Shown here: positions 1 to 64,000 of the stretch, in pieces
Numbering within the stretch: the stretch's first letter is position 1
Layout: each line of letters starts with the position of its first letter
From: a candidate division FCPU426 bacterium
Lineage (GTDB): Bacteria; Oederibacteriota; JAUXIB01
DNA length: 64,000 nucleotides
Reading direction: 5' to 3'
Assembly: GCA_030621225.1 (NCBI GenBank)
Contig: JAUXIB010000002.1
Span: 48 to 64,047 of the forward strand
The notes under the pieces: model-generated
What the model saw: the letters and a program-made list of their open reading frames with translations, nothing else
The model's database searches: none
What the model was told of the DNA's origin: nothing
Program-made: the position numbers and the translations under genes

Positions 1-49
1 TCCTACGCGCCGCTAGTCTATCATTGCGCCCCTTTTTTTTCAATTACAA

Positions 50-78
50 TTGACAGTGCCGTCGACGTGGTGTACTAT
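50..78 (+). promoter_or_regulatory. sigma70-type promoter TTGACA-17-TACTAT for the cNMP-binding gene
   Basis: TTGACA at 50-55, 17-nt spacer, TACTAT at 73-78. The implied TSS (~84-86) is only 2-4 nt before ATG 88. Confidence 0.5.
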
Positions 79-87
79 CGTGGAAAT

Positions 88-525
88 ATGGATATGGAAA
101 AACTTTTAAAACTTGTCGCAGAGGTAGACTTCCTGCGGGAGGTAGACCCCGATATACTGATGGAACTTATCCCCCTGATGCAGGAGCGCGCTTATAAAAG
201 GGGCGATATGGTCATCGAACAGGGGAAGAACGGCGATGAGTTTTTCCTTATCTCTTCCGGCAAGGTCTCGGTATGGATCCTCAAGGGGGAAAAGAAACTG
301 ATGGTCGCCGAACTGATGGACGGAAAATATTTCGGCGAAATGGCCTTACTCACCAACGAACCGCGTAGCGCCACCGTGATGGTAGACATGGATACAGTGA
401 TCTACACGCTCAACAAGAAAAACTTCTACAGTATCCTCAGTAAACACCCTGACGTCTACAAGTTCATCGAAAAGAAATTCACCGAGCGTTCTATCCAGAA
501 CGTGACTCTGAAGAAAAACTTGTAG
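88..525 (+). CDS. stand-alone cyclic-nucleotide-binding (CAP-effector type) domain protein
   Basis: ORF track 67..525. FGEMALLTNEPRSATV is the classic cNMP phosphate-binding cassette. Start moved to ATG 88 because GTG 67 lies inside the promoter spacer. Confidence 0.8.
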   Translation: MDMEKLLKLVAEVDFLREVDPDILMELIPLMQERAYKRGDMVIEQGKNGDEFFLISSGKVSVWILKGEKKLMVAELMDGKYFGEMALLTNEPRSATVMVDMDTVIYTLNKKNFYSILSKHPDVYKFIEKKFTERSIQNVTLKKNL

Positions 526-527
526 CT

Positions 528-617
528 ACGACCGTTGTTGCTTGTCGCTCGTCGCTCGTCGCTAGTGTGTACGCCCGTATGCACCAGCGACTAGAGACCA
601 GAGACCAGCGACTGGTA
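528..617. repeat. heptad-periodic imperfect dyad element between convergent genes
   Basis: Left arm GTCGCTC GTCGCTC GTCGCTA (544-564). Right arm CAGCGAC TAGAGAC CAGAGAC CAGCGAC (585-612). The arms are approximate reverse complements. The element ends 2 nt before the permease stop codon (619). Confidence 0.6.
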
Positions 618-618
618 C

Positions 619-1869
619 TCATTCATACCGAAGTGCTTCCACCGGATCCAATTTCGCCGCCTTCATCGCGGGATAGACGCCGAAGATAATTCCCACCACG
701 GCAGCAAACACGGTAGCGACGATCACCGACTCCGGCGAGACAACCGAGGGCCAGTTGTCTATCTGGTCCCATCCCTTGGAGATGGCTACGCCGATCAGCT
801 TGCCTAGGCCGACCCCAAACAGTATGCCCAGAAAGCCGCCCGAGATGCTCAAGGTTACCGCCTCGATCAGGAACTGGCCCAGGATGTCGCGCCGCCTGGC
901 CCCGACCGCCTTACGGATACCTATCTCACGCGTGCGCTCGGTAACCGAGACCAGCATAATGTTCATAATACCGATGCCGCCCACCATCAGCGCGATCGAA
1001 GCGATACCGCCCAGCATCAGTTTGACTATTAGCGTGACTTTTTCTATCCCCTTCATGGCTTCGGCCGGGGATGATACCTCGAAGTAATCGGCCGAACCAT
1101 GCACGAGCACCAGCGCCGCCTTGATCTCCTCAATAGCCAACTCGCTATCCTTAAAATCAGTGGACTGGCAGATAATAGAATCCAATCGCCGATCAACGCG
1201 ATTGTAGTTGAAAACAGTGGTGTAGGGAACGAACATGCTATAGTCAAAGCCGTCCGTCATATACTTCATGCCGCTACCCATCTCGCTCATCACACCAATG
1301 ATCGTATAACGCAGTCCATTGTGGCGCAGTTCCTTGCCCACCGCCTCCTGATCAACAAACAGATCCTCGTAAATTTTGTGGCCGATCACACAGACCTTGA
1401 GTGATTCGTTTACATCCAGTTGGTTGATGAAACGTCCTTGCACCGTCTGCCACTTGCGTACCTGGGCATACTCAGGGATAGTGCCGGAAATGTTAGCGGT
1501 GGTCTCCCTGCCCTGATAAGAGGCGCTGCCGCGCGGCCAAGTGCTTACCTGTGGTATCACAGTCTCAACATGGTCACAGGTATTCCTGATCATTTCCACG
1601 TCGTCCATCATCAGGAACTCAGACTCCCGGTTGCGCTGCCAGCGTCCGTCCTTATACATACCCCAGGGACGGCTGAGGGATATCAAACGCGGACCGCCCA
1701 TCTTATCGAATTCTTCCACCACCATCACCTGTGCTCCCTCGCCGATCGAGACAGCGGCGATCACCGCGCCAACGCCGATGATGATACCCAGCGCCGTCAA
1801 GAGCGAGCGCATCTTATTGCTGACCAAACCGCGCAACGCTATCTTTATACTCTCCCAGAGAAATGTCAT
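619..1869 (-). CDS. MacB/FtsX-type ABC efflux permease (separate from the ATPase)
   Basis: 416 aa. The N-terminal TM segment (ALRGLVSNKMRSLLTALGIIIGVGAVIA), a large periplasmic domain and a C-terminal FtsX-like 3-TM bundle are typical of the MacB/YknZ/DevC family. Confidence 0.9.
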   Translation of the reverse strand: MTFLWESIKIALRGLVSNKMRSLLTALGIIIGVGAVIAAVSIGEGAQVMVVEEFDKMGGPRLISLSRPWGMYKDGRWQRNRESEFLMMDDVEMIRNTCDHVETVIPQVSTWPRGSASYQGRETTANISGTIPEYAQVRKWQTVQGRFINQLDVNESLKVCVIGHKIYEDLFVDQEAVGKELRHNGLRYTIIGVMSEMGSGMKYMTDGFDYSMFVPYTTVFNYNRVDRRLDSIICQSTDFKDSELAIEEIKAALVLVHGSADYFEVSSPAEAMKGIEKVTLIVKLMLGGIASIALMVGGIGIMNIMLVSVTERTREIGIRKAVGARRRDILGQFLIEAVTLSISGGFLGILFGVGLGKLIGVAISKGWDQIDNWPSVVSPESVIVATVFAAVVGIIFGVYPAMKAAKLDPVEALRYE

Positions 1870-1904
1870 ATTTTTTTTACCTGATTAATATTTACCCCGT
1901 TATC

Positions 1905-2633
1905 TCAATGCCGCTGGCGCCGATTAGACTTCGTTGAGATGATCTTACCGTCAACAAAACGTATCACCCGGTCGGCGTAGGCGGCAATATCCTCCTCGTG
2001 CGTAACCAGAATGATGGTTATGCCCTTTTTGTTCAACCCCGTCAGTATTTTCATTATCTCCCCACCACTTTTGCTGTCCAAGTTGCCGGTCGGCTCGTCG
2101 GCGAGAATAATCGAGGGATTATTGATCAGCGCCCGGGCAATGGCCACCCGCTGCTGCTGGCCGCCGGAAAGCTCGCTCGGCTTATGCCCCAGCCGCTGGC
2201 CCAGGCCCAGCTGCGTTAGCATAGCTACGGCCTTTTGGCGGCGGTCCTTGCCCCGGGCATACACCAGCGGCAACTCCACGTTCTCGATCGCGGAAGCCCG
2301 TGACAGCAAGTTGTAGCTCTGGAAGACGAAACCGATCTCGCGGTTGCGCAGATGGGCCAAGCGGTTATCGTTCAATCCGCTCACGTCCTCGCCATGCAAG
2401 AGGTATTCCCCGCCACTGGGACGATCGAGAAAGCCGAGCAGATTCATCAGGGTCGACTTACCCGAGCCCGACTGGCCCATGATCGCCAGAATCTCGCCAC
2501 GCTTGATCTCCAGGCTGACGTTGCAAAGCGCCGGCACCTTAACGCCCTTGCCCAGCTTGTAAACCTTGCTGATGTTTTTTAGTTTTATCAGGGGCTTCTT
2601 GTTGTTGCTTTTCTTCTTTACGTTTCGGGCCAT
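1905..2633 (-). CDS. ABC transporter ATP-binding protein (MacB/LolD-type)
   Basis: Walker [10 protein letters not shown], signature [15 protein letters not shown], Walker [12 protein letters not shown]. Confidence 0.92.
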
Positions 2634-2716
2634 TAGACCTTTCTCTCGCCCGCGCCCTCCGGGCGCGGTGGCGCCCGCAGAGGGACGCCACTACTGATTC
2701 TTCGCCCCGCGAAGAA

Positions 2717-3829
2717 TCATTTCCATTCTTCCTTCTTCTTCTCTTTCTTCTTGAGGTAGACCGTAACCCCTTCGTCCAGCCCCTTGGTTATCGCCACTTT
2801 GATGTTATTGGTGAACCCCGTCTCCACCTCCACCCGTTCCGGCTTCTTCTCGTCGCCGCTCAACACGAACTTAATCCCTTCTTCCTTCTCCCACTCCGGG
2901 TCCTTGCTGTAGTCCCGTTTCCCGGGCCCCGTCCTCCAGGCGTCTCTTCGTCTAACCGACTTACGTTTCACTCCCTTGCGCTCTTTTTCCTCCTCCTCTT
3001 CACTCTTTCCCTTACCAGCTTCCTCTTTCACCGCCTCGAACTGCACATACTCCACTGGCAGGTACAAGACGTCTTCCGCCCGCTCGATGATGATATCCAC
3101 GTCAGCGGTCATACCCAATTTCAGCTCCGGCGCCTGCTGCTCGAGTTCTGACTTGACGGTAAAGTTGATCACCGCCTGCTGGCTCTCACCATAGTTGGCG
3201 ATGGAATACACCCTGGCTTTAAACTTTTTGTCCAGGTAGGCGTCAGCTACCACCTGCACCTCTTGCCCCACCTTTACCTTGGCGATGTCCGCCTCGTTGA
3301 CGTCACACCGGACGATCAGCCGGTCGCGCAGCACAAACAGCGTCTCGCCACTATTAACGTTCTCACCCTCGTTGACACGACGTGAGGAGACAAAGCCGTC
3401 AACCGATGATAACACCGGCACTATCTGGTATTCCTCGGTGGCGAAGACCAGTTCTTCCTCGGCGCGCTTGATCTCGTCCTCGCCGACCTGCTGACGGCGC
3501 AGGTACTCCAGGTTCATCTTGGCGGTATTGATCAAGTTCTCCCGGTTGCTGCTGGACAGCCTGGCTAGCACGTGACCCCGCTTGACCCTGTCCCCCTCCT
3601 CAACCAGAATCTCCACCACTACGCTGGTCGATTGCAGGTTCTTAACCTTGGCATCGGTGAACGAGCTTAGGTTGCCGCGCACCGATACCTCTTGCACCAG
3701 GTCACCTCGCTTGACCGTGGTCTGCTTATAGCTCTCCTCCTCTTTTTTCTTATCGCAGCCTACCAGCGCCAAGCCAAGAAAAGCCGCCAAGATAAACCGG
3801 ACAGTAACTGGATATCTGTTGATCATCAT
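2717..3829 (-). CDS. HlyD/MacA-family periplasmic adaptor (membrane fusion protein), lipoprotein-like N-terminus
   Basis: 370 aa. Signal peptide ending LVGC, biotinyl-lipoyl-like hairpin motifs (VKRGDLV..., GDRVKRGHVLARL), and position between the TolC and ABC genes. Confidence 0.85.
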   Translation of the reverse strand: MMINRYPVTVRFILAAFLGLALVGCDKKKEEESYKQTTVKRGDLVQEVSVRGNLSSFTDAKVKNLQSTSVVVEILVEEGDRVKRGHVLARLSSSNRENLINTAKMNLEYLRRQQVGEDEIKRAEEELVFATEEYQIVPVLSSVDGFVSSRRVNEGENVNSGETLFVLRDRLIVRCDVNEADIAKVKVGQEVQVVADAYLDKKFKARVYSIANYGESQQAVINFTVKSELEQQAPELKLGMTADVDIIIERAEDVLYLPVEYVQFEAVKEEAGKGKSEEEEEKERKGVKRKSVRRRDAWRTGPGKRDYSKDPEWEKEEGIKFVLSGDEKKPERVEVETGFTNNIKVAITKGLDEGVTVYLKKKEKKKEEWK

Positions 3830-3835
3830 ATCTCC

Positions 3836-5152
3836 TTAGTATTGTTTCATCAACTCAGGCGTTTCTAATCCCAGTGATCGTGCCAGGCGGGCCTGCGCCC
3901 GGCGCACGTTAAAAACTGCGCGCCAATATTTCAATTCCTGATCGGTGGTCCGCTGTCGCGCCCGCAGCAGGCTGCCGGAGGACGTCCTGCCGCTCTTGTA
4001 GCTGAGCTGCGTCACCACCATCTGCTTGTGCCGCACCTCGCCCATCTCCCTATCCAGTTTTACCCGTTTCTGCAGGTTCTCCAGAGTGGCCAGGTTAGTG
4101 CGCACCTCAATAGTTATGTTATCCCTTAACTCCTCAACGTTCAGCTTGCTGCGCCGGTAACGTAGTTCGGCGGTACGCGTACCGGCAGCGCGCGACCAGC
4201 CGCTAAAGAATGAATAGCTGGCCGATACGCCCACCGACCAGTTCGGTTTCTCGAAAGGAAGCTCATCAGCCCAATAGCGGTAACTACCGTCAGCGGTCAC
4301 GCTAGGCAGCCAACTGCTTAGCTGGCTCAAAAACGAGTAGCGCGTCTTATCCCGGTCGGCCTGGGCCGAGAGCCAGTCAGGCCGGTTCTCAAGCGCCATC
4401 GCCAAACACCATTTCTCCTCCGGCCAAATTTCACGGTAGTCCGTTGCCCCGGCTAGCTTAAGCTCCTCGCCGTCCGGCACGTCGATAACCACACGCAGTT
4501 GGTCCCGCGCCAGCTCCAGGTCTGATTCCGCCTGGGCCAGGTAAAGCTCCGCCTCCCGCGTCTCGACCCGATTCAACTCCAGGTTGCTCTTGGTCTCCAA
4601 ACCGGACTTGAAATTCAACTCGGCCAGTCGCTTGGTAGACAGCGCCAGCTCGAAACCATCCTGACGCACCATTAGCTGCTGCTCATATTCCAGAACCTTT
4701 AGATAGGCCTCCTCGGCGCCGAAGAGCACATTCTGACGTTCTCGCCGCATGTTATACCTTACCTTGGACAAGTCGCGACGCGATTGTAGGTCCGAGCTGA
4801 TATTACGACCGCCACGAAAGATCGTCTGACTGGCGCTGACCCCCAGATTATAAGCATCGTCCTCCACGTTGATGTAGCGGTTTTTTTGGGCGATCGGGTC
4901 GTAAATATAACGCTCACTCAGACGGCGCGTATACCCCGAGGAAAGACGCATGCTCGGCCAGTAGCTGGCCCGGGTGCTTATCCCCGCCTGCTTAGCTATC
5001 TCTACGTCCAACTCCGCTTTCTTTAGCCCCTTGTCATTAGCGAGCGCCCGGCGCATGCATTCGTCCAAGTCCATCTCTAGCGCCATCAGGCCTCCTGCTG
5101 AGGTCAGCAATATCGCGCTCAGCAATATTATTTTTACTCGTGTCATCATCAT
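3836..5152 (-). CDS. TolC-family outer-membrane efflux channel
   Basis: 438 aa with a signal peptide and two OEP-type repeats with coiled-coil-rich sequence. Lies in an operon with the adaptor and ABC genes. Confidence 0.85.
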   Translation of the reverse strand: MMMTRVKIILLSAILLTSAGGLMALEMDLDECMRRALANDKGLKKAELDVEIAKQAGISTRASYWPSMRLSSGYTRRLSERYIYDPIAQKNRYINVEDDAYNLGVSASQTIFRGGRNISSDLQSRRDLSKVRYNMRRERQNVLFGAEEAYLKVLEYEQQLMVRQDGFELALSTKRLAELNFKSGLETKSNLELNRVETREAELYLAQAESDLELARDQLRVVIDVPDGEELKLAGATDYREIWPEEKWCLAMALENRPDWLSAQADRDKTRYSFLSQLSSWLPSVTADGSYRYWADELPFEKPNWSVGVSASYSFFSGWSRAAGTRTAELRYRRSKLNVEELRDNITIEVRTNLATLENLQKRVKLDREMGEVRHKQMVVTQLSYKSGRTSSGSLLRARQRTTDQELKYWRAVFNVRRAQARLARSLGLETPELMKQY

Positions 5153-5166
5153 TTACCGTTGTCCCT

Positions 5167-5895
5167 TCAAAATATCTCTAGTCCGGCCCGGAACGAGACC
5201 AGGAATCCCGAGAAATCCATGCGTAGTGGCACGCTAGGCTGAAAGGACGAGTCATATACCTCGGCCCGAACACCAGCGGCATCGCGCAGCTCATCACTAA
5301 CCGCGTAACGGTAACCAAAATCAGCCTCCAGAAAAATACCCCGGCCAACGATAAGCCTGGCGCCACCGCGCAGCTCGCCAGCCAGGCAATTCCCTTCATA
5401 TTCCGCCACTGCGGGAAAAGCAGTGAACAGGCTGCCGCTCATACGACGATCCAGCCCGAGCCAGGCCGGCCCGACCAGGCTCTGAAAATAGGTGCGGAAA
5501 CAGGACAGCACTACCTGCTCGGCACGCAAACCAAATCCCCACCGTCGCAGACGATACGAGTAGTCCAGATTATAATCATGTTCCAGGCTGGATTTCTCCA
5601 GCACACCATCGGCCCGTCTACCGCCCCGCTGGTCCTCTAAACCGATGCAGATCCAAAAACCGCGCCAAATGCGGAGCCTTCCCTGCAGCGAGAGCCCGCT
5701 TCCCGTAAAAACACCGATGCGCCGCGCCTCATCGGCCTCTAAATATAAATTGATCAACTCGAGCGATTCGCGCAAATGCCCCTGCTGATAGATGGCCCCG
5801 CCGCCACCAGCGTCAAAAGCCATACGACCGGTCGCCAGGCCAGGCTGCGCCGGCAGTAACAGTATTAACAACAGTATTATTAGACCGTTCCTCAT
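5167..5895 (-). CDS. hypothetical secreted protein, probable small outer-membrane beta-barrel
   Basis: Signal-peptide-like N-terminus (MRNGLIILLLILLLPAQPGLA), alternating amphipathic strands, C-terminal ...RAGLEIF (terminal aromatic residue). ATG 5895 is preceded by GGGGAAAG. The track start 5907 is a GTG. Confidence 0.55.
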   Translation of the reverse strand: MRNGLIILLLILLLPAQPGLATGRMAFDAGGGGAIYQQGHLRESLELINLYLEADEARRIGVFTGSGLSLQGRLRIWRGFWICIGLEDQRGGRRADGVLEKSSLEHDYNLDYSYRLRRWGFGLRAEQVVLSCFRTYFQSLVGPAWLGLDRRMSGSLFTAFPAVAEYEGNCLAGELRGGARLIVGRGIFLEADFGYRYAVSDELRDAAGVRAEVYDSSFQPSVPLRMDFSGFLVSFRAGLEIF

Positions 5896-5916
5896 TTCTT
5901 TCCCCACTTCTTCTCA

Positions 5917-5964
5917 GTGACAGTCACGGTGACTGTCACTATGCCTGTCACCATGCCTGTCACT
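5917..5964 (+). repeat. 48-bp REP-like repeat, copy 1 (inside the efflux operon, between tetR and the beta-barrel gene)
   Basis: GTGACAGTCACGGTGACTGTCACTATGCCTGTCACCATGCCTGTCACT. It contains the palindrome GTGACAGTCAC-G-GTGACTGTCAC, then two ATGCCTGTCAC units. The last base overlaps the tetR stop codon. Confidence 0.85.
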
Positions 5965-6542
5965 TAGCGTTTCATTCCAGCACCCCGGCAGAATGTCTCT
6001 ACCACTAGGGCGTAACGCTTCTTGCGTTCCATCTGCCACATCACCGGACTTTGTGGCCGCAACAAGCCACGAAATAATGCCGCCAGAACATTCGGCTTTA
6101 CATCCTTGCGCAATCGGCCCTCCTGCTGGCCTTGCTTCATTATTCCGGCGATCGCCGACTGCAGCCGTTCCCCACCTTGCCGCATGTAACCCTTTGATAA
6201 CTTGCTCAGACCTCCACGTTGTTCCAGTTCCTGCATCATCCGCAGCAGCTTCCAACGCTTACTGAAGAACCCCCCCATCTCCTCGCAAGCCCGAAGCAGT
6301 GTCTCTTCGAAAGGCGCGCCCTTGGGCACCCCTAGCTCCAGCGCGCTGCATAGCTCATCGAAGCCCCAACCGGCCGTCTGCAGGAACAAGTCTTCCTTGT
6401 CCCTGAAATAGCGGTAGACCGTACCCTTGCCCACCTTGGCCAGCTTGGCTATCTCGTCAATGGTCAGCTCATGGTAACGGCAGCCCGCGAAGAGTTCCTC
6501 CGCCGCCTTCATTATTTGCTGTTTCTTGTCGACTCGCACCAT
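5964..6542 (-). CDS. TetR/AcrR-family transcriptional regulator
   Basis: N-terminal HTH KAAEELFAGCRYHELTIDEIAKLAKVGKGTVYRYFRDKEDLF is typical TetR_N. It is the first gene of the efflux operon. Confidence 0.9.
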   Translation of the reverse strand: MVRVDKKQQIMKAAEELFAGCRYHELTIDEIAKLAKVGKGTVYRYFRDKEDLFLQTAGWGFDELCSALELGVPKGAPFEETLLRACEEMGGFFSKRWKLLRMMQELEQRGGLSKLSKGYMRQGGERLQSAIAGIMKQGQQEGRLRKDVKPNVLAALFRGLLRPQSPVMWQMERKKRYALVVETFCRGAGMKR

Positions 6543-6560
6543 ATCAATGATTATATTTAC

Positions 6561-6605
6561 AATACTGACTGGTCAGTATTATAACATGTCAGAATATAAT
6601 GTCAA
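6561..6605 (-). promoter_or_regulatory. tetR promoter (TTGACA-16-TATAAT) with an overlapping 20-bp palindromic operator
   Basis: On the minus strand, TTGACA is at 6605-6600 and TGtTATAAT at 6583-6578. The perfect palindrome AATACTGAC-TG-GTCAGTATT at 6561-6580 overlaps the -10/TSS. Confidence 0.65.
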
Positions 6606-6609
6606 CCTT

Positions 6610-7020
6610 TTACTCCACAAAGATGTTCACCTTATCACCCCCACCGCTATCTACATCCACGCGCAGGTCGCTAAAGGCCTCCACCAGGTCATCAATATTC
6701 TCCGCGTTAGCATTCCTTATATCGAAGTCTATCCCCTTGCCGCGCATCGCGCTGGCCACTTTTTCCTTCGCGCTTTCCGGCAAAAGAGAGCCAAGCTTCA
6801 TACCGGCCTTCAGCATCCTGATCGGAATGCGAATGTTCACCTTTTCCCCCGACGGCTCATCCACCCTCACGCACAGATGTTTTGGCGGAGCCTTCTTGGC
6901 CTGCGGCAGAACATCGCTGGCAGCCTCATTCCCCAGAGCATCTAATAGCTTCCCTGCCTCTTCCGCGGTAATCTTTCCTCCAGCCAGCATCTCCAGGATC
7001 TTCTTTCTTTCCTCGCTCAT
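6610..7020 (-). CDS. SHOCT-like domain protein (partner of the DUF2089 gene)
   Basis: 136 aa. The N-terminal MSEERKKILEMLAGGKITAEEAGKLLDALG is a SHOCT-type short helix pair, followed by a small beta-rich domain (EKVNIRIPIRMLKAG...DKVNIFVE). Confidence 0.6.
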   Translation of the reverse strand: MSEERKKILEMLAGGKITAEEAGKLLDALGNEAASDVLPQAKKAPPKHLCVRVDEPSGEKVNIRIPIRMLKAGMKLGSLLPESAKEKVASAMRGKGIDFDIRNANAENIDDLVEAFSDLRVDVDSGGGDKVNIFVE

Positions 7021-7086
7021 TCCCCGCTCCTTTCATGATACCGATAAAAATAATTTTAAATCACTGCCCATAAACAGGATGGGGCA

Positions 7087-7443
7087 TCATTCTTGCAACT
7101 CCTCGATCGCTTGCTGGGCGGATATTTCACCTTGCTCCAGGCGGTCCAAGACCTCGGCGGCCGATGTCCCTTTATTCACCTCAATGAAGTCAAAATTCTC
7201 TGAGATACGATTCAAGCGATTCTTCACAGATGGGTAACTTATGCCGAACAGCTTCTCCATTTGCTTGATGGAACCATGACTCTTGATAAAAGCCGCCACG
7301 AAGATCTGCTCCTCCATCGGTAGACGAGCAAGCGGCGGAAGCTCAATATCCCCCTCTATCTTCAGCCCGGATTCAACTAGCCTCACACGCTCTACCACCA
7401 TCTCTTTTCCAGCAGTCAATTCCGTCAGCTTTTGCCAATCCAT
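7087..7443 (-). CDS. DUF2089-family putative DNA-binding protein (no zinc-ribbon cysteines)
   Basis: 118 aa. EEQIFVAAFIKSHGSIKQMEKLFGISYPSVKNRLNRI matches the DUF2089 HTH region. The C-terminal EVLDRLEQGEISAQQAIEELQE is SHOCT-like. Confidence 0.7.
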   Translation of the reverse strand: MDWQKLTELTAGKEMVVERVRLVESGLKIEGDIELPPLARLPMEEQIFVAAFIKSHGSIKQMEKLFGISYPSVKNRLNRISENFDFIEVNKGTSAAEVLDRLEQGEISAQQAIEELQE

Positions 7444-7473
7444 CTTGCCACCTCCCTTAACTTATTCAACCTC

Positions 7474-7501
7474 ATTCTAATATATATTAATTATATGTCA
7501 A
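7474..7501 (-). promoter_or_regulatory. sigma70-type promoter TTGACA-16-TAGAAT for the DUF2089 operon
   Basis: rc TTGACA at 7501-7496 and TAGAAT at 7479-7474, in a very AT-rich spacer. The SD GGGAGGTG lies just before ATG 7443. Confidence 0.6.
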
Positions 7502-7573
7502 GTATTAATTAATTAATTTAATTATTTTCAACTAATATATAAAAAAATACTTCCCGGACCACCTTATTTATAA

Positions 7574-7621
7574 GTGACAGTCACGGTGACTGTCAGTATG
7601 CCTGTCACCATGCCTGTCACT
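7574..7621 (+). repeat. 48-bp REP-like repeat, copy 2 (12 nt downstream of the RAYT stop)
   Basis: Identical to copy 1 except for one base (CAGTATG versus CACTATG). Confidence 0.85.
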
Positions 7622-7632
7622 TTCCACCAAAG

Positions 7633-8280
7633 CTAAAACACATATATGCTTTTATTCTCTCTTTTAGGCTTAACATATCCCTCCGTATCTTCACCTGCCT
7701 TACACTTTGTCTTGCGGGTATTCCGCCTTATCTCGCCCACAATCTCAGAATTATCTTCAGACATTACATATTCTCTCCAGCATTCTTTGGACATTCCCAA
7801 AAGTTCATATAGATCCCCCAGATCTATATCCGCTTTTACGTTGCTAACATGAGCTTTGGCGCTAGACCAGCCCCAATCCCAGGGACAGTTCACCAGTCTT
7901 GCCCTCACCGGATTCCTTTCAATATACTTCGCTGCAGCCACCAGATGACGCTCATTCAAAACACAAGAGTAATATCTTTCCTCCCAGAGCCTTCCTTTTA
8001 GCTGTTTCTTCTCATTAATATTGCGCGCGTGCATTGTATTTATAATATGAAAAGTCCTCGCCAATGCATCTGTTTTTTTCGGCACCACCAAAAGATGGAT
8101 ATGATTACTCATCAAACAGTAGGCAAAAATCGTTAAACCGTATTTTTGACCATACTTTGCGATCCAAGAAAGGTATAGCCTCCTGTCACTGTCGTCAACA
8201 AATACCTGTTGCCCATGATTCCCTCTTTGGGTAATGTGGTACGGCAAATCTTTCACGACTTCCCTTGCTACTCTTGGCAT
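7633..8280 (-). CDS. REP-associated tyrosine transposase (RAYT; IS200/IS605-like Y1 HUH transposase family)
   Basis: 215 aa. YHITQRGN, HUH motif in LMSNHIHLLVVP, catalytic-Tyr region AAKYIERNPVRARLV. SD AGGAGG before ATG 8280. Confidence 0.85.
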   Translation of the reverse strand: MPRVAREVVKDLPYHITQRGNHGQQVFVDDSDRRLYLSWIAKYGQKYGLTIFAYCLMSNHIHLLVVPKKTDALARTFHIINTMHARNINEKKQLKGRLWEERYYSCVLNERHLVAAAKYIERNPVRARLVNCPWDWGWSSAKAHVSNVKADIDLGDLYELLGMSKECWREYVMSEDNSEIVGEIRRNTRKTKCKAGEDTEGYVKPKRENKSIYVF

Positions 8281-8364
8281 TACCTACCTCCTTTCTTTTA
8301 TACTCCTATCCTAGCATCCACCCCTGACAAAAATGGGCCTTTTGGAACAAAAAAATATAAAATA

Positions 8365-8412
8365 GTGACAGTCACGGTGACTGTCACTATGCCTGTCACC
8401 ATGCCTGTCACT
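8365..8412 (+). repeat. 48-bp REP-like repeat, copy 3 (upstream of RAYT, abutting the rtcB stop)
   Basis: Identical to copy 1. It is followed by an extra partial unit, TAGAGTGTCACTTA, whose TTA is the rtcB stop codon (8424-8426). Confidence 0.85.
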
Positions 8413-8423
8413 TAGAGTGTCAC

Positions 8424-9887
8424 TTAGCCTTTGACTACGCCCAGGGGGCGCATGCGGGCAATTACCCGACAAAGGCCGGACCCGGTCAAAACGTTTATAA
8501 CCTGGTTGATGTCCTTGTAGGCTTCCGGCATTTCTTCGGCCAGGGTGCCGCCCTCTTTGGCGCGAACATGAATTCCCTGTGCCGCCAACTCATCGCTGAT
8601 CCTTCTGCCGCCGGCGCGGCGTCTGGCTTCACCGCGGCTGATGGCACGGCCGGCGCCGTGCGATGCGGAGCAAAAGGTCTCGCGTGCCGCCAGCTCACTG
8701 CCGACCACCAGATAGGAAGCAGTACCCATACTGCCCGGGATCGATACCGGTTGCCCGGTACCCTTCAGGTCCGGCGGCAGATCCGGATGGCCTGCCGGAA
8801 AAACACGCGTTGCCCCCTTGCGGTGAACCAGCAGCTCCTGGCATTTACCGTCCAGCTCGTGCTGCTCCAACTTGGCGACGTTGTGAGAATTATCATACAC
8901 CAGGGACAGTCCCAGTTGATCGTCGTCCGCGCCGAAAAAATCCTCCAACCGCTCCCTTACCCAGTGGGTGATCAGCTGACGGTTCGCCCAACCGTAATTG
9001 GCGGCCGCGGCCATTGCGCCAAAGTAGCGTTGCCCTTGCTCGCTGTCAAAGGGCGCGCAGACTAGCTGGCGGTCGGGCACGGTTATACCATGGCGGCCCA
9101 TCGCCCGGCCGAACTCACGCAGGTAATCCTGGCAAACCTGATGCCCTAGCCCACGGGAACCGGAATGCACCATTACCACCATTTGTCCCGCAAACAGTCC
9201 CCACTTGCCGGCAATCTCGTCATCTACTACTTCCACCACCTCCTGGATCTCCAAAAAGTGATTGCCTGCTCCCAGCGTACCCAACTGGGGCGCGCCCCGT
9301 TCCAGGGCGCGTGGTGATACTGCCGCAGGGTTAGCCGCCCGGTAACAGCCGTTCTCCTCACAGCGCTCTATGTCCGCTTCCAATCCATAGCCTTGCTGCA
9401 CCGCCCAGCGCACCCCCTGCTTTAACACCTTTTCCAGCTCGCCCGCCCCCAGACGCAAGCGCCCCTTGACCCCTACCCCGGCGGGAACGGCGCGACTGAG
9501 TTCGTACACTAATTCCTTGATCCTTCCCGCCACCTGCCGCGCTTCCAGATCGCTACGCAGCAAACGCACGCCGCAATTAATATCATAACCCACCCCACCG
9601 GGGGAGATAACCCCCGCCGCGTTCACATCGACAGCCGCCACGCCGCCGATAGGGAATCCATACCCCCAGTGAATGTCAGGCATGGCCAGCGCGTATTTGA
9701 CGATACCGGGCAGGCAGGCTACGTTCGCCACCTGCTGCGGCGTCATCTCAGCACGAAGGGTATCGGCTATCTCGTCATCGGCAACGATCAGCCCCGGCAC
9801 ACGCATGCCGTCCATGTAGGATTGTGGTATCTGGTATTTATAATCGGAGATCTTTTCCAGCTTGCCTGGGAAGGATTCTTTGGACAT
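8424..9887 (-). CDS. rtcB: RNA 3'-phosphate/2',3'-cyclic-phosphate ligase RtcB
   Basis: 487 aa. GYDINCGVRLL, GAGNHFLEIQ, HSGSRGLGHQV and HRKGATR motifs. Confidence 0.93.
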   Translation of the reverse strand: MSKESFPGKLEKISDYKYQIPQSYMDGMRVPGLIVADDEIADTLRAEMTPQQVANVACLPGIVKYALAMPDIHWGYGFPIGGVAAVDVNAAGVISPGGVGYDINCGVRLLRSDLEARQVAGRIKELVYELSRAVPAGVGVKGRLRLGAGELEKVLKQGVRWAVQQGYGLEADIERCEENGCYRAANPAAVSPRALERGAPQLGTLGAGNHFLEIQEVVEVVDDEIAGKWGLFAGQMVVMVHSGSRGLGHQVCQDYLREFGRAMGRHGITVPDRQLVCAPFDSEQGQRYFGAMAAAANYGWANRQLITHWVRERLEDFFGADDDQLGLSLVYDNSHNVAKLEQHELDGKCQELLVHRKGATRVFPAGHPDLPPDLKGTGQPVSIPGSMGTASYLVVGSELAARETFCSASHGAGRAISRGEARRRAGGRRISDELAAQGIHVRAKEGGTLAEEMPEAYKDINQVINVLTGSGLCRVIARMRPLGVVKG

Positions 9888-9996
9888 TGTCTCGTTGCTA
9901 GTCGTCAGTTTACCCTACGAAGCTTCAGCGAAGTAGGGTCACCCGTCATTGGTATTTAGTATCTCGTATCTAGTATCTAGTTGGCCGTCCCGGCAC

Positions 9997-10818
9997 TCAA
10001 GAAAAATTTTTCTCCATCCATTTCACACCGACGTCAACCAAAGATTTAGCATCAAAGAGATATGACTTGGCCATACCAACTTTGCCGGAACGACCCCGGC
10101 TGGACTTAATAAACTGACGCGCTATTTTCGGAAAGTACTCCCCGCCATCCGCGCCCTCAACAATACCACTGTCTGTGTTAAACTCCTCTACTTCAAGCCA
10201 AACACGCCTGCCCTTGCGTTTTAACGGGACCTTGTAACGAACGATCTTCTTGTCCGGTAAGTCAGCCATGTGCTCGGCGTAATGAAGTAAAGTAATGGTG
10301 TCCAGGGACGCACCAAGCAACAAAACCTTTCCTGCTGACTGATATAATTTTTCCAAGGGCGATCCAGGACCGCAACCATAATTCAAGGGATGGCCTTTGG
10401 TTAACCACTTGGCTTTAGCTCCTACCGCGGCCATTGACGCTTCCGGATTACTGCTGCGATAAGCACCGGGCCAGGTACGCAAGTATTCCGTCAATATACT
10501 CCATTCGCGGAAAGCTCTGGATCTGGCGGGATCAAAAGGAGGGCATTCCAACAAATAAGCTGCTCTCTTCTCTCTTGGCCATTGATCTAATAAGTAAGTA
10601 TCCCCCTCCCAGCAGACATACATCATCAACGTACCTTTCGGCCCAAGAACATCAAGAATCGCCTGGATGACCACATCAGGCCCGCCAACGATCCAACCGA
10701 TGGATTTAACCGAAACATGCAGCATGACCATTTGACCAGAGCGAAGTCCAAGTCCCTTAAGGTCCTTGACCAAACGACTGCGAGTTATTATTGCAGGTCT
10801 TTGTTTTTTAGCACTCAT
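9997..10818 (-). CDS. aminoglycoside N3-acetyltransferase family protein (AAC(3)-like)
   Basis: 273 aa. VMLHVSVKSIGWIVGGPDVVIQAILDVLGPKGTLMMY resembles the Antibiotic_NAT N-terminal region. Confidence 0.8.
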   Translation of the reverse strand: MSAKKQRPAIITRSRLVKDLKGLGLRSGQMVMLHVSVKSIGWIVGGPDVVIQAILDVLGPKGTLMMYVCWEGDTYLLDQWPREKRAAYLLECPPFDPARSRAFREWSILTEYLRTWPGAYRSSNPEASMAAVGAKAKWLTKGHPLNYGCGPGSPLEKLYQSAGKVLLLGASLDTITLLHYAEHMADLPDKKIVRYKVPLKRKGRRVWLEVEEFNTDSGIVEGADGGEYFPKIARQFIKSSRGRSGKVGMAKSYLFDAKSLVDVGVKWMEKNFS

Positions 10819-10869
10819 TGGTTCGTATCGCGCAACTCTGTACGCTATACGCTATACGCTGTACGCACA

Positions 10870-13800
10870 TCAGGCTTTCTCAATATCAACGCGGATCTCG
10901 ACGCCAGCGACCTTAACGACGCCGGCCTTGGCAGAGGGGGTATCCTGCTTCAGCTCCAGACAAAGCAGCTCGCTCTTCAGGTAGTCATGGTACTTATCGA
11001 TCGCCTGTAAAAGCTTTTCGTCCTTGGTATCATAGGTAAGGTGTATGCGGTCTTCAATTTCCAGGCCTACCTCCTTGCGCTGCACCTGCAGCTTACGCAG
11101 CAGGTCACGCATCAACCCCTCGATCGCCAACTCCTCGCTGATGGCCAAGTCCAGCGCGACCCAGCCACTCTTCTCCTCAGCGATATACCATCCCTCGGGG
11201 CTGGCCGATTCGAAGATCAGGTCCCCCTCGTCCAGCTTGAGCTTCTCACCGTCAACTTCCAACTCGAAAGCCGTTTCGCCCTTGCGTTTGGCCGCCACGA
11301 AGTTCTCGCCGTTGAGCTTGATGTACTCGATCACCTGCTTCTTCTTTTCGCCGAACTTCTCGCCCAACGCCTTGAAGTCCGGTTTCACCGTCCATTCCAG
11401 TTCGTTCGCCATGCCCGGTTCTTTGATCTCTACGACCTTGACGTTCAAATCGTCCATCAATAGCTTACTGAACCTCTTCACGGCGGCCACCCCCCGCTTA
11501 TCAACGGGGCAAACGATCAGGCGGCTCAAGGGCTGGCGTACTTTTATCTTTGAGCGCTCGCGCGCGGAAAGGGCCAGGCTGGTCAAGCGCACCAGGTATT
11601 CCATGTCATCATATAGCTGCTTATCCACCAGCTTCATATCCGGGCTCGGATATTCAGTGTGGTGCACACTCTCCGGAGCTTTGTCATCCCAACCACGCAC
11701 GATATTCTGATAGATCTCTTCGGATACAAATGGCATTATCGGCGCCAGTGCCTTACTGACCGTTGCCAAACACTCATAAAGTGTTTCCTGGGCGATGTCA
11801 CAGTCAGCTTCATCCTCTACCTTCCAGAAACGCCGACGACAATGCCGGATGTACCAATTCGAAAGGTCCTCAAAGAACCCCTCCAGTTCAGCGCATACCT
11901 TGCGCGTATTATATTCTTCCATCCCCTTGCGCGCCTCTGCCAGCGTCAATTGCAACTTAGAGATAATCCAGCGGTCAAAATCAGTCCGCTTATCAAGCGG
12001 CGTAGGCTTCGCCGGCGGCTTGAACTCGTTCAAGCGGGCGTAATTGGCGTAAAAGGCGTAGCAGTTCCAGAGCGTATTAAAGAAACGGCCACGCACCTCC
12101 TTGGCCAGGTTATAGCCAAAATTCAAGTTGCTGGTCATCTCGTGCGCGCTAAACAGCCAGCGTAATACGTCAACGCCTACCTTCTCGGCCGCCTCATCGA
12201 ACCAGACAGCGTTGCCCTTGGACTTGTGCATCTCCTCACCCTTCTCGTCGCGCATCAGGGCGTAGCCGACCAGGTTCTTGGCGGGAGGGATATTCTCCAT
12301 CATCGTACTCATCGCCAGCAAGGCGTAGAACCAGTTGCGGAATTGTCCCGGGAAACTTTCCAGGATCAAGTCAGCGGGCATCCATTTCTTCCAGTATTCC
12401 CTGTCCTCAAAATATTTGACCGTAGAGTAAGTGACAATGCCGGCATCCAGCCAGGGGTTACCTACATCCGGGATGCGTCGCGCTTCGCCACCACACTTAT
12501 CGCATTTAATGACTACCTCATCTATCCAGGGACGGTGCGGCGTCTTCCCCGCTAACTTATCCCAGCCGCTGATCGCCTTCTTCTCTAGTTCTTCAATACT
12601 GCCAATAACCTGAAACCCAGAACGAGGTACGTTAGGGTCAGTACACTTATCACACACCCAGATCGGCAGGGCCAACCCCCAGTAACGTTTCTTGGAAATC
12701 ATCCAGTCGCGCATATTCTTGAGCCAGTCCAACTCCAGTTCTTTACCGTAGGATGGTATCCAGTTGACCTGCTTAGCGACATCCGCTATCTTCTGGCGCC
12801 AGTCCATGGAAATAAACCACTCGTCTACCAGGCGGAAGAGCAATTCGGTGCCACAGCGCCAACAGTGCGGATAACTGTGCGGGTATTTATCAGAGTGATA
12901 GAGACGTTTCTTATCCTTCAGGTCTTGCTTGATCTCATCAGCAACATCATGCGCGTTCTTGCCGATATACTTGCCGAAGCCATCAACAAAGTTACCCGCC
13001 TCATCTATCGGCACGATCGAGATTAAATCATGTTTCTGACCTAACTCATAATCCTCTTTACCGCAGCCCGGCGCGATATGCACGATGCCGGTACCTTCAT
13101 CCTCGCTCACTTCGTCCCACGGAATGACTTTATGTCTTGGACTGTACCTCGCTCCACCCGAGGACTTCATTTTGAACCATATATTTGGAGTCGTCAACTC
13201 ATCAAATGGTCCATCATACGCAACCGCATCATCCATCAACTTCTGACCTTTGAACTCCTCGATAACCTTGAACTCTCCGCCAGGCTTCAGCACCTTCTTC
13301 GCCAACTTCTTAGCCAGGATCAGCTTCTCTCCGTTCTGTTCAACCTTAACGTAATCATTTTTCGGATGCACGGCCGCCGCGACATTCGAGGTAAGCGTCC
13401 AGGGGGTTGTCGTCCAGACCAATAGCGAAGTCCCCGCTTCCTCCAGCAATGGGAAACGCACAAACATTGAGGGACTCTTGATCTCTTTGTAGCCCTCGGT
13501 CATCTCGTGCTGAGAGATCCCCGTACCACAGCGCGGACACCAGGGCATCACATCGTGTCCCTTGTAGATATGCCCCTCTTCGTGGCACTTCTTCAAAAAA
13601 CTCCAAATGGCATAGTTGTTACTGTCCGCCATCGTGAAATATGAATTGTCCCAGTCCATCCAAGTACCAAGTCGCACCGACTGCTCAGTCTGGATCTTAG
13701 AGTATTTATCGACTCGCTGTTTGCACTGCTCAACGAACTTATCGACACCATACTTCTCGATATCCTTCTTGCTCTTAAAACCAAGCTCCTTTTCTACCTC

Positions 13801-14082
13801 CACCTCTACCCAGAGCCCCTGGCAATCAAAGCCATTCTGATAGCGTAATTCGCGGCGGTTCATCGCCCAGTAACGCTGGAAAGCGTCTTTCAACGAACGT
13901 CCCCAGGCATGGTGCACCCCCATCGGGTTATTGGCAGTAATTGGCCCATCGAGGAAAGACCAGGACTGCTTGCCCTGGTTTATCTCGCGTAGTTTATCGA
14001 AGGACTTGTTGTCCTTCCAGAACTTGAGAATATCGTTTTCCAGCTTGGGCAGATCAACCCAGCTTTCTACTTTTTTGTACAT
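10870..14082 (-). CDS. ileS: isoleucyl-tRNA synthetase (long, type-2-like)
   Basis: HIGH-region variant PMGVHHAWG, KMSKS variant MHKSKGN, editing-domain insert. Start moved to ATG 14082 (MYKKVESW..., SD AAGGAA); the track adds 32 aa upstream. Confidence 0.95.
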   Translation of the reverse strand: MYKKVESWVDLPKLENDILKFWKDNKSFDKLREINQGKQSWSFLDGPITANNPMGVHHAWGRSLKDAFQRYWAMNRRELRYQNGFDCQGLWVEVEVEKELGFKSKKDIEKYGVDKFVEQCKQRVDKYSKIQTEQSVRLGTWMDWDNSYFTMADSNNYAIWSFLKKCHEEGHIYKGHDVMPWCPRCGTGISQHEMTEGYKEIKSPSMFVRFPLLEEAGTSLLVWTTTPWTLTSNVAAAVHPKNDYVKVEQNGEKLILAKKLAKKVLKPGGEFKVIEEFKGQKLMDDAVAYDGPFDELTTPNIWFKMKSSGGARYSPRHKVIPWDEVSEDEGTGIVHIAPGCGKEDYELGQKHDLISIVPIDEAGNFVDGFGKYIGKNAHDVADEIKQDLKDKKRLYHSDKYPHSYPHCWRCGTELLFRLVDEWFISMDWRQKIADVAKQVNWIPSYGKELELDWLKNMRDWMISKKRYWGLALPIWVCDKCTDPNVPRSGFQVIGSIEELEKKAISGWDKLAGKTPHRPWIDEVVIKCDKCGGEARRIPDVGNPWLDAGIVTYSTVKYFEDREYWKKWMPADLILESFPGQFRNWFYALLAMSTMMENIPPAKNLVGYALMRDEKGEEMHKSKGNAVWFDEAAEKVGVDVLRWLFSAHEMTSNLNFGYNLAKEVRGRFFNTLWNCYAFYANYARLNEFKPPAKPTPLDKRTDFDRWIISKLQLTLAEARKGMEEYNTRKVCAELEGFFEDLSNWYIRHCRRRFWKVEDEADCDIAQETLYECLATVSKALAPIMPFVSEEIYQNIVRGWDDKAPESVHHTEYPSPDMKLVDKQLYDDMEYLVRLTSLALSARERSKIKVRQPLSRLIVCPVDKRGVAAVKRFSKLLMDDLNVKVVEIKEPGMANELEWTVKPDFKALGEKFGEKKKQVIEYIKLNGENFVAAKRKGETAFELEVDGEKLKLDEGDLIFESASPEGWYIAEEKSGWVALDLAISEELAIEGLMRDLLRKLQVQRKEVGLEIEDRIHLTYDTKDEKLLQAIDKYHDYLKSELLCLELKQDTPSAKAGVVKVAGVEIRVDIEKA

Positions 14083-14256
14083 TGGTTCCTTTGAATTCAA
14101 GGCGCCATCGTAACATAGAAGCGGTGTGCGGTCAATCGTCTCGTAGCGCAGACAGAGTACAGCAAAACCCCTCGACAAGAAGATTCAGGCCCACGCCATA
14201 CAAAACAATGGAGAGATAAAAAGAAGTAAGAAGTATGAAACATGAAGGCGACCTGG

Positions 14257-17142
14257 CTACTCAAAAGCCGAAAAATCCAAACCGCCGGATTTGCCGTCCT
14301 CGTCTTTGGTTGATGGTGACGCATCAGACTGCGGTTCGGCAGGCTCAGGAACAGCGCTGGAAATAGGGGCTTCCGAAACCTCCGGAGGCTCGCCGGGGTC
14401 CTCAAAGGCAGCCGCATTAAAACCAATGTCATCCACCTCCGCGGACTGAGCAAAAGCAGCCGGATCAAAAGCCGATGCCCCGTCTCCCTCCTGGGTAGCG
14501 ACAGCTTCCGGCGTTTCCACCACCGTCTCCACTGTTCCCACCTCGCTGGGCTGCTCAAACGCGGCCGGATCAAAAACAGACTCAGTTTTTCCAGCAGTAG
14601 TCTCGCCAACCTCCGGCGTCTCCCCGGTCGGCACGATCGCCTCCGTTGCCTCGGCAATTGCCGCCTCTAAATCACCGCCATCGTTACCAACATCAAGCAC
14701 GGTATCTACCGACTCCTGCAAACCTTCCTGCCCATCGGACACTACAGGGGTCTCTATGTCAGCCAAAGGAGAGGTTTCCTCTCCAGTCGACTCAGGAGCC
14801 ACCGATAGAGTATCCAGACCAGGCATACTTTCCGCTGCCGCCGCAGGTGTTGCTTCCACCTCACCCATATCGAGCAACGTCGTTGTCTGAAAGCCCGCGG
14901 GCGCCATACCGGTCGCTTCCCCGACCGGCGGGTTGATATCCAATATCTCCACTTGGTCCGGCGACGGCCTTTCTTTTCCGGCATCAGCATCATCGCCAGC
15001 AATCCCCCTGGCTATCTCCTCCATCCCGGGAATACTGACAGCCGGAGCCGCCTCCGCCATCGGCTCAGAAGTTAACGGTTCCTGAGGATCAACGCCCACC
15101 GCTGTTTTGGACTGCATATCAGCCAGCGGTAAAGTAATCACAAATTCCACCCCGCCTCCAGTAGGCGCCTCAACTACGGCTCCACCACCGTGGGCTTCTA
15201 TTATCATCCTGGCCATAGGCAGCATCAATCCACTACCGGCAAACACGCTCTCCTGCCCCTGGTAGTCATGAAAAATACTTTGCTCCAGCCCGTCCGCCGG
15301 CTGTATCCCAAAGAAACGCGCCCGTAAAACAGCGTTATCTTCTTCTCTGGCACTGCTGAAAATAATATTCCCAGAAGCGGCGGATGCTCTGACCCCAGCC
15401 TCGAACATCAGGCGCAGTGCGTGGGCTAGCTTACCCTTATCCACCTCCGCCTCCAGTTTTTCCTCAACAAGATTCTGTTCGTTGTCGATCCCTCTGGCCT
15501 CCGCCTGTGCCCCTGCGTCTAAAATAACGCCGCCCATTATTTCGTTCAGATCTTCTTTTTTTCTGACGCCCAGTGTTTCCAGAGAGCAATATTCTTGCAC
15601 CTCGCTAACCAATTTTTCCAGCCCGGCACTCTTGCCTACCAGCTCACTCAGAATACGACTCCGCTCCTCTGGTGTCGCCTCCTCCGCACCAAGCGAATTA
15701 TTAAGGAACTCCTTCAATTCGCCCAGCACGCTGTCCATATCGCCCATTATTTCAACTACAGCACTGTCTTTCAACTTCGCAGCCCCTTTTGTTTCACCAC
15801 CCGAGCGACGTAATTTTTCTAATTCACCCTGTAAACCAACGACTTTTTCCTCAGACTTTTTCTTGTCCTGACGCAAAGTCTCCGAAACCACCCGCAAAGC
15901 ATCCAGCTCCTTCAGTTTCTCCTCCAATCTCTCCCGGTGTTTTTCCAGTTCCTGCTGCAACTCTACATCCCCCGCGCCAATGCCAACCGCCGCTTCGCTT
16001 CCCGCTAGCTCTGCCAGGTCTTTTTCCATTCCCTGGCGCGTTGAGGTTAGTAGCCCCTGAATGTCCCCCAGGAGTTCTCCCAATTCACCCTCCGCTTGCT
16101 CCTCTAAATCAGTTCCCCCGACGCGCGCCTCTTTGAGCCTGCGGCCGAGCTCCTGGTAAGGACGCGTCCCCCAGAGAGACACGAACGGCACGATGAATAA
16201 TATCACCAGCAAAAACAGTAGGGGAATGGCCAGGGCCTGCCTTGTCAGGAATTGACGGTAAAAAGGTAGCCGTTTCACCGACGCTGGCCCCTCCTCCACC
16301 GGGACCAGTATCCCCACCCCCCAGTCAGCAACCTTCAAGGGGGAATATGAAATGACACAGGTATTCCCCTGGTAATAAGTCACTCGGTATCCGGCCACCT
16401 TCGCCGCCAAATCGGTCATCACGTCACTTAGATAGGGTAGATCATCCTGATTGAAAGGCTTGAAAATCAGCTTTTTATCCTGGTGAGCGATATAGAATTT
16501 CTCGCGGTTGACAAGAAACGCCTTGCCGCCATCCTCGGCCTTAACCTTGGTTAGGAAAGACTGCAAATTGATAACGGCACGCAAGGCAAAACGTTTTCCT
16601 TTTTTGGTGATGCCGACCAGATACGCCGCTTCCGATCCCCGCGGCGCCTGGTGCACCTCTCCCAACGCTTTACCCCAGCCACCCTCATAGAGACGGCGGA
16701 ATCCCAACGTATCAGCCAGATTGTCTCTCGCTTTCAGGCGCTTCTTATCCAAGGGATAAAGATTTATCAGCGTACCCTTGCTATTTACCACCTCGAGACG
16801 GGTTGTCTCCGGATTGTTTACTACGAACTTCTTGAGCAACGCCTCCTGCTCCTTGATATTCATAGTACCGATGACGTGTTTCTTTTTCCCCAGACGGCGT
16901 AATTCCCGTTCTATTTCAGCGAAGCGCTTATTGATGTTAAAAGCCGTCTTGCCGGCAAGCCGCTGGTTAACCTGACCTCTTCCCCGCAATGCCCGGTTAC
17001 GCTCCTCCAGCTTATTCTCCATCTTTAGCGTCATCTCCTGCTCAAAGCGCAGAACATGACGCAAGTTGATAACCAAAACGATAAAGATGGGCAACGCGGC
17101 CAAAAACAACAACGCTAATGTTAATTTCGCGCGCATTCTCAT
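14257..17142 (-). CDS. membrane sensor-like protein: TM-Cache-TM-HAMP-coiled coil-degenerate HisKA/HATPase core plus a 284-aa acidic disordered tail
   Basis: 961 aa. Two TM segments flank a Cache-like periplasmic region. HAMP-like GELGELLGDIQGLL. G2-like GSGLMLPMARMIIEAHGG. No H-box His, N-box Asn or DxGxG is visible. The tail is rich in E/P/A/T. Confidence 0.7.
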   Translation of the reverse strand: MRMRAKLTLALLFLAALPIFIVLVINLRHVLRFEQEMTLKMENKLEERNRALRGRGQVNQRLAGKTAFNINKRFAEIERELRRLGKKKHVIGTMNIKEQEALLKKFVVNNPETTRLEVVNSKGTLINLYPLDKKRLKARDNLADTLGFRRLYEGGWGKALGEVHQAPRGSEAAYLVGITKKGKRFALRAVINLQSFLTKVKAEDGGKAFLVNREKFYIAHQDKKLIFKPFNQDDLPYLSDVMTDLAAKVAGYRVTYYQGNTCVISYSPLKVADWGVGILVPVEEGPASVKRLPFYRQFLTRQALAIPLLFLLVILFIVPFVSLWGTRPYQELGRRLKEARVGGTDLEEQAEGELGELLGDIQGLLTSTRQGMEKDLAELAGSEAAVGIGAGDVELQQELEKHRERLEEKLKELDALRVVSETLRQDKKKSEEKVVGLQGELEKLRRSGGETKGAAKLKDSAVVEIMGDMDSVLGELKEFLNNSLGAEEATPEERSRILSELVGKSAGLEKLVSEVQEYCSLETLGVRKKEDLNEIMGGVILDAGAQAEARGIDNEQNLVEEKLEAEVDKGKLAHALRLMFEAGVRASAASGNIIFSSAREEDNAVLRARFFGIQPADGLEQSIFHDYQGQESVFAGSGLMLPMARMIIEAHGGGAVVEAPTGGGVEFVITLPLADMQSKTAVGVDPQEPLTSEPMAEAAPAVSIPGMEEIARGIAGDDADAGKERPSPDQVEILDINPPVGEATGMAPAGFQTTTLLDMGEVEATPAAAAESMPGLDTLSVAPESTGEETSPLADIETPVVSDGQEGLQESVDTVLDVGNDGGDLEAAIAEATEAIVPTGETPEVGETTAGKTESVFDPAAFEQPSEVGTVETVVETPEAVATQEGDGASAFDPAAFAQSAEVDDIGFNAAAFEDPGEPPEVSEAPISSAVPEPAEPQSDASPSTKDEDGKSGGLDFSAFE

Positions 17143-17231
17143 CGGTTAATTATCCTCATAAACCAGTTAATCATCTAGCGCACATCTAGTATAACTCACT
17201 ATTATTCAATCACAACCAACTATTCACAAGT

Positions 17232-19688
17232 TCAATTTTCTTCCTTCGCCACCTTGGCCACTGCAACAATCTTATCGTCCGGTTTCAATTTAATCAAACG
17301 CACCCCCTGGGTACTCCTGCCCGAAAGCTTAATCTCCTTGGCGGCCTCACGAATGCTCATACCCGACTGGGCCATAATAATCAGCTCATCATTATCGTCG
17401 ATCGCCAACGCTGCGACCACCTGACCGTTCCGCTCAGTTATCACCGCGTTGGTAATTCCCTTGCCGCCACGACTTTGCACACGGTAGCTGGCAAACTTGG
17501 TCCGTTTGCCATAGCCCCGTTCGCAAACCGTGAGCAGCGCCGACCCCCGTTTATCCGTCAAAGCCAGGCTAACCACCTTATCCCCCGCCGCTAATTTGAT
17601 GCCGCGCACCCCTCTACCGGAACGTCCCATACAGCGCACCTCATCCTGCAGGAAGCGAATGGCCTTGCCCTTGGCAGTCGCTATAACCGCTTCCTCCTTG
17701 CCCAAGGTATACCTGACACGTATCAGCTTGTCCTCCTTCTCTAAACTGATAGCGATAATTCCGTTGCGGCGCGGATTACTAAAATCCGAAACCAGACATC
17801 GTTTTACGTACCCCCTCTCGGTAGCCATCAACAGGTAACTCTTATCATCAGTGAGATCACGCACCGGGACCACAGCGGTTATTTTTTCCTGCTTGCCGAT
17901 ATTAATCAGGTTAACAATAGCCTTGCCCCTGGTGTAGCGACCTCCCTCGGGCAACTCATATACCTTTACCCAGTAGGCCTTGCCCAGGTCGCTAAAGACA
18001 AGCATGTAGCTATGTGTGCTGGCCAGAAAGAGATGCTCAATAAAATCGTCCCGGCCACTCTCGCCGGTGCCGCTCCCTTTGCCACCGCGTTTCTGGCGCC
18101 GATAGACCTCCAACGCAGTCCGTTTGATGTAACCCTGGTGCGAAACGGACACTACCTGCACCTCGTCGACGATCAAATCCTGGGTGGACACCTCCTCCTC
18201 CTTCTCGACAATGACGGTACGCCGCTCGTCGGCATATTTTTCCTTGATGCGCAGCAAATCCTCTTTTATCAACCCCATCATCTGGCTGCGGCTGGCCAAC
18301 AGCGAACGCAAACGCTCGATATTCTTGATCAGCTCCAGGTACTCCTGCTCCAGCGCCTTCACCTCCATTGAGGTCAACTGATGCAGACGCATGTCCACAA
18401 TAGCCTGGGCCTGCACCTGGGTGAGTTTAAAACGTTCGGCAAGCTTTTCCATCGCCTCCGCCCGATTTCTGGAGGCGCGAATCAACTTGACCACAGCATC
18501 AAGGTTTTTGACCGCTATCTTATATCCCTCGAGGATATGGGCCCGTTGCTCCGCCTGAGCCAGTTCGTATCTGGTGCGCCGCGTTAACACCTCAAAGCGA
18601 TGGTCCAAGTAATGCCCGAGTATCTCCCTGATATCCATCACCCGCGGCCGGTTATTGGTCAGCGCCAGCATGATGATGTTATAACTCGATCGCAGCTGGG
18701 TATACCGGAAGAGATTATTAGACACCACCTGGGCATTCTCACCTTTGCGCAGTTCGATAACTACACGCATCCCTTCCTTATCAGATTCATCACGCAGGTC
18801 ACTAATCCCCTCCAATCGTTTTTCCCGCACCAGACTCGCGATCTGTTCGACCAGACTGCTCTTGTTCACCGCATAGGGCAATTCGCTGATGATCAGTCTT
18901 TCCCGCCCCCCCTTCATTTCTTCTATTCCCATCTTCGCTTTCATCACCACACTGCCGCGGCCGGTCTTGTAGTAAGCCTTGATAGCCTCGGGGCTAGAGC
19001 AAAAAGCCCCGGTGGGGAAATCCGGCCCTTTTATTACCTGGCAAAGATCAGCCACATCACAGGCCGGATTATCGATCACCATAACCACACCGTCGATAAC
19101 TTCACCCAGGTTATGCGGCGGAATATTCGTCGCCATACCTACCGCGATACCGGTGGCGCCATTGACCAGCAAATGCGGTATCGCCGCCGGCATTACGACC
19201 GGTTCCTGGCGTGACCCATCGTAGTTATCAACGAAGTCCACCGTCTGTTTCTTGATATCGCGCAACATCTCGCTGGCGATCTCGGCGAAACGGGCTTCGG
19301 TATATCTTTCCGCGGCCGGCGGGTCGCCATCGACCGAGCCAAAATTGCCCTGGCCATCCACCAAGGGGTGCCGGTTGGCAAAGCCCTGCGCCATACGCAC
19401 CAAGGTGGGATAGATCACTTGTGAGCCGTGCGGATGGTAGTTACCTGATACGTCACCGGTTATCTTGGCGGACTTACGATAAGGCTGACCGTAGTAAAGA
19501 TTGAGGTCGTGCATGCCCATCAAGATACGCCGCTGCACCGGTTTGAGCCCGTCACGCACGTCCGGTAACGCGCGCGACTTTATAACGCTCATAGCGTAGA
19601 GCATATAAGAATCACGCATCTCGTCTTCTACATTGACCGGTATTATTTTTTCTTTTACGGTATCTTTAATAATATCTTTATCTTTCAT
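17232..19688 (-). CDS. gyrA: DNA gyrase subunit A
   Basis: 818 aa. AMSVIKSRALPDVRDGLKPVQRR, GNYHPHG, C-terminal beta-pinwheel repeats. Confidence 0.97.
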   Translation of the reverse strand: MKDKDIIKDTVKEKIIPVNVEDEMRDSYMLYAMSVIKSRALPDVRDGLKPVQRRILMGMHDLNLYYGQPYRKSAKITGDVSGNYHPHGSQVIYPTLVRMAQGFANRHPLVDGQGNFGSVDGDPPAAERYTEARFAEIASEMLRDIKKQTVDFVDNYDGSRQEPVVMPAAIPHLLVNGATGIAVGMATNIPPHNLGEVIDGVVMVIDNPACDVADLCQVIKGPDFPTGAFCSSPEAIKAYYKTGRGSVVMKAKMGIEEMKGGRERLIISELPYAVNKSSLVEQIASLVREKRLEGISDLRDESDKEGMRVVIELRKGENAQVVSNNLFRYTQLRSSYNIIMLALTNNRPRVMDIREILGHYLDHRFEVLTRRTRYELAQAEQRAHILEGYKIAVKNLDAVVKLIRASRNRAEAMEKLAERFKLTQVQAQAIVDMRLHQLTSMEVKALEQEYLELIKNIERLRSLLASRSQMMGLIKEDLLRIKEKYADERRTVIVEKEEEVSTQDLIVDEVQVVSVSHQGYIKRTALEVYRRQKRGGKGSGTGESGRDDFIEHLFLASTHSYMLVFSDLGKAYWVKVYELPEGGRYTRGKAIVNLINIGKQEKITAVVPVRDLTDDKSYLLMATERGYVKRCLVSDFSNPRRNGIIAISLEKEDKLIRVRYTLGKEEAVIATAKGKAIRFLQDEVRCMGRSGRGVRGIKLAAGDKVVSLALTDKRGSALLTVCERGYGKRTKFASYRVQSRGGKGITNAVITERNGQVVAALAIDDNDELIIMAQSGMSIREAAKEIKLSGRSTQGVRLIKLKPDDKIVAVAKVAKEEN

Positions 19689-19731
19689 GGAACTAGCCGC
19701 TCCTCATTTCGTTTCCGGTGAGTTTCACTCT

Positions 19732-19823
19732 GTCGCTAGTCGCCGGTTACTAGTCTCTTGTCTCCTGTCGCTTGTGCTAAATAGCGGGGCACTAGCGACC
19801 AGCAACAAGCAACAAGCGACTAA
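19732..19823. repeat. heptad-periodic imperfect dyad element between the gyrB stop and the gyrA start
   Basis: Left arm GTCGCTAGTCGCC...GTCTCTTGTCTCCTGTCGCTTGTGC. Right arm AGCGACC AGCAACA AGCAACA AGCGACT (19794-19821), ending at the gyrB stop codon (19824). Confidence 0.6.
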
Positions 19824-22666
<2,843 letters not shown>

Positions 22667-22786
22667 CGTACGAAATTCCGGTTTATCTTTTGTGCTACGT
22701 CTTCTGATGATGACTTGCTCCTAACAAGATACTGCCTTAAAAACCACTTTCGCAAATTACGCAGATACAGCCTTCGGCTGTCCGCT

Positions 22787-22915
22787 GATTGCGCAGATTA
22801 CTGCGCCTATCCGCGGTCCGGACTCCCAAGGGAGTCCTCGTGGTCTCCATTCTTCGAATATCATAAAAGGAGACCACAAATCAGCGAACAGAATCAGCGT
22901 AATCCGCGAAATCTT
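22787..22915 (+). repeat. structured ~130-bp dispersed repeat, copy a (recF/DUF721 spacer)
   Basis: The core 22805-22885 is near-identical to 57423-57504. Hairpins GGACTCCC-AA-GGGAGTCC and GTGGTCTCC...GGAGACCAC. Flanked by ATCAGCG/AATCCGCG word repeats. Confidence 0.7.
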
Positions 22916-22943
22916 AATAGTTTTTTCGGCACTATCAGTAACC

Positions 22944-24074
22944 TCACAAACCAGGCGACAACTTTTCGATCCTGCCGTCCTTCACCGAATAATAGCTAGC
23001 GCCCTTCAGCCGAATATTCCCACTCAACTCCTCCGTCGCCGTCAAAAATACCTGCGCCCCCCCATCCAGGCAATCCAAAAGATAATCACGCCGACGCTCA
23101 TCCAACTCAGAGGCAACATCGTCCAGCAAAAGCAGCGGGTACTCACCGCTCACCTCGTGAAAATATTCACACATCGCTATCTTCAGAGCGACCACCGCGG
23201 TACGCTGCTGCCCTTGTGAGCCGAAACTTCTTAACTCCTTACCGGCCAAATACACCGCCAAATCATCGGCATGCGGTCCAAGCGATGTATAACCACGCCT
23301 GCAATCAGCCGGTAATAATCGCGCTAATTCCCTGACCGCCTGACTCTTCAACTCCTCCAAGCGGCTTCCGTCTTCCGGTCCCAGCTCTCCTAAAAAAGAA
23401 GAACGATATCGCACCTCTAAACATTCGCCCGAGATCCTCTTAACCGCATTAGCGGCGTGCCTCGCCAATGAAAGCACCGCCTGCCAGCGAGCGACAGTTA
23501 ACAAAGATCCAAACTCCGCCAGTTGTTCATCCCAAGCTCGGAATTCATCCGGGGCAACCTGCCCGGAGGTTGATTTTTTCAGAAGTTCATTGCGCTGTTT
23601 GACCACTCGCTGATAGCGTGACAACCGGGACAGGTATGCGCCCGTCAACTGAGAAAGTCCGGCATCCAAAAAAGATCGCCGCTCCGACGGCCCCCCCTTG
23701 ATCAGTGCCAAATCATCCGGCATAAAAAAGACAGCTTTTAAGACGCCAACTAACTGGGAAACACGCCTCTGCAATTTTCGGTTTAAATAGGGTTTCTTGC
23801 GGCCATCTTTTCCTATAACGAAACCAACCTCGTTAGTTCCCGCCAAACCCTCCAATTGTGCGCTTATTCCAGCTTCCGCGCGTTCCCACTTAACCATATC
23901 CCCCGCGGAATTCGTCCGCGGAGAACGGGCAGTTGCCAGAAAATACAGGGCTTCCAGCAGATTCGTCTTCCCCTGGGCATTTTGGCCCAAAAAGACGTTT
24001 AACCGGGTCTCAACGGCTAAACGACAGCTTTTATAATTCCGAAAGTCGTTTAGCCTTAAATATTTTATTTTCAA
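22944..24074 (-). CDS. recF: DNA replication and repair protein RecF
   Basis: 376 aa. LRLNDFRNY, Walker A GQNAQGKTNLLEA, signature and Walker B LLLLDDVASELD. The start codon is TTG (24074) with no obvious SD. Confidence 0.93.
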   Translation of the reverse strand: MKIKYLRLNDFRNYKSCRLAVETRLNVFLGQNAQGKTNLLEALYFLATARSPRTNSAGDMVKWERAEAGISAQLEGLAGTNEVGFVIGKDGRKKPYLNRKLQRRVSQLVGVLKAVFFMPDDLALIKGGPSERRSFLDAGLSQLTGAYLSRLSRYQRVVKQRNELLKKSTSGQVAPDEFRAWDEQLAEFGSLLTVARWQAVLSLARHAANAVKRISGECLEVRYRSSFLGELGPEDGSRLEELKSQAVRELARLLPADCRRGYTSLGPHADDLAVYLAGKELRSFGSQGQQRTAVVALKIAMCEYFHEVSGEYPLLLLDDVASELDERRRDYLLDCLDGGAQVFLTATEELSGNIRLKGASYYSVKDGRIEKLSPGL

Positions 24075-24198
24075 TATATATTGTACCTGATTCCAATGAA
24101 TACAACTGATTTATAATAGCAGGGGGGTTAACCTTTGTAAAGCATAAAATTCAGCAAAATCGGGGCTATTATGGCGTAAAACGCCGAATATTGATGTT

Positions 24199-24639
24199 TT
24201 AAAGGTCCGCTGACATCAAAATAGCGTCTTCTTTCTCCTGTTGATAGTATCCAGGCCTCATCCCGACCTGTTTGAACCCTAGAGCGCGGTAAAGTCCTTG
24301 TGCGGCCAAATTCGAGCGACGAACCTCTAAATGCGCCGCTTTTACACCACGCTGCAAGCCATCCTCTATCAGAAGTTCCGTCAATTTCCGGCCGATACCT
24401 CTTCGGCGTACGCCGTTTTTCACCGCAATGTTAGTAATATGCATCTCATCATCAACCAAGCAGTATCCGCCATAGCCAACCACATTTTCTGATTCTAAAG
24501 CCACAAAAAAGAAAGCTCTTCCCACCAGCGACAGTTCCTCCTCAAAGAACCTGCGCGGCCAAGGAGATGATGGGAAACACTCGTTTTCTATGATCATCAC
24601 CTGATCAAGGTGATCCGGAATCATGGGAATGAAATTCAT
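24199..24639 (-). CDS. rimI: ribosomal-protein-alanine N-acetyltransferase (GNAT)
   Basis: 146 aa. GNAT motif A RRRGIGRKL. 4-bp overlap with tsaB, the usual tsaE-tsaB-rimI context. Confidence 0.8.
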   Translation of the reverse strand: MNFIPMIPDHLDQVMIIENECFPSSPWPRRFFEEELSLVGRAFFFVALESENVVGYGGYCLVDDEMHITNIAVKNGVRRRGIGRKLTELLIEDGLQRGVKAAHLEVRRSNLAAQGLYRALGFKQVGMRPGYYQQEKEDAILMSADL

Positions 24640-25370
24640 ACGCGCTTCATCCCTGAAATAAAACTTGGAGGGGTCGCGCCCGCGGAATAAATCGGTTCCG
24701 CCCGGCCAATATCAGCCCATTCTCCGCGCTGGTATCCACCCCACGCCAAACGGGCCAGTGTTTGCACCTTAGGATAACTGGTAGCTGAACATCCCGGCGC
24801 TGCTCGCAAAATATGTTCCCGGTCATCCTCACGCGCAAGCCCGATGAGCGTCGCGCCGTCCCCGGCCAGAGCAGCCAGGTCATCGACCCTGCCGGCCCGG
24901 TATCCTCGTTTGCGACGGTAACAAGTATAACGGGTTGAATAGTGATAGCAGGCAAAATGGTACTCGCCACCGATATAAGGCAAAAAGGCCGCAAGCTTCT
25001 CCGCCCGTTCGCCTTGATCATCCCCGCTATTGGCCAGTATGTCCAGAGTAGGTATTAATAACAGACGCAGTTCAAGCGCCAAGGTCAACGCCTTGGCCGT
25101 GGCAAACGCGATACGTAACCCGGTAAACGAACCAGGGCCGCTGGCAACCGCCACTGCCGCCAGATCCGCGGCAACAAGCTTTCGCCGTGCCAACAGTCCC
25201 CGGATCGCGCGCGTCAACCAGCGCGAAGTGCCTTCGCCGCGACGAGGACTGGACACCCCCAGCACTCGCCCGCCGGCAGAAAGCGCCAGGCTGGATTTAA
25301 GCGTTGAGCATTCCAGCGAAATGATCAGCGGTAAATCCCCGACCGAACTTGAGCGTTCTTTTGTTTTCAT
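24636..25370 (-). CDS. tsaB: tRNA t6A37 biosynthesis protein TsaB
   Basis: GPGSFTGLRIAFATAKAL motif. The N-terminus is uncertain: the track start overlaps tsaE by 74 nt. Confidence 0.8.
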   Translation of the reverse strand: MKTKERSSSVGDLPLIISLECSTLKSSLALSAGGRVLGVSSPRRGEGTSRWLTRAIRGLLARRKLVAADLAAVAVASGPGSFTGLRIAFATAKALTLALELRLLLIPTLDILANSGDDQGERAEKLAAFLPYIGGEYHFACYHYSTRYTCYRRKRGYRAGRVDDLAALAGDGATLIGLAREDDREHILRAAPGCSATSYPKVQTLARLAWGGYQRGEWADIGRAEPIYSAGATPPSFISGMKRV

Positions 25371-25752
25371 CCCTCCACTCCATCTTTAACCACATTGTTT
25401 GCCGCGGCAAACAGGACCGGAATTTTTCGCCCCATTCGATCACCGCCACCGCCCCGGCAGTGTAACACTCCTCGAGACCCAGCTCTGTCAATTCAACCGC
25501 CGCTGTTAAACGGTAGAAATCAAAATGGTGCAAATGTAACCGACCATGGTAACTGGCCATAATAATAAAACTCGGCGAGCGCACACGCCCCCTTACACCA
25601 AGCCCCGCCGCCAGACCCTGCACAAAACAGGTTTTGCCGCTGCCCAAATCACCGCTGAGTACAATGACTTCCCCGCCACTTAGCTGACCGGCCAGCCTGG
25701 CCGCCAATTCCTTTGTCTCCTGCGGACTGTGACTTGTTATTGTTCGACGCAT
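25297..25752 (-). CDS. tsaE: tRNA t6A37 biosynthesis ATPase TsaE
   Basis: 151 aa. Walker A GDLGSGKT; SPSF...HFDFYRL motifs. Confidence 0.85.
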
Positions 25753-25844
25753 TTCTCACCTACTAAAAAAGAACATCATCCGGCTGGCAACCAGATAATG
25801 CTCATCAGGCTTTAGCGGGAACAGGCTTCCGGGCAGTCTCCGAC

Positions 25845-26306
25845 TCAAAACAACTCGTCCTGCCCGTCACCCTTCGTTTCCTCGCCAGCCGTTTCTTGCC
25901 GCTCTTCTACCGTTTCTACCACCGGCTCCTCTACCGCCGGAGTTTCCATAGCGGGTGTCGCCGCGTCGCTCTCCGCCCGGACGCCGACATCCGCCGGCGC
26001 AACGGTGACTTCGGGCGCCCCCACCTGCTGCAGCGGCCAGGGTTTCAATTCACGACCGGGCTTGAAATAGGGTTTGGTATAAGGCGCCAGCGACACGGAC
26101 TCTCCCGTGGCAAGATTCTGCCCTACCTTGGCCTTGACTCCTTTTACACCAAAAGTACCAAAACCGCGTAGCTCTATCCGCTTGCCCCGTTTGAGCAGGT
26201 CAACCAGACCGCTGAACACCTTATTCACCACCACCTCGCTCTCGCGCAGATTAAGCTTAGTGGCCTCGGACACTTTCTTTACCAAGTCGATTTTAATCAT
26301 CACCAC
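25845..26306 (-). CDS. HU/IHF-family DNA-binding protein with an acidic C-terminal extension
   Basis: RIELRGFGTFGVKGVKAKVGQNLATGESVSLAPYTKPYFKPGRELK is the HU/IHF beta-arm region. It has about 50 extra aa rich in E/A/P/T. Confidence 0.8.
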   Translation of the reverse strand: MVMIKIDLVKKVSEATKLNLRESEVVVNKVFSGLVDLLKRGKRIELRGFGTFGVKGVKAKVGQNLATGESVSLAPYTKPYFKPGRELKPWPLQQVGAPEVTVAPADVGVRAESDAATPAMETPAVEEPVVETVEERQETAGEETKGDGQDELF

Positions 26307-26572
26307 TTCAGTCTAAAGGTAGAGGCAATAATTGTCAAGAAAGAATAAGTCTCGCAGCTAGTAGCTAGTAGCTCGCAGCTCGTCAAGCGTCGTTTCCCGT
26401 GTTCTGTATACCATATTCCGTATACCTTCTCAGAATTCAGCATTCAAAATTCATAATTCAGAGCATCCTACATCCCCCGAACAAAGAACAAGCATATACT
26501 CTTTGCTCCTTTACTTTCACGTCCCCTCCAGATAGAATTATGGGTATTCATATACTAATAGTATCGGGAAAA

Positions 26573-26927
26573 TTCTTTTCACCACGACGACACAACGTTA
26601 ACAACTCTTTTTCGGATAACCCTTCGACAAGGTTTACACTGAGCGAAGTCGAAGTGCTTAGGGCAGGCGACTCCCTTTTTAATAACGGCATAAGCGATAA
26701 AAATAGTCGCCTTGTCACACCTGCGAAAGCAGGTGTCCAGATCAAATTGGATTCCCGCTCCCCGCTTTCGCGGGGACAAGCTTCGCGGGAATGACAGACA
26801 GTAGCGTTGCTTGTCCGTCGTAGCCCTTGACGAAGGCGGATGTCATCGTGGTGAGAAAGGTTTTGGTCGCTATGGTACAGCATTGGTGTTTGAAAGAAAA
26901 AAACGTCGTGTCGTCGTGGTGAGAAAG
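26573..26927. repeat. ~355-bp segment bounded by ~25-bp inverted repeats (MITE-like composite of structured repeat words)
   Basis: Left CTTTTCACCACGACGACACAACGTT (26575-26599). Right AACGTCGTGTCGTCGTGGTGAGAAAG (26902-26927) is its reverse complement, about 23/25. A partial third copy TCGTGGTGAGAAAG lies at ~26847-26860. Internal hairpins ACACCTGC-GAAA-GCAGGTGT and CCCCGC-TTTC-GCGGGG. Confidence 0.5.
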
Positions 26928-26964
26928 ACTTCGGCCATATTTTATTTAATAAGGAACCATAAAA

Positions 26965-28647
26965 ATGAATTCCCTCACCGTCTGCCTGGGCATGCTTGTT
27001 TTTCTTATTGCCGGCTACAGGATATACGGCAAACTTATAGAAGATAAGGTAGTTAAACCGGATCCGAAAGCCAAAACCCCGGCCCACGCGCTCAGAGATA
27101 ATATCGATTACTGCCCCGCCCCCAAGAGCTTCCTCTTCGGCCATCATTTTGCTTCTATCGCCGGCGCCGCGCCGATCATCGGTCCCCTGATAGCCGTTGC
27201 TCACTTCGGCTGGCTGGCCGCCGCCAGCTGGATCGCGTTGGGTTCCGTCTTCATCGGCGCCGTTCACGATTACCTGGCCCTGATGATCTCTGTCCGCAAC
27301 CAGGGAGCTTCTATAGCGGAGATAGCTGAAAAGGTAATGAGCAAACGCGCCAAGCTAACCTTCTCTATCTTCCTTTACCTGGCCCTGGTACTGATCGTAG
27401 CCGTCTTCGGCATCGTCGGGGCAAAGACCCTGGTCAAACAGCCGGAGATCGTCATACCGACTTTCGCCGTCATACTCATCGCTATGGGCCTGGGCTGGCT
27501 GGTTTACAAGCTGAAGATGCCTACCGTTCCGGCGACGATCGTCGGCCTGTCCCTGCTCTTCCTGTCGATCTACCTGGGTTACTTACACCCGGTGATCCTG
27601 CCGGCAATGATCACCGCGCATGTCTCCGCCACTAGTTTTTGGTTTATCGCCTTGATCATATATTCTCTGCTCGCCTCCGTGATGCCGGTTTGGTTTCTGC
27701 TGCAGCCGCGCGACTATCTCTCCGTCTTCCTGCTGCTAATCGGTATGCTCCTCGGCTACATTGGTATAGCGGTCGCTCACAAACCAATGCTCGCCCCCGC
27801 TTTCATCACCTTCGATTCCCCCGCCCAGGGAACACTCTGGCCGATGCTCTTCATTCTCATCGCCTGCGGCGCCATTTCCGGCTTTCACTCGCTGGTAGCC
27901 GGCGGCACTACCTCCAAACAACTGAACAACGAAAGCGAAGGCAAATTGATCGGTTACGGCGGAATGATCATGGAGGCAGGGTTGGCGGCGCTGGCCCTGA
28001 TCGTAGTCAGCGCGGGATTACCGTGGGAGGTTCCCATGGGAGCCGATGACAGCTTTGTCTTTAAAAAATTGCTGGCGGAAAAGGGCTGGATAATTGCTTT
28101 CGGCGCCGGCTACGGCCGCATCGTTGACCACATCCCCGGTATTACATATACGATGGCCCTGCTATTTGCCATCCTCACCCTGAAAACCTTTGTGATCACC
28201 AGCCTGGATACAGCAACCCGTCTGGGAAGATTTATCATCGTTGAGTCACTTGGCGCGGCATTTCCCATCTTCAAAAACCGATGGCTGACAGCCCTGATGG
28301 TAGTGATACCGGCCTTCATCGTGGGCATCACCAACGGCTACCAGGCAATTTGGCCCATTTTTGGCGCCACCAACCAACTGATCGCCGCGCTGACGCTGAT
28401 AATCATTTCCGCTTATCTACTTGGCATCAAGCGCCCCGCTGTCTATACCATCGTGCCCGCCGCTTTGATGCTCGTGACCACCATCGCCGCCCTCATCTAC
28501 AAGACCTATACTTACCTTACAGCGGATGAACCAAAGGTCGCTTTGGGAATAGTCGGAATAGTGCTTATAGTCCTGGCCCTTTTCCTGGTCAGCGAAGCCT
28601 GGGGGACACTGCGTAAAACACACAGAAGTAAAAGAAAGAGGGCTTAG
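26965..28647 (+). CDS. cstA: carbon starvation protein A family transporter
   Basis: 560 aa, polytopic. FGHHFASIAGAAPIIGP is the CstA signature region. Confidence 0.88.
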   Translation: MNSLTVCLGMLVFLIAGYRIYGKLIEDKVVKPDPKAKTPAHALRDNIDYCPAPKSFLFGHHFASIAGAAPIIGPLIAVAHFGWLAAASWIALGSVFIGAVHDYLALMISVRNQGASIAEIAEKVMSKRAKLTFSIFLYLALVLIVAVFGIVGAKTLVKQPEIVIPTFAVILIAMGLGWLVYKLKMPTVPATIVGLSLLFLSIYLGYLHPVILPAMITAHVSATSFWFIALIIYSLLASVMPVWFLLQPRDYLSVFLLLIGMLLGYIGIAVAHKPMLAPAFITFDSPAQGTLWPMLFILIACGAISGFHSLVAGGTTSKQLNNESEGKLIGYGGMIMEAGLAALALIVVSAGLPWEVPMGADDSFVFKKLLAEKGWIIAFGAGYGRIVDHIPGITYTMALLFAILTLKTFVITSLDTATRLGRFIIVESLGAAFPIFKNRWLTALMVVIPAFIVGITNGYQAIWPIFGATNQLIAALTLIIISAYLLGIKRPAVYTIVPAALMLVTTIAALIYKTYTYLTADEPKVALGIVGIVLIVLALFLVSEAWGTLRKTHRSKRKRA

Positions 28648-28723
28648 AGGGCTTAGAAGGTTTAAAGGTTTAAAGGTTTGCAACCTTGTAACTTTGTAAC
28701 CTTCTTCCTTCTTTTTTTCCTTT

Positions 28724-30658
28724 TTAATTTTTACTTTTTACTTCTTTTTGCCGCTGCCAGATAGCCCGCTCTACCGTCTCCAGATTTCTTTCGGTAGTCT
28801 CCCCGGGGTCCAGTTGCACAGCGCGCCGCATCTGAATTAACGCCGCCTCCAGCATTTCACGCTTATAATAATGGTAGCCAAGCGTCAGACGCGGCAGGCT
28901 AAGTTCGCGACGCACGGCCATCGCCGTACTGCCAGCTCTGACCGCGCTAGATCCCCCCAGCGCGCGCTGCCGATATATCTTGATCACCGGCCCAGAATAC
29001 CGGCTGGTTACCCCGCCTATCTCCTTAACCAGCTCGCATTCCTTTTCCAAACCACGATAAAACTCATTCTCGCGCGGGTATTTTTTCGGCCGGCTTTGAA
29101 CCGCTTCATAGATATAACTGGAAATTACAAAATAATCAAAATCGCGGTAAAGCGCCGACTCATAAAAATGTGACGTTTGCGCAGCGTGGTGAGGCCGGAA
29201 AGGAACCCGGTAACCATCATAGACCGGCTGCCGCAGGTAACAGTCCACAACCTCGTCCCGGGCGCCACGGTATCGATAGGTAAGCAATGCCGTCGCCAAA
29301 TCATCATAGGTGCGCAACCGCGGTCCGTAAGCATCGCAAAAAATAATCCTTCCCGCTGCCGCTCTCTTTTCCAGCCAAGCCAGCGCTATCTCCCTGCTGT
29401 CTACCGCCAGGAAACGGCGCAAGACCACCGTAGTCCGCAAGACACCCAATAACAACAGCGCCGCCACCAGCATACCGACAAGCACCCGGGCCCACCCCAA
29501 CTTTCTCACCCGCTTGCCTGTTAATACCAAACCAAGTGCAAGGTAGTAAACCATAAAAGGCAACGCCAGAAGAATAAACTTTTCCTCCACCCTGCTGCCG
29601 TTCAACATCAACAGCACCAGCAAACCAGGAAAAGACGCAAGCACTATATTCTCGCGTGGCCGCAAACGCAATGACCAATAAAAACCGTATCCCATCAACA
29701 GCACCGCCGCCGGGCTGTAATAACCCAGACCACGCGCCAAAAAATAATAATCAAACTTCTCGATCAGCGCAACCGCGGACAGCAGGCCGAAATGCGATCC
29801 CCCGAGCAAGCAACCATCCTCTAGGCAGAAATCCTGCCAGGCGACACGAAAATCCAACAAAAAGTACGGCGAGCTAAGCGCAAAAACAGCCATCGCGGCC
29901 AGCACACCGTAACAATATCGGACTAGCTGGCGGCGGACATCGCTCCGGCCCCGAACGGACAGTAACGCAGCCAGGCCAAAACTCACTAACAACAGCAGCG
30001 GAGAATATTCCGTCGAAACGCTTAAGCCAATAAAAAGGCCGGCAAGCAGGTAATCCCTTACACCACCGCCACGCAGCACTTTAAGAATAAAAAGCATCGA
30101 CGTCAGAGAAAATACCGATGCCAGCGGATAAGCGCGTAAATAGTGGCCGTGTTCAACCGCAGTAGGAGCCAACGCCAGCAGCAAAGATGCCAGAACAGCC
30201 ACACGACCGCCGGCCAGAGCCCCAGCTAACCTATATAGCAACAGAACCACCAGGGAGCCGCAAAACGCCATACTATAACGCGGCAGGAGATAAAACAGCG
30301 AGGGCTCGCAGACATACCGCGCAATGAAATCAGCCGCGCCAGAAAACGCTCCGCTTAGCTTCCCTACACCGTAGAGCAAGGCATATTCCGCAAAATAAAT
30401 ATATGAGGCCAACGAAGGCGAGGAGAAATTATGCGGATTGAAGTCCCAGTGTTCACCATCCCATTTGAAAAAGCCAAAGGCCTGGCGCACCAGAGAAGAT
30501 TCATCAAGCTGATAGGTGTGCGGCAGACCGAAGCCGATACCAATGACGCGCAGGATCAAAGCAAGTAGTACTATAAGCACCCAAGGGCGATCCTTAAGGA
30601 ACCCCAAGGCCCCGAGTACCGTCGCTAGTCGTTTGTCACTTGTCACTTGTCGTTTCAC
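28724..30658 (-). CDS. GT-C fold glycosyltransferase (ArnT/PMT-like, family 39-type) with a C-terminal soluble TPR-like region
   Basis: 644 aa with about 12 TM segments. The first ~13 codons are encoded by a heptad repeat tract, so the true start may be downstream (e.g. TTG 30607). Confidence 0.65.
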   Translation of the reverse strand: MKRQVTSDKRLATVLGALGFLKDRPWVLIVLLALILRVIGIGFGLPHTYQLDESSLVRQAFGFFKWDGEHWDFNPHNFSSPSLASYIYFAEYALLYGVGKLSGAFSGAADFIARYVCEPSLFYLLPRYSMAFCGSLVVLLLYRLAGALAGGRVAVLASLLLALAPTAVEHGHYLRAYPLASVFSLTSMLFILKVLRGGGVRDYLLAGLFIGLSVSTEYSPLLLLVSFGLAALLSVRGRSDVRRQLVRYCYGVLAAMAVFALSSPYFLLDFRVAWQDFCLEDGCLLGGSHFGLLSAVALIEKFDYYFLARGLGYYSPAAVLLMGYGFYWSLRLRPRENIVLASFPGLLVLLMLNGSRVEEKFILLALPFMVYYLALGLVLTGKRVRKLGWARVLVGMLVAALLLLGVLRTTVVLRRFLAVDSREIALAWLEKRAAAGRIIFCDAYGPRLRTYDDLATALLTYRYRGARDEVVDCYLRQPVYDGYRVPFRPHHAAQTSHFYESALYRDFDYFVISSYIYEAVQSRPKKYPRENEFYRGLEKECELVKEIGGVTSRYSGPVIKIYRQRALGGSSAVRAGSTAMAVRRELSLPRLTLGYHYYKREMLEAALIQMRRAVQLDPGETTERNLETVERAIWQRQKEVKSKN

Positions 30659-30693
30659 TAGATACTAGATACCAGATACAAGATACGAAATAC
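30621..30693. repeat. heptad-periodic element (GT start / permease stop spacer)
   Basis: GTCGCTA GTCGTTT GTCACTT GTCACTT GTCGTTT, then TAGATAC TAGATAC CAGATAC AAGATAC GAAATAC. Related in inverted orientation to 9951-9987. Confidence 0.6.
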
Positions 30694-31574
30694 TATCCTT
30701 TTATCCCCGTCAAAGCAATCCCCTTAATAAACGTCCGCTGAGTGAAGAAAAAGAGGACGATCACCGGAGCGACCACCAGAACGGACGCCGCCATTAGCAT
30801 ATGCCACTGCGTACCGCCGTGCTGACTCTGGTAGAATTGCAGTCCCAAAGAGAGGGTGAAGGTTTCCTGCTTGGTAAGAAAAATCAGCGGCGCAAGGAAA
30901 TCGTTCCAGTGATAGATAAAGGTAAAGAGTGTGACCACCGCCAGCACCGGTTTACAGAGAGGTAGAATAATACGCCAAAAGATCACCAGCTCGTTGCAGC
31001 CGTCAATGCGCGCGGCATCGGAAAGGTCATTGGGAATGCCCAAAAAGAACTGCCTGAGCAGGAAAATGTTAAAAGCACTACCAAAAAACGCCGGCGCCCA
31101 AAGCGGCTTGAGACTGCCGATCCACCCCAGTTCACGAAAGACAGCGTAAAGCGGCACCATGATCACCGGGAAGGGGATCATCATCGTAGCCAGGGTAACC
31201 ACGAAGAAGATGTCCCGTCCAGGCCACTTGATACGCGAGAATCCATAAGCCACCAGCGAACAGGAACTCACCGTGCCGATGATCGCCAGGGAACAAACGA
31301 TCAGCGTGTTTAGCGTGTAGCGAAGGAACGGGATATAGTTGACGGCATCCCAGAAATTTTTGAACTGCGGCGGCCAGTATAACCATACCGGAGGTATCTT
31401 CATTGTCTCCGCTATCGGCTTTAATGACGTGGAGACCATCCAGAGCAACGGAAACAGGAAAAGCATAGCCGCGGAGAGCAACACCAAGTGGATGAGCGCA
31501 TGACTTGCCTTACCCCAGCCACGCTTACCCAGACGGCCCCAGGACCTCCCCGGCTTTTTGGACACAACACCCAT
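30693..31574 (-). CDS. carbohydrate ABC transporter permease (MalG-like)
   Basis: 293 aa, 6 TM. EAA-loop DAARIDGCNELVIFWRIILPL. Confidence 0.88.
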   Translation of the reverse strand: MGVVSKKPGRSWGRLGKRGWGKASHALIHLVLLSAAMLFLFPLLWMVSTSLKPIAETMKIPPVWLYWPPQFKNFWDAVNYIPFLRYTLNTLIVCSLAIIGTVSSCSLVAYGFSRIKWPGRDIFFVVTLATMMIPFPVIMVPLYAVFRELGWIGSLKPLWAPAFFGSAFNIFLLRQFFLGIPNDLSDAARIDGCNELVIFWRIILPLCKPVLAVVTLFTFIYHWNDFLAPLIFLTKQETFTLSLGLQFYQSQHGGTQWHMLMAASVLVVAPVIVLFFFTQRTFIKGIALTGIKG

Positions 31575-31576
31575 GC

Positions 31577-32458
31577 TCAGCCTCCCTCGTAATAGATGTA
31601 TTTGCGCGATATCCTGGTAGCAACCAGTGTAAGGAGCAAAATAATGATAAACAGTATCCAGGCCATAGCGCTGGCATAGCCCATGCGCAGATAACGGAAT
31701 CCGTTGTCATACAAATACATCGTATAGAACAGTGTAGCGCGCGCCGGCCCTCCACCGGTCATAATATAGGGCTGGGCGAAAATCTGCAGGGTGCCGATGA
31801 TGCCCATGATCAGGTTAAAATAAATCACAGGCGAGATCATCGGCAATGTTATGTGGCGCGCCTTGTGCCACCAGGAGGCGCCGTCTAATTCCGCCGCTTC
31901 GTAAAGCACCTGGGGTACGTCCTGCAAAGAAGCCAGGTAAATGACCACCATGTGTCCTACCCCCCAAAAACTCATAATAATCAGGGCCGGCATGGCCCAG
32001 TTTTTCTCCGCCAACCAATTCGGACCTTCTATACCCAGCTTGGAAAGGGCAAAGTTTAAAACACCATACTCGCCGTTAAAGATCCAGAGCCAAAGTATAG
32101 CCAGGGCAACTACCGGCAATAACGAGGGCAGAAAAAAGATGGTCCGGTATATAGTCACGCCACGGACTTTAACCGTAAGCAACATCGCCAGCGTCACCGA
32201 GATCGCTATCCCTAAAGGCAAGGCAAAAACAGCGTAGTAGAACGTGTTTAGAACCGAACCCCAAAATACCGAATCCGTAAAAAGGTCGAAGTAATTACCC
32301 AGCCCGATAAACTTGGGCTCGCTGAGCACGCTATAATAGCAGAAGCTATAATACAAAGAAGCTAACACCGGATAGAGCACAAACATCAACATGCCCATAA
32401 TCCAGGGGGAGACGAACAGGAGCCCGTAAAACAGTTCTCGTTTCTGCCTCAAGGTCAT
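31577..32458 (-). CDS. carbohydrate ABC transporter permease (MalF-like)
   Basis: EAA-loop EAAELDGASWWHKARHITLPM. ATG 32458 chosen; the track start 32497 is a GTG 13 codons upstream. Confidence 0.85.
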   Translation of the reverse strand: MTLRQKRELFYGLLFVSPWIMGMLMFVLYPVLASLYYSFCYYSVLSEPKFIGLGNYFDLFTDSVFWGSVLNTFYYAVFALPLGIAISVTLAMLLTVKVRGVTIYRTIFFLPSLLPVVALAILWLWIFNGEYGVLNFALSKLGIEGPNWLAEKNWAMPALIIMSFWGVGHMVVIYLASLQDVPQVLYEAAELDGASWWHKARHITLPMISPVIYFNLIMGIIGTLQIFAQPYIMTGGGPARATLFYTMYLYDNGFRYLRMGYASAMAWILFIIILLLTLVATRISRKYIYYEGG

Positions 32459-32723
32459 ATGCGTTTCATTCGTTACAAAATAAAGTCTTTTCACCACAGA
32501 GTCACGGAGAACACAGAGGAAAGACTTTTAGAGTTTTATCCTTTCTGAATTCATCCAATCCCCATAACACCCTTACATGTCAACTACCCTGCCTACCCAC
32601 CATAGCCCATTCACCTTTAAGCGCCCCGCTGAAACCAACAATTGCTCCCCTCATTGCGGAGAGAGCTTCTCGTCGTTATCCAGAAAGCGCTCTCTCAAGT
32701 CGTTCCTCCGTTAGCTCCATAAC

Positions 32724-34067
32724 TCAATTGTCTTTCAATAATCTCGCCTTGCGGCGCAACTCACGGTCATAGCTCTTCTGCAGGCGCCGCTTGGCAGTCC
32801 CCAATATCTCCGCCGCGGTTCCCTCTTGCAGCCATATCCGGTCAAAAGCCACCCGCATCTCATCGTCATACTCGTTCCAGATACCGATAGCTAACGAACG
32901 TTTGGCATTCGGGTTCTTAGCCAGCTCGATAAACATCTCTATATAAGGGTTAGGGTGCTGCTCCAGAAACTCCTTGCTTACTTTTCTCAACGGAGTATGC
33001 TTGCGCTGGCCCATACAAAGAAGCTCCATCCCCGCCTGCGTATTTACATACTTTATAAATTCAAACGCCTCGCGCGGATGCCGGGAGCCGCTGGGAATAA
33101 CCAACACGTCCGCCTCGCAGATAGAAGTCCCGTATAAATCGGAGCTGCTGGTAGGGAAAGGGGCCGCACCCCACTCCAGATCCGGCGCATACATATCGAT
33201 AAAGTTATACATCCATACCCCTTGTAACACCATTGCTACCTGCTCAGACAAAAACGGGTTTTGCGGGGAAGAGAAATTACCAAACCCCGAACGAAAGGTC
33301 TGCAACTCCTTGAGCCCATATCCCCTGCTGTACTTTTGCACCCACTCGTAGGCAATTATATTGCGCGAGTCATCAGGGGTTACGGTATCACCACCGTCCC
33401 AAAGCTCCCCGCCAAAAAACAGCCCCCAGGCCCAATTCCACCAGCCCGGCCAGATGGGCAAAAAGCCTACCTGCACGATTTTACCGACCTCGTCCCGTAC
33501 CGTCAGTTTCTTCGCATAATAGTCCAGCTCCTCTATCGTGCGTGGCGGCCGTTCCGGGTCCAACCCTGCTTCACGGAACATGCGCTTGTTCCAATGCAAG
33601 CCGATGGAGGCCGGGGTGGTAGGCAACGCATACACCTTTCCTGCCGCCAAGCAAAGCCGCCAGTAAGCGGGAATATAATCTTCTGCCTTGATACCCGCCT
33701 GCTTGATAAAATCGTCCAAGGGCATAAGCGCGTTCAATTCGGCGTAGTTATAAACGTTAAAGGAAAATAATCCGGCAATATCAGGCGGATCTCCGCCAGC
33801 GGTGGCCACCAACACCTTGCGGTCTATCTGGCTGACCGTGGTCAGCTCAACAAAGATATCGTTCTGAATGGTATTAAAGCGATCCACCACCGCTACCATT
33901 GCCTCTCCCTCAAAACCGGTCCACTTCTCCCAGTATTGAACAGTCACCGGACCATCCGCAACGGGGGTGTCGCCGCCGCATCCCGTAAAGAGCAGACCAA
34001 AACCCAAGAAAGGCACTATCCACAGATTACGCAGATTGTTTTTTGCTGCTTGTTGCTTTGGCTTCAT
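32724..34067 (-). CDS. ABC transporter extracellular solute-binding lipoprotein (sugar type)
   Basis: Start at ATG 34067 gives MKPKQQAAKNNLRNLWIVPFLGFGLLFTGC with a lipobox. Family-1 SBP-like sequence next to the two permeases. No ATPase gene is in the operon. Confidence 0.85.
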   Translation of the reverse strand: MKPKQQAAKNNLRNLWIVPFLGFGLLFTGCGGDTPVADGPVTVQYWEKWTGFEGEAMVAVVDRFNTIQNDIFVELTTVSQIDRKVLVATAGGDPPDIAGLFSFNVYNYAELNALMPLDDFIKQAGIKAEDYIPAYWRLCLAAGKVYALPTTPASIGLHWNKRMFREAGLDPERPPRTIEELDYYAKKLTVRDEVGKIVQVGFLPIWPGWWNWAWGLFFGGELWDGGDTVTPDDSRNIIAYEWVQKYSRGYGLKELQTFRSGFGNFSSPQNPFLSEQVAMVLQGVWMYNFIDMYAPDLEWGAAPFPTSSSDLYGTSICEADVLVIPSGSRHPREAFEFIKYVNTQAGMELLCMGQRKHTPLRKVSKEFLEQHPNPYIEMFIELAKNPNAKRSLAIGIWNEYDDEMRVAFDRIWLQEGTAAEILGTAKRRLQKSYDRELRRKARLLKDN

Positions 34068-34178
34068 TAGTAATCCATCTACAGGTCTATCGTAACCCCT
34101 GCCTGCCTTACGTAACCCTCCGACTGCCTGTCGGTAGACATGCGTGGAGGAGCCCCCAGACATTGCCTGCTTACACCT

Positions 34179-35072
34179 TCACACCAGATGCTTGGCAAAG
34201 AACCCCGCCAACTTCTCATATACTTCCTGCTTATCGTAATCAAGCGTTAAAACGTGGTCGGAATTATCGAAATGGACCAGTTCCCTGTCCGGCGAGCCGG
34301 TCTTCTTATATATCAGCCTGGCGCCGCGTTGCGAAACAGTCCCATCACCACGCGATTGCATCACGAGAATAGGCTGCCTGACGCCCGGCAGCATCCGCCG
34401 CAACGCAGCGATACCATCCAGAACGGTCAACAGCGCCCGCATCGAGAGGAAGCGGCAGGCGACATGTTCCGCCAGCGCCTGCTTGTCCCGCAACCTACCC
34501 AACTCGGCCTTACGCGTAAAGCGAATCAACCGACCAAGCAACCTGACCCACACCTCCGAGGGCAACAGATGATACCACGAATAGCGGACATATATAAAAG
34601 GATTAAGAACCGCCACAGCCGCCAGCCCTGGTTCTTCTGCCGCCAGACGCAATGAAAGTGCCGCACCCATAGAGAGCCCGGCCACACCCACCTTCGTACA
34701 ACGGCCGCTAAGTTCCGCGTATCCCCGCCTGACCCTGGCAAAGTAATCTTGCCAGCCGCTCTTTTCCATCTGATAGACGCTGCTGCCATGGCCGGGCAAA
34801 GCTACTCCCTTAACGGTATATCCTTTCGCGTTCAAGTATTCCCCCAGGCCACGCATCTCGCGGCAAGTCCCGCCGAACCCGTGCACGAGGAGCACTCCAA
34901 CCTTCCCGCCCTTGAACTCGAAGGGCTCGGCACTCTTGAGCGATCCTGTGACCGCATCGCGCGCCTCAAGCGCTTCATCCCGCTTGATCAAACGATAGAT
35001 GATCATCCGGTAAGCGATAAAACCCACCGTTACAATCAGCAAGACAGACAATATCATCATCACAAGAAACAT
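34179..35072 (-). CDS. alpha/beta hydrolase (lysophospholipase/esterase-like) with an N-terminal TM anchor
   Basis: HGFGG oxyanion motif, nucleophile elbow GLSMGA, C-terminal DH catalytic pair region. Confidence 0.8.
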   Translation of the reverse strand: MFLVMMILSVLLIVTVGFIAYRMIIYRLIKRDEALEARDAVTGSLKSAEPFEFKGGKVGVLLVHGFGGTCREMRGLGEYLNAKGYTVKGVALPGHGSSVYQMEKSGWQDYFARVRRGYAELSGRCTKVGVAGLSMGAALSLRLAAEEPGLAAVAVLNPFIYVRYSWYHLLPSEVWVRLLGRLIRFTRKAELGRLRDKQALAEHVACRFLSMRALLTVLDGIAALRRMLPGVRQPILVMQSRGDGTVSQRGARLIYKKTGSPDRELVHFDNSDHVLTLDYDKQEVYEKLAGFFAKHLV

Positions 35073-35283
35073 AGCTGCTCCAATCCATGTATTTAATTTT
35101 ATATTCTACCACACGGCTAGCAACTACGCATATGCCTTCCTTGGGATGTTGTTATTTTGCTGGCCATGCTTAGTGTTTGCGGGTTATACAAGCTATCTGC
35201 AGAAAACAAGAAGATAATTCCTTACATCGGCAGCATGGACACCTGATTAACTAAGGGTAATTGATTCTTTTAGTGTTTTTTTC

Positions 35284-35312
35284 TTGACAACTCCTTACCA
35301 TTCGAGCACAAT
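35284..35312 (+). promoter_or_regulatory. sigma70-type promoter TTGACA-17-CACAAT for the CsgG-like cluster
   Basis: TTGACA at 35284-35289, 17-nt spacer, CACAAT at 35307-35312. Leaves a ~140-nt leader before ATG 35456. Confidence 0.45.
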
Positions 35313-35455
35313 GCACGGCACAGCAGAAGTAGAGTGGGCGAGGTAAGTATTCTGATACGATTTGCGTGCGGGCATATCATCCACTCTCGCGTTGTTGTTG
35401 CTGTCCACGTTATCCGCAAACAATGATTCTTGTCAGTTAAAAACACGGAGGAATT

Positions 35456-36073
35456 ATGAAAAAGCTCTGCTCGGTTGCGCTCATTCTACTTTTTACGGGT
35501 TGCGCTGGACACCAAGTGATATTTAATAATCAGGATTTCACCAAGCCGCTCAAGGTAGCCGTTCTGCCCTTTGCCAATGAAACCAACGATATTCCCGCGG
35601 GTGAGTTGTTTAGGTTGTTGTTTGAACTAGGCCTGAAAGAAAAGGGCTTTAAGGTAATGGATCAAAACAAAGTGGACAAGAAACTGCAGGAAATAGGAAT
35701 AACCGATGGTGGACAGTTAACTGCCGTAAAGCAGAAAGACCTGATGAAAGCACTGGGCACCAAGAGCCTGGTCTACGGCACCCTGAAAAAATGCAACTAT
35801 GTCACCACCGGCCTATTTAAGAAAAAGGAAGCCACCGGGAATGTTCAAGTGTACCACAACGGGGAGAAATTTTTTGAGGATGAACGGACACTCTCGCAGA
35901 AAGAATTTCGACTGGATCCAACCAAGGCTATCAAGGAGCAAATGACCGATAAGTTCTTCGAGAAAGCACTGGCAAAGTATAAAGGGCATCCCTTCTATAT
36001 ACACATAGAGTCAGTAGTATATCAACTACAGGACAAGATGCCGGGACACAGGGAAGAGAAATCGGGATGGTAG
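35456..36073 (+). CDS. lipoprotein, DUF799/GNA1162-like (CsgG-system accessory type)
   Basis: Lipobox LFTGC. KVAVLPFANETNDIPAGELFRLLF...KGFKVMD resembles the DUF799 pattern. SD ACGGAGG. Confidence 0.55.
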   Translation: MKKLCSVALILLFTGCAGHQVIFNNQDFTKPLKVAVLPFANETNDIPAGELFRLLFELGLKEKGFKVMDQNKVDKKLQEIGITDGGQLTAVKQKDLMKALGTKSLVYGTLKKCNYVTTGLFKKKEATGNVQVYHNGEKFFEDERTLSQKEFRLDPTKAIKEQMTDKFFEKALAKYKGHPFYIHIESVVYQLQDKMPGHREEKSGW

Positions 36074-36182
36074 AATAAAGAGCACGCGTTCGCAAGAAAG
36101 GAGGTGTGATAGGTCCAATAAAATAGATGCTATCTGTCAATTATATGTTCCATTAAGCAGTTAACATTTAAGGAGGCGAAAA

Positions 36183-36734
36183 ATGCGAAAAAAGGTAATT
36201 CTAAGCGTTTGTTTAGCAGGACTTCTATGTTGCTTCTCTTTCAGCGGAATGGCCAAGGACAAGGCCAAGACAGGTCTGGTTGCCTCGCCCGGCTTCTGGG
36301 GGCCGGCTATCGGCCTCAGAAGCTGGCTGACCCCTGTGTTTGGTGTAGAAGGCAGGGTTGGTCTCAACTGGGGATTCAGCGATTACGACATCAAGGGAAA
36401 AGTAATGTATGCCTTCAAAACCACCACCATCAGATGGTACGGTGTCGGTGCCCTGGGACGCATGACTATGAGTGGTGATATAAGCGTGTTTGGCATGACC
36501 TCCACGTGGGAAGGAAGCACCACCACCATAGCCATCGGCATCGGAGGAGAAAAACTCTACGGAATCCAGAAAAACCATGGTTTGTCCCTCGAGGTCGGCT
36601 ATCAGATGGGCAAAATAAAATATGATTTTAAGACCACCTACAAGGACTTTTGGGGGAACACTCAAACAACCACTACAAAAGGTGAATACTCGTCCCCAAT
36701 CTATTTGGCCGCAGGCTACGCCTTTTACTTCTAA
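36183..36734 (+). CDS. small outer-membrane beta-barrel protein
   Basis: 183 aa with a signal peptide, alternating strands and a C-terminal AAGYAFYF beta-signal. SD AAGGAGG. Confidence 0.6.
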   Translation: MRKKVILSVCLAGLLCCFSFSGMAKDKAKTGLVASPGFWGPAIGLRSWLTPVFGVEGRVGLNWGFSDYDIKGKVMYAFKTTTIRWYGVGALGRMTMSGDISVFGMTSTWEGSTTTIAIGIGGEKLYGIQKNHGLSLEVGYQMGKIKYDFKTTYKDFWGNTQTTTTKGEYSSPIYLAAGYAFYF

Positions 36735-36842
36735 TAGCTCGCAACCAGACTCAAGAACTTGCAGAGGGCCACGATTAACGTGGTCCTCTGCTGTACAGGG
36801 AGGAGCGCGACCCGCGCTCCCGGCTTTCAAAGAGGAGGCATT

Positions 36843-37787
36843 ATGTTGAAAAACGGAAGATTACTTGGTCAGCTTCTCCTCTTGCCCCTCTTGTGGGGGT
36901 GTGCTGTCTCTGCCGTCCAGCAGAAACAAGCCACGAACTACAAGGAGACGGAGGAGTTCTATGCCAAGTTCACTGGCCCCAAGAGAAAGGTGGCGGTCAT
37001 TGATTTTGTAAACAAGACGAAATACGCCACGGGAAGACTGGGCAACTCGGCATCGGACATCATGGTGACCGAATTAGGCAAGACGGACAAATTTATCCTT
37101 ATCGAGAGGGAACAGCTGGCAAAGATCCTGAAGGAGCAGAAGCTGAGCATGACAGGCGCCATTGACGCCGCTACCGCCATCCAGGCGGGCAAGCTCCTGG
37201 GAGTTGACGCGATGGTCACCGGCAGCGTCTCGCAGTTCGGGGTAAAAAGTGTTACCTCAGAGGCAATATTCTCACAGAGCAAAAAACAGGTCGCCGAGGC
37301 AGTAGTGGACGTGCGCCTGATAGACGTGGAGACAGGGCAGATTCTCTACACCGACTCGGGCAAGGGCATTGCTTCCACAACCACCGGCACCTTCCTCGGG
37401 ATAGGCAAGTCCGGCGGTTATGACGAAACCCTAGAGGGCGAGGCCCTGCGTGCGGCCGTCGTTCAATTTGTCCGCAATATCGTCTCCCAGATTAACGAAA
37501 AGCCATGGTCATGCCATATCGCCGAAGTGGCCGGAACGAGTATCTATCTTGATGCAGGGAAAGAATCGGGGCTGGACCTCGGTCAAGAATTAACCGTGTT
37601 CCGCCTGGGCAAGGTAATCAAAAGCCCCAGCACGGGTATGGTCATCGGACGTATCGAGAATGAAATCGGTAGGGTAAAGGTCAATAAGTACTTTAGCGCA
37701 AACGGAGCCATAGCCAAAGTACTCAGTAAGAATAAAACCATCAAGGCTGGTGACCTCTGCCACTTAGTTGAAACGGCGACGGAATAG
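36843..37787 (+). CDS. CsgG-family outer-membrane lipoprotein with an extra C-terminal beta domain
   Basis: Lipobox LLWGC. KVAVIDFVNKTKYATGRLGNSASDIMVTELGKTDKFILIEREQLAKILKEQKL is the CsgG core. ATG 36843 is preceded by AGAGGAGG; the track start 36759 is discarded. Confidence 0.8.
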   Translation: MLKNGRLLGQLLLLPLLWGCAVSAVQQKQATNYKETEEFYAKFTGPKRKVAVIDFVNKTKYATGRLGNSASDIMVTELGKTDKFILIEREQLAKILKEQKLSMTGAIDAATAIQAGKLLGVDAMVTGSVSQFGVKSVTSEAIFSQSKKQVAEAVVDVRLIDVETGQILYTDSGKGIASTTTGTFLGIGKSGGYDETLEGEALRAAVVQFVRNIVSQINEKPWSCHIAEVAGTSIYLDAGKESGLDLGQELTVFRLGKVIKSPSTGMVIGRIENEIGRVKVNKYFSANGAIAKVLSKNKTIKAGDLCHLVETATE

Positions 37788-37824
37788 TGCTCTTATGGCT
37801 TTATATTAGCTGCTACGATAAAAA

Positions 37825-37857
37825 GGGATGGTCTTTTTACAAGACCATCCCTTTTTT
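37825..37857 (+). terminator. rho-independent terminator
   Basis: GGGATGGTCTT-TTTAC-AAGACCATCCC followed by TTTTTT. Confidence 0.8.
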
Positions 37858-37955
37858 ATGCCGAGGTTCTCAAATAATATCTCACTCCACAAATACACAT
37901 TGACTATTCCTCATAAAAAGCATAAGCTTCTACCAACTATAAAAAGGAGAAAAAA

Positions 37956-38663
37956 ATGAAGAAAGTTGTAATTATGACTGTGTTAGCGCTGACTCTGGCG
38001 CCACTCACCGCGCTAGCGGGGATGGGCGTCTACGTGCACGGCGGCTACCTGAAACCAAACATCGAGATCCCGGTGCTTAACGCCGGCAGTTACAGCACGG
38101 TAGTAGGCGTTCAACCCGGTGGTTTCGAGCTGAAAGAACTGGGTGGCATCGCCTTTGGCGGAGGGATCGAACTGCCGCTGGCACCTATGTTCAGCACCGG
38201 GCTTGATGTCTCCTACTATACTGAAACGATCGAAGGAGGCTTCAACGGTTCCGGCACTTATCTATCGCTTCCTTTTACCTACGATGTAAAGAGCTCGACC
38301 AAGGTCACATTAATCCCGGTGCTGGCCACACTAACGGTGCGCCCGCCAATGGGCAAAGTAAGCGCCTACGCGCGTCTCGGCGCCGGCCTGGTGAGTTACA
38401 AGGAAGAAACCACTGTCTCGGTATCCGCGTCCATCCCCAGTATACCTACCTTCGGCGGCGCCGGAGCTTTGCCCGGAGTAAGCGAGAGCGGTTACGGAGT
38501 ACTCCTTAGCGGCGGCTTGTCAATGAAGCTCGTACCAACGCTAAGCGTTTTCGCCGAGGGCGGCTACTTGCTCACCGGCGTCAAGTATGCTACGATCCTG
38601 GGCGGCGAGAATACCGTAAGTGGCGTCCAGGCCAAGGTAGGGCTCAGGTTCAGCGTACTTTAA
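37956..38663 (+). CDS. outer-membrane beta-barrel protein (OmpW/OMP_b-brl-like)
   Basis: 235 aa. Signal peptide ...LTALA, Gly/aromatic-rich alternating strands, terminal ...GLRFSVL. SD AAAGGAG. Confidence 0.6.
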   Translation: MKKVVIMTVLALTLAPLTALAGMGVYVHGGYLKPNIEIPVLNAGSYSTVVGVQPGGFELKELGGIAFGGGIELPLAPMFSTGLDVSYYTETIEGGFNGSGTYLSLPFTYDVKSSTKVTLIPVLATLTVRPPMGKVSAYARLGAGLVSYKEETTVSVSASIPSIPTFGGAGALPGVSESGYGVLLSGGLSMKLVPTLSVFAEGGYLLTGVKYATILGGENTVSGVQAKVGLRFSVL

Positions 38664-38705
38664 ACGGGCACACCAATAGACATGGAATATTGTTATTAGC
38701 AAAAA

Positions 38706-38734
38706 GGCCGCGGCATAAGCCGCGGCCTTTTTTT
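38706..38734 (+). terminator. rho-independent terminator (A-tract upstream, so potentially bidirectional)
   Basis: GGCCGCGGC-ATAA-GCCGCGGCC followed by TTTTTTT and preceded by AAAAA. Confidence 0.85.
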
Positions 38735-38865
38735 ATCGAAAGAAAAATCCCCGGGCTAACCCTGAACCATTTGCACGTTTACCGCGCACCGTGCCGAATG
38801 GCACTGGTGCATGGCTCAGATTCATGGCTAACGCTCGTGCGTTTTTGTTCCGATCAGCCTGTGTA

Positions 38866-40071
38866 TTACTGCTTACGGAATAACCCCAAGTCCTCCCGCG
38901 GCACCTGTTTGCGATACTCATCCCTCAAGATCTTAAGCAGTTGCTCGCGTTTTGTATAAAGACGGCGCAAAGGACGCTTTTTAGCCAGGGCCAGCGCGCA
39001 ATGCGTGAGCATCGGTAAAGCCACAGTAGAATCAAGATAGCAAACCACCGCGTCAGGCAGTTTTTCCGGATCGACCTTGCCCCAGGAAACGGCCTCATGC
39101 GGCGTGGCCCCTGAAAGGCCGCCCGTATCCGGCCGGGCATCGGTGAATTGGAGAAAATAATCGTGGCCGATATCAGGAATGTGCAGCATCTCCTGGATAT
39201 ATGGTTCGGTCTGCAGAATAAAGTTTTTAGGACTGCCGCCGCCCACCATCACTACCGCCGACTTTCCCCGTTTAGCCTGCTTAGCGCCATAGACGATAGC
39301 CGAAGTTTCGTTAACATCAATAAAGGGATCCAAGCAGAGTTTTGAGCCGATCAGTTTCTCCCCCGCCGCTATCATACCGATAGCCGAGTCTCCCGGTGAA
39401 GAAGTATAAACCGGCAATTTAACGCGATAGGCAGCCGCCAAAAGCGAAGCTCCCTTAACCCCCATTTCACGCTCCCAGCGGTCCGCGCAGCCACCGAGAA
39501 TATAATGCAGTTCCGCGGTACCCATCGTCTTCTGGGCCGCGCTGGAACGCAACGCCTGCTTGACCTTGACGTCAGTAGCACAAAGGCAATCCAGATAGCC
39601 AAGTAAGATATCATAGATGCGCACCACGCCGTTTTTACGCAGGTCACGGTCATCCACCCGGTGCGAGCCAGCATAAAGCTCTAGATCAAGCGCGAAATGT
39701 AGATCATGATAAAGGTTGGCTCCTGTAGAGACGATCCAGTCAACCATTCCCTTCTCGATCAAGGGAACCAGACAGGACTTGCCCAGTCCCGCCGGAGTCA
39801 GCGCGCCGGCCAGGCTCATACCCACAGTGACATCCGGCTTGAGCATTTTCTCAACGAACAGACTGCATCCCTCGCGCAAACGCGCCGAATTGTAGGCCAA
39901 GAAGGTCTGCTCGATGAGTTCCGCGGCCTTCTCCCTGCCGGTAATCGCCGGGGGCATGATACGCTTGCCTCTAAGATAAAGCTTCTTACGCGAATGCTTC
40001 TCGCCCCGCATCCACTTAGGCATCTCCTCAACGCCTTTTTTCACCAGAGCCTTGCGCTTCTTTTTGTTCAT
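38866..40071 (-). CDS. deoxyhypusine synthase family protein (homospermidine-synthase-like)
   Basis: 401 aa. GALTPAGLG and STGANLYHD motifs and a C-terminal SWGK region, typical of the DHS fold. Confidence 0.8.
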
Positions 40072-40167
40072 ATCTTATCTCGCGGAATCACAGAGTATCT
40101 TATACATATGATATGGAAACGGCGATTATATAGTATCTTCCCTTAAACATCAACAGGTCATGCGTTT

Positions 40168-40257
40168 CGTAGCTCGTAGCTCAACACTAGTCGTTAGTAT
40201 TTAGTCGTTAGTATTTGGTCGCCGACTAAATACCAGATACCAACGACTAACGACCAG
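40168..40257. repeat. heptad-periodic dyad element (largest example)
   Basis: TAGTCGT TAGTATT TAGTCGT TAGTATT TGGTCGC | CGACTAA ATACCAG ATACCAA CGACTAA CGACCAG (40188-40257), centred on GTCG-C-CGAC. Confidence 0.65.
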
Positions 40258-40301
40258 CCTGCTTTCCCCTGTCCAAGCAACAACATCCTACATACTCCGA
40301 A

Positions 40302-41069
40302 CTACGAACTATTTACCGCTCCATAAGGACGTTCCTTCTCGCCACCCACGATCACTTCGGCCTTGTCCCCCAAGCGTTGCCGTATCTCCTCCAACCGCCG
40401 GTGACTGACACGCTCAACCTGCTCTCCCGCCGGGCGGCTCACGGTATTCAGCTGGATTTTATCTGCGCTGATCGTTTCCAATAACGCCGCCAGCTTTTCG
40501 ATATGCTGATCAGAGTCATTGACCCCGGCCAGCAGGAATACCTCCAGCCATATCTCGCCACGGAAGACCAGCGAGAAATCACGCAGACCGGCTAAGATCC
40601 TGTCGTACTCGAGCGCCTCAAGCGGACGATTAATAGCCCGAAAGCTCTCCTCGTCCACCGCGTCCAGAGAAGGCAGCACTACATCAGCGCCCATCAACTC
40701 ATCCCGCACCTCGGGGCGGCAGAGCAAAGAGCCGTTGGTGATCACCGCCAGGGGAATCCCGCTACCCAATCCCTTGATCCCCTCGATTATCTTACCCAGC
40801 CGGCAGTTCAACGTCGGCTCTCCCGATCCCGACAGGGTCAGGTAATCCGCCTCGCCGCCCTTAGCGAGCCAGGACTTAACCTCACTGATTATCTCAGCGG
40901 CCGACACATATTCCCGGCGCTCTTGCGTAGTCTTAGCGGACGCGCCCAATTGACAATAAAGGCAGTTATAGGTGCAGGTCTTTAAAGGAACAAGATCTAT
41001 ACCCAAAGAGCGACCGAGTCTACTGGATTGAACAGGGCCAAAGAGATGTTTGTAATCGTTAGCGGACAT
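40302..41069 (-). CDS. radical SAM protein (function unassigned)
   Basis: CTYNCLYC (CxxxCxxC) cluster motif and a GSGEPTL glycine-rich SAM motif. 255 aa. Confidence 0.8.
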   Translation of the reverse strand: MSANDYKHLFGPVQSSRLGRSLGIDLVPLKTCTYNCLYCQLGASAKTTQERREYVSAAEIISEVKSWLAKGGEADYLTLSGSGEPTLNCRLGKIIEGIKGLGSGIPLAVITNGSLLCRPEVRDELMGADVVLPSLDAVDEESFRAINRPLEALEYDRILAGLRDFSLVFRGEIWLEVFLLAGVNDSDQHIEKLAALLETISADKIQLNTVSRPAGEQVERVSHRRLEEIRQRLGDKAEVIVGGEKERPYGAVNSS

Positions 41070-41254
41070 GGTTACTGGTTACTGGTTGTTGGTTGTTGGT
41101 GCGCCTCGCTTGCATTATTATACTACGGACAGGCGTGACATTTCATTTGTTTATTATTGCCTTGCTCGGTGAAAGCGCGAGGCTGCTTCCGCGTACCGCC
41201 CCAACTTGAAGTACCAAAATGGCACTTCAAGTTCGCAAACTCCTTTGCAGTTAA

Positions 41255-41293
41255 GAGAAAAAAGAAAAGGCTCTCACATATTGTGACAGCCTT
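41255..41293 (-). terminator. rho-independent terminator closing the tRNA transcription unit
   Basis: Minus strand reads AAGGCTGTCAC-AATAT-GTGAGAGCCTT (10/11 pairs) followed by TTCTTTTTTCTC. Confidence 0.6.
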
Positions 41294-41340
41294 GCGCGTG
41301 TGCCTATAACCTAAACTTGATCAGCTAGAGTCTGTCGCCC

Positions 41341-41500
41341 TCACACTCCCTCTGGGTCGCAGGTTCGTTTTATATATAAAAAGCCCTACTTCTCGCTTCT
41401 ACTTTTCCTGGCCAGCCAAGCGACTCATAAAACGCAAAGCTGGCTGGCCATGAGCGAGCGGCAGCGAGTCGAATGGTGGGCCCCGCAGGACTCGAACCTG
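41341..41500 (-). repeat. 160-bp direct repeat, distal copy, ending in a 27-nt tRNA 3'-end fragment (41474-41500)
   Basis: About 7 mismatches over 160 bp versus 41620-41779 by manual alignment. Contains TGGTGGGCCCCGCAGGACTCGAACCTG, which is the T-loop to CCA of the tRNA. Confidence 0.85.
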
Positions 41501-41619
41501 ATCCCGTCGGATCTCTCGCTCCTCCCCATAGGGGGAGTCCCCCCTCTGGTGGTCGGGCGCTAGAAAACGTCTTTGCGCCCTCCCAGTCACCCCCCACATC
41601 GTGAGGGAGCGCTTCTCCC

Positions 41620-41779
41620 TCACACTCCCTCTGGGTCGCAGGTTCGTTTTATATATAAAAAGCCCTACTTCTCGCTTTCGCTTTTTCTGGCCAGCCAAGC
41701 GACTCATAAAACGCTGAGCTGGCTGGCCATGAGCGAGCGGTAGCGAGTCGAATGGTGGGCCCCGCAGGACTCGAACCTG
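41620..41779 (-). repeat. 160-bp direct repeat, proximal copy (133-bp tRNA trailer plus the last 27 nt of the intact tRNA)
   Basis: See the distal copy. Period 279 bp. Internal hairpin GGCCAGCC...GGCTGGCC. Confidence 0.85.
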
Positions 41780-41830
41780 CGACCCGCTGATTATGAGTCA
41801 GCTGCTCTAACCAAGCTGAGCTAGGGGCCC
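41753..41830 (-). tRNA. tRNA with CAU anticodon (elongator Met or lysidine-modified Ile2; the acceptor stem resembles E. coli ileX), CCA encoded
   Basis: rc = GGGCCCCTAGCTCAGCTTGGTTAGAGCAGCTGACTCATAATCAGCGGGTCGCAGGTTCGAGTCCTGCGGGGCCCACCA. Perfect 7/4/5/5-bp cloverleaf stems, loop CU-CAU-AA, discriminator A. Confidence 0.93.
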
Positions 41831-42334
41831 GAAACTTTCGCTTGGCGAAAGTTTCAGAACAGGTGAATAGGCGAGCAGGTGAACAGGTGATGTTTCCGAG
41901 CCTAATCACCTGTGGTCTCCTGCTCTCCTGTCTCCTGCTCCGTTGACTTTACCGCGCTGCAACCAATCACAGAGCCCCCCCGCTTGGCTGCTCACAAGCA
42001 GACGGGGGGGCGGTCTAATCTCGATTTTCGATTCTCGTCTGTTCTACTGCTCTCCTGCTCCAAAAAACTTAATCCAAATACTCTTTCAGCCTTCAGCTTC
42101 GGGCGAAAAAACACCAAATGTGCCAGCTTTTATGACAGACGTGTAATTATACCAAGTTTTCCATCTCAGTTCCACTTTAGTTAGCAATGTTCAGTACGGG
42201 CTTCCGCAACCAACTATACTCCAAAACTTCAGGGTAAAAGATTAAAAGTCCTGGACAGAAATTTCCGAGAATTTTATCTAGGCCTTTCTTGCTTTCTGGG
42301 GCATATCTGCTTGTTGCCTTTCGCCAAACTCTTA

Positions 42335-43956
42335 CCCCAAAAACGAAATAGAGCACAAAAAGCTGAGGTCGGCGAGGAACAACGTGCCAGGGGACTGTTG
42401 ACCAACGGGTGGACATCCAGAGATTGTGTAAGCAGAGCCATCGCCGGGGTAAAAAAAGGCGATGGGCGGTTGAAGGCGTAGCATCCCCTTGTTCGATTGA
42501 CTTGTCTCAAGGATATTCTAGCGGTGGATTCAAGTAGCCGGAGGGGAGCAAATAAGTGGTATCGCTTCGCGCAGCGGCAGCAGTAATTTGAAGGAACGAC
42601 GGGAGAGGTTCAAGAACAGCTGTCTGGCGTGAGTAACTACTTTGCCAGCGATAAAAATCAGCTGCCAGCGCAAGGTGGTGATGGTCTTCTTGATCCAGTC
42701 GCCTTTAAGCACGAAGCGTTTGACGGCAACGGAGAGGTTGTAAGCGATGACGCCGAGGCGGAAGTAAGCGGCGTTGGCGGCGAGTTCCTGGGTGGGAGTG
42801 TATTCTAGTCCGAAGCCGCTTTTCAATTCCTTGTGATAGTTCTCGCTGCTTCCTTTTTGGTTGTGGAAGTGGATCAGCTCTTGCGCGTCGCGCTCGTAAT
42901 CGTTGGTGGCGATGACGTAGTAGCGGTACTTGTATTCATCAAACAATGATGTTTGCTTGCCCTGACATCTTTGGACGATGAGCGTGAAGGATTCTTCGGT
43001 TTTGTTCATGGTATGGACGGTCGTCGCGTATTCTCGGTCGGTCTTGACGCCGTGTCGATCGTGGAGCGGTTGCCAGTCTTCGGCCGGGATGGCCGCTATG
43101 ATTGCTTTTACGGCGATATCCTGGTCAGCGGTGATAGTGAAAGCGATACCCCGCCGGAAGCATTCGTTGAATATCGCGGCCTGGTAAGCGGCGGAATCGG
43201 AGCGGAAGTAGCGTAGCTTTTTGCGCAGCTTTTTGAACAGTTTGTGTGTGTAAATCAACTGCTCCTTGATTCCTGTTTGAGGCGAGACATTCCCTGTCCG
43301 GTAATCATCAACGACACATAAATCCAACTCCGGCAGGTAGCCTAAAAGTGCCGAGAAGCCATGAAACCCCTCGTAGTTCATCGGAGCATCCCCCTTTTTG
43401 CTCTCGGTCAGCGTCGCGTCAACGTCCAGCGTGAACTCTTCCGTTTCGCTGTGTTTGATTATCTCCGCGTTGAGATATTCCATTATCCGCAGCAGTCGGT
43501 TTAGGTTATCTTCCTCTCTCAACCACAGGGCGATAGCGTCGGGGGAAGGCACCCTTCTTATGCCGCACAACTTCAAGAGTCCGTTGTCATCTTTGATCTG
43601 CCGAATGTCCTCCATGAACCTGCCCCCGCCCAGGAACATCAACACGATGGACATTACGTAATCACGCGCTTGGATGCCGCGATTCGATCCGGGGCGCGGG
43701 AACAGTTGATCGATCTTTGACAACAGACCCATTGCTCGTGCCGCTTCAAAAAACACTACGAGGCCGCTCTTGGGTGTGATGCAGTCGGAGGTAATTTTTA
43801 GCTGGAAATCCTGCTGTGGCTGGTGTAGAGTGTCCATGGGTCGTTAATTCCTTTCTCACCCGTTGGGTGAAGTTTAATAATTGCCGTCCAGCTATTATTT
43901 TACAGGATTAACGGCCCTTTTTCTATTATTTGCGTTTTTCTATTTCGGATCTAGGG
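42335..43956 (-). mobile_element. IS1380-family insertion sequence, apparently intact (1622 bp)
   Basis: Terminal IRs CCCCAAAAACGAAATAGA (42335-42352) and rc(43939-43956) CCCTAGATCCGAAATAGA match 14/18 and start with CC. Flanking 5-bp direct repeat TCTTA at 42330-42334 and 43957-43961. Confidence 0.8.
42530..43837 (-). CDS. IS1380-family DDE transposase
   Basis: 435 aa. Collinear resemblance to ISEcp1-type transposases: N-terminal ...KSGLVVFFEAARAMGL, FTLDVDAT, RYFRSDSAAY, YYVIATN...HNQKGSSENYHKELKSGFGL. Confidence 0.88.
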   Translation of the reverse strand: MDTLHQPQQDFQLKITSDCITPKSGLVVFFEAARAMGLLSKIDQLFPRPGSNRGIQARDYVMSIVLMFLGGGRFMEDIRQIKDDNGLLKLCGIRRVPSPDAIALWLREEDNLNRLLRIMEYLNAEIIKHSETEEFTLDVDATLTESKKGDAPMNYEGFHGFSALLGYLPELDLCVVDDYRTGNVSPQTGIKEQLIYTHKLFKKLRKKLRYFRSDSAAYQAAIFNECFRRGIAFTITADQDIAVKAIIAAIPAEDWQPLHDRHGVKTDREYATTVHTMNKTEESFTLIVQRCQGKQTSLFDEYKYRYYVIATNDYERDAQELIHFHNQKGSSENYHKELKSGFGLEYTPTQELAANAAYFRLGVIAYNLSVAVKRFVLKGDWIKKTITTLRWQLIFIAGKVVTHARQLFLNLSRRSFKLLLPLREAIPLICSPPAT

Positions 43957-43969
43957 TCTTACCAAATTG

Positions 43970-43998
43970 TTGAAACAAAGTGTGAATTCTTGTATAAT
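43970..43998 (+). promoter_or_regulatory. near-consensus sigma70 promoter TTGAAA-17-TATAAT for the island R-M-like operon
   Basis: TTGAAA at 43970-43975, 17-nt spacer, TATAAT at 43993-43998. SD AAGGGA before ATG 44048. The -35 lies 14 bp from the IS end. Confidence 0.65.
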
Positions 43999-44047
43999 TA
44001 ACCTTGATAGATGCAACTAGATAACACACTTGTAAAGGGATTATCAA

Positions 44048-45190
44048 ATGGTTTACGCTTCGATTGATTCTCTACAGAAGGCACTCGCGAGTAGTGTCTT
44101 TTCTTATGCAAAAGATTCTAAAAAGGCATCTGGTCGCGCGTTGGGTACTCTCATTGAAGTTATCACATACTATCTGTTAAAAACTTGGAAATTAGAAAAT
44201 CATATTGCCATTGAAAGACCTCTTCCGGAATATCAGAATCCTGATATCACCCACAACGTCGAGTATTCCTTGCATCCATTTGATTCTCTACCTGATTTAG
44301 ATTTCAAAGAATCAGATCTACCTATTACCGCTCGAAAAGTATTTAAGTCCCTCAAAAAGGTAACGACAGTTGATACTCTGGGTAATCTTAAAACTAGCCA
44401 ACTCCTGTCGAGGGCCAAGATATTAAGAAATTCTTGTGTATTAGGCGATGTGAGCCAAGGATTTCTCCTCGCGACTCTTGCGTCTTTATCGGGTAAAGAT
44501 ATAAAAGTATCTGTTCGTCGTTTCTACAATGCGCCATTCGCCATTTTTGAATGTAAACGTGTCGGGATTGAGGAAGGTGTTCGCAAAGGTCCTCAAACGA
44601 TTGAAAAAGCGAAACAAGGAGCTTATGTCGCAAAATCCGTTTCAGCTCTTCAAAAGATTCGTCTTTCAAATGGCAAACTCGAAGGCATATTGCACAAATC
44701 AGATGGAACTCTCCTCCACAAACCCTATGGCACATTTGTACAACAAATTATCAATTCAAGTGATCGAGAACTGCTTAATCAATTTATCTTAACAGTTGGC
44801 GTTGTTAGCAACCATGGCAATTGGTTCACATCTGCAAATCTAAACAAAGAATTAAAAGTGTTAGCTCAATCTTACGATTGGTTGCTTTTTCTAACAGACA
44901 AAGGACTGTCTCAGTTTATTCAGAAATTGATTCTAAAACCAAGCAAGCAATACTTGCCCGTCCGAAAGGCTTTTCTTAATAGCTACAAAGGCAAAAGCGG
45001 CTCCAATCAATTCACAAAGGTCAAAATGAACCTTGAAGCAGATTCTCTTTTAAAAGAGTTTTTTAGACGTAATGTTATTTCGATTCACAAATGGTTTAAT
45101 GTTATAAGCCCGACTGGTAAAAAGTTATCCAAACTTCAGAAAGAGCTTCGAATTCTTACACGAAAGAATTGGAAAGACATTCGGTCATGA
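44048..45190 (+). CDS. hypothetical protein, putative restriction endonuclease (PD-(D/E)xK-like D...ExK)
   Basis: 380 aa, AT-rich. GKDIKVSVRRFYNAPFAIFECKR gives D-x17-E-x-K. The stop overlaps the methylase ATG (ATGA). Confidence 0.45.
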   Translation: MVYASIDSLQKALASSVFSYAKDSKKASGRALGTLIEVITYYLLKTWKLENHIAIERPLPEYQNPDITHNVEYSLHPFDSLPDLDFKESDLPITARKVFKSLKKVTTVDTLGNLKTSQLLSRAKILRNSCVLGDVSQGFLLATLASLSGKDIKVSVRRFYNAPFAIFECKRVGIEEGVRKGPQTIEKAKQGAYVAKSVSALQKIRLSNGKLEGILHKSDGTLLHKPYGTFVQQIINSSDRELLNQFILTVGVVSNHGNWFTSANLNKELKVLAQSYDWLLFLTDKGLSQFIQKLILKPSKQYLPVRKAFLNSYKGKSGSNQFTKVKMNLEADSLLKEFFRRNVISIHKWFNVISPTGKKLSKLQKELRILTRKNWKDIRS

Positions 45191-45777
45191 CTGCTGGCAG
45201 AACAGTAAATTCCAAGAGTCACGATTGGGGCACTCCTTTAAAATACGTCCAAGCAGTTAAGGAAGTATTTAATGGTTCAATAGACCTTGATCCTTGCTCT
45301 AATAAACACTCCATCGTAAATGCCAACACAGAATACATATTACCCAAACATGATGGGTTAACCGAATCATGGGATTTCAAGACAATCTATATAAATCCCC
45401 CATATGGGTCAGATCGTTCTAAAGGTACCACAATCAAAAACTGGCTCAGACGCTGCAATGATGCTCATAAGAAATATGATTCTGAGATACTAGCTCTAGT
45501 CCCAGTCGCCACTAATACTACTCACTGGAAGTATTATGTATGGGGACAGGCAACAAGTATATGCTTCTTATACGATACAAGGTTGCGTTTTCTAATCAAT
45601 GGGAAGGATGTTGGGAAGGGAGCACCAATGTCATGTGCTATGATTTATTGGGGATCGAATTATAATAAGTTCTTTGAAGTCTTTAGACAATTCGGCGCCA
45701 TCGTTGACATACAAGCACTTCACAAGCTTGATATGGGCAGTGGGAAGATACTGCAAACGGCACTATTTGAAGAATAA
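45187..45777 (+). CDS. DNA N6-adenine methyltransferase, phage Dam family (PF05869-like)
   Basis: HDWGTPLKYV..., LDPCS, DGL..W, catalytic IYINPPYG, LVPVATNTTHW. ATG 45187 overlaps the upstream stop; the track start 45169 is also possible. Confidence 0.85.
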   Translation: MTAGRTVNSKSHDWGTPLKYVQAVKEVFNGSIDLDPCSNKHSIVNANTEYILPKHDGLTESWDFKTIYINPPYGSDRSKGTTIKNWLRRCNDAHKKYDSEILALVPVATNTTHWKYYVWGQATSICFLYDTRLRFLINGKDVGKGAPMSCAMIYWGSNYNKFFEVFRQFGAIVDIQALHKLDMGSGKILQTALFEE

Positions 45778-45818
45778 TCTTAATTATCTTCTTGAATGCA
45801 ACCCAACAGTCCTCTGGT

Positions 45819-47906
45819 TCAGGCTCTATTCTGTTTTTCCATGTTCTGGATATACTCGTATTCAAAGTACCAATCGAGCGTTTTGAATGAAACGTGTTTC
45901 AGGTTCATGATTGCAGTTTTCAAATCACTTGGGCTATTAACCTTGTCTAGAAGAATTAAGAACTGGGGAACGCTTAGAAACCAGCTTCTGAAGAACGGAA
46001 TCTTCTCTTGACTCCCAAGCAGTGAATATAGCTTAGAATACTTCTTTGAAAATTGCTCGCATCGCTCATTCAGCTTTTTGTATTTTCCTTCTCTCTCTTT
46101 TCCACTTCCAAATTTGCTATTCAGAAATAAAACAAGAAGTTGCCTGATAATTGTCCTATCCTGTAATGCTCCATAGTCTAAAAGCACTAATGATATTTTT
46201 TCGATTCTACGGCTATTCAGATGTAGCATTTCTCCCGACTTGAGAGTTAACTTCCCATCTCTAATTAGCGAATATTCGTGCCCAAGCATCTGATACTGTG
46301 AGTCCAAAAGGCTTTCCTTAACATCTAACAGTAGCTTCTCTGCGTCTCCACTGCGAGATTTCCTGGTAATGCTCTTCTTCTTGATTTCAATGAGACAGAT
46401 CAAATCATCAAACTCTATCGCGATATCAATCTCACCGTCTTCTCCATCAGAGTTCGTATACTCGCCACTGAGAACAGGGATGTTGCATTTGATTAGCCGG
46501 TTCTTTACGAAATTCTCAATAGGCTCTCCAAGTCTATTATCAAGACATTTAATGGCCGTTCTATAGTAGCAAAGGATAGCTTCTATAAGAGCATGGCAGC
46601 AATATGATGAGCAAGGAATCAACAGTTGGTTCTCACCTGTTAAGATGAACGGCTTGAAGAAGGCTTTGACACTTACGTAGTCGGCGGGAGATACAAAGCT
46701 AACGTTCGGTGGTGATTCATGGCAGAGAAGCCTAATAGCTGCATTAAACTTGGTGGGTGAAAGCTTACTCGCTCTTCCCTCCAATTCTTTTAAGTCAACT
46801 ATCTTCGGCATTTCTGACGATAAATACTCAGCCAATATACCGATAAGATATTGCCAGTCTGAATACGTTAGATCAAAGCTATCGTCTTCATAGTCCTTTA
46901 TCCACGAGAAGAGTTCCTCTACGAACAATGGCAGGTCGTCTAGTCTAACTTGGTATATCCGATAATTACTTTCAAGCAAACTCAATTCTGATAGCATCCG
47001 CACAGTGCCAATCCCGCTTTTCCATTCGGTCTCCCATGGAGTATATGGTTCAACATTCATACTAGATAGTAGTGCTGTCGAAAGGAGAATTAGGTCACTC
47101 CAAAGCTCTTGATGAGTACCTTCCTTCGCAGATCCTCTATCGGGAAAGCGAAGCGCAAGGTTAAACAGATATCCCCAAGGAACCGTTGGCTCCCGACGAC
47201 TTCCCAAGGAGTCAGTCAGTATTGGGAATTGGTACCTCTTAAGATTAGCGCTATATCTTCCGTTATCGCGCAAACACGAAAACATCTTTTCCAAGAACCT
47301 AACTCCGCCATATGCCTTCATCAAAACCGCAAGTTTGCAGCCTATCTTTTCGCATTCTGGTTTTTCTACCCACACATCACCATCTTCTATTCTATACTTT
47401 AGATTGAACCTGTCTTTGAGTATTAGGATTGATTTGCTTACTGCTGCCAACCGTGAATCCATAACTATTGCTGGCTTACTGTTTATCTCAGTATTAGATA
47501 ACCTTAGCTTATCTTTTAACAGTTCAAACGTGTTGACCAGAGGCTTTTGGCTAACGGTTTTGATCTTATCGTCCGCTGTAAATAGAGAGAATAACTGTTC
47601 GCACACCTTTACATACAACCACTCATCTTCCCTATTGATAATGCATCTAAGTTGAAACGACTTTCTAGCTCTTACTATCAGTGCTCTTGCCGATTCTCCT
47701 TCATCATCGCAGAAAGTCCGAACTATCTCTTCGTGTATCTTCTCAATAAGTTTCGGCTGCTGGTAGTTGCCGTTTTCGCAAGAATACCTTTTTCTAAGCT
47801 CTTTCAGTTGATTGTTGTCAAGGGGAGGAGTATCCCAGCCAATTTCGTTTATGGCATTCTTGAATGCATTCAATTTTTCATTGGTAATAATTATATCTTT
47901 GCTCAT
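45819..47906 (-). CDS. large hypothetical protein with a C-terminal PD-(D/E)xK nuclease signature
   Basis: 695 aa from ATG 47906. GEIDIAIEFDDLICLIEIKKK (DNA 46372-46443) gives D-x13-E-x-K. No other motif was recognised. It is the most AT-rich gene in the window. Confidence 0.75.
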   Translation of the reverse strand: MSKDIIITNEKLNAFKNAINEIGWDTPPLDNNQLKELRKRYSCENGNYQQPKLIEKIHEEIVRTFCDDEGESARALIVRARKSFQLRCIINREDEWLYVKVCEQLFSLFTADDKIKTVSQKPLVNTFELLKDKLRLSNTEINSKPAIVMDSRLAAVSKSILILKDRFNLKYRIEDGDVWVEKPECEKIGCKLAVLMKAYGGVRFLEKMFSCLRDNGRYSANLKRYQFPILTDSLGSRREPTVPWGYLFNLALRFPDRGSAKEGTHQELWSDLILLSTALLSSMNVEPYTPWETEWKSGIGTVRMLSELSLLESNYRIYQVRLDDLPLFVEELFSWIKDYEDDSFDLTYSDWQYLIGILAEYLSSEMPKIVDLKELEGRASKLSPTKFNAAIRLLCHESPPNVSFVSPADYVSVKAFFKPFILTGENQLLIPCSSYCCHALIEAILCYYRTAIKCLDNRLGEPIENFVKNRLIKCNIPVLSGEYTNSDGEDGEIDIAIEFDDLICLIEIKKKSITRKSRSGDAEKLLLDVKESLLDSQYQMLGHEYSLIRDGKLTLKSGEMLHLNSRRIEKISLVLLDYGALQDRTIIRQLLVLFLNSKFGSGKEREGKYKKLNERCEQFSKKYSKLYSLLGSQEKIPFFRSWFLSVPQFLILLDKVNSPSDLKTAIMNLKHVSFKTLDWYFEYEYIQNMEKQNRA

Positions 47907-48144
47907 GATAAGCCTAGTTACTGTTTGGTATATGATACAAAGGTCTAATAACAAATAAAGGTTATCTTCCTCCGCCCTTTGAGTCAACCCTGCAAAAGCA
48001 GAACCCTAGGGCAATTGTCCAGGATTCCATGCTTGTGACAAAAATGTGCCAACTAATTGGCACCAAACTGGTAAATCCGGCAAATCGTGTCAAGATCGGT
48101 AGGCGCAGACACAAGGAGGTCTACTGTTCTGATACTTTGATGCC

Positions 48145-48176
48145 AAAAAAAACAGGGGCGGCTCGCGAGCCGCCCC
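48145..48176 (-). terminator. rho-independent terminator of rpoD
   Basis: Minus strand reads GGGGCGGCTC-GC-GAGCCGCCCC followed by TGTTTTTTTT. Confidence 0.85.
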
Positions 48177-48281
48177 TACGAATACCCTTCATCACCCCCT
48201 CCACCCCTATAACTAAATCCTTCCTTCTTCCTTCCCCTCCCTGTACAGGTGAGGGGAGAGATTAAAAGGAAATAATTTTAT

Positions 48282-50030
48282 TTAATCCAAATATCCCCTC
48301 AGCTTGCGGCTGCGCGAGGGGTGCCTCAGTTTCCGCAGCGCCTTGGCCTCTATCTGGCGCACGCGTTCCCGGGTCACGTTGAAGATATTACCCACTTCCT
48401 CCAATGTGTGCGGATAGCCGTTCTTCAGGCCAAAACGCAAGGTCAATACCTCCGCCTCGCGCGCCTTGAGTGAGCTAAGCACTCTGACCAATTGCTCGCG
48501 CAGCAGGATATAAAAGGCGGCGTTCACCGGCGACTGCACCTCTTTGTCCTCGATAAAATCACCCAAATGGCTGTCGCGTTCCTCGCCGATCGGCGTCTCC
48601 AAAGAGATAGGCTCCTGGGCGATCTTGAGGATGCCGCGCACCTTTTCCACCGGCATTTCCATACGCTCGGCAATCTCCTCCGGCAAGGGCTCCCGTCCCA
48701 GCTCCTGGACTATCTGACGCGAGAACTTGATGGACTTATTAATTGTCTCGATCATATGCACCGGGATACGAATGGTACGCGCCTGGTCGGCAATGGCCCG
48801 CGTGATCGCCTGCCTGATCCACCAGGTGGCATAAGTAGAAAACTTGTACCCCCGCCGGTACTCAAACTTCTCCACGGCACGCATCAAGCCAATATTACCC
48901 TCTTGGATAAGATCCAGAAACTGCAGGCCCCGGTTGGTGTATTTTTTGGCTATAGAGATCACCAACCTAAGATTCGCCTCTACCAGCTCCATGCGCGCAC
49001 GATAAGTCTCGTTCTCCGCGGACTGCACGCGTTTATAGAGGCGTTTCAATCCATCGGCACTCATGCCGCTCTTACTGCATAACCCACGGATGGTCTTCCC
49101 TGATTCGCGCAGGCGCCGCTCCTGCTCCAGGATCTCTACTCCCCGCATGCCCGTCTTCTTTTCCACCGCGCGGGCGGTACGACCGCCCTGCTTGATACGC
49201 GCGGCCATTTTTCTCACCTCAGCAGTAATACAACCCAAACGGCGCTCGACATCCCGGCAACAGGCCTCCTGATCACGCACCCCGCGTGCCAGCCGCCTGA
49301 ATTCCTCCACGAACCCATCCGCGGTCTTTTCATCCATGCCGATTTTCTCAGCTTGAACCATGACGCGCGCGCGCAGGTCGAGTTGCCGTTTGACAACCTT
49401 GACCTTAGTCGCCTCGCGCAACTTCTTCTTCAGCATGCTGGTGTTCTTGTCCAGGCCCTTGTGCAACTTATTGATCCTGGTCATCGCTTTCTGCAGCCGC
49501 TTAGTCATCTCCGCACTCATCGCGATCGCTTCTTCCCCGCCGTCCTTGAAAACACCAGAGCCCTTACTGCGTTGAGCGATCAGCAACTTCGAATGGTCTT
49601 CAAGAATACCTATAACCGAATGGGAAACAAAGATCAACTCCAGCCTTTTCTTCCGTCCCTTCTCTATACGCTTAGCTATCGCCACTTCCTCTTCACGAGT
49701 GAGCAAATCCACCTTGCCCATCTCATGCAGATACATCTTCACCGAATCTTCCATGCGCGCTTCTACCGCGGGACTCTGGCGAGATGTCTTTATTACGCGT
49801 TCCTTTTTCAGCCTGACACTGGGTTCCTCGGCCCTGCCGCCGTCCACAATGCTGATATCCATCTCTCCCAGCTTGATCAGGATGTCGTCGATCTCCTCCG
49901 CCGAGACAAGGTCATCCGGCAAGAGATCGTTCACCTCTTCATAGCTAAGATACCCCTTGGCCTTGCCCATGGTGATAATCCTGTCTACCGCACTCTTGCG
50001 AGTATCCTTCTCTTCCACCGTATCCTCCAT
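48282..50030 (-). CDS. rpoD: RNA polymerase primary sigma factor (sigma70)
   Basis: 582 aa. [27 protein letters not shown] (region 2.3-2.4); region 4.2 [28 protein letters not shown]. Confidence 0.96.
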
Positions 50031-50048
50031 GTTTTTATCACAGTGATC

Positions 50049-51842
50049 CTAAATCGGCTCCTTCTCCATCGACAGCTTCAAACAACGCATCTCCTCGGCA
50101 AGCTCCACCTGCCGTCTCTCGCCATCAACCCCTTGACCCTGCAGCTCCTTCATCTGCTGCCTAATAGCACTTGTTCTCTCCTTCAGGCCTTCCGACCTGA
50201 ATACACGCAAGTAATCGCTAACAGGCACGGGGTCTTCCCGTTCCGCCTTTGCCTCCGCATTCATATAATAGGAAAGAAAATAGCTGCGTTCCTCTTCCCC
50301 GGTCAAAATATCGAGAACAGCGGCCGGAGCTATCGCCCGTCCCGTATCCTCCTTGCTTATCTTCGCCACCTGCGCACCGCATACCTCCGGGGGCACACTA
50401 TATTTCTCCAATCCTGCCGCTATTTGCGCGCGCAGACTGGGGTCTATCAACATATGCGCCAACAGTTCCAAGCGGGTTCTGTCCAGCCGATCCAGCTTGC
50501 GCCGTTCTACAGGCTGGTCCTTTGCCCCGGACCCGGACCGCCGCGCCGGCGTCCTACTTCCCGCCACCCCTGTACGCAGCATGCTTTCCGATACCCCCGC
50601 CTTCTCCGCCAAATAATGGCGATGGACATCCCGCGAGACCGGGTCCGGTATTTTCTCCACCAGAGGCATCAACCGGCGCGCCAATTCCAGACGCTCATCC
50701 AGACTAAGCGGCCGCTTGCCGATCTCCTTTACGGAGAGATAATAATCGACCAGGTTTTGCCCCGTCGCCAGTAACTTCTGCAAGCTCTCGGCCCCGGCTT
50801 CACGCACGTAATCATCCGGGTCCTTACCCTGCGGCAGGCTTACCACCTTCGCCTCCAGCCCCGACTCTGCCGCCGTTTCAAAGGCGCGCATCGTGGCCTC
50901 TACGCCGGCCCGATCAGTATCAAAGACAAAGATCACCTGCCGGGTATAACGGTGCACTAATTTCGCCTGCTCGACCGTAAAAGCGGTTCCCAGTACAGCG
51001 GCAATATTAGGCACCCCCGCCTGCGCCACCATTAACAGATCAAAATAACCCTCTACGATGACCAGCTTATCCCGGTGACGAACCCCTTCGCGCGCAGCGT
51101 CCAGCCCGTATAACACCCGGCTCTTATGATAAAGCGGCGTCTCCGGTGAATTAAGATATTTCGGCTCAACTTCATCGTCCAAAGTTCGCCCGCCAAAAGC
51201 AACCACCTTACCATAGTGGTTACCGATGGGCATCATCAACCTGTTGCGAAAACGATCGTAATACCCCGACCCTTGTTTGCTCTTTAATACCAGACCGGCC
51301 TTCTCGGCGGCGGGTTCGGCCACACCCTGCCGCTTGAGCCTGGCTAATAACAGGTTTCCTTTGGCCGGGGCCAGCCCCAAACGAAAGCGCTTGATGATCT
51401 CGCCGCTGATGCCGCGATTGGTCAGATAAGCCCTGGCCGCCTGGCCCGAAGCACCCATCAACTGATCCTGGTAAAACTCTACAGCCAGCTCATTAAGGCT
51501 TAACAGGAGCTCACGCTCACGCGCCCGTGCGTCGTCCTCATCCCCGCCTACCTTTAATTCAATCCCCGCCCGCTTTGCCATACGCTGCAAGGCTTCGGGA
51601 AAAGTTATTCCTTCCAACTGCATTAAAAAGCTAAAGACGTTGCCGCCCTTCTGGCAGCCATAGCAAAAGTACACCTGCTTATCCGGATTAACGGAAAAAG
51701 ACGGCTTCTTTTCCTGATGAAAAGGGCAAAGGGCAGAGTAGTTTTTCCCCGCCTTCTTTAAAGACAGGTGCTCGCCGATAATATCGGCTATATCCACCCC
51801 TTCCCTGATCCTGTCGATGGTTTCCTGGCTTACTCTCGGCAT
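50049..51842 (-). CDS. dnaG: DNA primase
   Basis: Zinc ribbon CPFHQEKKPSFSVNPDKQVYFCYGC; Toprim VIVEGYFD. Start moved to ATG 51842 (MPRVSQETIDRI); the track's extra 26 aa are encoded by a repeat tract. Confidence 0.93.
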   Translation of the reverse strand: MPRVSQETIDRIREGVDIADIIGEHLSLKKAGKNYSALCPFHQEKKPSFSVNPDKQVYFCYGCQKGGNVFSFLMQLEGITFPEALQRMAKRAGIELKVGGDEDDARARERELLLSLNELAVEFYQDQLMGASGQAARAYLTNRGISGEIIKRFRLGLAPAKGNLLLARLKRQGVAEPAAEKAGLVLKSKQGSGYYDRFRNRLMMPIGNHYGKVVAFGGRTLDDEVEPKYLNSPETPLYHKSRVLYGLDAAREGVRHRDKLVIVEGYFDLLMVAQAGVPNIAAVLGTAFTVEQAKLVHRYTRQVIFVFDTDRAGVEATMRAFETAAESGLEAKVVSLPQGKDPDDYVREAGAESLQKLLATGQNLVDYYLSVKEIGKRPLSLDERLELARRLMPLVEKIPDPVSRDVHRHYLAEKAGVSESMLRTGVAGSRTPARRSGSGAKDQPVERRKLDRLDRTRLELLAHMLIDPSLRAQIAAGLEKYSVPPEVCGAQVAKISKEDTGRAIAPAAVLDILTGEEERSYFLSYYMNAEAKAEREDPVPVSDYLRVFRSEGLKERTSAIRQQMKELQGQGVDGERRQVELAEEMRCLKLSMEKEPI

Positions 51843-51962
51843 TAACGACTCTTTACCACAAAACGCGAATAAAAAATTCTGAATGCTGAAAGCTGAATTG
51901 AAGTTATATTCAGCACTCATAACTCATAATTCAGAATTCAAGCGGTATATTTTCGCAGATGC

Positions 51963-52409
51963 TCAGCCCGCCAGCAATTCCTTGACGATCTGGCCGACCA
52001 GCTTACCATCTGCCTGGCCGCGCAGCTTAGGCATCAACTCCGCCATTACCTTACCCATTTCCCTGGCTGAAGTGGCGCCGACCGCACTTACTGCCTCTTG
52101 GGCCAGCTTCCTCACCTCTTCCTCGGGAAGCGCCGCCGGAAGATATGACTGTATTATCGCCAACTCGTTCTCTTCCTGCTTGGCCGAATCCTCCCGCCCA
52201 CCCTGGCGGTACATCTCTATGGATTCACGCCGCTGCTTCACCAAACGAGAGAGTACTCCCACCACTTCTTCTTCCTTTAGTTTCTCCCCCCGCTTCTCCT
52301 TCTCAGCGTTCAGCAACGCGGCCAGGACCAGGCGTAAAGCGTCTGCCCTGGCCCGATCCCTACTCTTAATAGCTGCCGTGAGATCCTCTCGGACTTTTTC
52401 TAATGACAT
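51963..52409 (-). CDS. GatB/YqeY domain protein
   Basis: 148 aa. ALRLVLAALLNAEKE... and QSYLP motifs. Usual position between rpsU and dnaG. Confidence 0.85.
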   Translation of the reverse strand: MSLEKVREDLTAAIKSRDRARADALRLVLAALLNAEKEKRGEKLKEEEVVGVLSRLVKQRRESIEMYRQGGREDSAKQEENELAIIQSYLPAALPEEEVRKLAQEAVSAVGATSAREMGKVMAELMPKLRGQADGKLVGQIVKELLAG

Positions 52410-52411
52410 CT

Positions 52412-52600
52412 CTAAAACCTGCCTCTTTTGTTGATTTTCTTACGGGCCGCGATAGATTTCTTCTTTTTCTTGATACTCGGCTTATCGTAATGCTCTCTTC
52501 TCTTCAACTCGGCGATGATCCCGTCTTCCTGCACCTTCTTCTTAAAACGACGCAGTAGACCCTCTACGGCCTCGCCGTCACGCGCTCTGACTTCTGCCAA
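52412..52600 (-). CDS. rpsU: 30S ribosomal protein S21
   Basis: 62 aa. LRRFKKKVQEDGIIAELKRREHYDKPS. Confidence 0.93.
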   Translation of the reverse strand: MAEVRARDGEAVEGLLRRFKKKVQEDGIIAELKRREHYDKPSIKKKKKSIAARKKINKRGRF

Positions 52601-52673
52601 TTTAATATCACCTCGATTCTAGTAGCTAACAACAGCTATTAATCTTTCCAACCTGTAGAATGATTGGTGCTGC

Positions 52674-52701
52674 ATTCTAACACCTATTTTTTACTTGTCA
52701 A
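52674..52701 (-). promoter_or_regulatory. sigma70 promoter TTGACA-16-TGtTAGAAT for rpsU-yqeY-dnaG-rpoD
   Basis: rc TTGACA at 52701-52696; extended -10 TGTTAGAAT ending at 52674. Confidence 0.6.
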
Positions 52702-52837
52702 GGGGCAGAGGCAAAAATACTGTTTTTGCCCCGTACAGCGTACAGAGTACAGCGTATAGCGTTCGATCAGGAAAACAATCCCAGCCGATGTCGTTACACC
52801 CCAGAGAGTAATAACCAGGATTACGCTTGGCGTAATC

Positions 52838-53176
52838 CTAGCCCGGCGGCCAAGTCAGCGGTCTGCCACCCAGTAAATGCAGGTGTAGATGCGGCACTGT
52901 CTGGCCGCCTTCCTCGCCACAGTTAATTACCAGGCGGTAGCCCCGCTCAGCCAGGCCTTTTTCCTCCGCCAATAACACCGCCATAGCAAAAACTTCCTCC
53001 AAAACCCCTTTCCCCACCGCCTCAGACATGTCCTGTATGTGCTCGGCAGGGATTATCAACAGGTGCACAGGCGCCTGTGGGTTGATATCCTCAATCGCCA
53101 GGCAATTCCCCTCCTTTTTCACCAGCTTTGCTTCCATTTCGCCGGAAGCGATCTTGCAAAAAATACAGTCGTTCAT
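52838..53176 (-). CDS. HIT-family (histidine triad) nucleotide hydrolase
   Basis: CIFCKI and HLHLHLLGG motifs. Start at ATG 53176 (SD AAGGAG); the track's upstream 26 aa are repeat-encoded. Confidence 0.88.
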   Translation of the reverse strand: MNDCIFCKIASGEMEAKLVKKEGNCLAIEDINPQAPVHLLIIPAEHIQDMSEAVGKGVLEEVFAMAVLLAEEKGLAERGYRLVINCGEEGGQTVPHLHLHLLGGRPLTWPPG

Positions 53177-53190
53177 GGATATCTCCTTAT

Positions 53191-53270
53191 CGTTGCTGGT
53201 TGCTCGTTGCTCGTTGCTCGATACCTGCTTCAAATCAGCACTAGCGACCAGCAACTAGCAACTAGCAACT
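53191..53270. repeat. heptad-periodic dyad element overlapping the mtaB stop
   Basis: GTTGCTG GTTGCTC GTTGCTC GTTGCTC (53192-53219) ... AGCGACC AGCAACT AGCAACT AGCAACT (53243-53270). The arms are reverse-complementary in register. The TAG stop is at 53262-53264. Confidence 0.65.
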
Positions 53271-54596
53271 GCGTTCCGCTACTAACATGTCCTCCACCAA
53301 CCCCGTCACTCGCACCTGATAAAGCCCACCCACTTCTAACTTGCTTCCCTGCACCTCCACCTCGGCGTAATTATCCGCCCTGCCCCGGTAACGCCCCGGG
53401 ACCAAGCGTTTCTCGATCAGCACGTCCAACTCCCGCCCAACCATTGCCCGCAACCGCTCACGCCGCACTTTACCGGTCACCTCCAGCAGTCGGCGCATGC
53501 GCTCCTTCTTCACGCTATGCGGCACCTGGCCGGGGAAATCCGCCGCCGCCGTACCGGGCCGTGGCGAATAACGAAAGGCATGCACTTTTAGGAACCCGCA
53601 TTTTTTCACCAGCGAAATCGTCAATTGGAAATCCTTTTCGCTCTCCCCAGGAAACCCGACCATCACGTCACTGCTGACCTCCAGTCCTGCTCGCGCGGCG
53701 CGTAATTCCCGTAAAAGCTGAAAATATTCTCGACGACCGTAGTCACGGCGCATAGCCTTTAGCACACCTGAACTGCCGCTTTGCACGGGCAGGTGCAAAT
53801 GAGGACAAAGCCTATGCTCAATGCCAACAAGTCTGATTAATTCCCGGCTGATATCCCCTGGTTCTATGGAACTAAGACGTAACCTCAGCTCCGGACAAGC
53901 AACCAAGATATCCTTTACCAGGCCAGCCAGACCGCCGGATATTTTACGCCCCTTGCCGTAAGCGCCCAGGCGTATGCCGCTGAGCACTAACTCACGGTGT
54001 CCACTCGCGGCCAGCCGACGCGCTTCGGCGACTACCTGCCGCACCGTCCGGCTGCGTTCCCGGCCCCTTTGCAAAGGCACCACACAATAGGCGCATTTGT
54101 GATCACATCCGGTTTGCACTAACATTAGCGCCCGTTGCCGGCCAGTAAAGGCACCGATGCCTCCTAGCGAGGAAACATCCGCACGACCGAGCCGGCGCAT
54201 GATCAACGTGGGCAGCCGATGTTTATCCTTAGCCCGCACCACCAGATCCGCGCCCAGTTCCTCCACATGCGGCGGCAGGCATCCCACCAGCACTAACAAT
54301 TTCACGCCCTGCCGCCGCTCACGACGCAGCGCCTGCCGCGCGCGGCGATCCGCCTCGGCGGTAACGGTACAGGCGTTTATCACACAAACATCGGCTTGCC
54401 GGCCGTCTGCCGCCAAGCGCCAACCAGCCCGCGTAAAACTTTCAAGCAACAACTGACTGTCGTACTGGTTTACTTTGCAACCGAAGGTTTTGATGCGTAG
54501 CGTTCCCGCGCCAGGGACCCGGGATCCGGGGCTTCCGCCTTCGTCACAGCTACGGCGGCCAGGCGGGACTCGACGCTTCCGATCAGGCGAGCTCAT
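53262..54596 (-). CDS. mtaB: radical-SAM methylthiotransferase, MtaB-like
   Basis: IKTFGCKVNQYDS N-terminal cluster, GCDHKCAYC radical SAM cluster, C-terminal TRAM-like domain. Confidence 0.8.
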   Translation of the reverse strand: MSSPDRKRRVPPGRRSCDEGGSPGSRVPGAGTLRIKTFGCKVNQYDSQLLLESFTRAGWRLAADGRQADVCVINACTVTAEADRRARQALRRERRQGVKLLVLVGCLPPHVEELGADLVVRAKDKHRLPTLIMRRLGRADVSSLGGIGAFTGRQRALMLVQTGCDHKCAYCVVPLQRGRERSRTVRQVVAEARRLAASGHRELVLSGIRLGAYGKGRKISGGLAGLVKDILVACPELRLRLSSIEPGDISRELIRLVGIEHRLCPHLHLPVQSGSSGVLKAMRRDYGRREYFQLLRELRAARAGLEVSSDVMVGFPGESEKDFQLTISLVKKCGFLKVHAFRYSPRPGTAAADFPGQVPHSVKKERMRRLLEVTGKVRRERLRAMVGRELDVLIEKRLVPGRYRGRADNYAEVEVQGSKLEVGGLYQVRVTGLVEDMLVAERSC

Positions 54597-55746
54597 GCAC
54601 CCCTCTACTCACCGCGAAGGTATGCACCTTTAGATTCATATTCATCCGCCGGTGGTAAGCCTCTTTCAGGCAGGCGACGAAATCTCCGGCCTGCTCCTTG
54701 TTTACCAGATTAAGCGTCGCACCGCCTTGTCCGGGGCCAAACATCCGCGCGCCGAGAAAACCAGGGGCCGTCTTCGCCGATTCCACCAAAAAATCCAACT
54801 CGGGGTGGCTGATACGAAAATCCTTAGATAAACTAGCGTGCGATTCACTAAGCAGTTTACCGAAAGCAACGAAATCATCCTTGAGCGACAGTTTGCGCGC
54901 CCGGTCGATACGGTCAAACTCAGAAGCCACGTGGCGGCAGGCGCGGCTAAGCGGCACAGGAACTTTCAGCCGATGCTTATCCACGATCTCGGGCGTCAAA
55001 TCACGCAGCGTCTTTATCCCCGGAGAAAACCGGGCGAACTTCTCCAACCCCTTCTCCGCCTGCTCCAGCCGCTGTGCTGACGGGGGCTCCTGCCTGGCCT
55101 CGCGCACACTGCTCTGCGCGATAACCAGGGACACTTGCGACGAAAACTCCAGGCTCTGCCGGCTAGCGTCGGCGTGATCATAAAGCAGCAGGCTATCCGC
55201 CTCGGCCAAGCCAATAGTCAAGCTGTCCAATAATCCGACGGGCTGTTTTAAAAACTTGGTTTCCGCGGTATGGCAAAGGCGGTAGATCGCCTCTCCATCA
55301 CGCCCCGCGCGCCCCAAAAGATAGCAAAAATAGGCGGTGGCCACACAAAGCGCGGTGGAAGAGGCCAATCCCGCCCCTTCCGGCAGGTCCGCGTCCACCA
55401 CCATATTAAGCCCCGGCAGTTTGGCGCCGCTACGCTCCAGATAATATAACACACCCTTGGGGAAATTAGCCCAACCGTGCTCCGCGTCAAAAACCATGCT
55501 GTTCAAAGAAAAAGTGATGCGCTCATCATACTGCTGGGCGTAGAGATTCACCTCGCGGTCAGGGCGCCTCTGCGCAACAACGTAGATATATCCCCCCACC
55601 GCCGCGCTAAGGGACAAACCCGGCACCGCGCTGATCTGCTCCCCCAATAACGTCACCCTTCCCGGAGCGGCAATGACGTTAATCTTTTCTCCGCTGTCAA
55701 TAAACTGCGCGCGGTATAATTGCTTTAGCTCATCAACTGTTTTCAT
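54583..55746 (-). CDS. GHMP-family sugar kinase, galactokinase-like
   Basis: PEGAGLASSTAL (GHMP motif II), GARMFGPGQGG (motif III). The N-terminal signature is divergent (GRVTLLGEQISA instead of GRxNLIGEHxDY). Start at ATG 55746 (SD GAGGTGG). Confidence 0.7.
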   Translation of the reverse strand: MKTVDELKQLYRAQFIDSGEKINVIAAPGRVTLLGEQISAVPGLSLSAAVGGYIYVVAQRRPDREVNLYAQQYDERITFSLNSMVFDAEHGWANFPKGVLYYLERSGAKLPGLNMVVDADLPEGAGLASSTALCVATAYFCYLLGRAGRDGEAIYRLCHTAETKFLKQPVGLLDSLTIGLAEADSLLLYDHADASRQSLEFSSQVSLVIAQSSVREARQEPPSAQRLEQAEKGLEKFARFSPGIKTLRDLTPEIVDKHRLKVPVPLSRACRHVASEFDRIDRARKLSLKDDFVAFGKLLSESHASLSKDFRISHPELDFLVESAKTAPGFLGARMFGPGQGGATLNLVNKEQAGDFVACLKEAYHRRMNMNLKVHTFAVSRGVHELA

Positions 55747-55837
55747 ATCAACCACCTCGTGCCACTTTATCTTAGTCAAAAACCACCCATTTCGGCGTTT
55801 GACCTTAGACCTTAGACGTGCGATGTTTGACTTTCCA

Positions 55838-56827
55838 TCAGCCAAACAACAACGACACCCGCAACGACCAGGACAAGGTATGGTAACCGAAAGTGCCACG
55901 ATCGTACCAGACACCGTAGCAGTTGGCCGCCGCGCTAATGAGCAGTTCCTGCCGGAAGAGCAATGAGAGATCGGTCACGATGTAATGTGTGCTCGTAGCA
56001 GAGACCCATTGCCGTTCCTGTGTGCGCTCCGCTGCCTGCTCGCGGTAATAATAAGTGCTACTTAAAAACACGTCCTGGTGTCCGTCACGGAATAAATTCG
56101 CGCGCAGGCCAAAGCTACCGATAGTCACGTCGCCGGGGTCTATTTCCTGGGGACCACTCCGCAGGTAAAGGTAGGCGTCCCGGCGCAAGGGCAAACGCTG
56201 CTCCCGGTTGATTCCCAGCGCAAAGGAAAGAGCCCACCACCGCAGACCGCCGCTGGCGCCGAACAACAGGTCCCGGCTGCCCGTGCCGGTAGCCATTAGC
56301 GGTTCTTCTAGCTCATAGGGATCTTCACCGGTGGGCAGTTTCACCCCCAGGCTGAGTCGGCTGAAATATCGCGCAAAGGAACGTTCCGCAAAAAGCTGAA
56401 AGCGCACATCGCCCAGCCTTAGCCCCTCCTCCGCCAGCCGCGTACTCTCCACCCTCTCGCCATACACGTCAAGACCCGAATCAGGAAGCTCTTTGATGGT
56501 AAAAAACGGAACATAACCGGACAGGTACAAACCACCGGGCAGGGAAACGCCGAAGTCAAGCTCCACCTCCAGCGCCTGGAAATTAGAGAATTTAATATAT
56601 TGACATATATCTTTCCAATCGGCCTCGAAGAACAGGTAAGCCCAGGGATTGGTATGACGCAGAGAATAGATATAGAAAGCACTGCCTATTTCCTTCCTTT
56701 TCAAGCCCAGCGAAAAACGCGTGTCCTCGCGTAAAGACGGAAAAATATCGGGGGCCACTTCGGCTAAGAGACAGCTCTGATAGCACAGAAAAAACAGAAG
56801 CAATATAGCTATGATTCTATATTTCAT
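55838..56827 (-). CDS. hypothetical secreted / outer-membrane protein
   Basis: Start at ATG 56827 gives the signal peptide MKYRIIAILLLFFLCYQSCLLA. The beta-rich sequence is not recognised. Confidence 0.5.
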   Translation of the reverse strand: MKYRIIAILLLFFLCYQSCLLAEVAPDIFPSLREDTRFSLGLKRKEIGSAFYIYSLRHTNPWAYLFFEADWKDICQYIKFSNFQALEVELDFGVSLPGGLYLSGYVPFFTIKELPDSGLDVYGERVESTRLAEEGLRLGDVRFQLFAERSFARYFSRLSLGVKLPTGEDPYELEEPLMATGTGSRDLLFGASGGLRWWALSFALGINREQRLPLRRDAYLYLRSGPQEIDPGDVTIGSFGLRANLFRDGHQDVFLSSTYYYREQAAERTQERQWVSATSTHYIVTDLSLLFRQELLISAAANCYGVWYDRGTFGYHTLSWSLRVSLLFG

Positions 56828-56852
56828 AAGACTGTCCGAAACATCTGCGTAA

Positions 56853-57386
56853 CTAAAACAGCCAACTAACCCGCGGACCAATACGGCCGTTTCTAGCTTC
56901 CATCAAGAACTTGAACCCGTACTGGCGGTTAAAGTTTTTGGCCTTGCTATGGGCATCCTGGGCCGAGTAAAAATAGAGCAGCAAACTCACCGTAGCCGCC
57001 GCCATACCCTTATGCTCATCTTTATATTCCCTTACCGCCTGGCCGGATTGACCCGCCACGGTCTCCAACTGGAGGTTTTCCAACGCCAGACAGGTAGACA
57101 CAACAAAAAGCGGAATTATCCCTGCCGCCCAATAGTAATTTTCTGTGTAAACATGACCCAGTCCGGGGGCAAACAGCGAAAAGATCATTGCGGCATTTGG
57201 ATCCTTGGGATATACCTCGTATGCAGAACGGTAGATCTCGTATCCCGACTTCTCTACCTCCGGTACATAGATGCCGCTTTCCAACATAGTCGGAGGCTCA
57301 AGCTCTTCGGCGGAGGACCCACCCACCTGCTGCGCCAGCGCTCCGCAGGGCAAAAAAATCGCACAGATTATAAAAAACGTTTTCAT
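56853..57386 (-). CDS. hypothetical exported membrane protein
   Basis: Start at ATG 57386 gives MKTFFIICAIFLPCGALA, with two or three TM segments downstream. The track's N-terminal 49 aa run through the structured repeat. Confidence 0.5.
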   Translation of the reverse strand: MKTFFIICAIFLPCGALAQQVGGSSAEELEPPTMLESGIYVPEVEKSGYEIYRSAYEVYPKDPNAAMIFSLFAPGLGHVYTENYYWAAGIIPLFVVSTCLALENLQLETVAGQSGQAVREYKDEHKGMAAATVSLLLYFYSAQDAHSKAKNFNRQYGFKFLMEARNGRIGPRVSWLF

Positions 57387-57405
57387 TTTCTCTTCGCACC
57401 AGTAA

Positions 57406-57550
57406 ATTGCGAATAACTGCAACCTATCCACGGTCCGGACTCCCAAGGGAGTCCCCGTGGTCTCCGTTCTTCGAATATCAGTGAAAGGAGACCACACATC
57501 AGCGCTAACAATCCGCGTAATCAGCGCCAACAATCCGCGTAATCAGCGAT
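57406..57550 (+). repeat. structured dispersed repeat, copy b (lon / downstream gene spacer)
   Basis: The core 57423-57504 matches 22805-22885 with a few substitutions and one indel. Its 3' part is about 2.3 tandem copies of a 22-mer, ATCAGCGCTAACAATCCGCGTA. Confidence 0.7.
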
Positions 57551-57553
57551 CCA

Positions 57554-60034
57554 TCAATGCGCCGGTCTATCTTCCGCATAACCGTCAACCGTCCGCGGTT
57601 TTCCGGCACGGTTGCCATTACCGGCAAACAGCTTTTTACTAAAAACCAGACGCAACACCTTCTCCATATGGTTCACCGGCAAAAACTTCATCCCCTGCTT
57701 GGTTTTTTTCGGCACTTCCGACAATTCATCCATATTATCTTCCGGCAAAAGCACGGTATTAATCCCGGCCTGCTTGGCGGCTAGCACCTTCTCTTTTAGT
57801 CCGCCAATTTTCAGCACCCGCCCCCGTAGTGTCAACTCCCCCGTCATCGCCAGATCGGGTACGAGCAGGCGGCCGCACGCCGCCGAGACCAGCGCCACGC
57901 CGATGGCGACGCCAGCGGACGGACCATCCTTTGGCACCGCGCCCTCCGGAATATGCACGTGGATGTCACGCCGCTCAAAGAAGTTGCGCGGCAAACCGAG
58001 CTGCGGCCCACACGCCCGAACGTAACTCAGCGCGGCTTGCGCTGACTCTCGCAGCACTTCCCCCAATTTACCGGTAAGGATCAGCTTACCCTTACCGGGC
58101 ATGATATTCACCTCGATGGTCAATAATTCCCCGCCGAACTCCGTCCAGGCCAGACCGGTGGCCACACCAGGTTCACGGATCTTTTGATAGCTGTCCTTGA
58201 ATTTTGGCACACCAAGATACTTGCGCAAAGACTTGGGCCCGATGGCAAGAACGCGATCCCCCCCCCTGGTCTGGCTTTTGGCACGCAAAGCGAACTGTTT
58301 GGCAACCTTGCGGCAGACCGTCGCTAATTCCCGCTCCAGATTACGCACACCTGCTTCACGCGTATAGCCGGTAACGATGGTGCGGATGGCGGCCGAACTG
58401 ACAGCAAGCTGTCCTTTGGACAACCCATGCTCGGAAATCATCTTCGGCAGTAAAAATTTCTCGGCTATCTCCAGCTTCTCTTCGGAGGTATATCCGGGCA
58501 AGCGTATTACCTCCATCCGGTCATGCAAAGCGGCAGGAACCGTGTGCAAAACATTAGCAGTGGTGATAAACAGCACCTTGGACAGATCGAAATCCAAGTC
58601 CATATAGTGGTCGTTGAAAGCTGAGTTCTGCTCCGGATCAAGCGCTTCTAAAAGCGCCGCCGCCGGATCGCCGCGAAAATCCGACCCCAACTTATCCACC
58701 TCATCCAATAGCATCACCGGATTAGCACTACCAGCCTTCTTCAATAGCTGAATGATCTTTCCCGGCAAAGCCCCAATGTAAGTACGGCGGTGACCGCGTA
58801 TCTCGGCTTCGTCACGCACGCCGCCCAGCGAAGCACGCGCAAATTTACGATCCATCGCCCGGGCGATAGATTTAGCCAACGATGTTTTTCCTACACCCGG
58901 CGGACCAACGAAACAAAGGATAGGACCACGCATCTTCTTGGTCAGTTTGCAAACCGCTAGATGCTCCACGATACGTTCCTTGGCCTTTTCCATATCATGG
59001 TGATCTTCATTGAGTATGCGCTCCGCCCGCTTTAGGTCCAGACGATCCTTGGTTAGATTTTTCCAGGGCAGATCCAAAATCCAGTCCAAATAGGTGCGGA
59101 TAACAGCGGCCTCGGCAGACATCGGCATCATCTTAGCCATTCGCCCTAATTCCCGACCGGCCTGTTTTGCCACCGCCGCGGGCAGGGCCGCCTTGTCTAT
59201 AGCCTGTTTGAGTTCATCCACCTCCCCGCTCAGATCCGCTTCGCCACCGATCTCCTTTTGAATGGCTTTCATCTGTTCCTGCAGGTAGTAGTCCTTTTGC
59301 GATTTACTCATGGATTCACGCACCCGTCCCTGGATCTTGCGCTCCAAGACGAGCAGGTCATTTTCCTTAAGTATCAGCTTGATCAGTTCCTCGATACGGC
59401 GCCGACAAGCCGAGATCTCCAGCAGTTTTTGCTTGTCGCGCACCTTAATGGTAAGATGGGCGGCGATAATGCTGGTAAGCTTTTCAGAATCTTCCACGTT
59501 ATTCACAGAAAACACAGCATCAGGAGAGAGACGATGATTTAGGTTGACGTGCTTTTCAAAAACATCCAGCAGACTGCGCACCAGGGCCTCGCCACTCTTA
59601 CCCAGCTCGACATGAAACGGCTCTTCTCTTCCTTTTCCCCGCAAATAACCGTCTCCGGCTTCCAAGACGGAGATCGCCACCCGTGTCTTCCCCTCCACCA
59701 GTACCTTCAACGACCCGTCGGGCGCCTTGGCCACCTGCAGCACCTTGACCAACGTGCCCAGCTTGTAAACGTCACCAAACCCCGGGTCCTCGTTGCCGGG
59801 CTTGCGCTGCGTCAACAGTAACAAGTGCCCATCCCCCCCGGTCGCACCGGCGGCCTCTACCGCCTTCATCGAGCGATCGCGCCCTACTAACAACGGCACT
59901 ACCAGATGTGGAAAAACAACCATATCCCGCAACGGCACCACCGGCCAACCCGCTTGACTAACCACCTTGCCAACTTTCCTGACCCGCTTAGCGGTACGCT
60001 TGACCATCGTAGATTTCTTCGCTGTTTTTTTCAT
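57554..60034 (-). CDS. lon: ATP-dependent Lon protease
   Basis: 826 aa. Walker A GPPGVGKTS; protease active site PKDGPSAG. Confidence 0.96.
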   Translation of the reverse strand: MKKTAKKSTMVKRTAKRVRKVGKVVSQAGWPVVPLRDMVVFPHLVVPLLVGRDRSMKAVEAAGATGGDGHLLLLTQRKPGNEDPGFGDVYKLGTLVKVLQVAKAPDGSLKVLVEGKTRVAISVLEAGDGYLRGKGREEPFHVELGKSGEALVRSLLDVFEKHVNLNHRLSPDAVFSVNNVEDSEKLTSIIAAHLTIKVRDKQKLLEISACRRRIEELIKLILKENDLLVLERKIQGRVRESMSKSQKDYYLQEQMKAIQKEIGGEADLSGEVDELKQAIDKAALPAAVAKQAGRELGRMAKMMPMSAEAAVIRTYLDWILDLPWKNLTKDRLDLKRAERILNEDHHDMEKAKERIVEHLAVCKLTKKMRGPILCFVGPPGVGKTSLAKSIARAMDRKFARASLGGVRDEAEIRGHRRTYIGALPGKIIQLLKKAGSANPVMLLDEVDKLGSDFRGDPAAALLEALDPEQNSAFNDHYMDLDFDLSKVLFITTANVLHTVPAALHDRMEVIRLPGYTSEEKLEIAEKFLLPKMISEHGLSKGQLAVSSAAIRTIVTGYTREAGVRNLERELATVCRKVAKQFALRAKSQTRGGDRVLAIGPKSLRKYLGVPKFKDSYQKIREPGVATGLAWTEFGGELLTIEVNIMPGKGKLILTGKLGEVLRESAQAALSYVRACGPQLGLPRNFFERRDIHVHIPEGAVPKDGPSAGVAIGVALVSAACGRLLVPDLAMTGELTLRGRVLKIGGLKEKVLAAKQAGINTVLLPEDNMDELSEVPKKTKQGMKFLPVNHMEKVLRLVFSKKLFAGNGNRAGKPRTVDGYAEDRPAH

Positions 60035-60052
60035 ATAATAAAACTTTCACCT

Positions 60053-61297
60053 TTATGCGCTTTCCTTCTTCCTCTCCATAGTAAATATAGGGGCTGCCTT
60101 CTTGAGGATGACGTCCTCGGTGATCAAACATTCCTTTACTCGACGCATGTCGGGCAAATCATACATGATACCGAGCATAATATCCTCAACGATCGCCCGC
60201 AATCCCCGCGCGCCCGTTTTGCGATGGATCGCCTCCCGGGCAATGGATTTCACCGCATCCTGAGCAAAAGTAAGATTGACACCCTCCAATTGGAAATACT
60301 TCTTATACTGCTTGGCCAAAGCGTTGCGTGGCTCAGTAAAAATAGTCGCCAACGAATCCTCATCAAGCTCGTCCAACACTCCAGTCACCGGCATCCGGCC
60401 TACAAACTCCGGGATCATGCCATACTTGATCATATCTTCCGGGTGTACTTGCTTCATTACCTCGTAATCCGTTCCCTTGAGCCGGGCATCCGCACGAGCG
60501 GTGAAACCAATGGTGTTATCCCCCAGACGCCGCTTGACGATCTCGTCCAGCCCGATAAACGCACCGCCACAAATAAAAAGAATATTCCGCGTATCTATCT
60601 GCAGGTACTCCTGATGGGGGTGTTTGCGCCCCCCCTGCGGGGGAACGTTAGCCAGCGTGCCTTCTATGATCTTCAACAAAGCCTGTTGCACCCCCTCGCC
60701 GGAAACATCACGTGTGATAGATATATTCTCGGATTTACGCGCGATCTTATCTATCTCGTCTATGTAAATGATGCCCCGTTCCGCTTCCTCGCGATCAAAC
60801 TTCGCGTCTTGTAACAAGCGCAGCAAAATATTTTCCACATCCTCGCCAACATAACCGGCCTCGGTAAGACAGGTGGCGTCCACCAAAGCAAAAGGCACCT
60901 TGAGCAGGCGCGCCAGGGTCTGGGCCAATAAGGTCTTGCCTACTCCCGTCGGACCGATCAACAGCACGTTGCTTTTTTCCAGTTCCACATCGTCTTTGGT
61001 CGCCTTGTTATTGAGACGCTTGTAATGATTATGTACGGCCACCGCGAGAACTTTTTTCACATCATCCTGACCAATGACATAGCTGTCCAGGAAAGCCTTG
61101 ATCTCACTCGGTTTGTGCATCAACCGTTTCTTTTTCTTCCCCTCGTCAGCGATCTCATCCGATAATATATCGTTGCAAAGGGTAATGCACTCATTACAAA
61201 TGTAGACCGTGGGGCCGGCCACCAGCTTGCGCACCTCGTCCTGGTGTTTGCCGCAGAACGAACAGCGTAATTGCTTGCCTACTTTTGATCGTACCAT
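60053..61297 (-). CDS. clpX: ATP-dependent Clp protease ATP-binding subunit ClpX
   Basis: Zinc finger CSFCGK...CNEC, Walker [12 protein letters not shown]-like loop. Confidence 0.97.
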
Positions 61298-61397
61298 TTT
61301 TCTGCCTCCGTCATCTTTGTATCGAAGTAACGGGGTATCGGAATATCGGAGTCATACTACCCCGACACGCCGATACACCGGCACACCGATACAGGGG

Positions 61398-61982
61398 TTA
61401 TCTCTCTTTTATCACCTGATCGATCATGCCATACGTCTTGGCCTGATCCGCTGTCATGAAGTTATCGCGGTCCGAGTCTTTCTCAATATCCGCCACGCTC
61501 TTGCCGGTATGATCGGCCAATATCTTGTCAAGTTGGGTCTTGATACGCATTATCTCCTTGGCGTGGATCGCTATATCCGCCGCCTGCCCCTCGGTACCGC
61601 CCAGCGGCTGGTGGATCATAATACGCGAGTGCGGCAGGGCAAAACGCTTGCCCTTGGCGCCCGCGGCCAGCAACAACGCCCCCATGCTGGCCGCCTGCCC
61701 CATGCAAAAGGTAGCCACCTGGGGCTTGACGAACTGCATCGTGTCATAGATAGCCAGTCCCGCGGTCACCGCCCCACCAGGAGAATTGATATAAATACTA
61801 ATATCCTTCTCGGCATCTTCCTGCTCCAGAAAGAGCATCTGAGCGATGATCAAATTGGCAATGGCATCATCCACCCCCGCCCCTACAAAGATTATCCTGT
61901 CCTTCAACAAGCGGGAATAAATATCATATGACCGCTCTCCGCGACTGGTTTGCTCAACTACCATTGGCACTAAGTAAGACAT
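61398..61982 (-). CDS. clpP: ATP-dependent Clp protease proteolytic subunit
   Basis: [11 protein letters not shown] (Ser) and RIMIHQP (His) active-site motifs. Confidence 0.97.
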
Positions 61983-62005
61983 CTTCTACCTCGCTTTCTC
62001 GCCGA

Positions 62006-63361
62006 TCACTCTTTAATGTTTGCCGCTTTAACAACTAGCTCTATCGTCTTTTCCTCCACCAACTGCGCGCGCATGCCCTCGCGGCTGCCGCGCGTTTCTA
62101 TATATTTGCGAAGTTCCTCCGGCTTCACTCCCTGCGTGGCGGCCATATTATCTATGTGCTTCTCCAAGTCATCATCGCTGACTTGAACGCCCTCGGCTTC
62201 GGATATCTTTTCCAGCACCAGCGAACTCTTGATCATCTTCTCCGCGCCGCGTTTACACTCCTCGCGCAGCCGCTTCTCGTCAAAGGGCGCCCCGCCCTGG
62301 CCGGCGGCCGTCTGCCACTGGCGCGCGTTCATCTGAAAAAGACGCTCCTCCTCCCTTTTGATCATACTCTCGGGCGCCTCTACCTTGTGCTTCTCTATCA
62401 GCGCGTCAAAGACCTGGTCGGCCAGCTTGCGCCGCCGTTCTTTTTCTTTGAATTCCCTTATCCTTTTTTCCATCTCCTCTTTCAAAGCGGCCAGGTTGTC
62501 ATAATTACCCAGCTTCTTGGCGAAGGCGTCATTCAATTCAGGCAACTGCCGCTTGCGCAGTTCCTTGACGTCCACATGAAAAGCAGCTTTCTTCTTGGCC
62601 AGTTCCTTGTCCTGGACGTCATCGGGCATCGTTATCTCGAAGTCCTTGCTGGCGCCTTTTTCCATACCTTTGATATTCTTCTCAAACTCCGGAAACAGCC
62701 GCCCCTGACCAAGCACCAGATCGTAACCGCGCCCGTGCCCGCCCTTGAAAACCTTACCGTCTATCATGCCCTTAAAATCTATCTTCAGGTAATCGCCTTC
62801 CTCGGCCTTCGCCCCTTCCCCGGCCGGCTCATAACCGGCCTGACGCTCTTGCAAACCTTTCAGTTCCTTCTCGATCTCGTCGGACTTTACCTCCACCTTT
62901 TCGCCCTTTAATTTCAAGCCCTTGTAGCTCTTAAGTTCTACCTCCGGTTTCACCTCTATCTCCGCGCGAAAAGTCAGCGCTTTGCCTTCCTCAAGCTTTA
63001 TCGGATCCACCTTTTCCGAGCCGGAAATCGCCGGTAATTCATGCTCCTTGACCGCCTGCTCGAAAAACTCCGGCACTATCGCCTTGAGCGCCTCATCATC
63101 TACTTCCCCGCCAAACTGCTTCAATATCACGTTTTTAGGCACCTTTCCCTTGCGGAATCCCTTGATGCGAGCCTGTTTGCTTATTTTAATCAGGGCCTGC
63201 TGACGGGCTTCTTCTATCCTTTCCGCGGGGATGGTAACTTTTAGCTCCACTTTCGCCAGTGAAAGCTGTTTTTTCTCGGAAACCTTCTCTACGGCCTTTT
63301 CCGGGACATTTCCCGCCGTCTCTTCTTTTGGGGTCTTTTCGGTGTTCTGTTCAGAATCCAA
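62006..63361 (-). CDS. tig: trigger factor
   Basis: 451 aa. GFRKGKVP ribosome-binding motif and FKBP-type middle domain. TTG start at 63361 with AAGGAG 7 nt upstream. Confidence 0.93.
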   Translation of the reverse strand: MDSEQNTEKTPKEETAGNVPEKAVEKVSEKKQLSLAKVELKVTIPAERIEEARQQALIKISKQARIKGFRKGKVPKNVILKQFGGEVDDEALKAIVPEFFEQAVKEHELPAISGSEKVDPIKLEEGKALTFRAEIEVKPEVELKSYKGLKLKGEKVEVKSDEIEKELKGLQERQAGYEPAGEGAKAEEGDYLKIDFKGMIDGKVFKGGHGRGYDLVLGQGRLFPEFEKNIKGMEKGASKDFEITMPDDVQDKELAKKKAAFHVDVKELRKRQLPELNDAFAKKLGNYDNLAALKEEMEKRIREFKEKERRRKLADQVFDALIEKHKVEAPESMIKREEERLFQMNARQWQTAAGQGGAPFDEKRLREECKRGAEKMIKSSLVLEKISEAEGVQVSDDDLEKHIDNMAATQGVKPEELRKYIETRGSREGMRAQLVEEKTIELVVKAANIKE

Positions 63362-63433
63362 TGTATTTCTCCTTATTAACGATATTTCTTATAATTAATG
63401 ATATTTTTTCCTAATAATATAAATTAGCACGGC

Positions 63434-63462
63434 ATTCTAGCACTATTGGGGGATTAAATCAA
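63434..63462 (-). promoter_or_regulatory. sigma70 promoter TTGATT-17-TGcTAGAAT for tig-clpP-clpX-lon
   Basis: rc TTGATT at 63462-63457; TAGAAT at 63439-63434, preceded by TGC. Confidence 0.55.
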
Positions 63463-64000
63463 GCACCATCGCCTTGTAGAATGGAAATAGGAAGAGACAT
63501 CGTGACCCCACTGCAGGACCAAGGAAGCGCCAAAAACGACTCTTCACCACCAAGTCACCAAGTCATCCGCCTTCGACAAGGGCTACGGCGAGACAAGCCA
63601 TGAACGGCTTTGTCCACAGATTTCACAGATTACACAGATTATTCTTTTGATGACGACGAGGAGGATTCTTCGCTAACAGGGGAGCACTCTTGGTTCTAAC
63701 GGATGAAGTCAAGGTTAGACGCAAAAATTACACCGATGATAACAAAGGAATATGAGGGTTCCGTTTCCTCTATGAAAATATATAAAAACGGAAGTCATCC
63801 CGGCACTAAAAGAGTTTAATAATGCGGGGCGTAATTGGACTTTTCAGTAAGCGGGTTTGCATGTTTTGTGAGAGAGTTTTTTGGTAATTTTGAATTACTA
63901 AGAAAAAAATCTGTGGTACGAACACCAAAAGTGTTCTCGCGAGTTTCTACCTTGCTAAATATAACAGAAACTTGCAAATCTGTGGATAGGTCGTTAGAGA

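Follow-up and report, generated by a model that had tools for sequence, protein, structure and literature searches.

The 695-aa protein encoded on the minus strand of the analysed window (a stretch of 64,000 nucleotides) is probably a defence nuclease of the GapS1 kind, complete in a single protein, whose gene sits with an IS1380 element on one side and rpoD on the other, in a small variable region acquired by horizontal transfer. As a candidate defence component, which is how the preliminary description had put it forward, the protein is credible, and by analogy we infer a defence function for the ~700-aa family to which it belongs.

The gene was read from the ATG at 47906, as had been proposed, giving a 695-aa minus-strand product that is present in the ORF list, and every homologue aligns from there; a TTG start at 47987 would give the longest ORF (722 aa), and NCBI annotates 711 aa. 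Hand counts of G+C made earlier were exact (18/60 at 46081-46140, 32/60 at 50401-50460), and the low-GC island that they pointed to, spanning 44000-48000, has a GC of 0.398, whereas the flanks reach 0.527 and 0.551. GC of the convergent island genes is 0.38-0.41, and the stop ends of the 695-aa gene and of the neighbouring methylase gene are separated by exactly the 41 bp reported before. The IS1380-family transposase on the left flank has a host-like GC of 0.526, and on the right the composition profile places the island's edge at the strong rpoD terminator, between rpoD and the 695-aa gene. Shuffled sequence is expected to contain as many promoter-like sites as this region does, so the one found upstream of the 695-aa gene is weak evidence. 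A possible pair of insertion boundaries, a 33-nt match of 42069-42101 to the 3' end of rpoD, was rejected as not significant (score 26, shuffle mean 20 ± 2.2, maximum 28), and tRNA-Met is an unlikely integration site, as the island lies 5' of its gene. Coordinates of all features are given in Table 1.

Table 1. Features of the low-GC island and its flanks, in window positions.
Feature	Position	Strand	Details and basis
IS1380-family transposase, left flank of island	42530..43837	−	NF033539 E 2e-79
Near-consensus promoter of cassette	43970-43998		Consensus scan
380-aa protein + Dam-family methylase module	44048..45777	+	Separate from 695-aa gene
380-aa protein gene	44048-45190	+	Overlaps methylase gene by 22 bp
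202-aa Dam-family N6-adenine methylase	45169-45777	+	PF05869 E 2.4e-15; phrog_111 DNA methyltransferase E 3e-26
695-aa solitary nuclease gene, complete	45819..47906	−	Stop 45819-45821, ATG 47904-47906; ORF list, homologue alignment
Residues 601-695, helical C-terminal tail	45822..46106	−	F643, S645, D678, Y680 conserved within family
Residues 431-600, predicted PD-(D/E)xK nuclease core	46107..46616	−	Model secondary structure, Foldseek, weak Pfam matches
Q539 codon	46290-46292	−	Just beyond catalytic span
Predicted catalytic residues	46380..46517	−	E464 46515-46517, D494 46425-46427, E507 46386-46388, K509 46380-46382
Residues 186-430, mostly helical	46617..47351	−	Homologous to GapS1 N-terminal (presumed sensor/regulatory) region; hhalign
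Residues 1-185, helical N-terminal extension	47352..47906	−	No counterpart in GapS1; least conserved part of family
Promoter-like site upstream of 695-aa gene	48014..48041	−	TTGTCA-16-GACAAT, 9/12 consensus matches; consensus scan
rpoD intrinsic terminator, strong	48152..48179	−	12-bp stem, 8 G-C pairs, T7 tail

The 695-aa protein was modelled using AlphaFold2 (pLDDT 94.9, pTM 0.93), and in this model the C-terminal half has a genuine PD-(D/E)xK fold of the Mg2+-type phosphodiesterase class, in agreement with the C-terminal nuclease domain proposed before. The core follows the order alpha-beta-beta-beta-alpha-beta, with helix 460-473 (E464), strands 479-484, 490-498 (D494) and 502-509 (E507, K509), helix 522-550 (Q539), and strand 567-574, and so has the acidic residue on strand 2 and the (D/E)-x-K on strand 3 that characterize the superfamily. 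Conservation of the D/E/K triad among homologues, one of the points on which the earlier proposal had been made to depend, was confirmed in an alignment of 73 homologues (21-46% identity), in which E464, D494, E507, K509 and Q539 are all invariant; this invariance shows that D494/E507/K509 is not a chance pattern. The peptide DGEDGEIDIAIEFDDLICLIEIKKK, read by the preliminary description as carrying the signature, is indeed present and is encoded by 46374-46448, the range 46372-46443 given for it being out of frame; the signature itself is real, with a spacing of D-x12-E-x-K and not D-x13-E-x-K.

Besides the model core and the invariant residues, the nuclease assignment was supported by Foldseek matches of the full-length model to Upx (the top match, described below), Can2/Cdn1, McrC, R2 endonuclease and Nt.BspD6I, and by weak recurrent sequence matches to DUF4143, NERD, UPF0102 and DUF234 (Pfam) and to YraN models. 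The matches to YraN/UPF0102, NERD, DUF4143, DUF234 and Cas4 fall on the strand core around D494...E507-x-K509, but these families are ~120-250 residues long, and the matches cover ~55 residues and score far under curated cut-offs. For residues 1-425, modelled separately (pLDDT 89.4), Foldseek returned no structural relative in the PDB (best E 0.77). A fold search of BFVD gave nothing significant, and no sequence relative was detected among PDB chains, including 9wuf, with the single sequence or with the family profile (at E<=10 for the profile). Absence of any Walker A, helicase, methylase or HTH family, claimed earlier for the region upstream of the signature, was borne out by the family scans.

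The top PDB match of the full-length model was Upx (9wuf; probability 1.00, E 1.7e-4, 686 alignment columns), with a TM-score of only 0.25/0.17 and an rmsd of 20 Å. Upx, a system of Gao et al. 2020, is a 1272-aa protein with NTD, MD and CTD, a second, atypical nuclease at its N-terminus, and terminase-triggered toxicity that requires an ExK motif (PMC13099982, PMC13601566). A shortened Upx-family member, with an N-terminal terminase sensor and a C-terminal PD-(D/E)xK effector, would account for this best match and for the common logic of a single defence protein in which a large N-terminal sensor region precedes a C-terminal nuclease, Upx being activated by a conserved phage protein. This identity is nevertheless very improbable, given 695 aa against the three-domain architecture of ~1000-1300 aa, no Upx match for residues 1-425 alone, no sequence match to 9wuf at E<=10, and no PADLOC match in 17 family members; moreover, the nuclease core forms the last ~150 residues of Upx, whereas in the 695-aa protein it is followed by a further ~95-185 residues and so does not reach the C-terminal end.

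Single-sequence scans (Pfam, PADLOC, NCBIfam, PHROGs) gave nothing usable, the only matches being CEP44 (E 0.1) and YraN (E 0.16), no Pfam, PADLOC or NCBIfam model matches the family, and a literature search by the accession numbers of its members returned no papers; one member is labelled 'YraN family protein' by PGAP. The preliminary description had called the protein an orphan, and a word-indexed homology search, which returned only 5-6 proteins, gave the same impression; exhaustive HMMER searches overturned it, yielding 884 representative clusters at E<=1e-3 and 305 at E<=1e-30. Members are mostly 690-715 aa long and occur in Gammaproteobacteria, Bacteroidota, Desulfovibrio, Cyanobacteria, Bacillota, Alphaproteobacteria and Melainabacteria. 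Many copies are chromosomal, 15 plasmids carry a member, and one temperate phage has a copy in its accessory region.

Conservation is uneven along the protein. Most homologues match from about residue 150-190 onward only (HMMER), and mean pairwise identity is 0.19 for residues 1-185, against 0.26-0.37 in the rest of the protein. Residues 186-430 include the invariant P243 (in a PWGYLFNLA motif) and P419, as well as R224, Q319, H396, N401 and P407, each present in >=90% of members.

GapS1 is a validated single-protein anti-phage system that is triggered by a capsid protein and results in dormancy, and its growth arrest requires D313 and K328, its protection against phage the catalytic D and K (bioRxiv 10.1101/2023.03.28.534373). 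Comparison of the family profile with a GapS1 profile built from five sequences only gave an hhalign probability of 92.7%, under the ~95% level usually taken as safe, with E 4.1e-7 over 336 columns (residues 186-554 against GapS1 18-386). In global mode the probability was 92.6% over 439 columns, the first residue of GapS1 falling opposite position 177 of the family HMM, and the negative control gave 0.0-0.3%. The family HMM also scored the validated E. coli-type GapS1 directly (38 bits, E 1.7e-13). Residues E464, D494, K509 and Q539 correspond to E283, D315, K330 and Q361 of GapS1, and the invariant residues of the two families are related by a near-constant offset of ~180-189. Judged by these profile comparisons, the family is a distant relative of GapS1, and its residues 186-430 are homologues of the N-terminal part of GapS1 that lacks catalytic residues.

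The two share further features: each is a single gene without a conserved partner, in each the PD-(D/E)xK domain comes after a non-catalytic N-terminal region and has the same residues at the same spacing ((D/E)-x-K330 in GapS1, E507-x-K509 here), each has a PW...NL..K motif early in the region that they share and an F-K-P motif ahead of the nuclease core, and both are found on prophages, plasmids and islands in distant taxa. They differ in length, GapS1 having ~508-532 aa and the family ~700 aa because of the additional, poorly conserved 185-residue N-terminal extension, which is fast-evolving and specific to the ~700-aa family. The C-terminal tail of the 695-aa protein is also unrelated to that of GapS1, with no similarity detectable when the tails alone were compared (residues 601-695, hhalign probability 0.3%). 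Scored with the curated model NF047931 antiphage_GapS1 (cutoff 320 bits), the 695-aa protein falls below the cutoff, with no match at E<=1, whereas E. coli GapS1 used as a control reached 401.6 bits; among eight other family members one scored (P0133, 15 bits). At the BLAST level, searches with each family retrieved plasmid sets without overlap, and in megablast searches of E. coli genomes EJP5250929.1 gave a match and WP_152927281.1 gave none.

Across 23 independent loci, the only ORF in common was the family gene itself, and no neighbour recurred. Flanking defence genes include Gabija GajA (E 1e-292, two loci), AriA/OLD-type ATPases, AbiH, MADS, HEC-01A, NsnB and WYL regulators, with NACHT + NERD, AbiEii, and ThiF + MPN + UvrD + WYL at individual loci; at another, DUF5677 and Hypoth_Ymh occur, and an RNNLFH (HEPN-like) motif was read in a neighbouring ORF. 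Transposases, integrases and KfrA are also present in the flanks, and some loci have ordinary neighbours, e.g. ABC transporter permeases and acetyltransferases. The family gene travels alone among defence systems and mobile elements in many phyla, the defence-island association being qualitative. In the window, the low-GC island of the 695-aa gene adjoins the IS1380 element and holds an R-M-like cassette.

This cassette consists of the 380-aa protein and the Dam-family methylase. The preliminary description had taken the three island genes as one unit, with the 695-aa protein as the cognate nuclease of the methylase or as effector of a three-gene system, a reading that drew on the single island, the similar GC and the short convergent spacing of the genes. 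At 24 other family loci, neither the methylase nor the 380-aa protein had a homologue, and recurrent linkage to methylase or endonuclease genes, which had been set beforehand as a refutation test, was absent from them; this lack of linkage refutes the cognate and three-gene readings, which we regard as the least likely of those considered. The translationally overlapping partner of the methylase is instead the 380-aa protein (>3,485 clusters), and the overlapping pair recurs in two unrelated contexts, Ignavibacteria and Smithella, in genomes without the 695-aa family. The cassette has an invariant E168-x-K170 and is probably a type II R-M cassette; it is oriented opposite to the 695-aa gene, each of the two having its own promoter-like site. 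Type II endonucleases paired with Dam-family methylases do share the PD-(D/E)xK fold with the 695-aa protein, whose gene adjoins such a methylase, but the family has no recurrent methylase linkage, and the methylase in question is conserved together with another gene, that of the 380-aa protein. Conservation of a whole family over ~500 residues across phyla is not typical of type II enzymes. The cassette is an independent R-M-like module sharing the island with the 695-aa gene, and their common low GC can be reconciled with separate modules that happen to lie in one variable region, a caution for island-based inference, in that adjacent genes of equal composition are independent modules here.

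The solitary state of the gene, without a cognate methylase in 23 loci, is also what would be expected of a modification-dependent (type IV-like) endonuclease, another option of the preliminary description, in which the N-terminal region would read a modified base and the nuclease would cut incoming DNA with no protein trigger; McrC among the structural matches and the defence and mobile contexts fit this as well, though none of this is positive support. We consider it unlikely, as scans of up to 69 members (Pfam, NCBIfam, PADLOC) found no family known to read modified bases or to bind DNA, and Foldseek of residues 1-425 showed no reader domain, although a reader of unknown fold may be present. 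In addition, capsid triggering and induction of dormancy have been reported for GapS1, the closest homologue to have been characterised (bioRxiv 10.1101/2023.03.28.534373), and the adenine methylase next to the gene looks active, so that an m6A-dependent enzyme would be self-harmful unless the specificities differ.

Slightly better placed, yet still improbable, is a nuclease that serves a mobile element (plasmid/ICE competition, exclusion, or DNA processing) and not anti-phage immunity. Twelve of the 15 carrier plasmids are conjugative, and the transposases, integrases and KfrA in the flanks, together with the position of the window copy beside the IS1380 element, agree with such a role. This mobile context cannot separate the two readings, because defence genes also ride mobile elements; against element service stand the lack of a conserved partner or of a constant placement with respect to genes for transfer, replication or integration, the many chromosomal copies among recognised defence genes, and the homology to the experimentally validated anti-phage protein GapS1.

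For a defence nuclease of the GapS1 kind, a mechanism can be proposed whose steps are drawn from analogy with GapS1 (capsid trigger) and Upx (terminase trigger). As long as no phage infects, the nuclease would be held inactive by the helical region formed by the N-terminal ~430 residues; the sensor role of this region is an assumption, since residues 1-425 have no structural relative. On infection, a cue from the phage would bind, in all likelihood a structural or packaging protein that is abundant and conserved, and the nuclease would be released or assembled. The active nuclease would then cut nucleic acid, and dormancy or abortive infection would bring phage replication to a halt. As specificity determinant, the best candidate would be the variable N-terminal extension.

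More tentatively, and at somewhat less than even chance, the ~700-aa family may be a distinct, unnamed single-protein immune system, in which the N-terminal ~430 residues act as a sensor without a solved structural relative and the 185-residue extension sets specificity for a phage trigger other than the capsid protein of GapS1. If so, GapS1 and the family would together make up one broad superfamily, with sensor-nucleases of modular build in most bacterial phyla. Confirmation of the defence function would turn 884 clusters that are now 'hypothetical' (occasionally 'YraN family') and missed by Pfam, PADLOC 2023 and NCBIfam into an anti-phage system, and would extend the GapS1 kind to Cyanobacteria, Bacteroidota, Bacillota and Desulfobacterota, well past the mostly Klebsiella/enterobacterial homologues of GapS1. 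With a common core and an additional variable N-terminal domain in one of the two, comparison of GapS1 with the family would offer a way to study the trigger specificity of single-protein sensors.

The 695-aa protein is encoded on the minus strand by a genuine open reading frame (ORF) running from an ATG at 47906 to a stop codon at 45819–45821. Alternative starts would give 722 aa (TTG at 47987) or 711 aa (NCBI call); the 695-aa product is favoured, as every homologue in the alignment starts where the ATG lies. The segment at 44000–48000 has a G+C content of 39.8%, against 52.7% and 55.1% in its flanks, which bears out the low-GC island of the preliminary description. That description's G+C counts by hand (18/60 and 32/60) and its distance of 41 bp to the stop codon of the methylase gene also proved exact. 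G+C is 38–41% in the three island genes (the 695-aa gene, a 380-aa protein gene and a Dam-type methylase gene), and host-like in the neighbouring IS1380 transposase (52.6%) and rpoD (55.2%). The peptide DGEDGEIDIAIEFDDLICLIEIKKK is present as described, encoded by 46374–46448 and not by the out-of-frame range 46372–46443 first assigned to it; the catalytic motif spacing is D494-x12-E507-x-K509. The gene is convergent with the 380-aa/methylase cassette, and is transcribed from the region between a strong rpoD terminator (48179–48152) and its own start codon. The initial sequence observation was largely correct apart from the word "orphan".

For homologues, a word-indexed search returned just four proteins, three of ~45% identity and a distant fourth, which alone would have agreed with that word. 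An exhaustive HMMER search covering 1.84 billion representatives overturned it, producing 884 homologous clusters at E ≤ 1e-3 (685 at E ≤ 1e-10, 305 at E ≤ 1e-30), with members mostly of 690–715 aa that match the query from ~residue 150–190 to the C-terminus. In an alignment of 73 sequences (21–46% identity to the query), P243, P419, G460, E464, G481, D494, E507, K509, G520 and Q539 were invariant, and 23 further positions were at least 90% conserved, which makes the proposed D/E/K triad (D494, E507, K509) the conserved signature of an active site and no chance pattern. Members occur in a gammaproteobacterial MAG, Dyella, Pedobacter, Desulfovibrio, Herbaspirillum, Acetobacteraceae, Caenarcaniphilales, Microcoleus, Clostridia, Bacillus, Stutzerimonas and Sulfurimonas, and on 15 plasmids (12 conjugative) from Xanthomonas, Alteromonas, Rhizobium, Bradyrhizobium, Methylobacter, Acinetobacter and Shewanella. 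One of 50,697 phage genomes, that of temperate Burkholderia phage phiBt-TXDOH (L040, 4773–6451), carries a copy, split into two adjacent ORFs and apparently disrupted, in the early/accessory region beside a transposase.

The protein was modelled using AlphaFold2 with the 73-sequence alignment (pLDDT 94.9, pTM 0.93; domain limits in the table). Conserved site and confidently predicted nuclease core together uphold the PD-(D/E)xK fold proposed for the C-terminal half. Foldseek against the PDB gave Upx (9wuf) as top match (E 1.7e-4, probability 1.00), but with TM-scores of 0.25/0.17, followed by Cdn1/Can2, McrC, R2 retrotransposon endonuclease and Nt.BspD6I, all PD-(D/E)xK enzymes; a BFVD fold search showed nothing significant. 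Weak, recurrent sequence matches in 69 members were to DUF4143, NERD, UPF0102/YraN and DUF234, families of one shared clan. Residues 1–425, modelled separately (pLDDT 89.4), had no PDB relative by Foldseek (best E 0.77), Upx being absent too, so that what resembles Upx is the C-terminal half; as modelled, the N-terminal region is without a solved structural relative.

Features in the window and in the predicted structure of the 695-aa protein
Feature	Position	Strand	Remarks
Direct repeat	41335–41500 and 41614–41779		166 nt, 95% identity, 279 nt apart
IS1380-family transposase, intact	42530–43837	-	NF033539 E 2e-79, G+C 0.526
380-aa protein + Dam-type methylase	44048–45777	+	overlapping frames, conserved two-gene cassette
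Mostly helical region	residues 1–430		AlphaFold2 model
Alpha-beta-beta-beta-alpha-beta core	residues ~431–600		AlphaFold2 model
E464	first helix of core		AlphaFold2 model
D494	strand 490–498		AlphaFold2 model
E507, K509	strand 502–509		AlphaFold2 model
Q539	long helix after strand 502–509		AlphaFold2 model
Helical tail	residues 601–695		AlphaFold2 model

In Upx, a validated system, a single protein of 1272 aa comprises NTD, MD and CTD (PMC13099982) and has D1161, E1176 and K1178 as catalytic residues; one study describes a Mg2+-dependent 3'-5' ssDNA exonuclease, and another large terminase sensing (PMC13099982, PMC13601566). The 695-aa protein follows the general logic of Upx and probably shares its nuclease fold. 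Size and N-terminal fold differ and sequence similarity is undetectable, so the 695-aa protein was placed outside Upx, and its being a short Upx member is very unlikely. In PADLOC (2023), neither the query nor any of 16 other members matched a model.

GapS1 (GAPS1), a single-protein system of Vibrio GMT islands with validated E. coli homologues, has its PD-(D/E)xK site (D313, K328) toward the C-terminus; its trigger is Gp10, the capsid protein of T7, and the outcome is dormancy (bioRxiv 10.1101/2023.03.28.534373). The native E. coli gene was located from a partial synthetic-gene sequence (Table S3 of the same paper), and encodes 508 aa annotated by PGAP as 'GapS1 family protein'. A profile was built from this sequence together with four divergent homologues, one of them K. 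pneumoniae WP_004154311.1, which dominates the Klebsiella rows of the authors' homologue list (bioRxiv 10.1101/2023.03.28.534373). Profile comparison gave 92.7% in local mode (E 4.1e-7, 336 columns, query 186–554 against GapS1 18–386) and 92.6% over 439 columns in global mode, against 0.0–0.3% for an unrelated control family. With HMMER, the family HMM scored 38 bits on E. coli GapS1 (E 1.7e-13), and the five-sequence GapS1 HMM up to 31.6 bits on family members. Using NF047931 (cut-off 320 bits), a control GapS1 scored 401.6 bits; neither the window protein nor any of eight other members of its family passed, with 15 bits for the only one of them to score. Invariant residues correspond at a near-constant offset (GapS1 P54/W55 to P243/W244, P238 to P419), as do those of the active site (E283 to E464, D315 to D494, K330 to K509, Q361 to Q539), and by these alignments the homology covers both non-catalytic and catalytic parts. 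GapS1 lacks the family's 185-residue N-terminal extension, where conservation within the family is lowest (mean pairwise identity 19%, compared with 37% for the nuclease core), the C-terminal tails are not alignable, and the plasmid sets of the two families, by BLAST-level matching, do not overlap. No solved structure was found for either. Judged by sequence, GapS1 matches the 695-aa protein better than Upx does, and the family is a large, unnamed, remote N-terminally extended relative of GapS1. In E. coli Ecol_AZ147 (L041, 4973–7527), a validated-type gapS1 gene directly adjoins a P2-like prophage integrase, a site known as a hotspot for defence cargo.

To describe the neighbourhoods of family genes, 135 ORFs within 5 kb at 20 loci were scanned against PADLOC and Pfam. 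These included two full-length Gabija GajA (E 1e-292), several AriA/OLD/PtuA-type ATPases, AbiLi, AbiH, MADS components, HEC-01A, NsnB and WYL regulators, as well as Mutator-family transposases and KfrA. Single loci carried NACHT/DUF4062 and NERD proteins; DUF5677 and Hypoth_Ymh proteins beside an ORF that encodes a HEPN-like RNNLFH motif; AbiEii; ThiF, MPN, UvrD and WYL; a Gabija-like pair between IS256 copies; or a NucS-domain protein with an integrase and a cytosine methylase. Neighbours were ordinary at others (ABC transporter permeases at one, acetyltransferases at another). Qualitatively, the neighbour inventory shows a gene that stands alone, in mobile regions that vary and are rich in defence genes. 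That the gene serves the mobile element and has nothing to do with phage, as such carriage on mobile DNA might also suggest, is unlikely.

The preliminary description had the three island genes arriving together, with the 695-aa protein as a possible cognate nuclease of the methylase or effector of a three-gene system. By tblastn, neither the methylase nor the 380-aa protein had a homologue at 24 further family loci, and in an all-against-all comparison of 239 ORFs from 23 independent loci, the one family occurring in more than two loci was the query family itself. The 380-aa family comprises >3,485 clusters of 378–380 aa, all annotated 'hypothetical', spanning Ignavibacteria, Planctomycetota, Cyanobacteriota, KSB1 and Smithella at 55–62% identity, a conservation unusual for a putative restriction enzyme; it has an invariant E168-x-K170, and no Pfam, PADLOC or PDB match save a marginal PADLOC REase_II. 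Two homologues were followed onto many contigs (loci L026–L037), and in both Ignavibacteria and Smithella contexts an overlapping PF05869 Dam gene (199–209 aa) lay 3' of the 380-aa gene, among housekeeping genes and with no 695-aa family member nearby. The pair is thus an autonomous cassette in which the methylase's conserved partner is the 380-aa protein; in the window it has a near-consensus promoter (43970–43998), and it could represent an uncharacterised R-M system that has been transferred widely. A cognate-nuclease or three-gene role for the 695-aa protein is accordingly extremely improbable, and of the earlier interpretation the fold and likely defence role stand while the linkage to the R-M-like pair does not. 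A type IV-like, modification-dependent nuclease, also proposed there, is quite unlikely.

With a nuclease fold predicted at high confidence, a conserved active site within it, homology to both parts of GapS1, a stand-alone gene, and family genes carried on mobile, defence-rich DNA, the 695-aa protein is probably a self-contained sensor-nuclease defence protein of the GapS1 kind. The N-terminal ~430 residues would both restrain the nuclease and act as sensor of a phage-derived cue, which by analogy with GapS1 and Upx could be an abundant conserved phage protein; once activated, the nuclease would cut nucleic acid in a Mg2+-dependent manner, and the cell would stop growing or undergo abortive infection, with the variable N-terminal extension tuning specificity. 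Single-protein PD-(D/E)xK defence nucleases are an established theme, and the protein is a good, cheap candidate for validation that would enlarge a recently described class.

One member and one clade differ in arrangement. P0041, a family member of 988 aa, has a ~450-residue N-terminal addition with a marginal match to the CAP12/Pycsar TIR domain (E 0.005, below cut-off), and a second effector domain may have been fused to it. In the P0007 clade (gammaproteobacterial MAG, L005/L006/L013, ~8001–12842), overlapping genes for 79 aa and 837 aa, the latter an SMC_N/DUF2813/AAA_21 (OLD/AriA-like) ATPase, lie 3' of the family gene, an arrangement that may be a variant system of three genes. The two cases might point to modular elaboration.

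Elsewhere in the window, the second copy of the 166-nt direct repeat overlaps the 3' end of tRNA-Met (41753–41830, minus strand), and the repeat, which looks like a duplicated tRNA 3' end with downstream sequence, is perhaps an integration-event remnant; the low-GC island does not lie between the copies. A 33-nt match (76%) between 42069–42101, left of the IS1380 element, and 48282–48314, the last rpoD codons, would bracket IS1380 and island, and reads as a decayed RS*RLKEYLD* against the rpoD end; its score was not above shuffle controls, so it may be chance. The 90%-identity cluster of the IS1380 transposase contains proteins all of 435 aa, on three further short assembly contigs, which suggests a recently active element.
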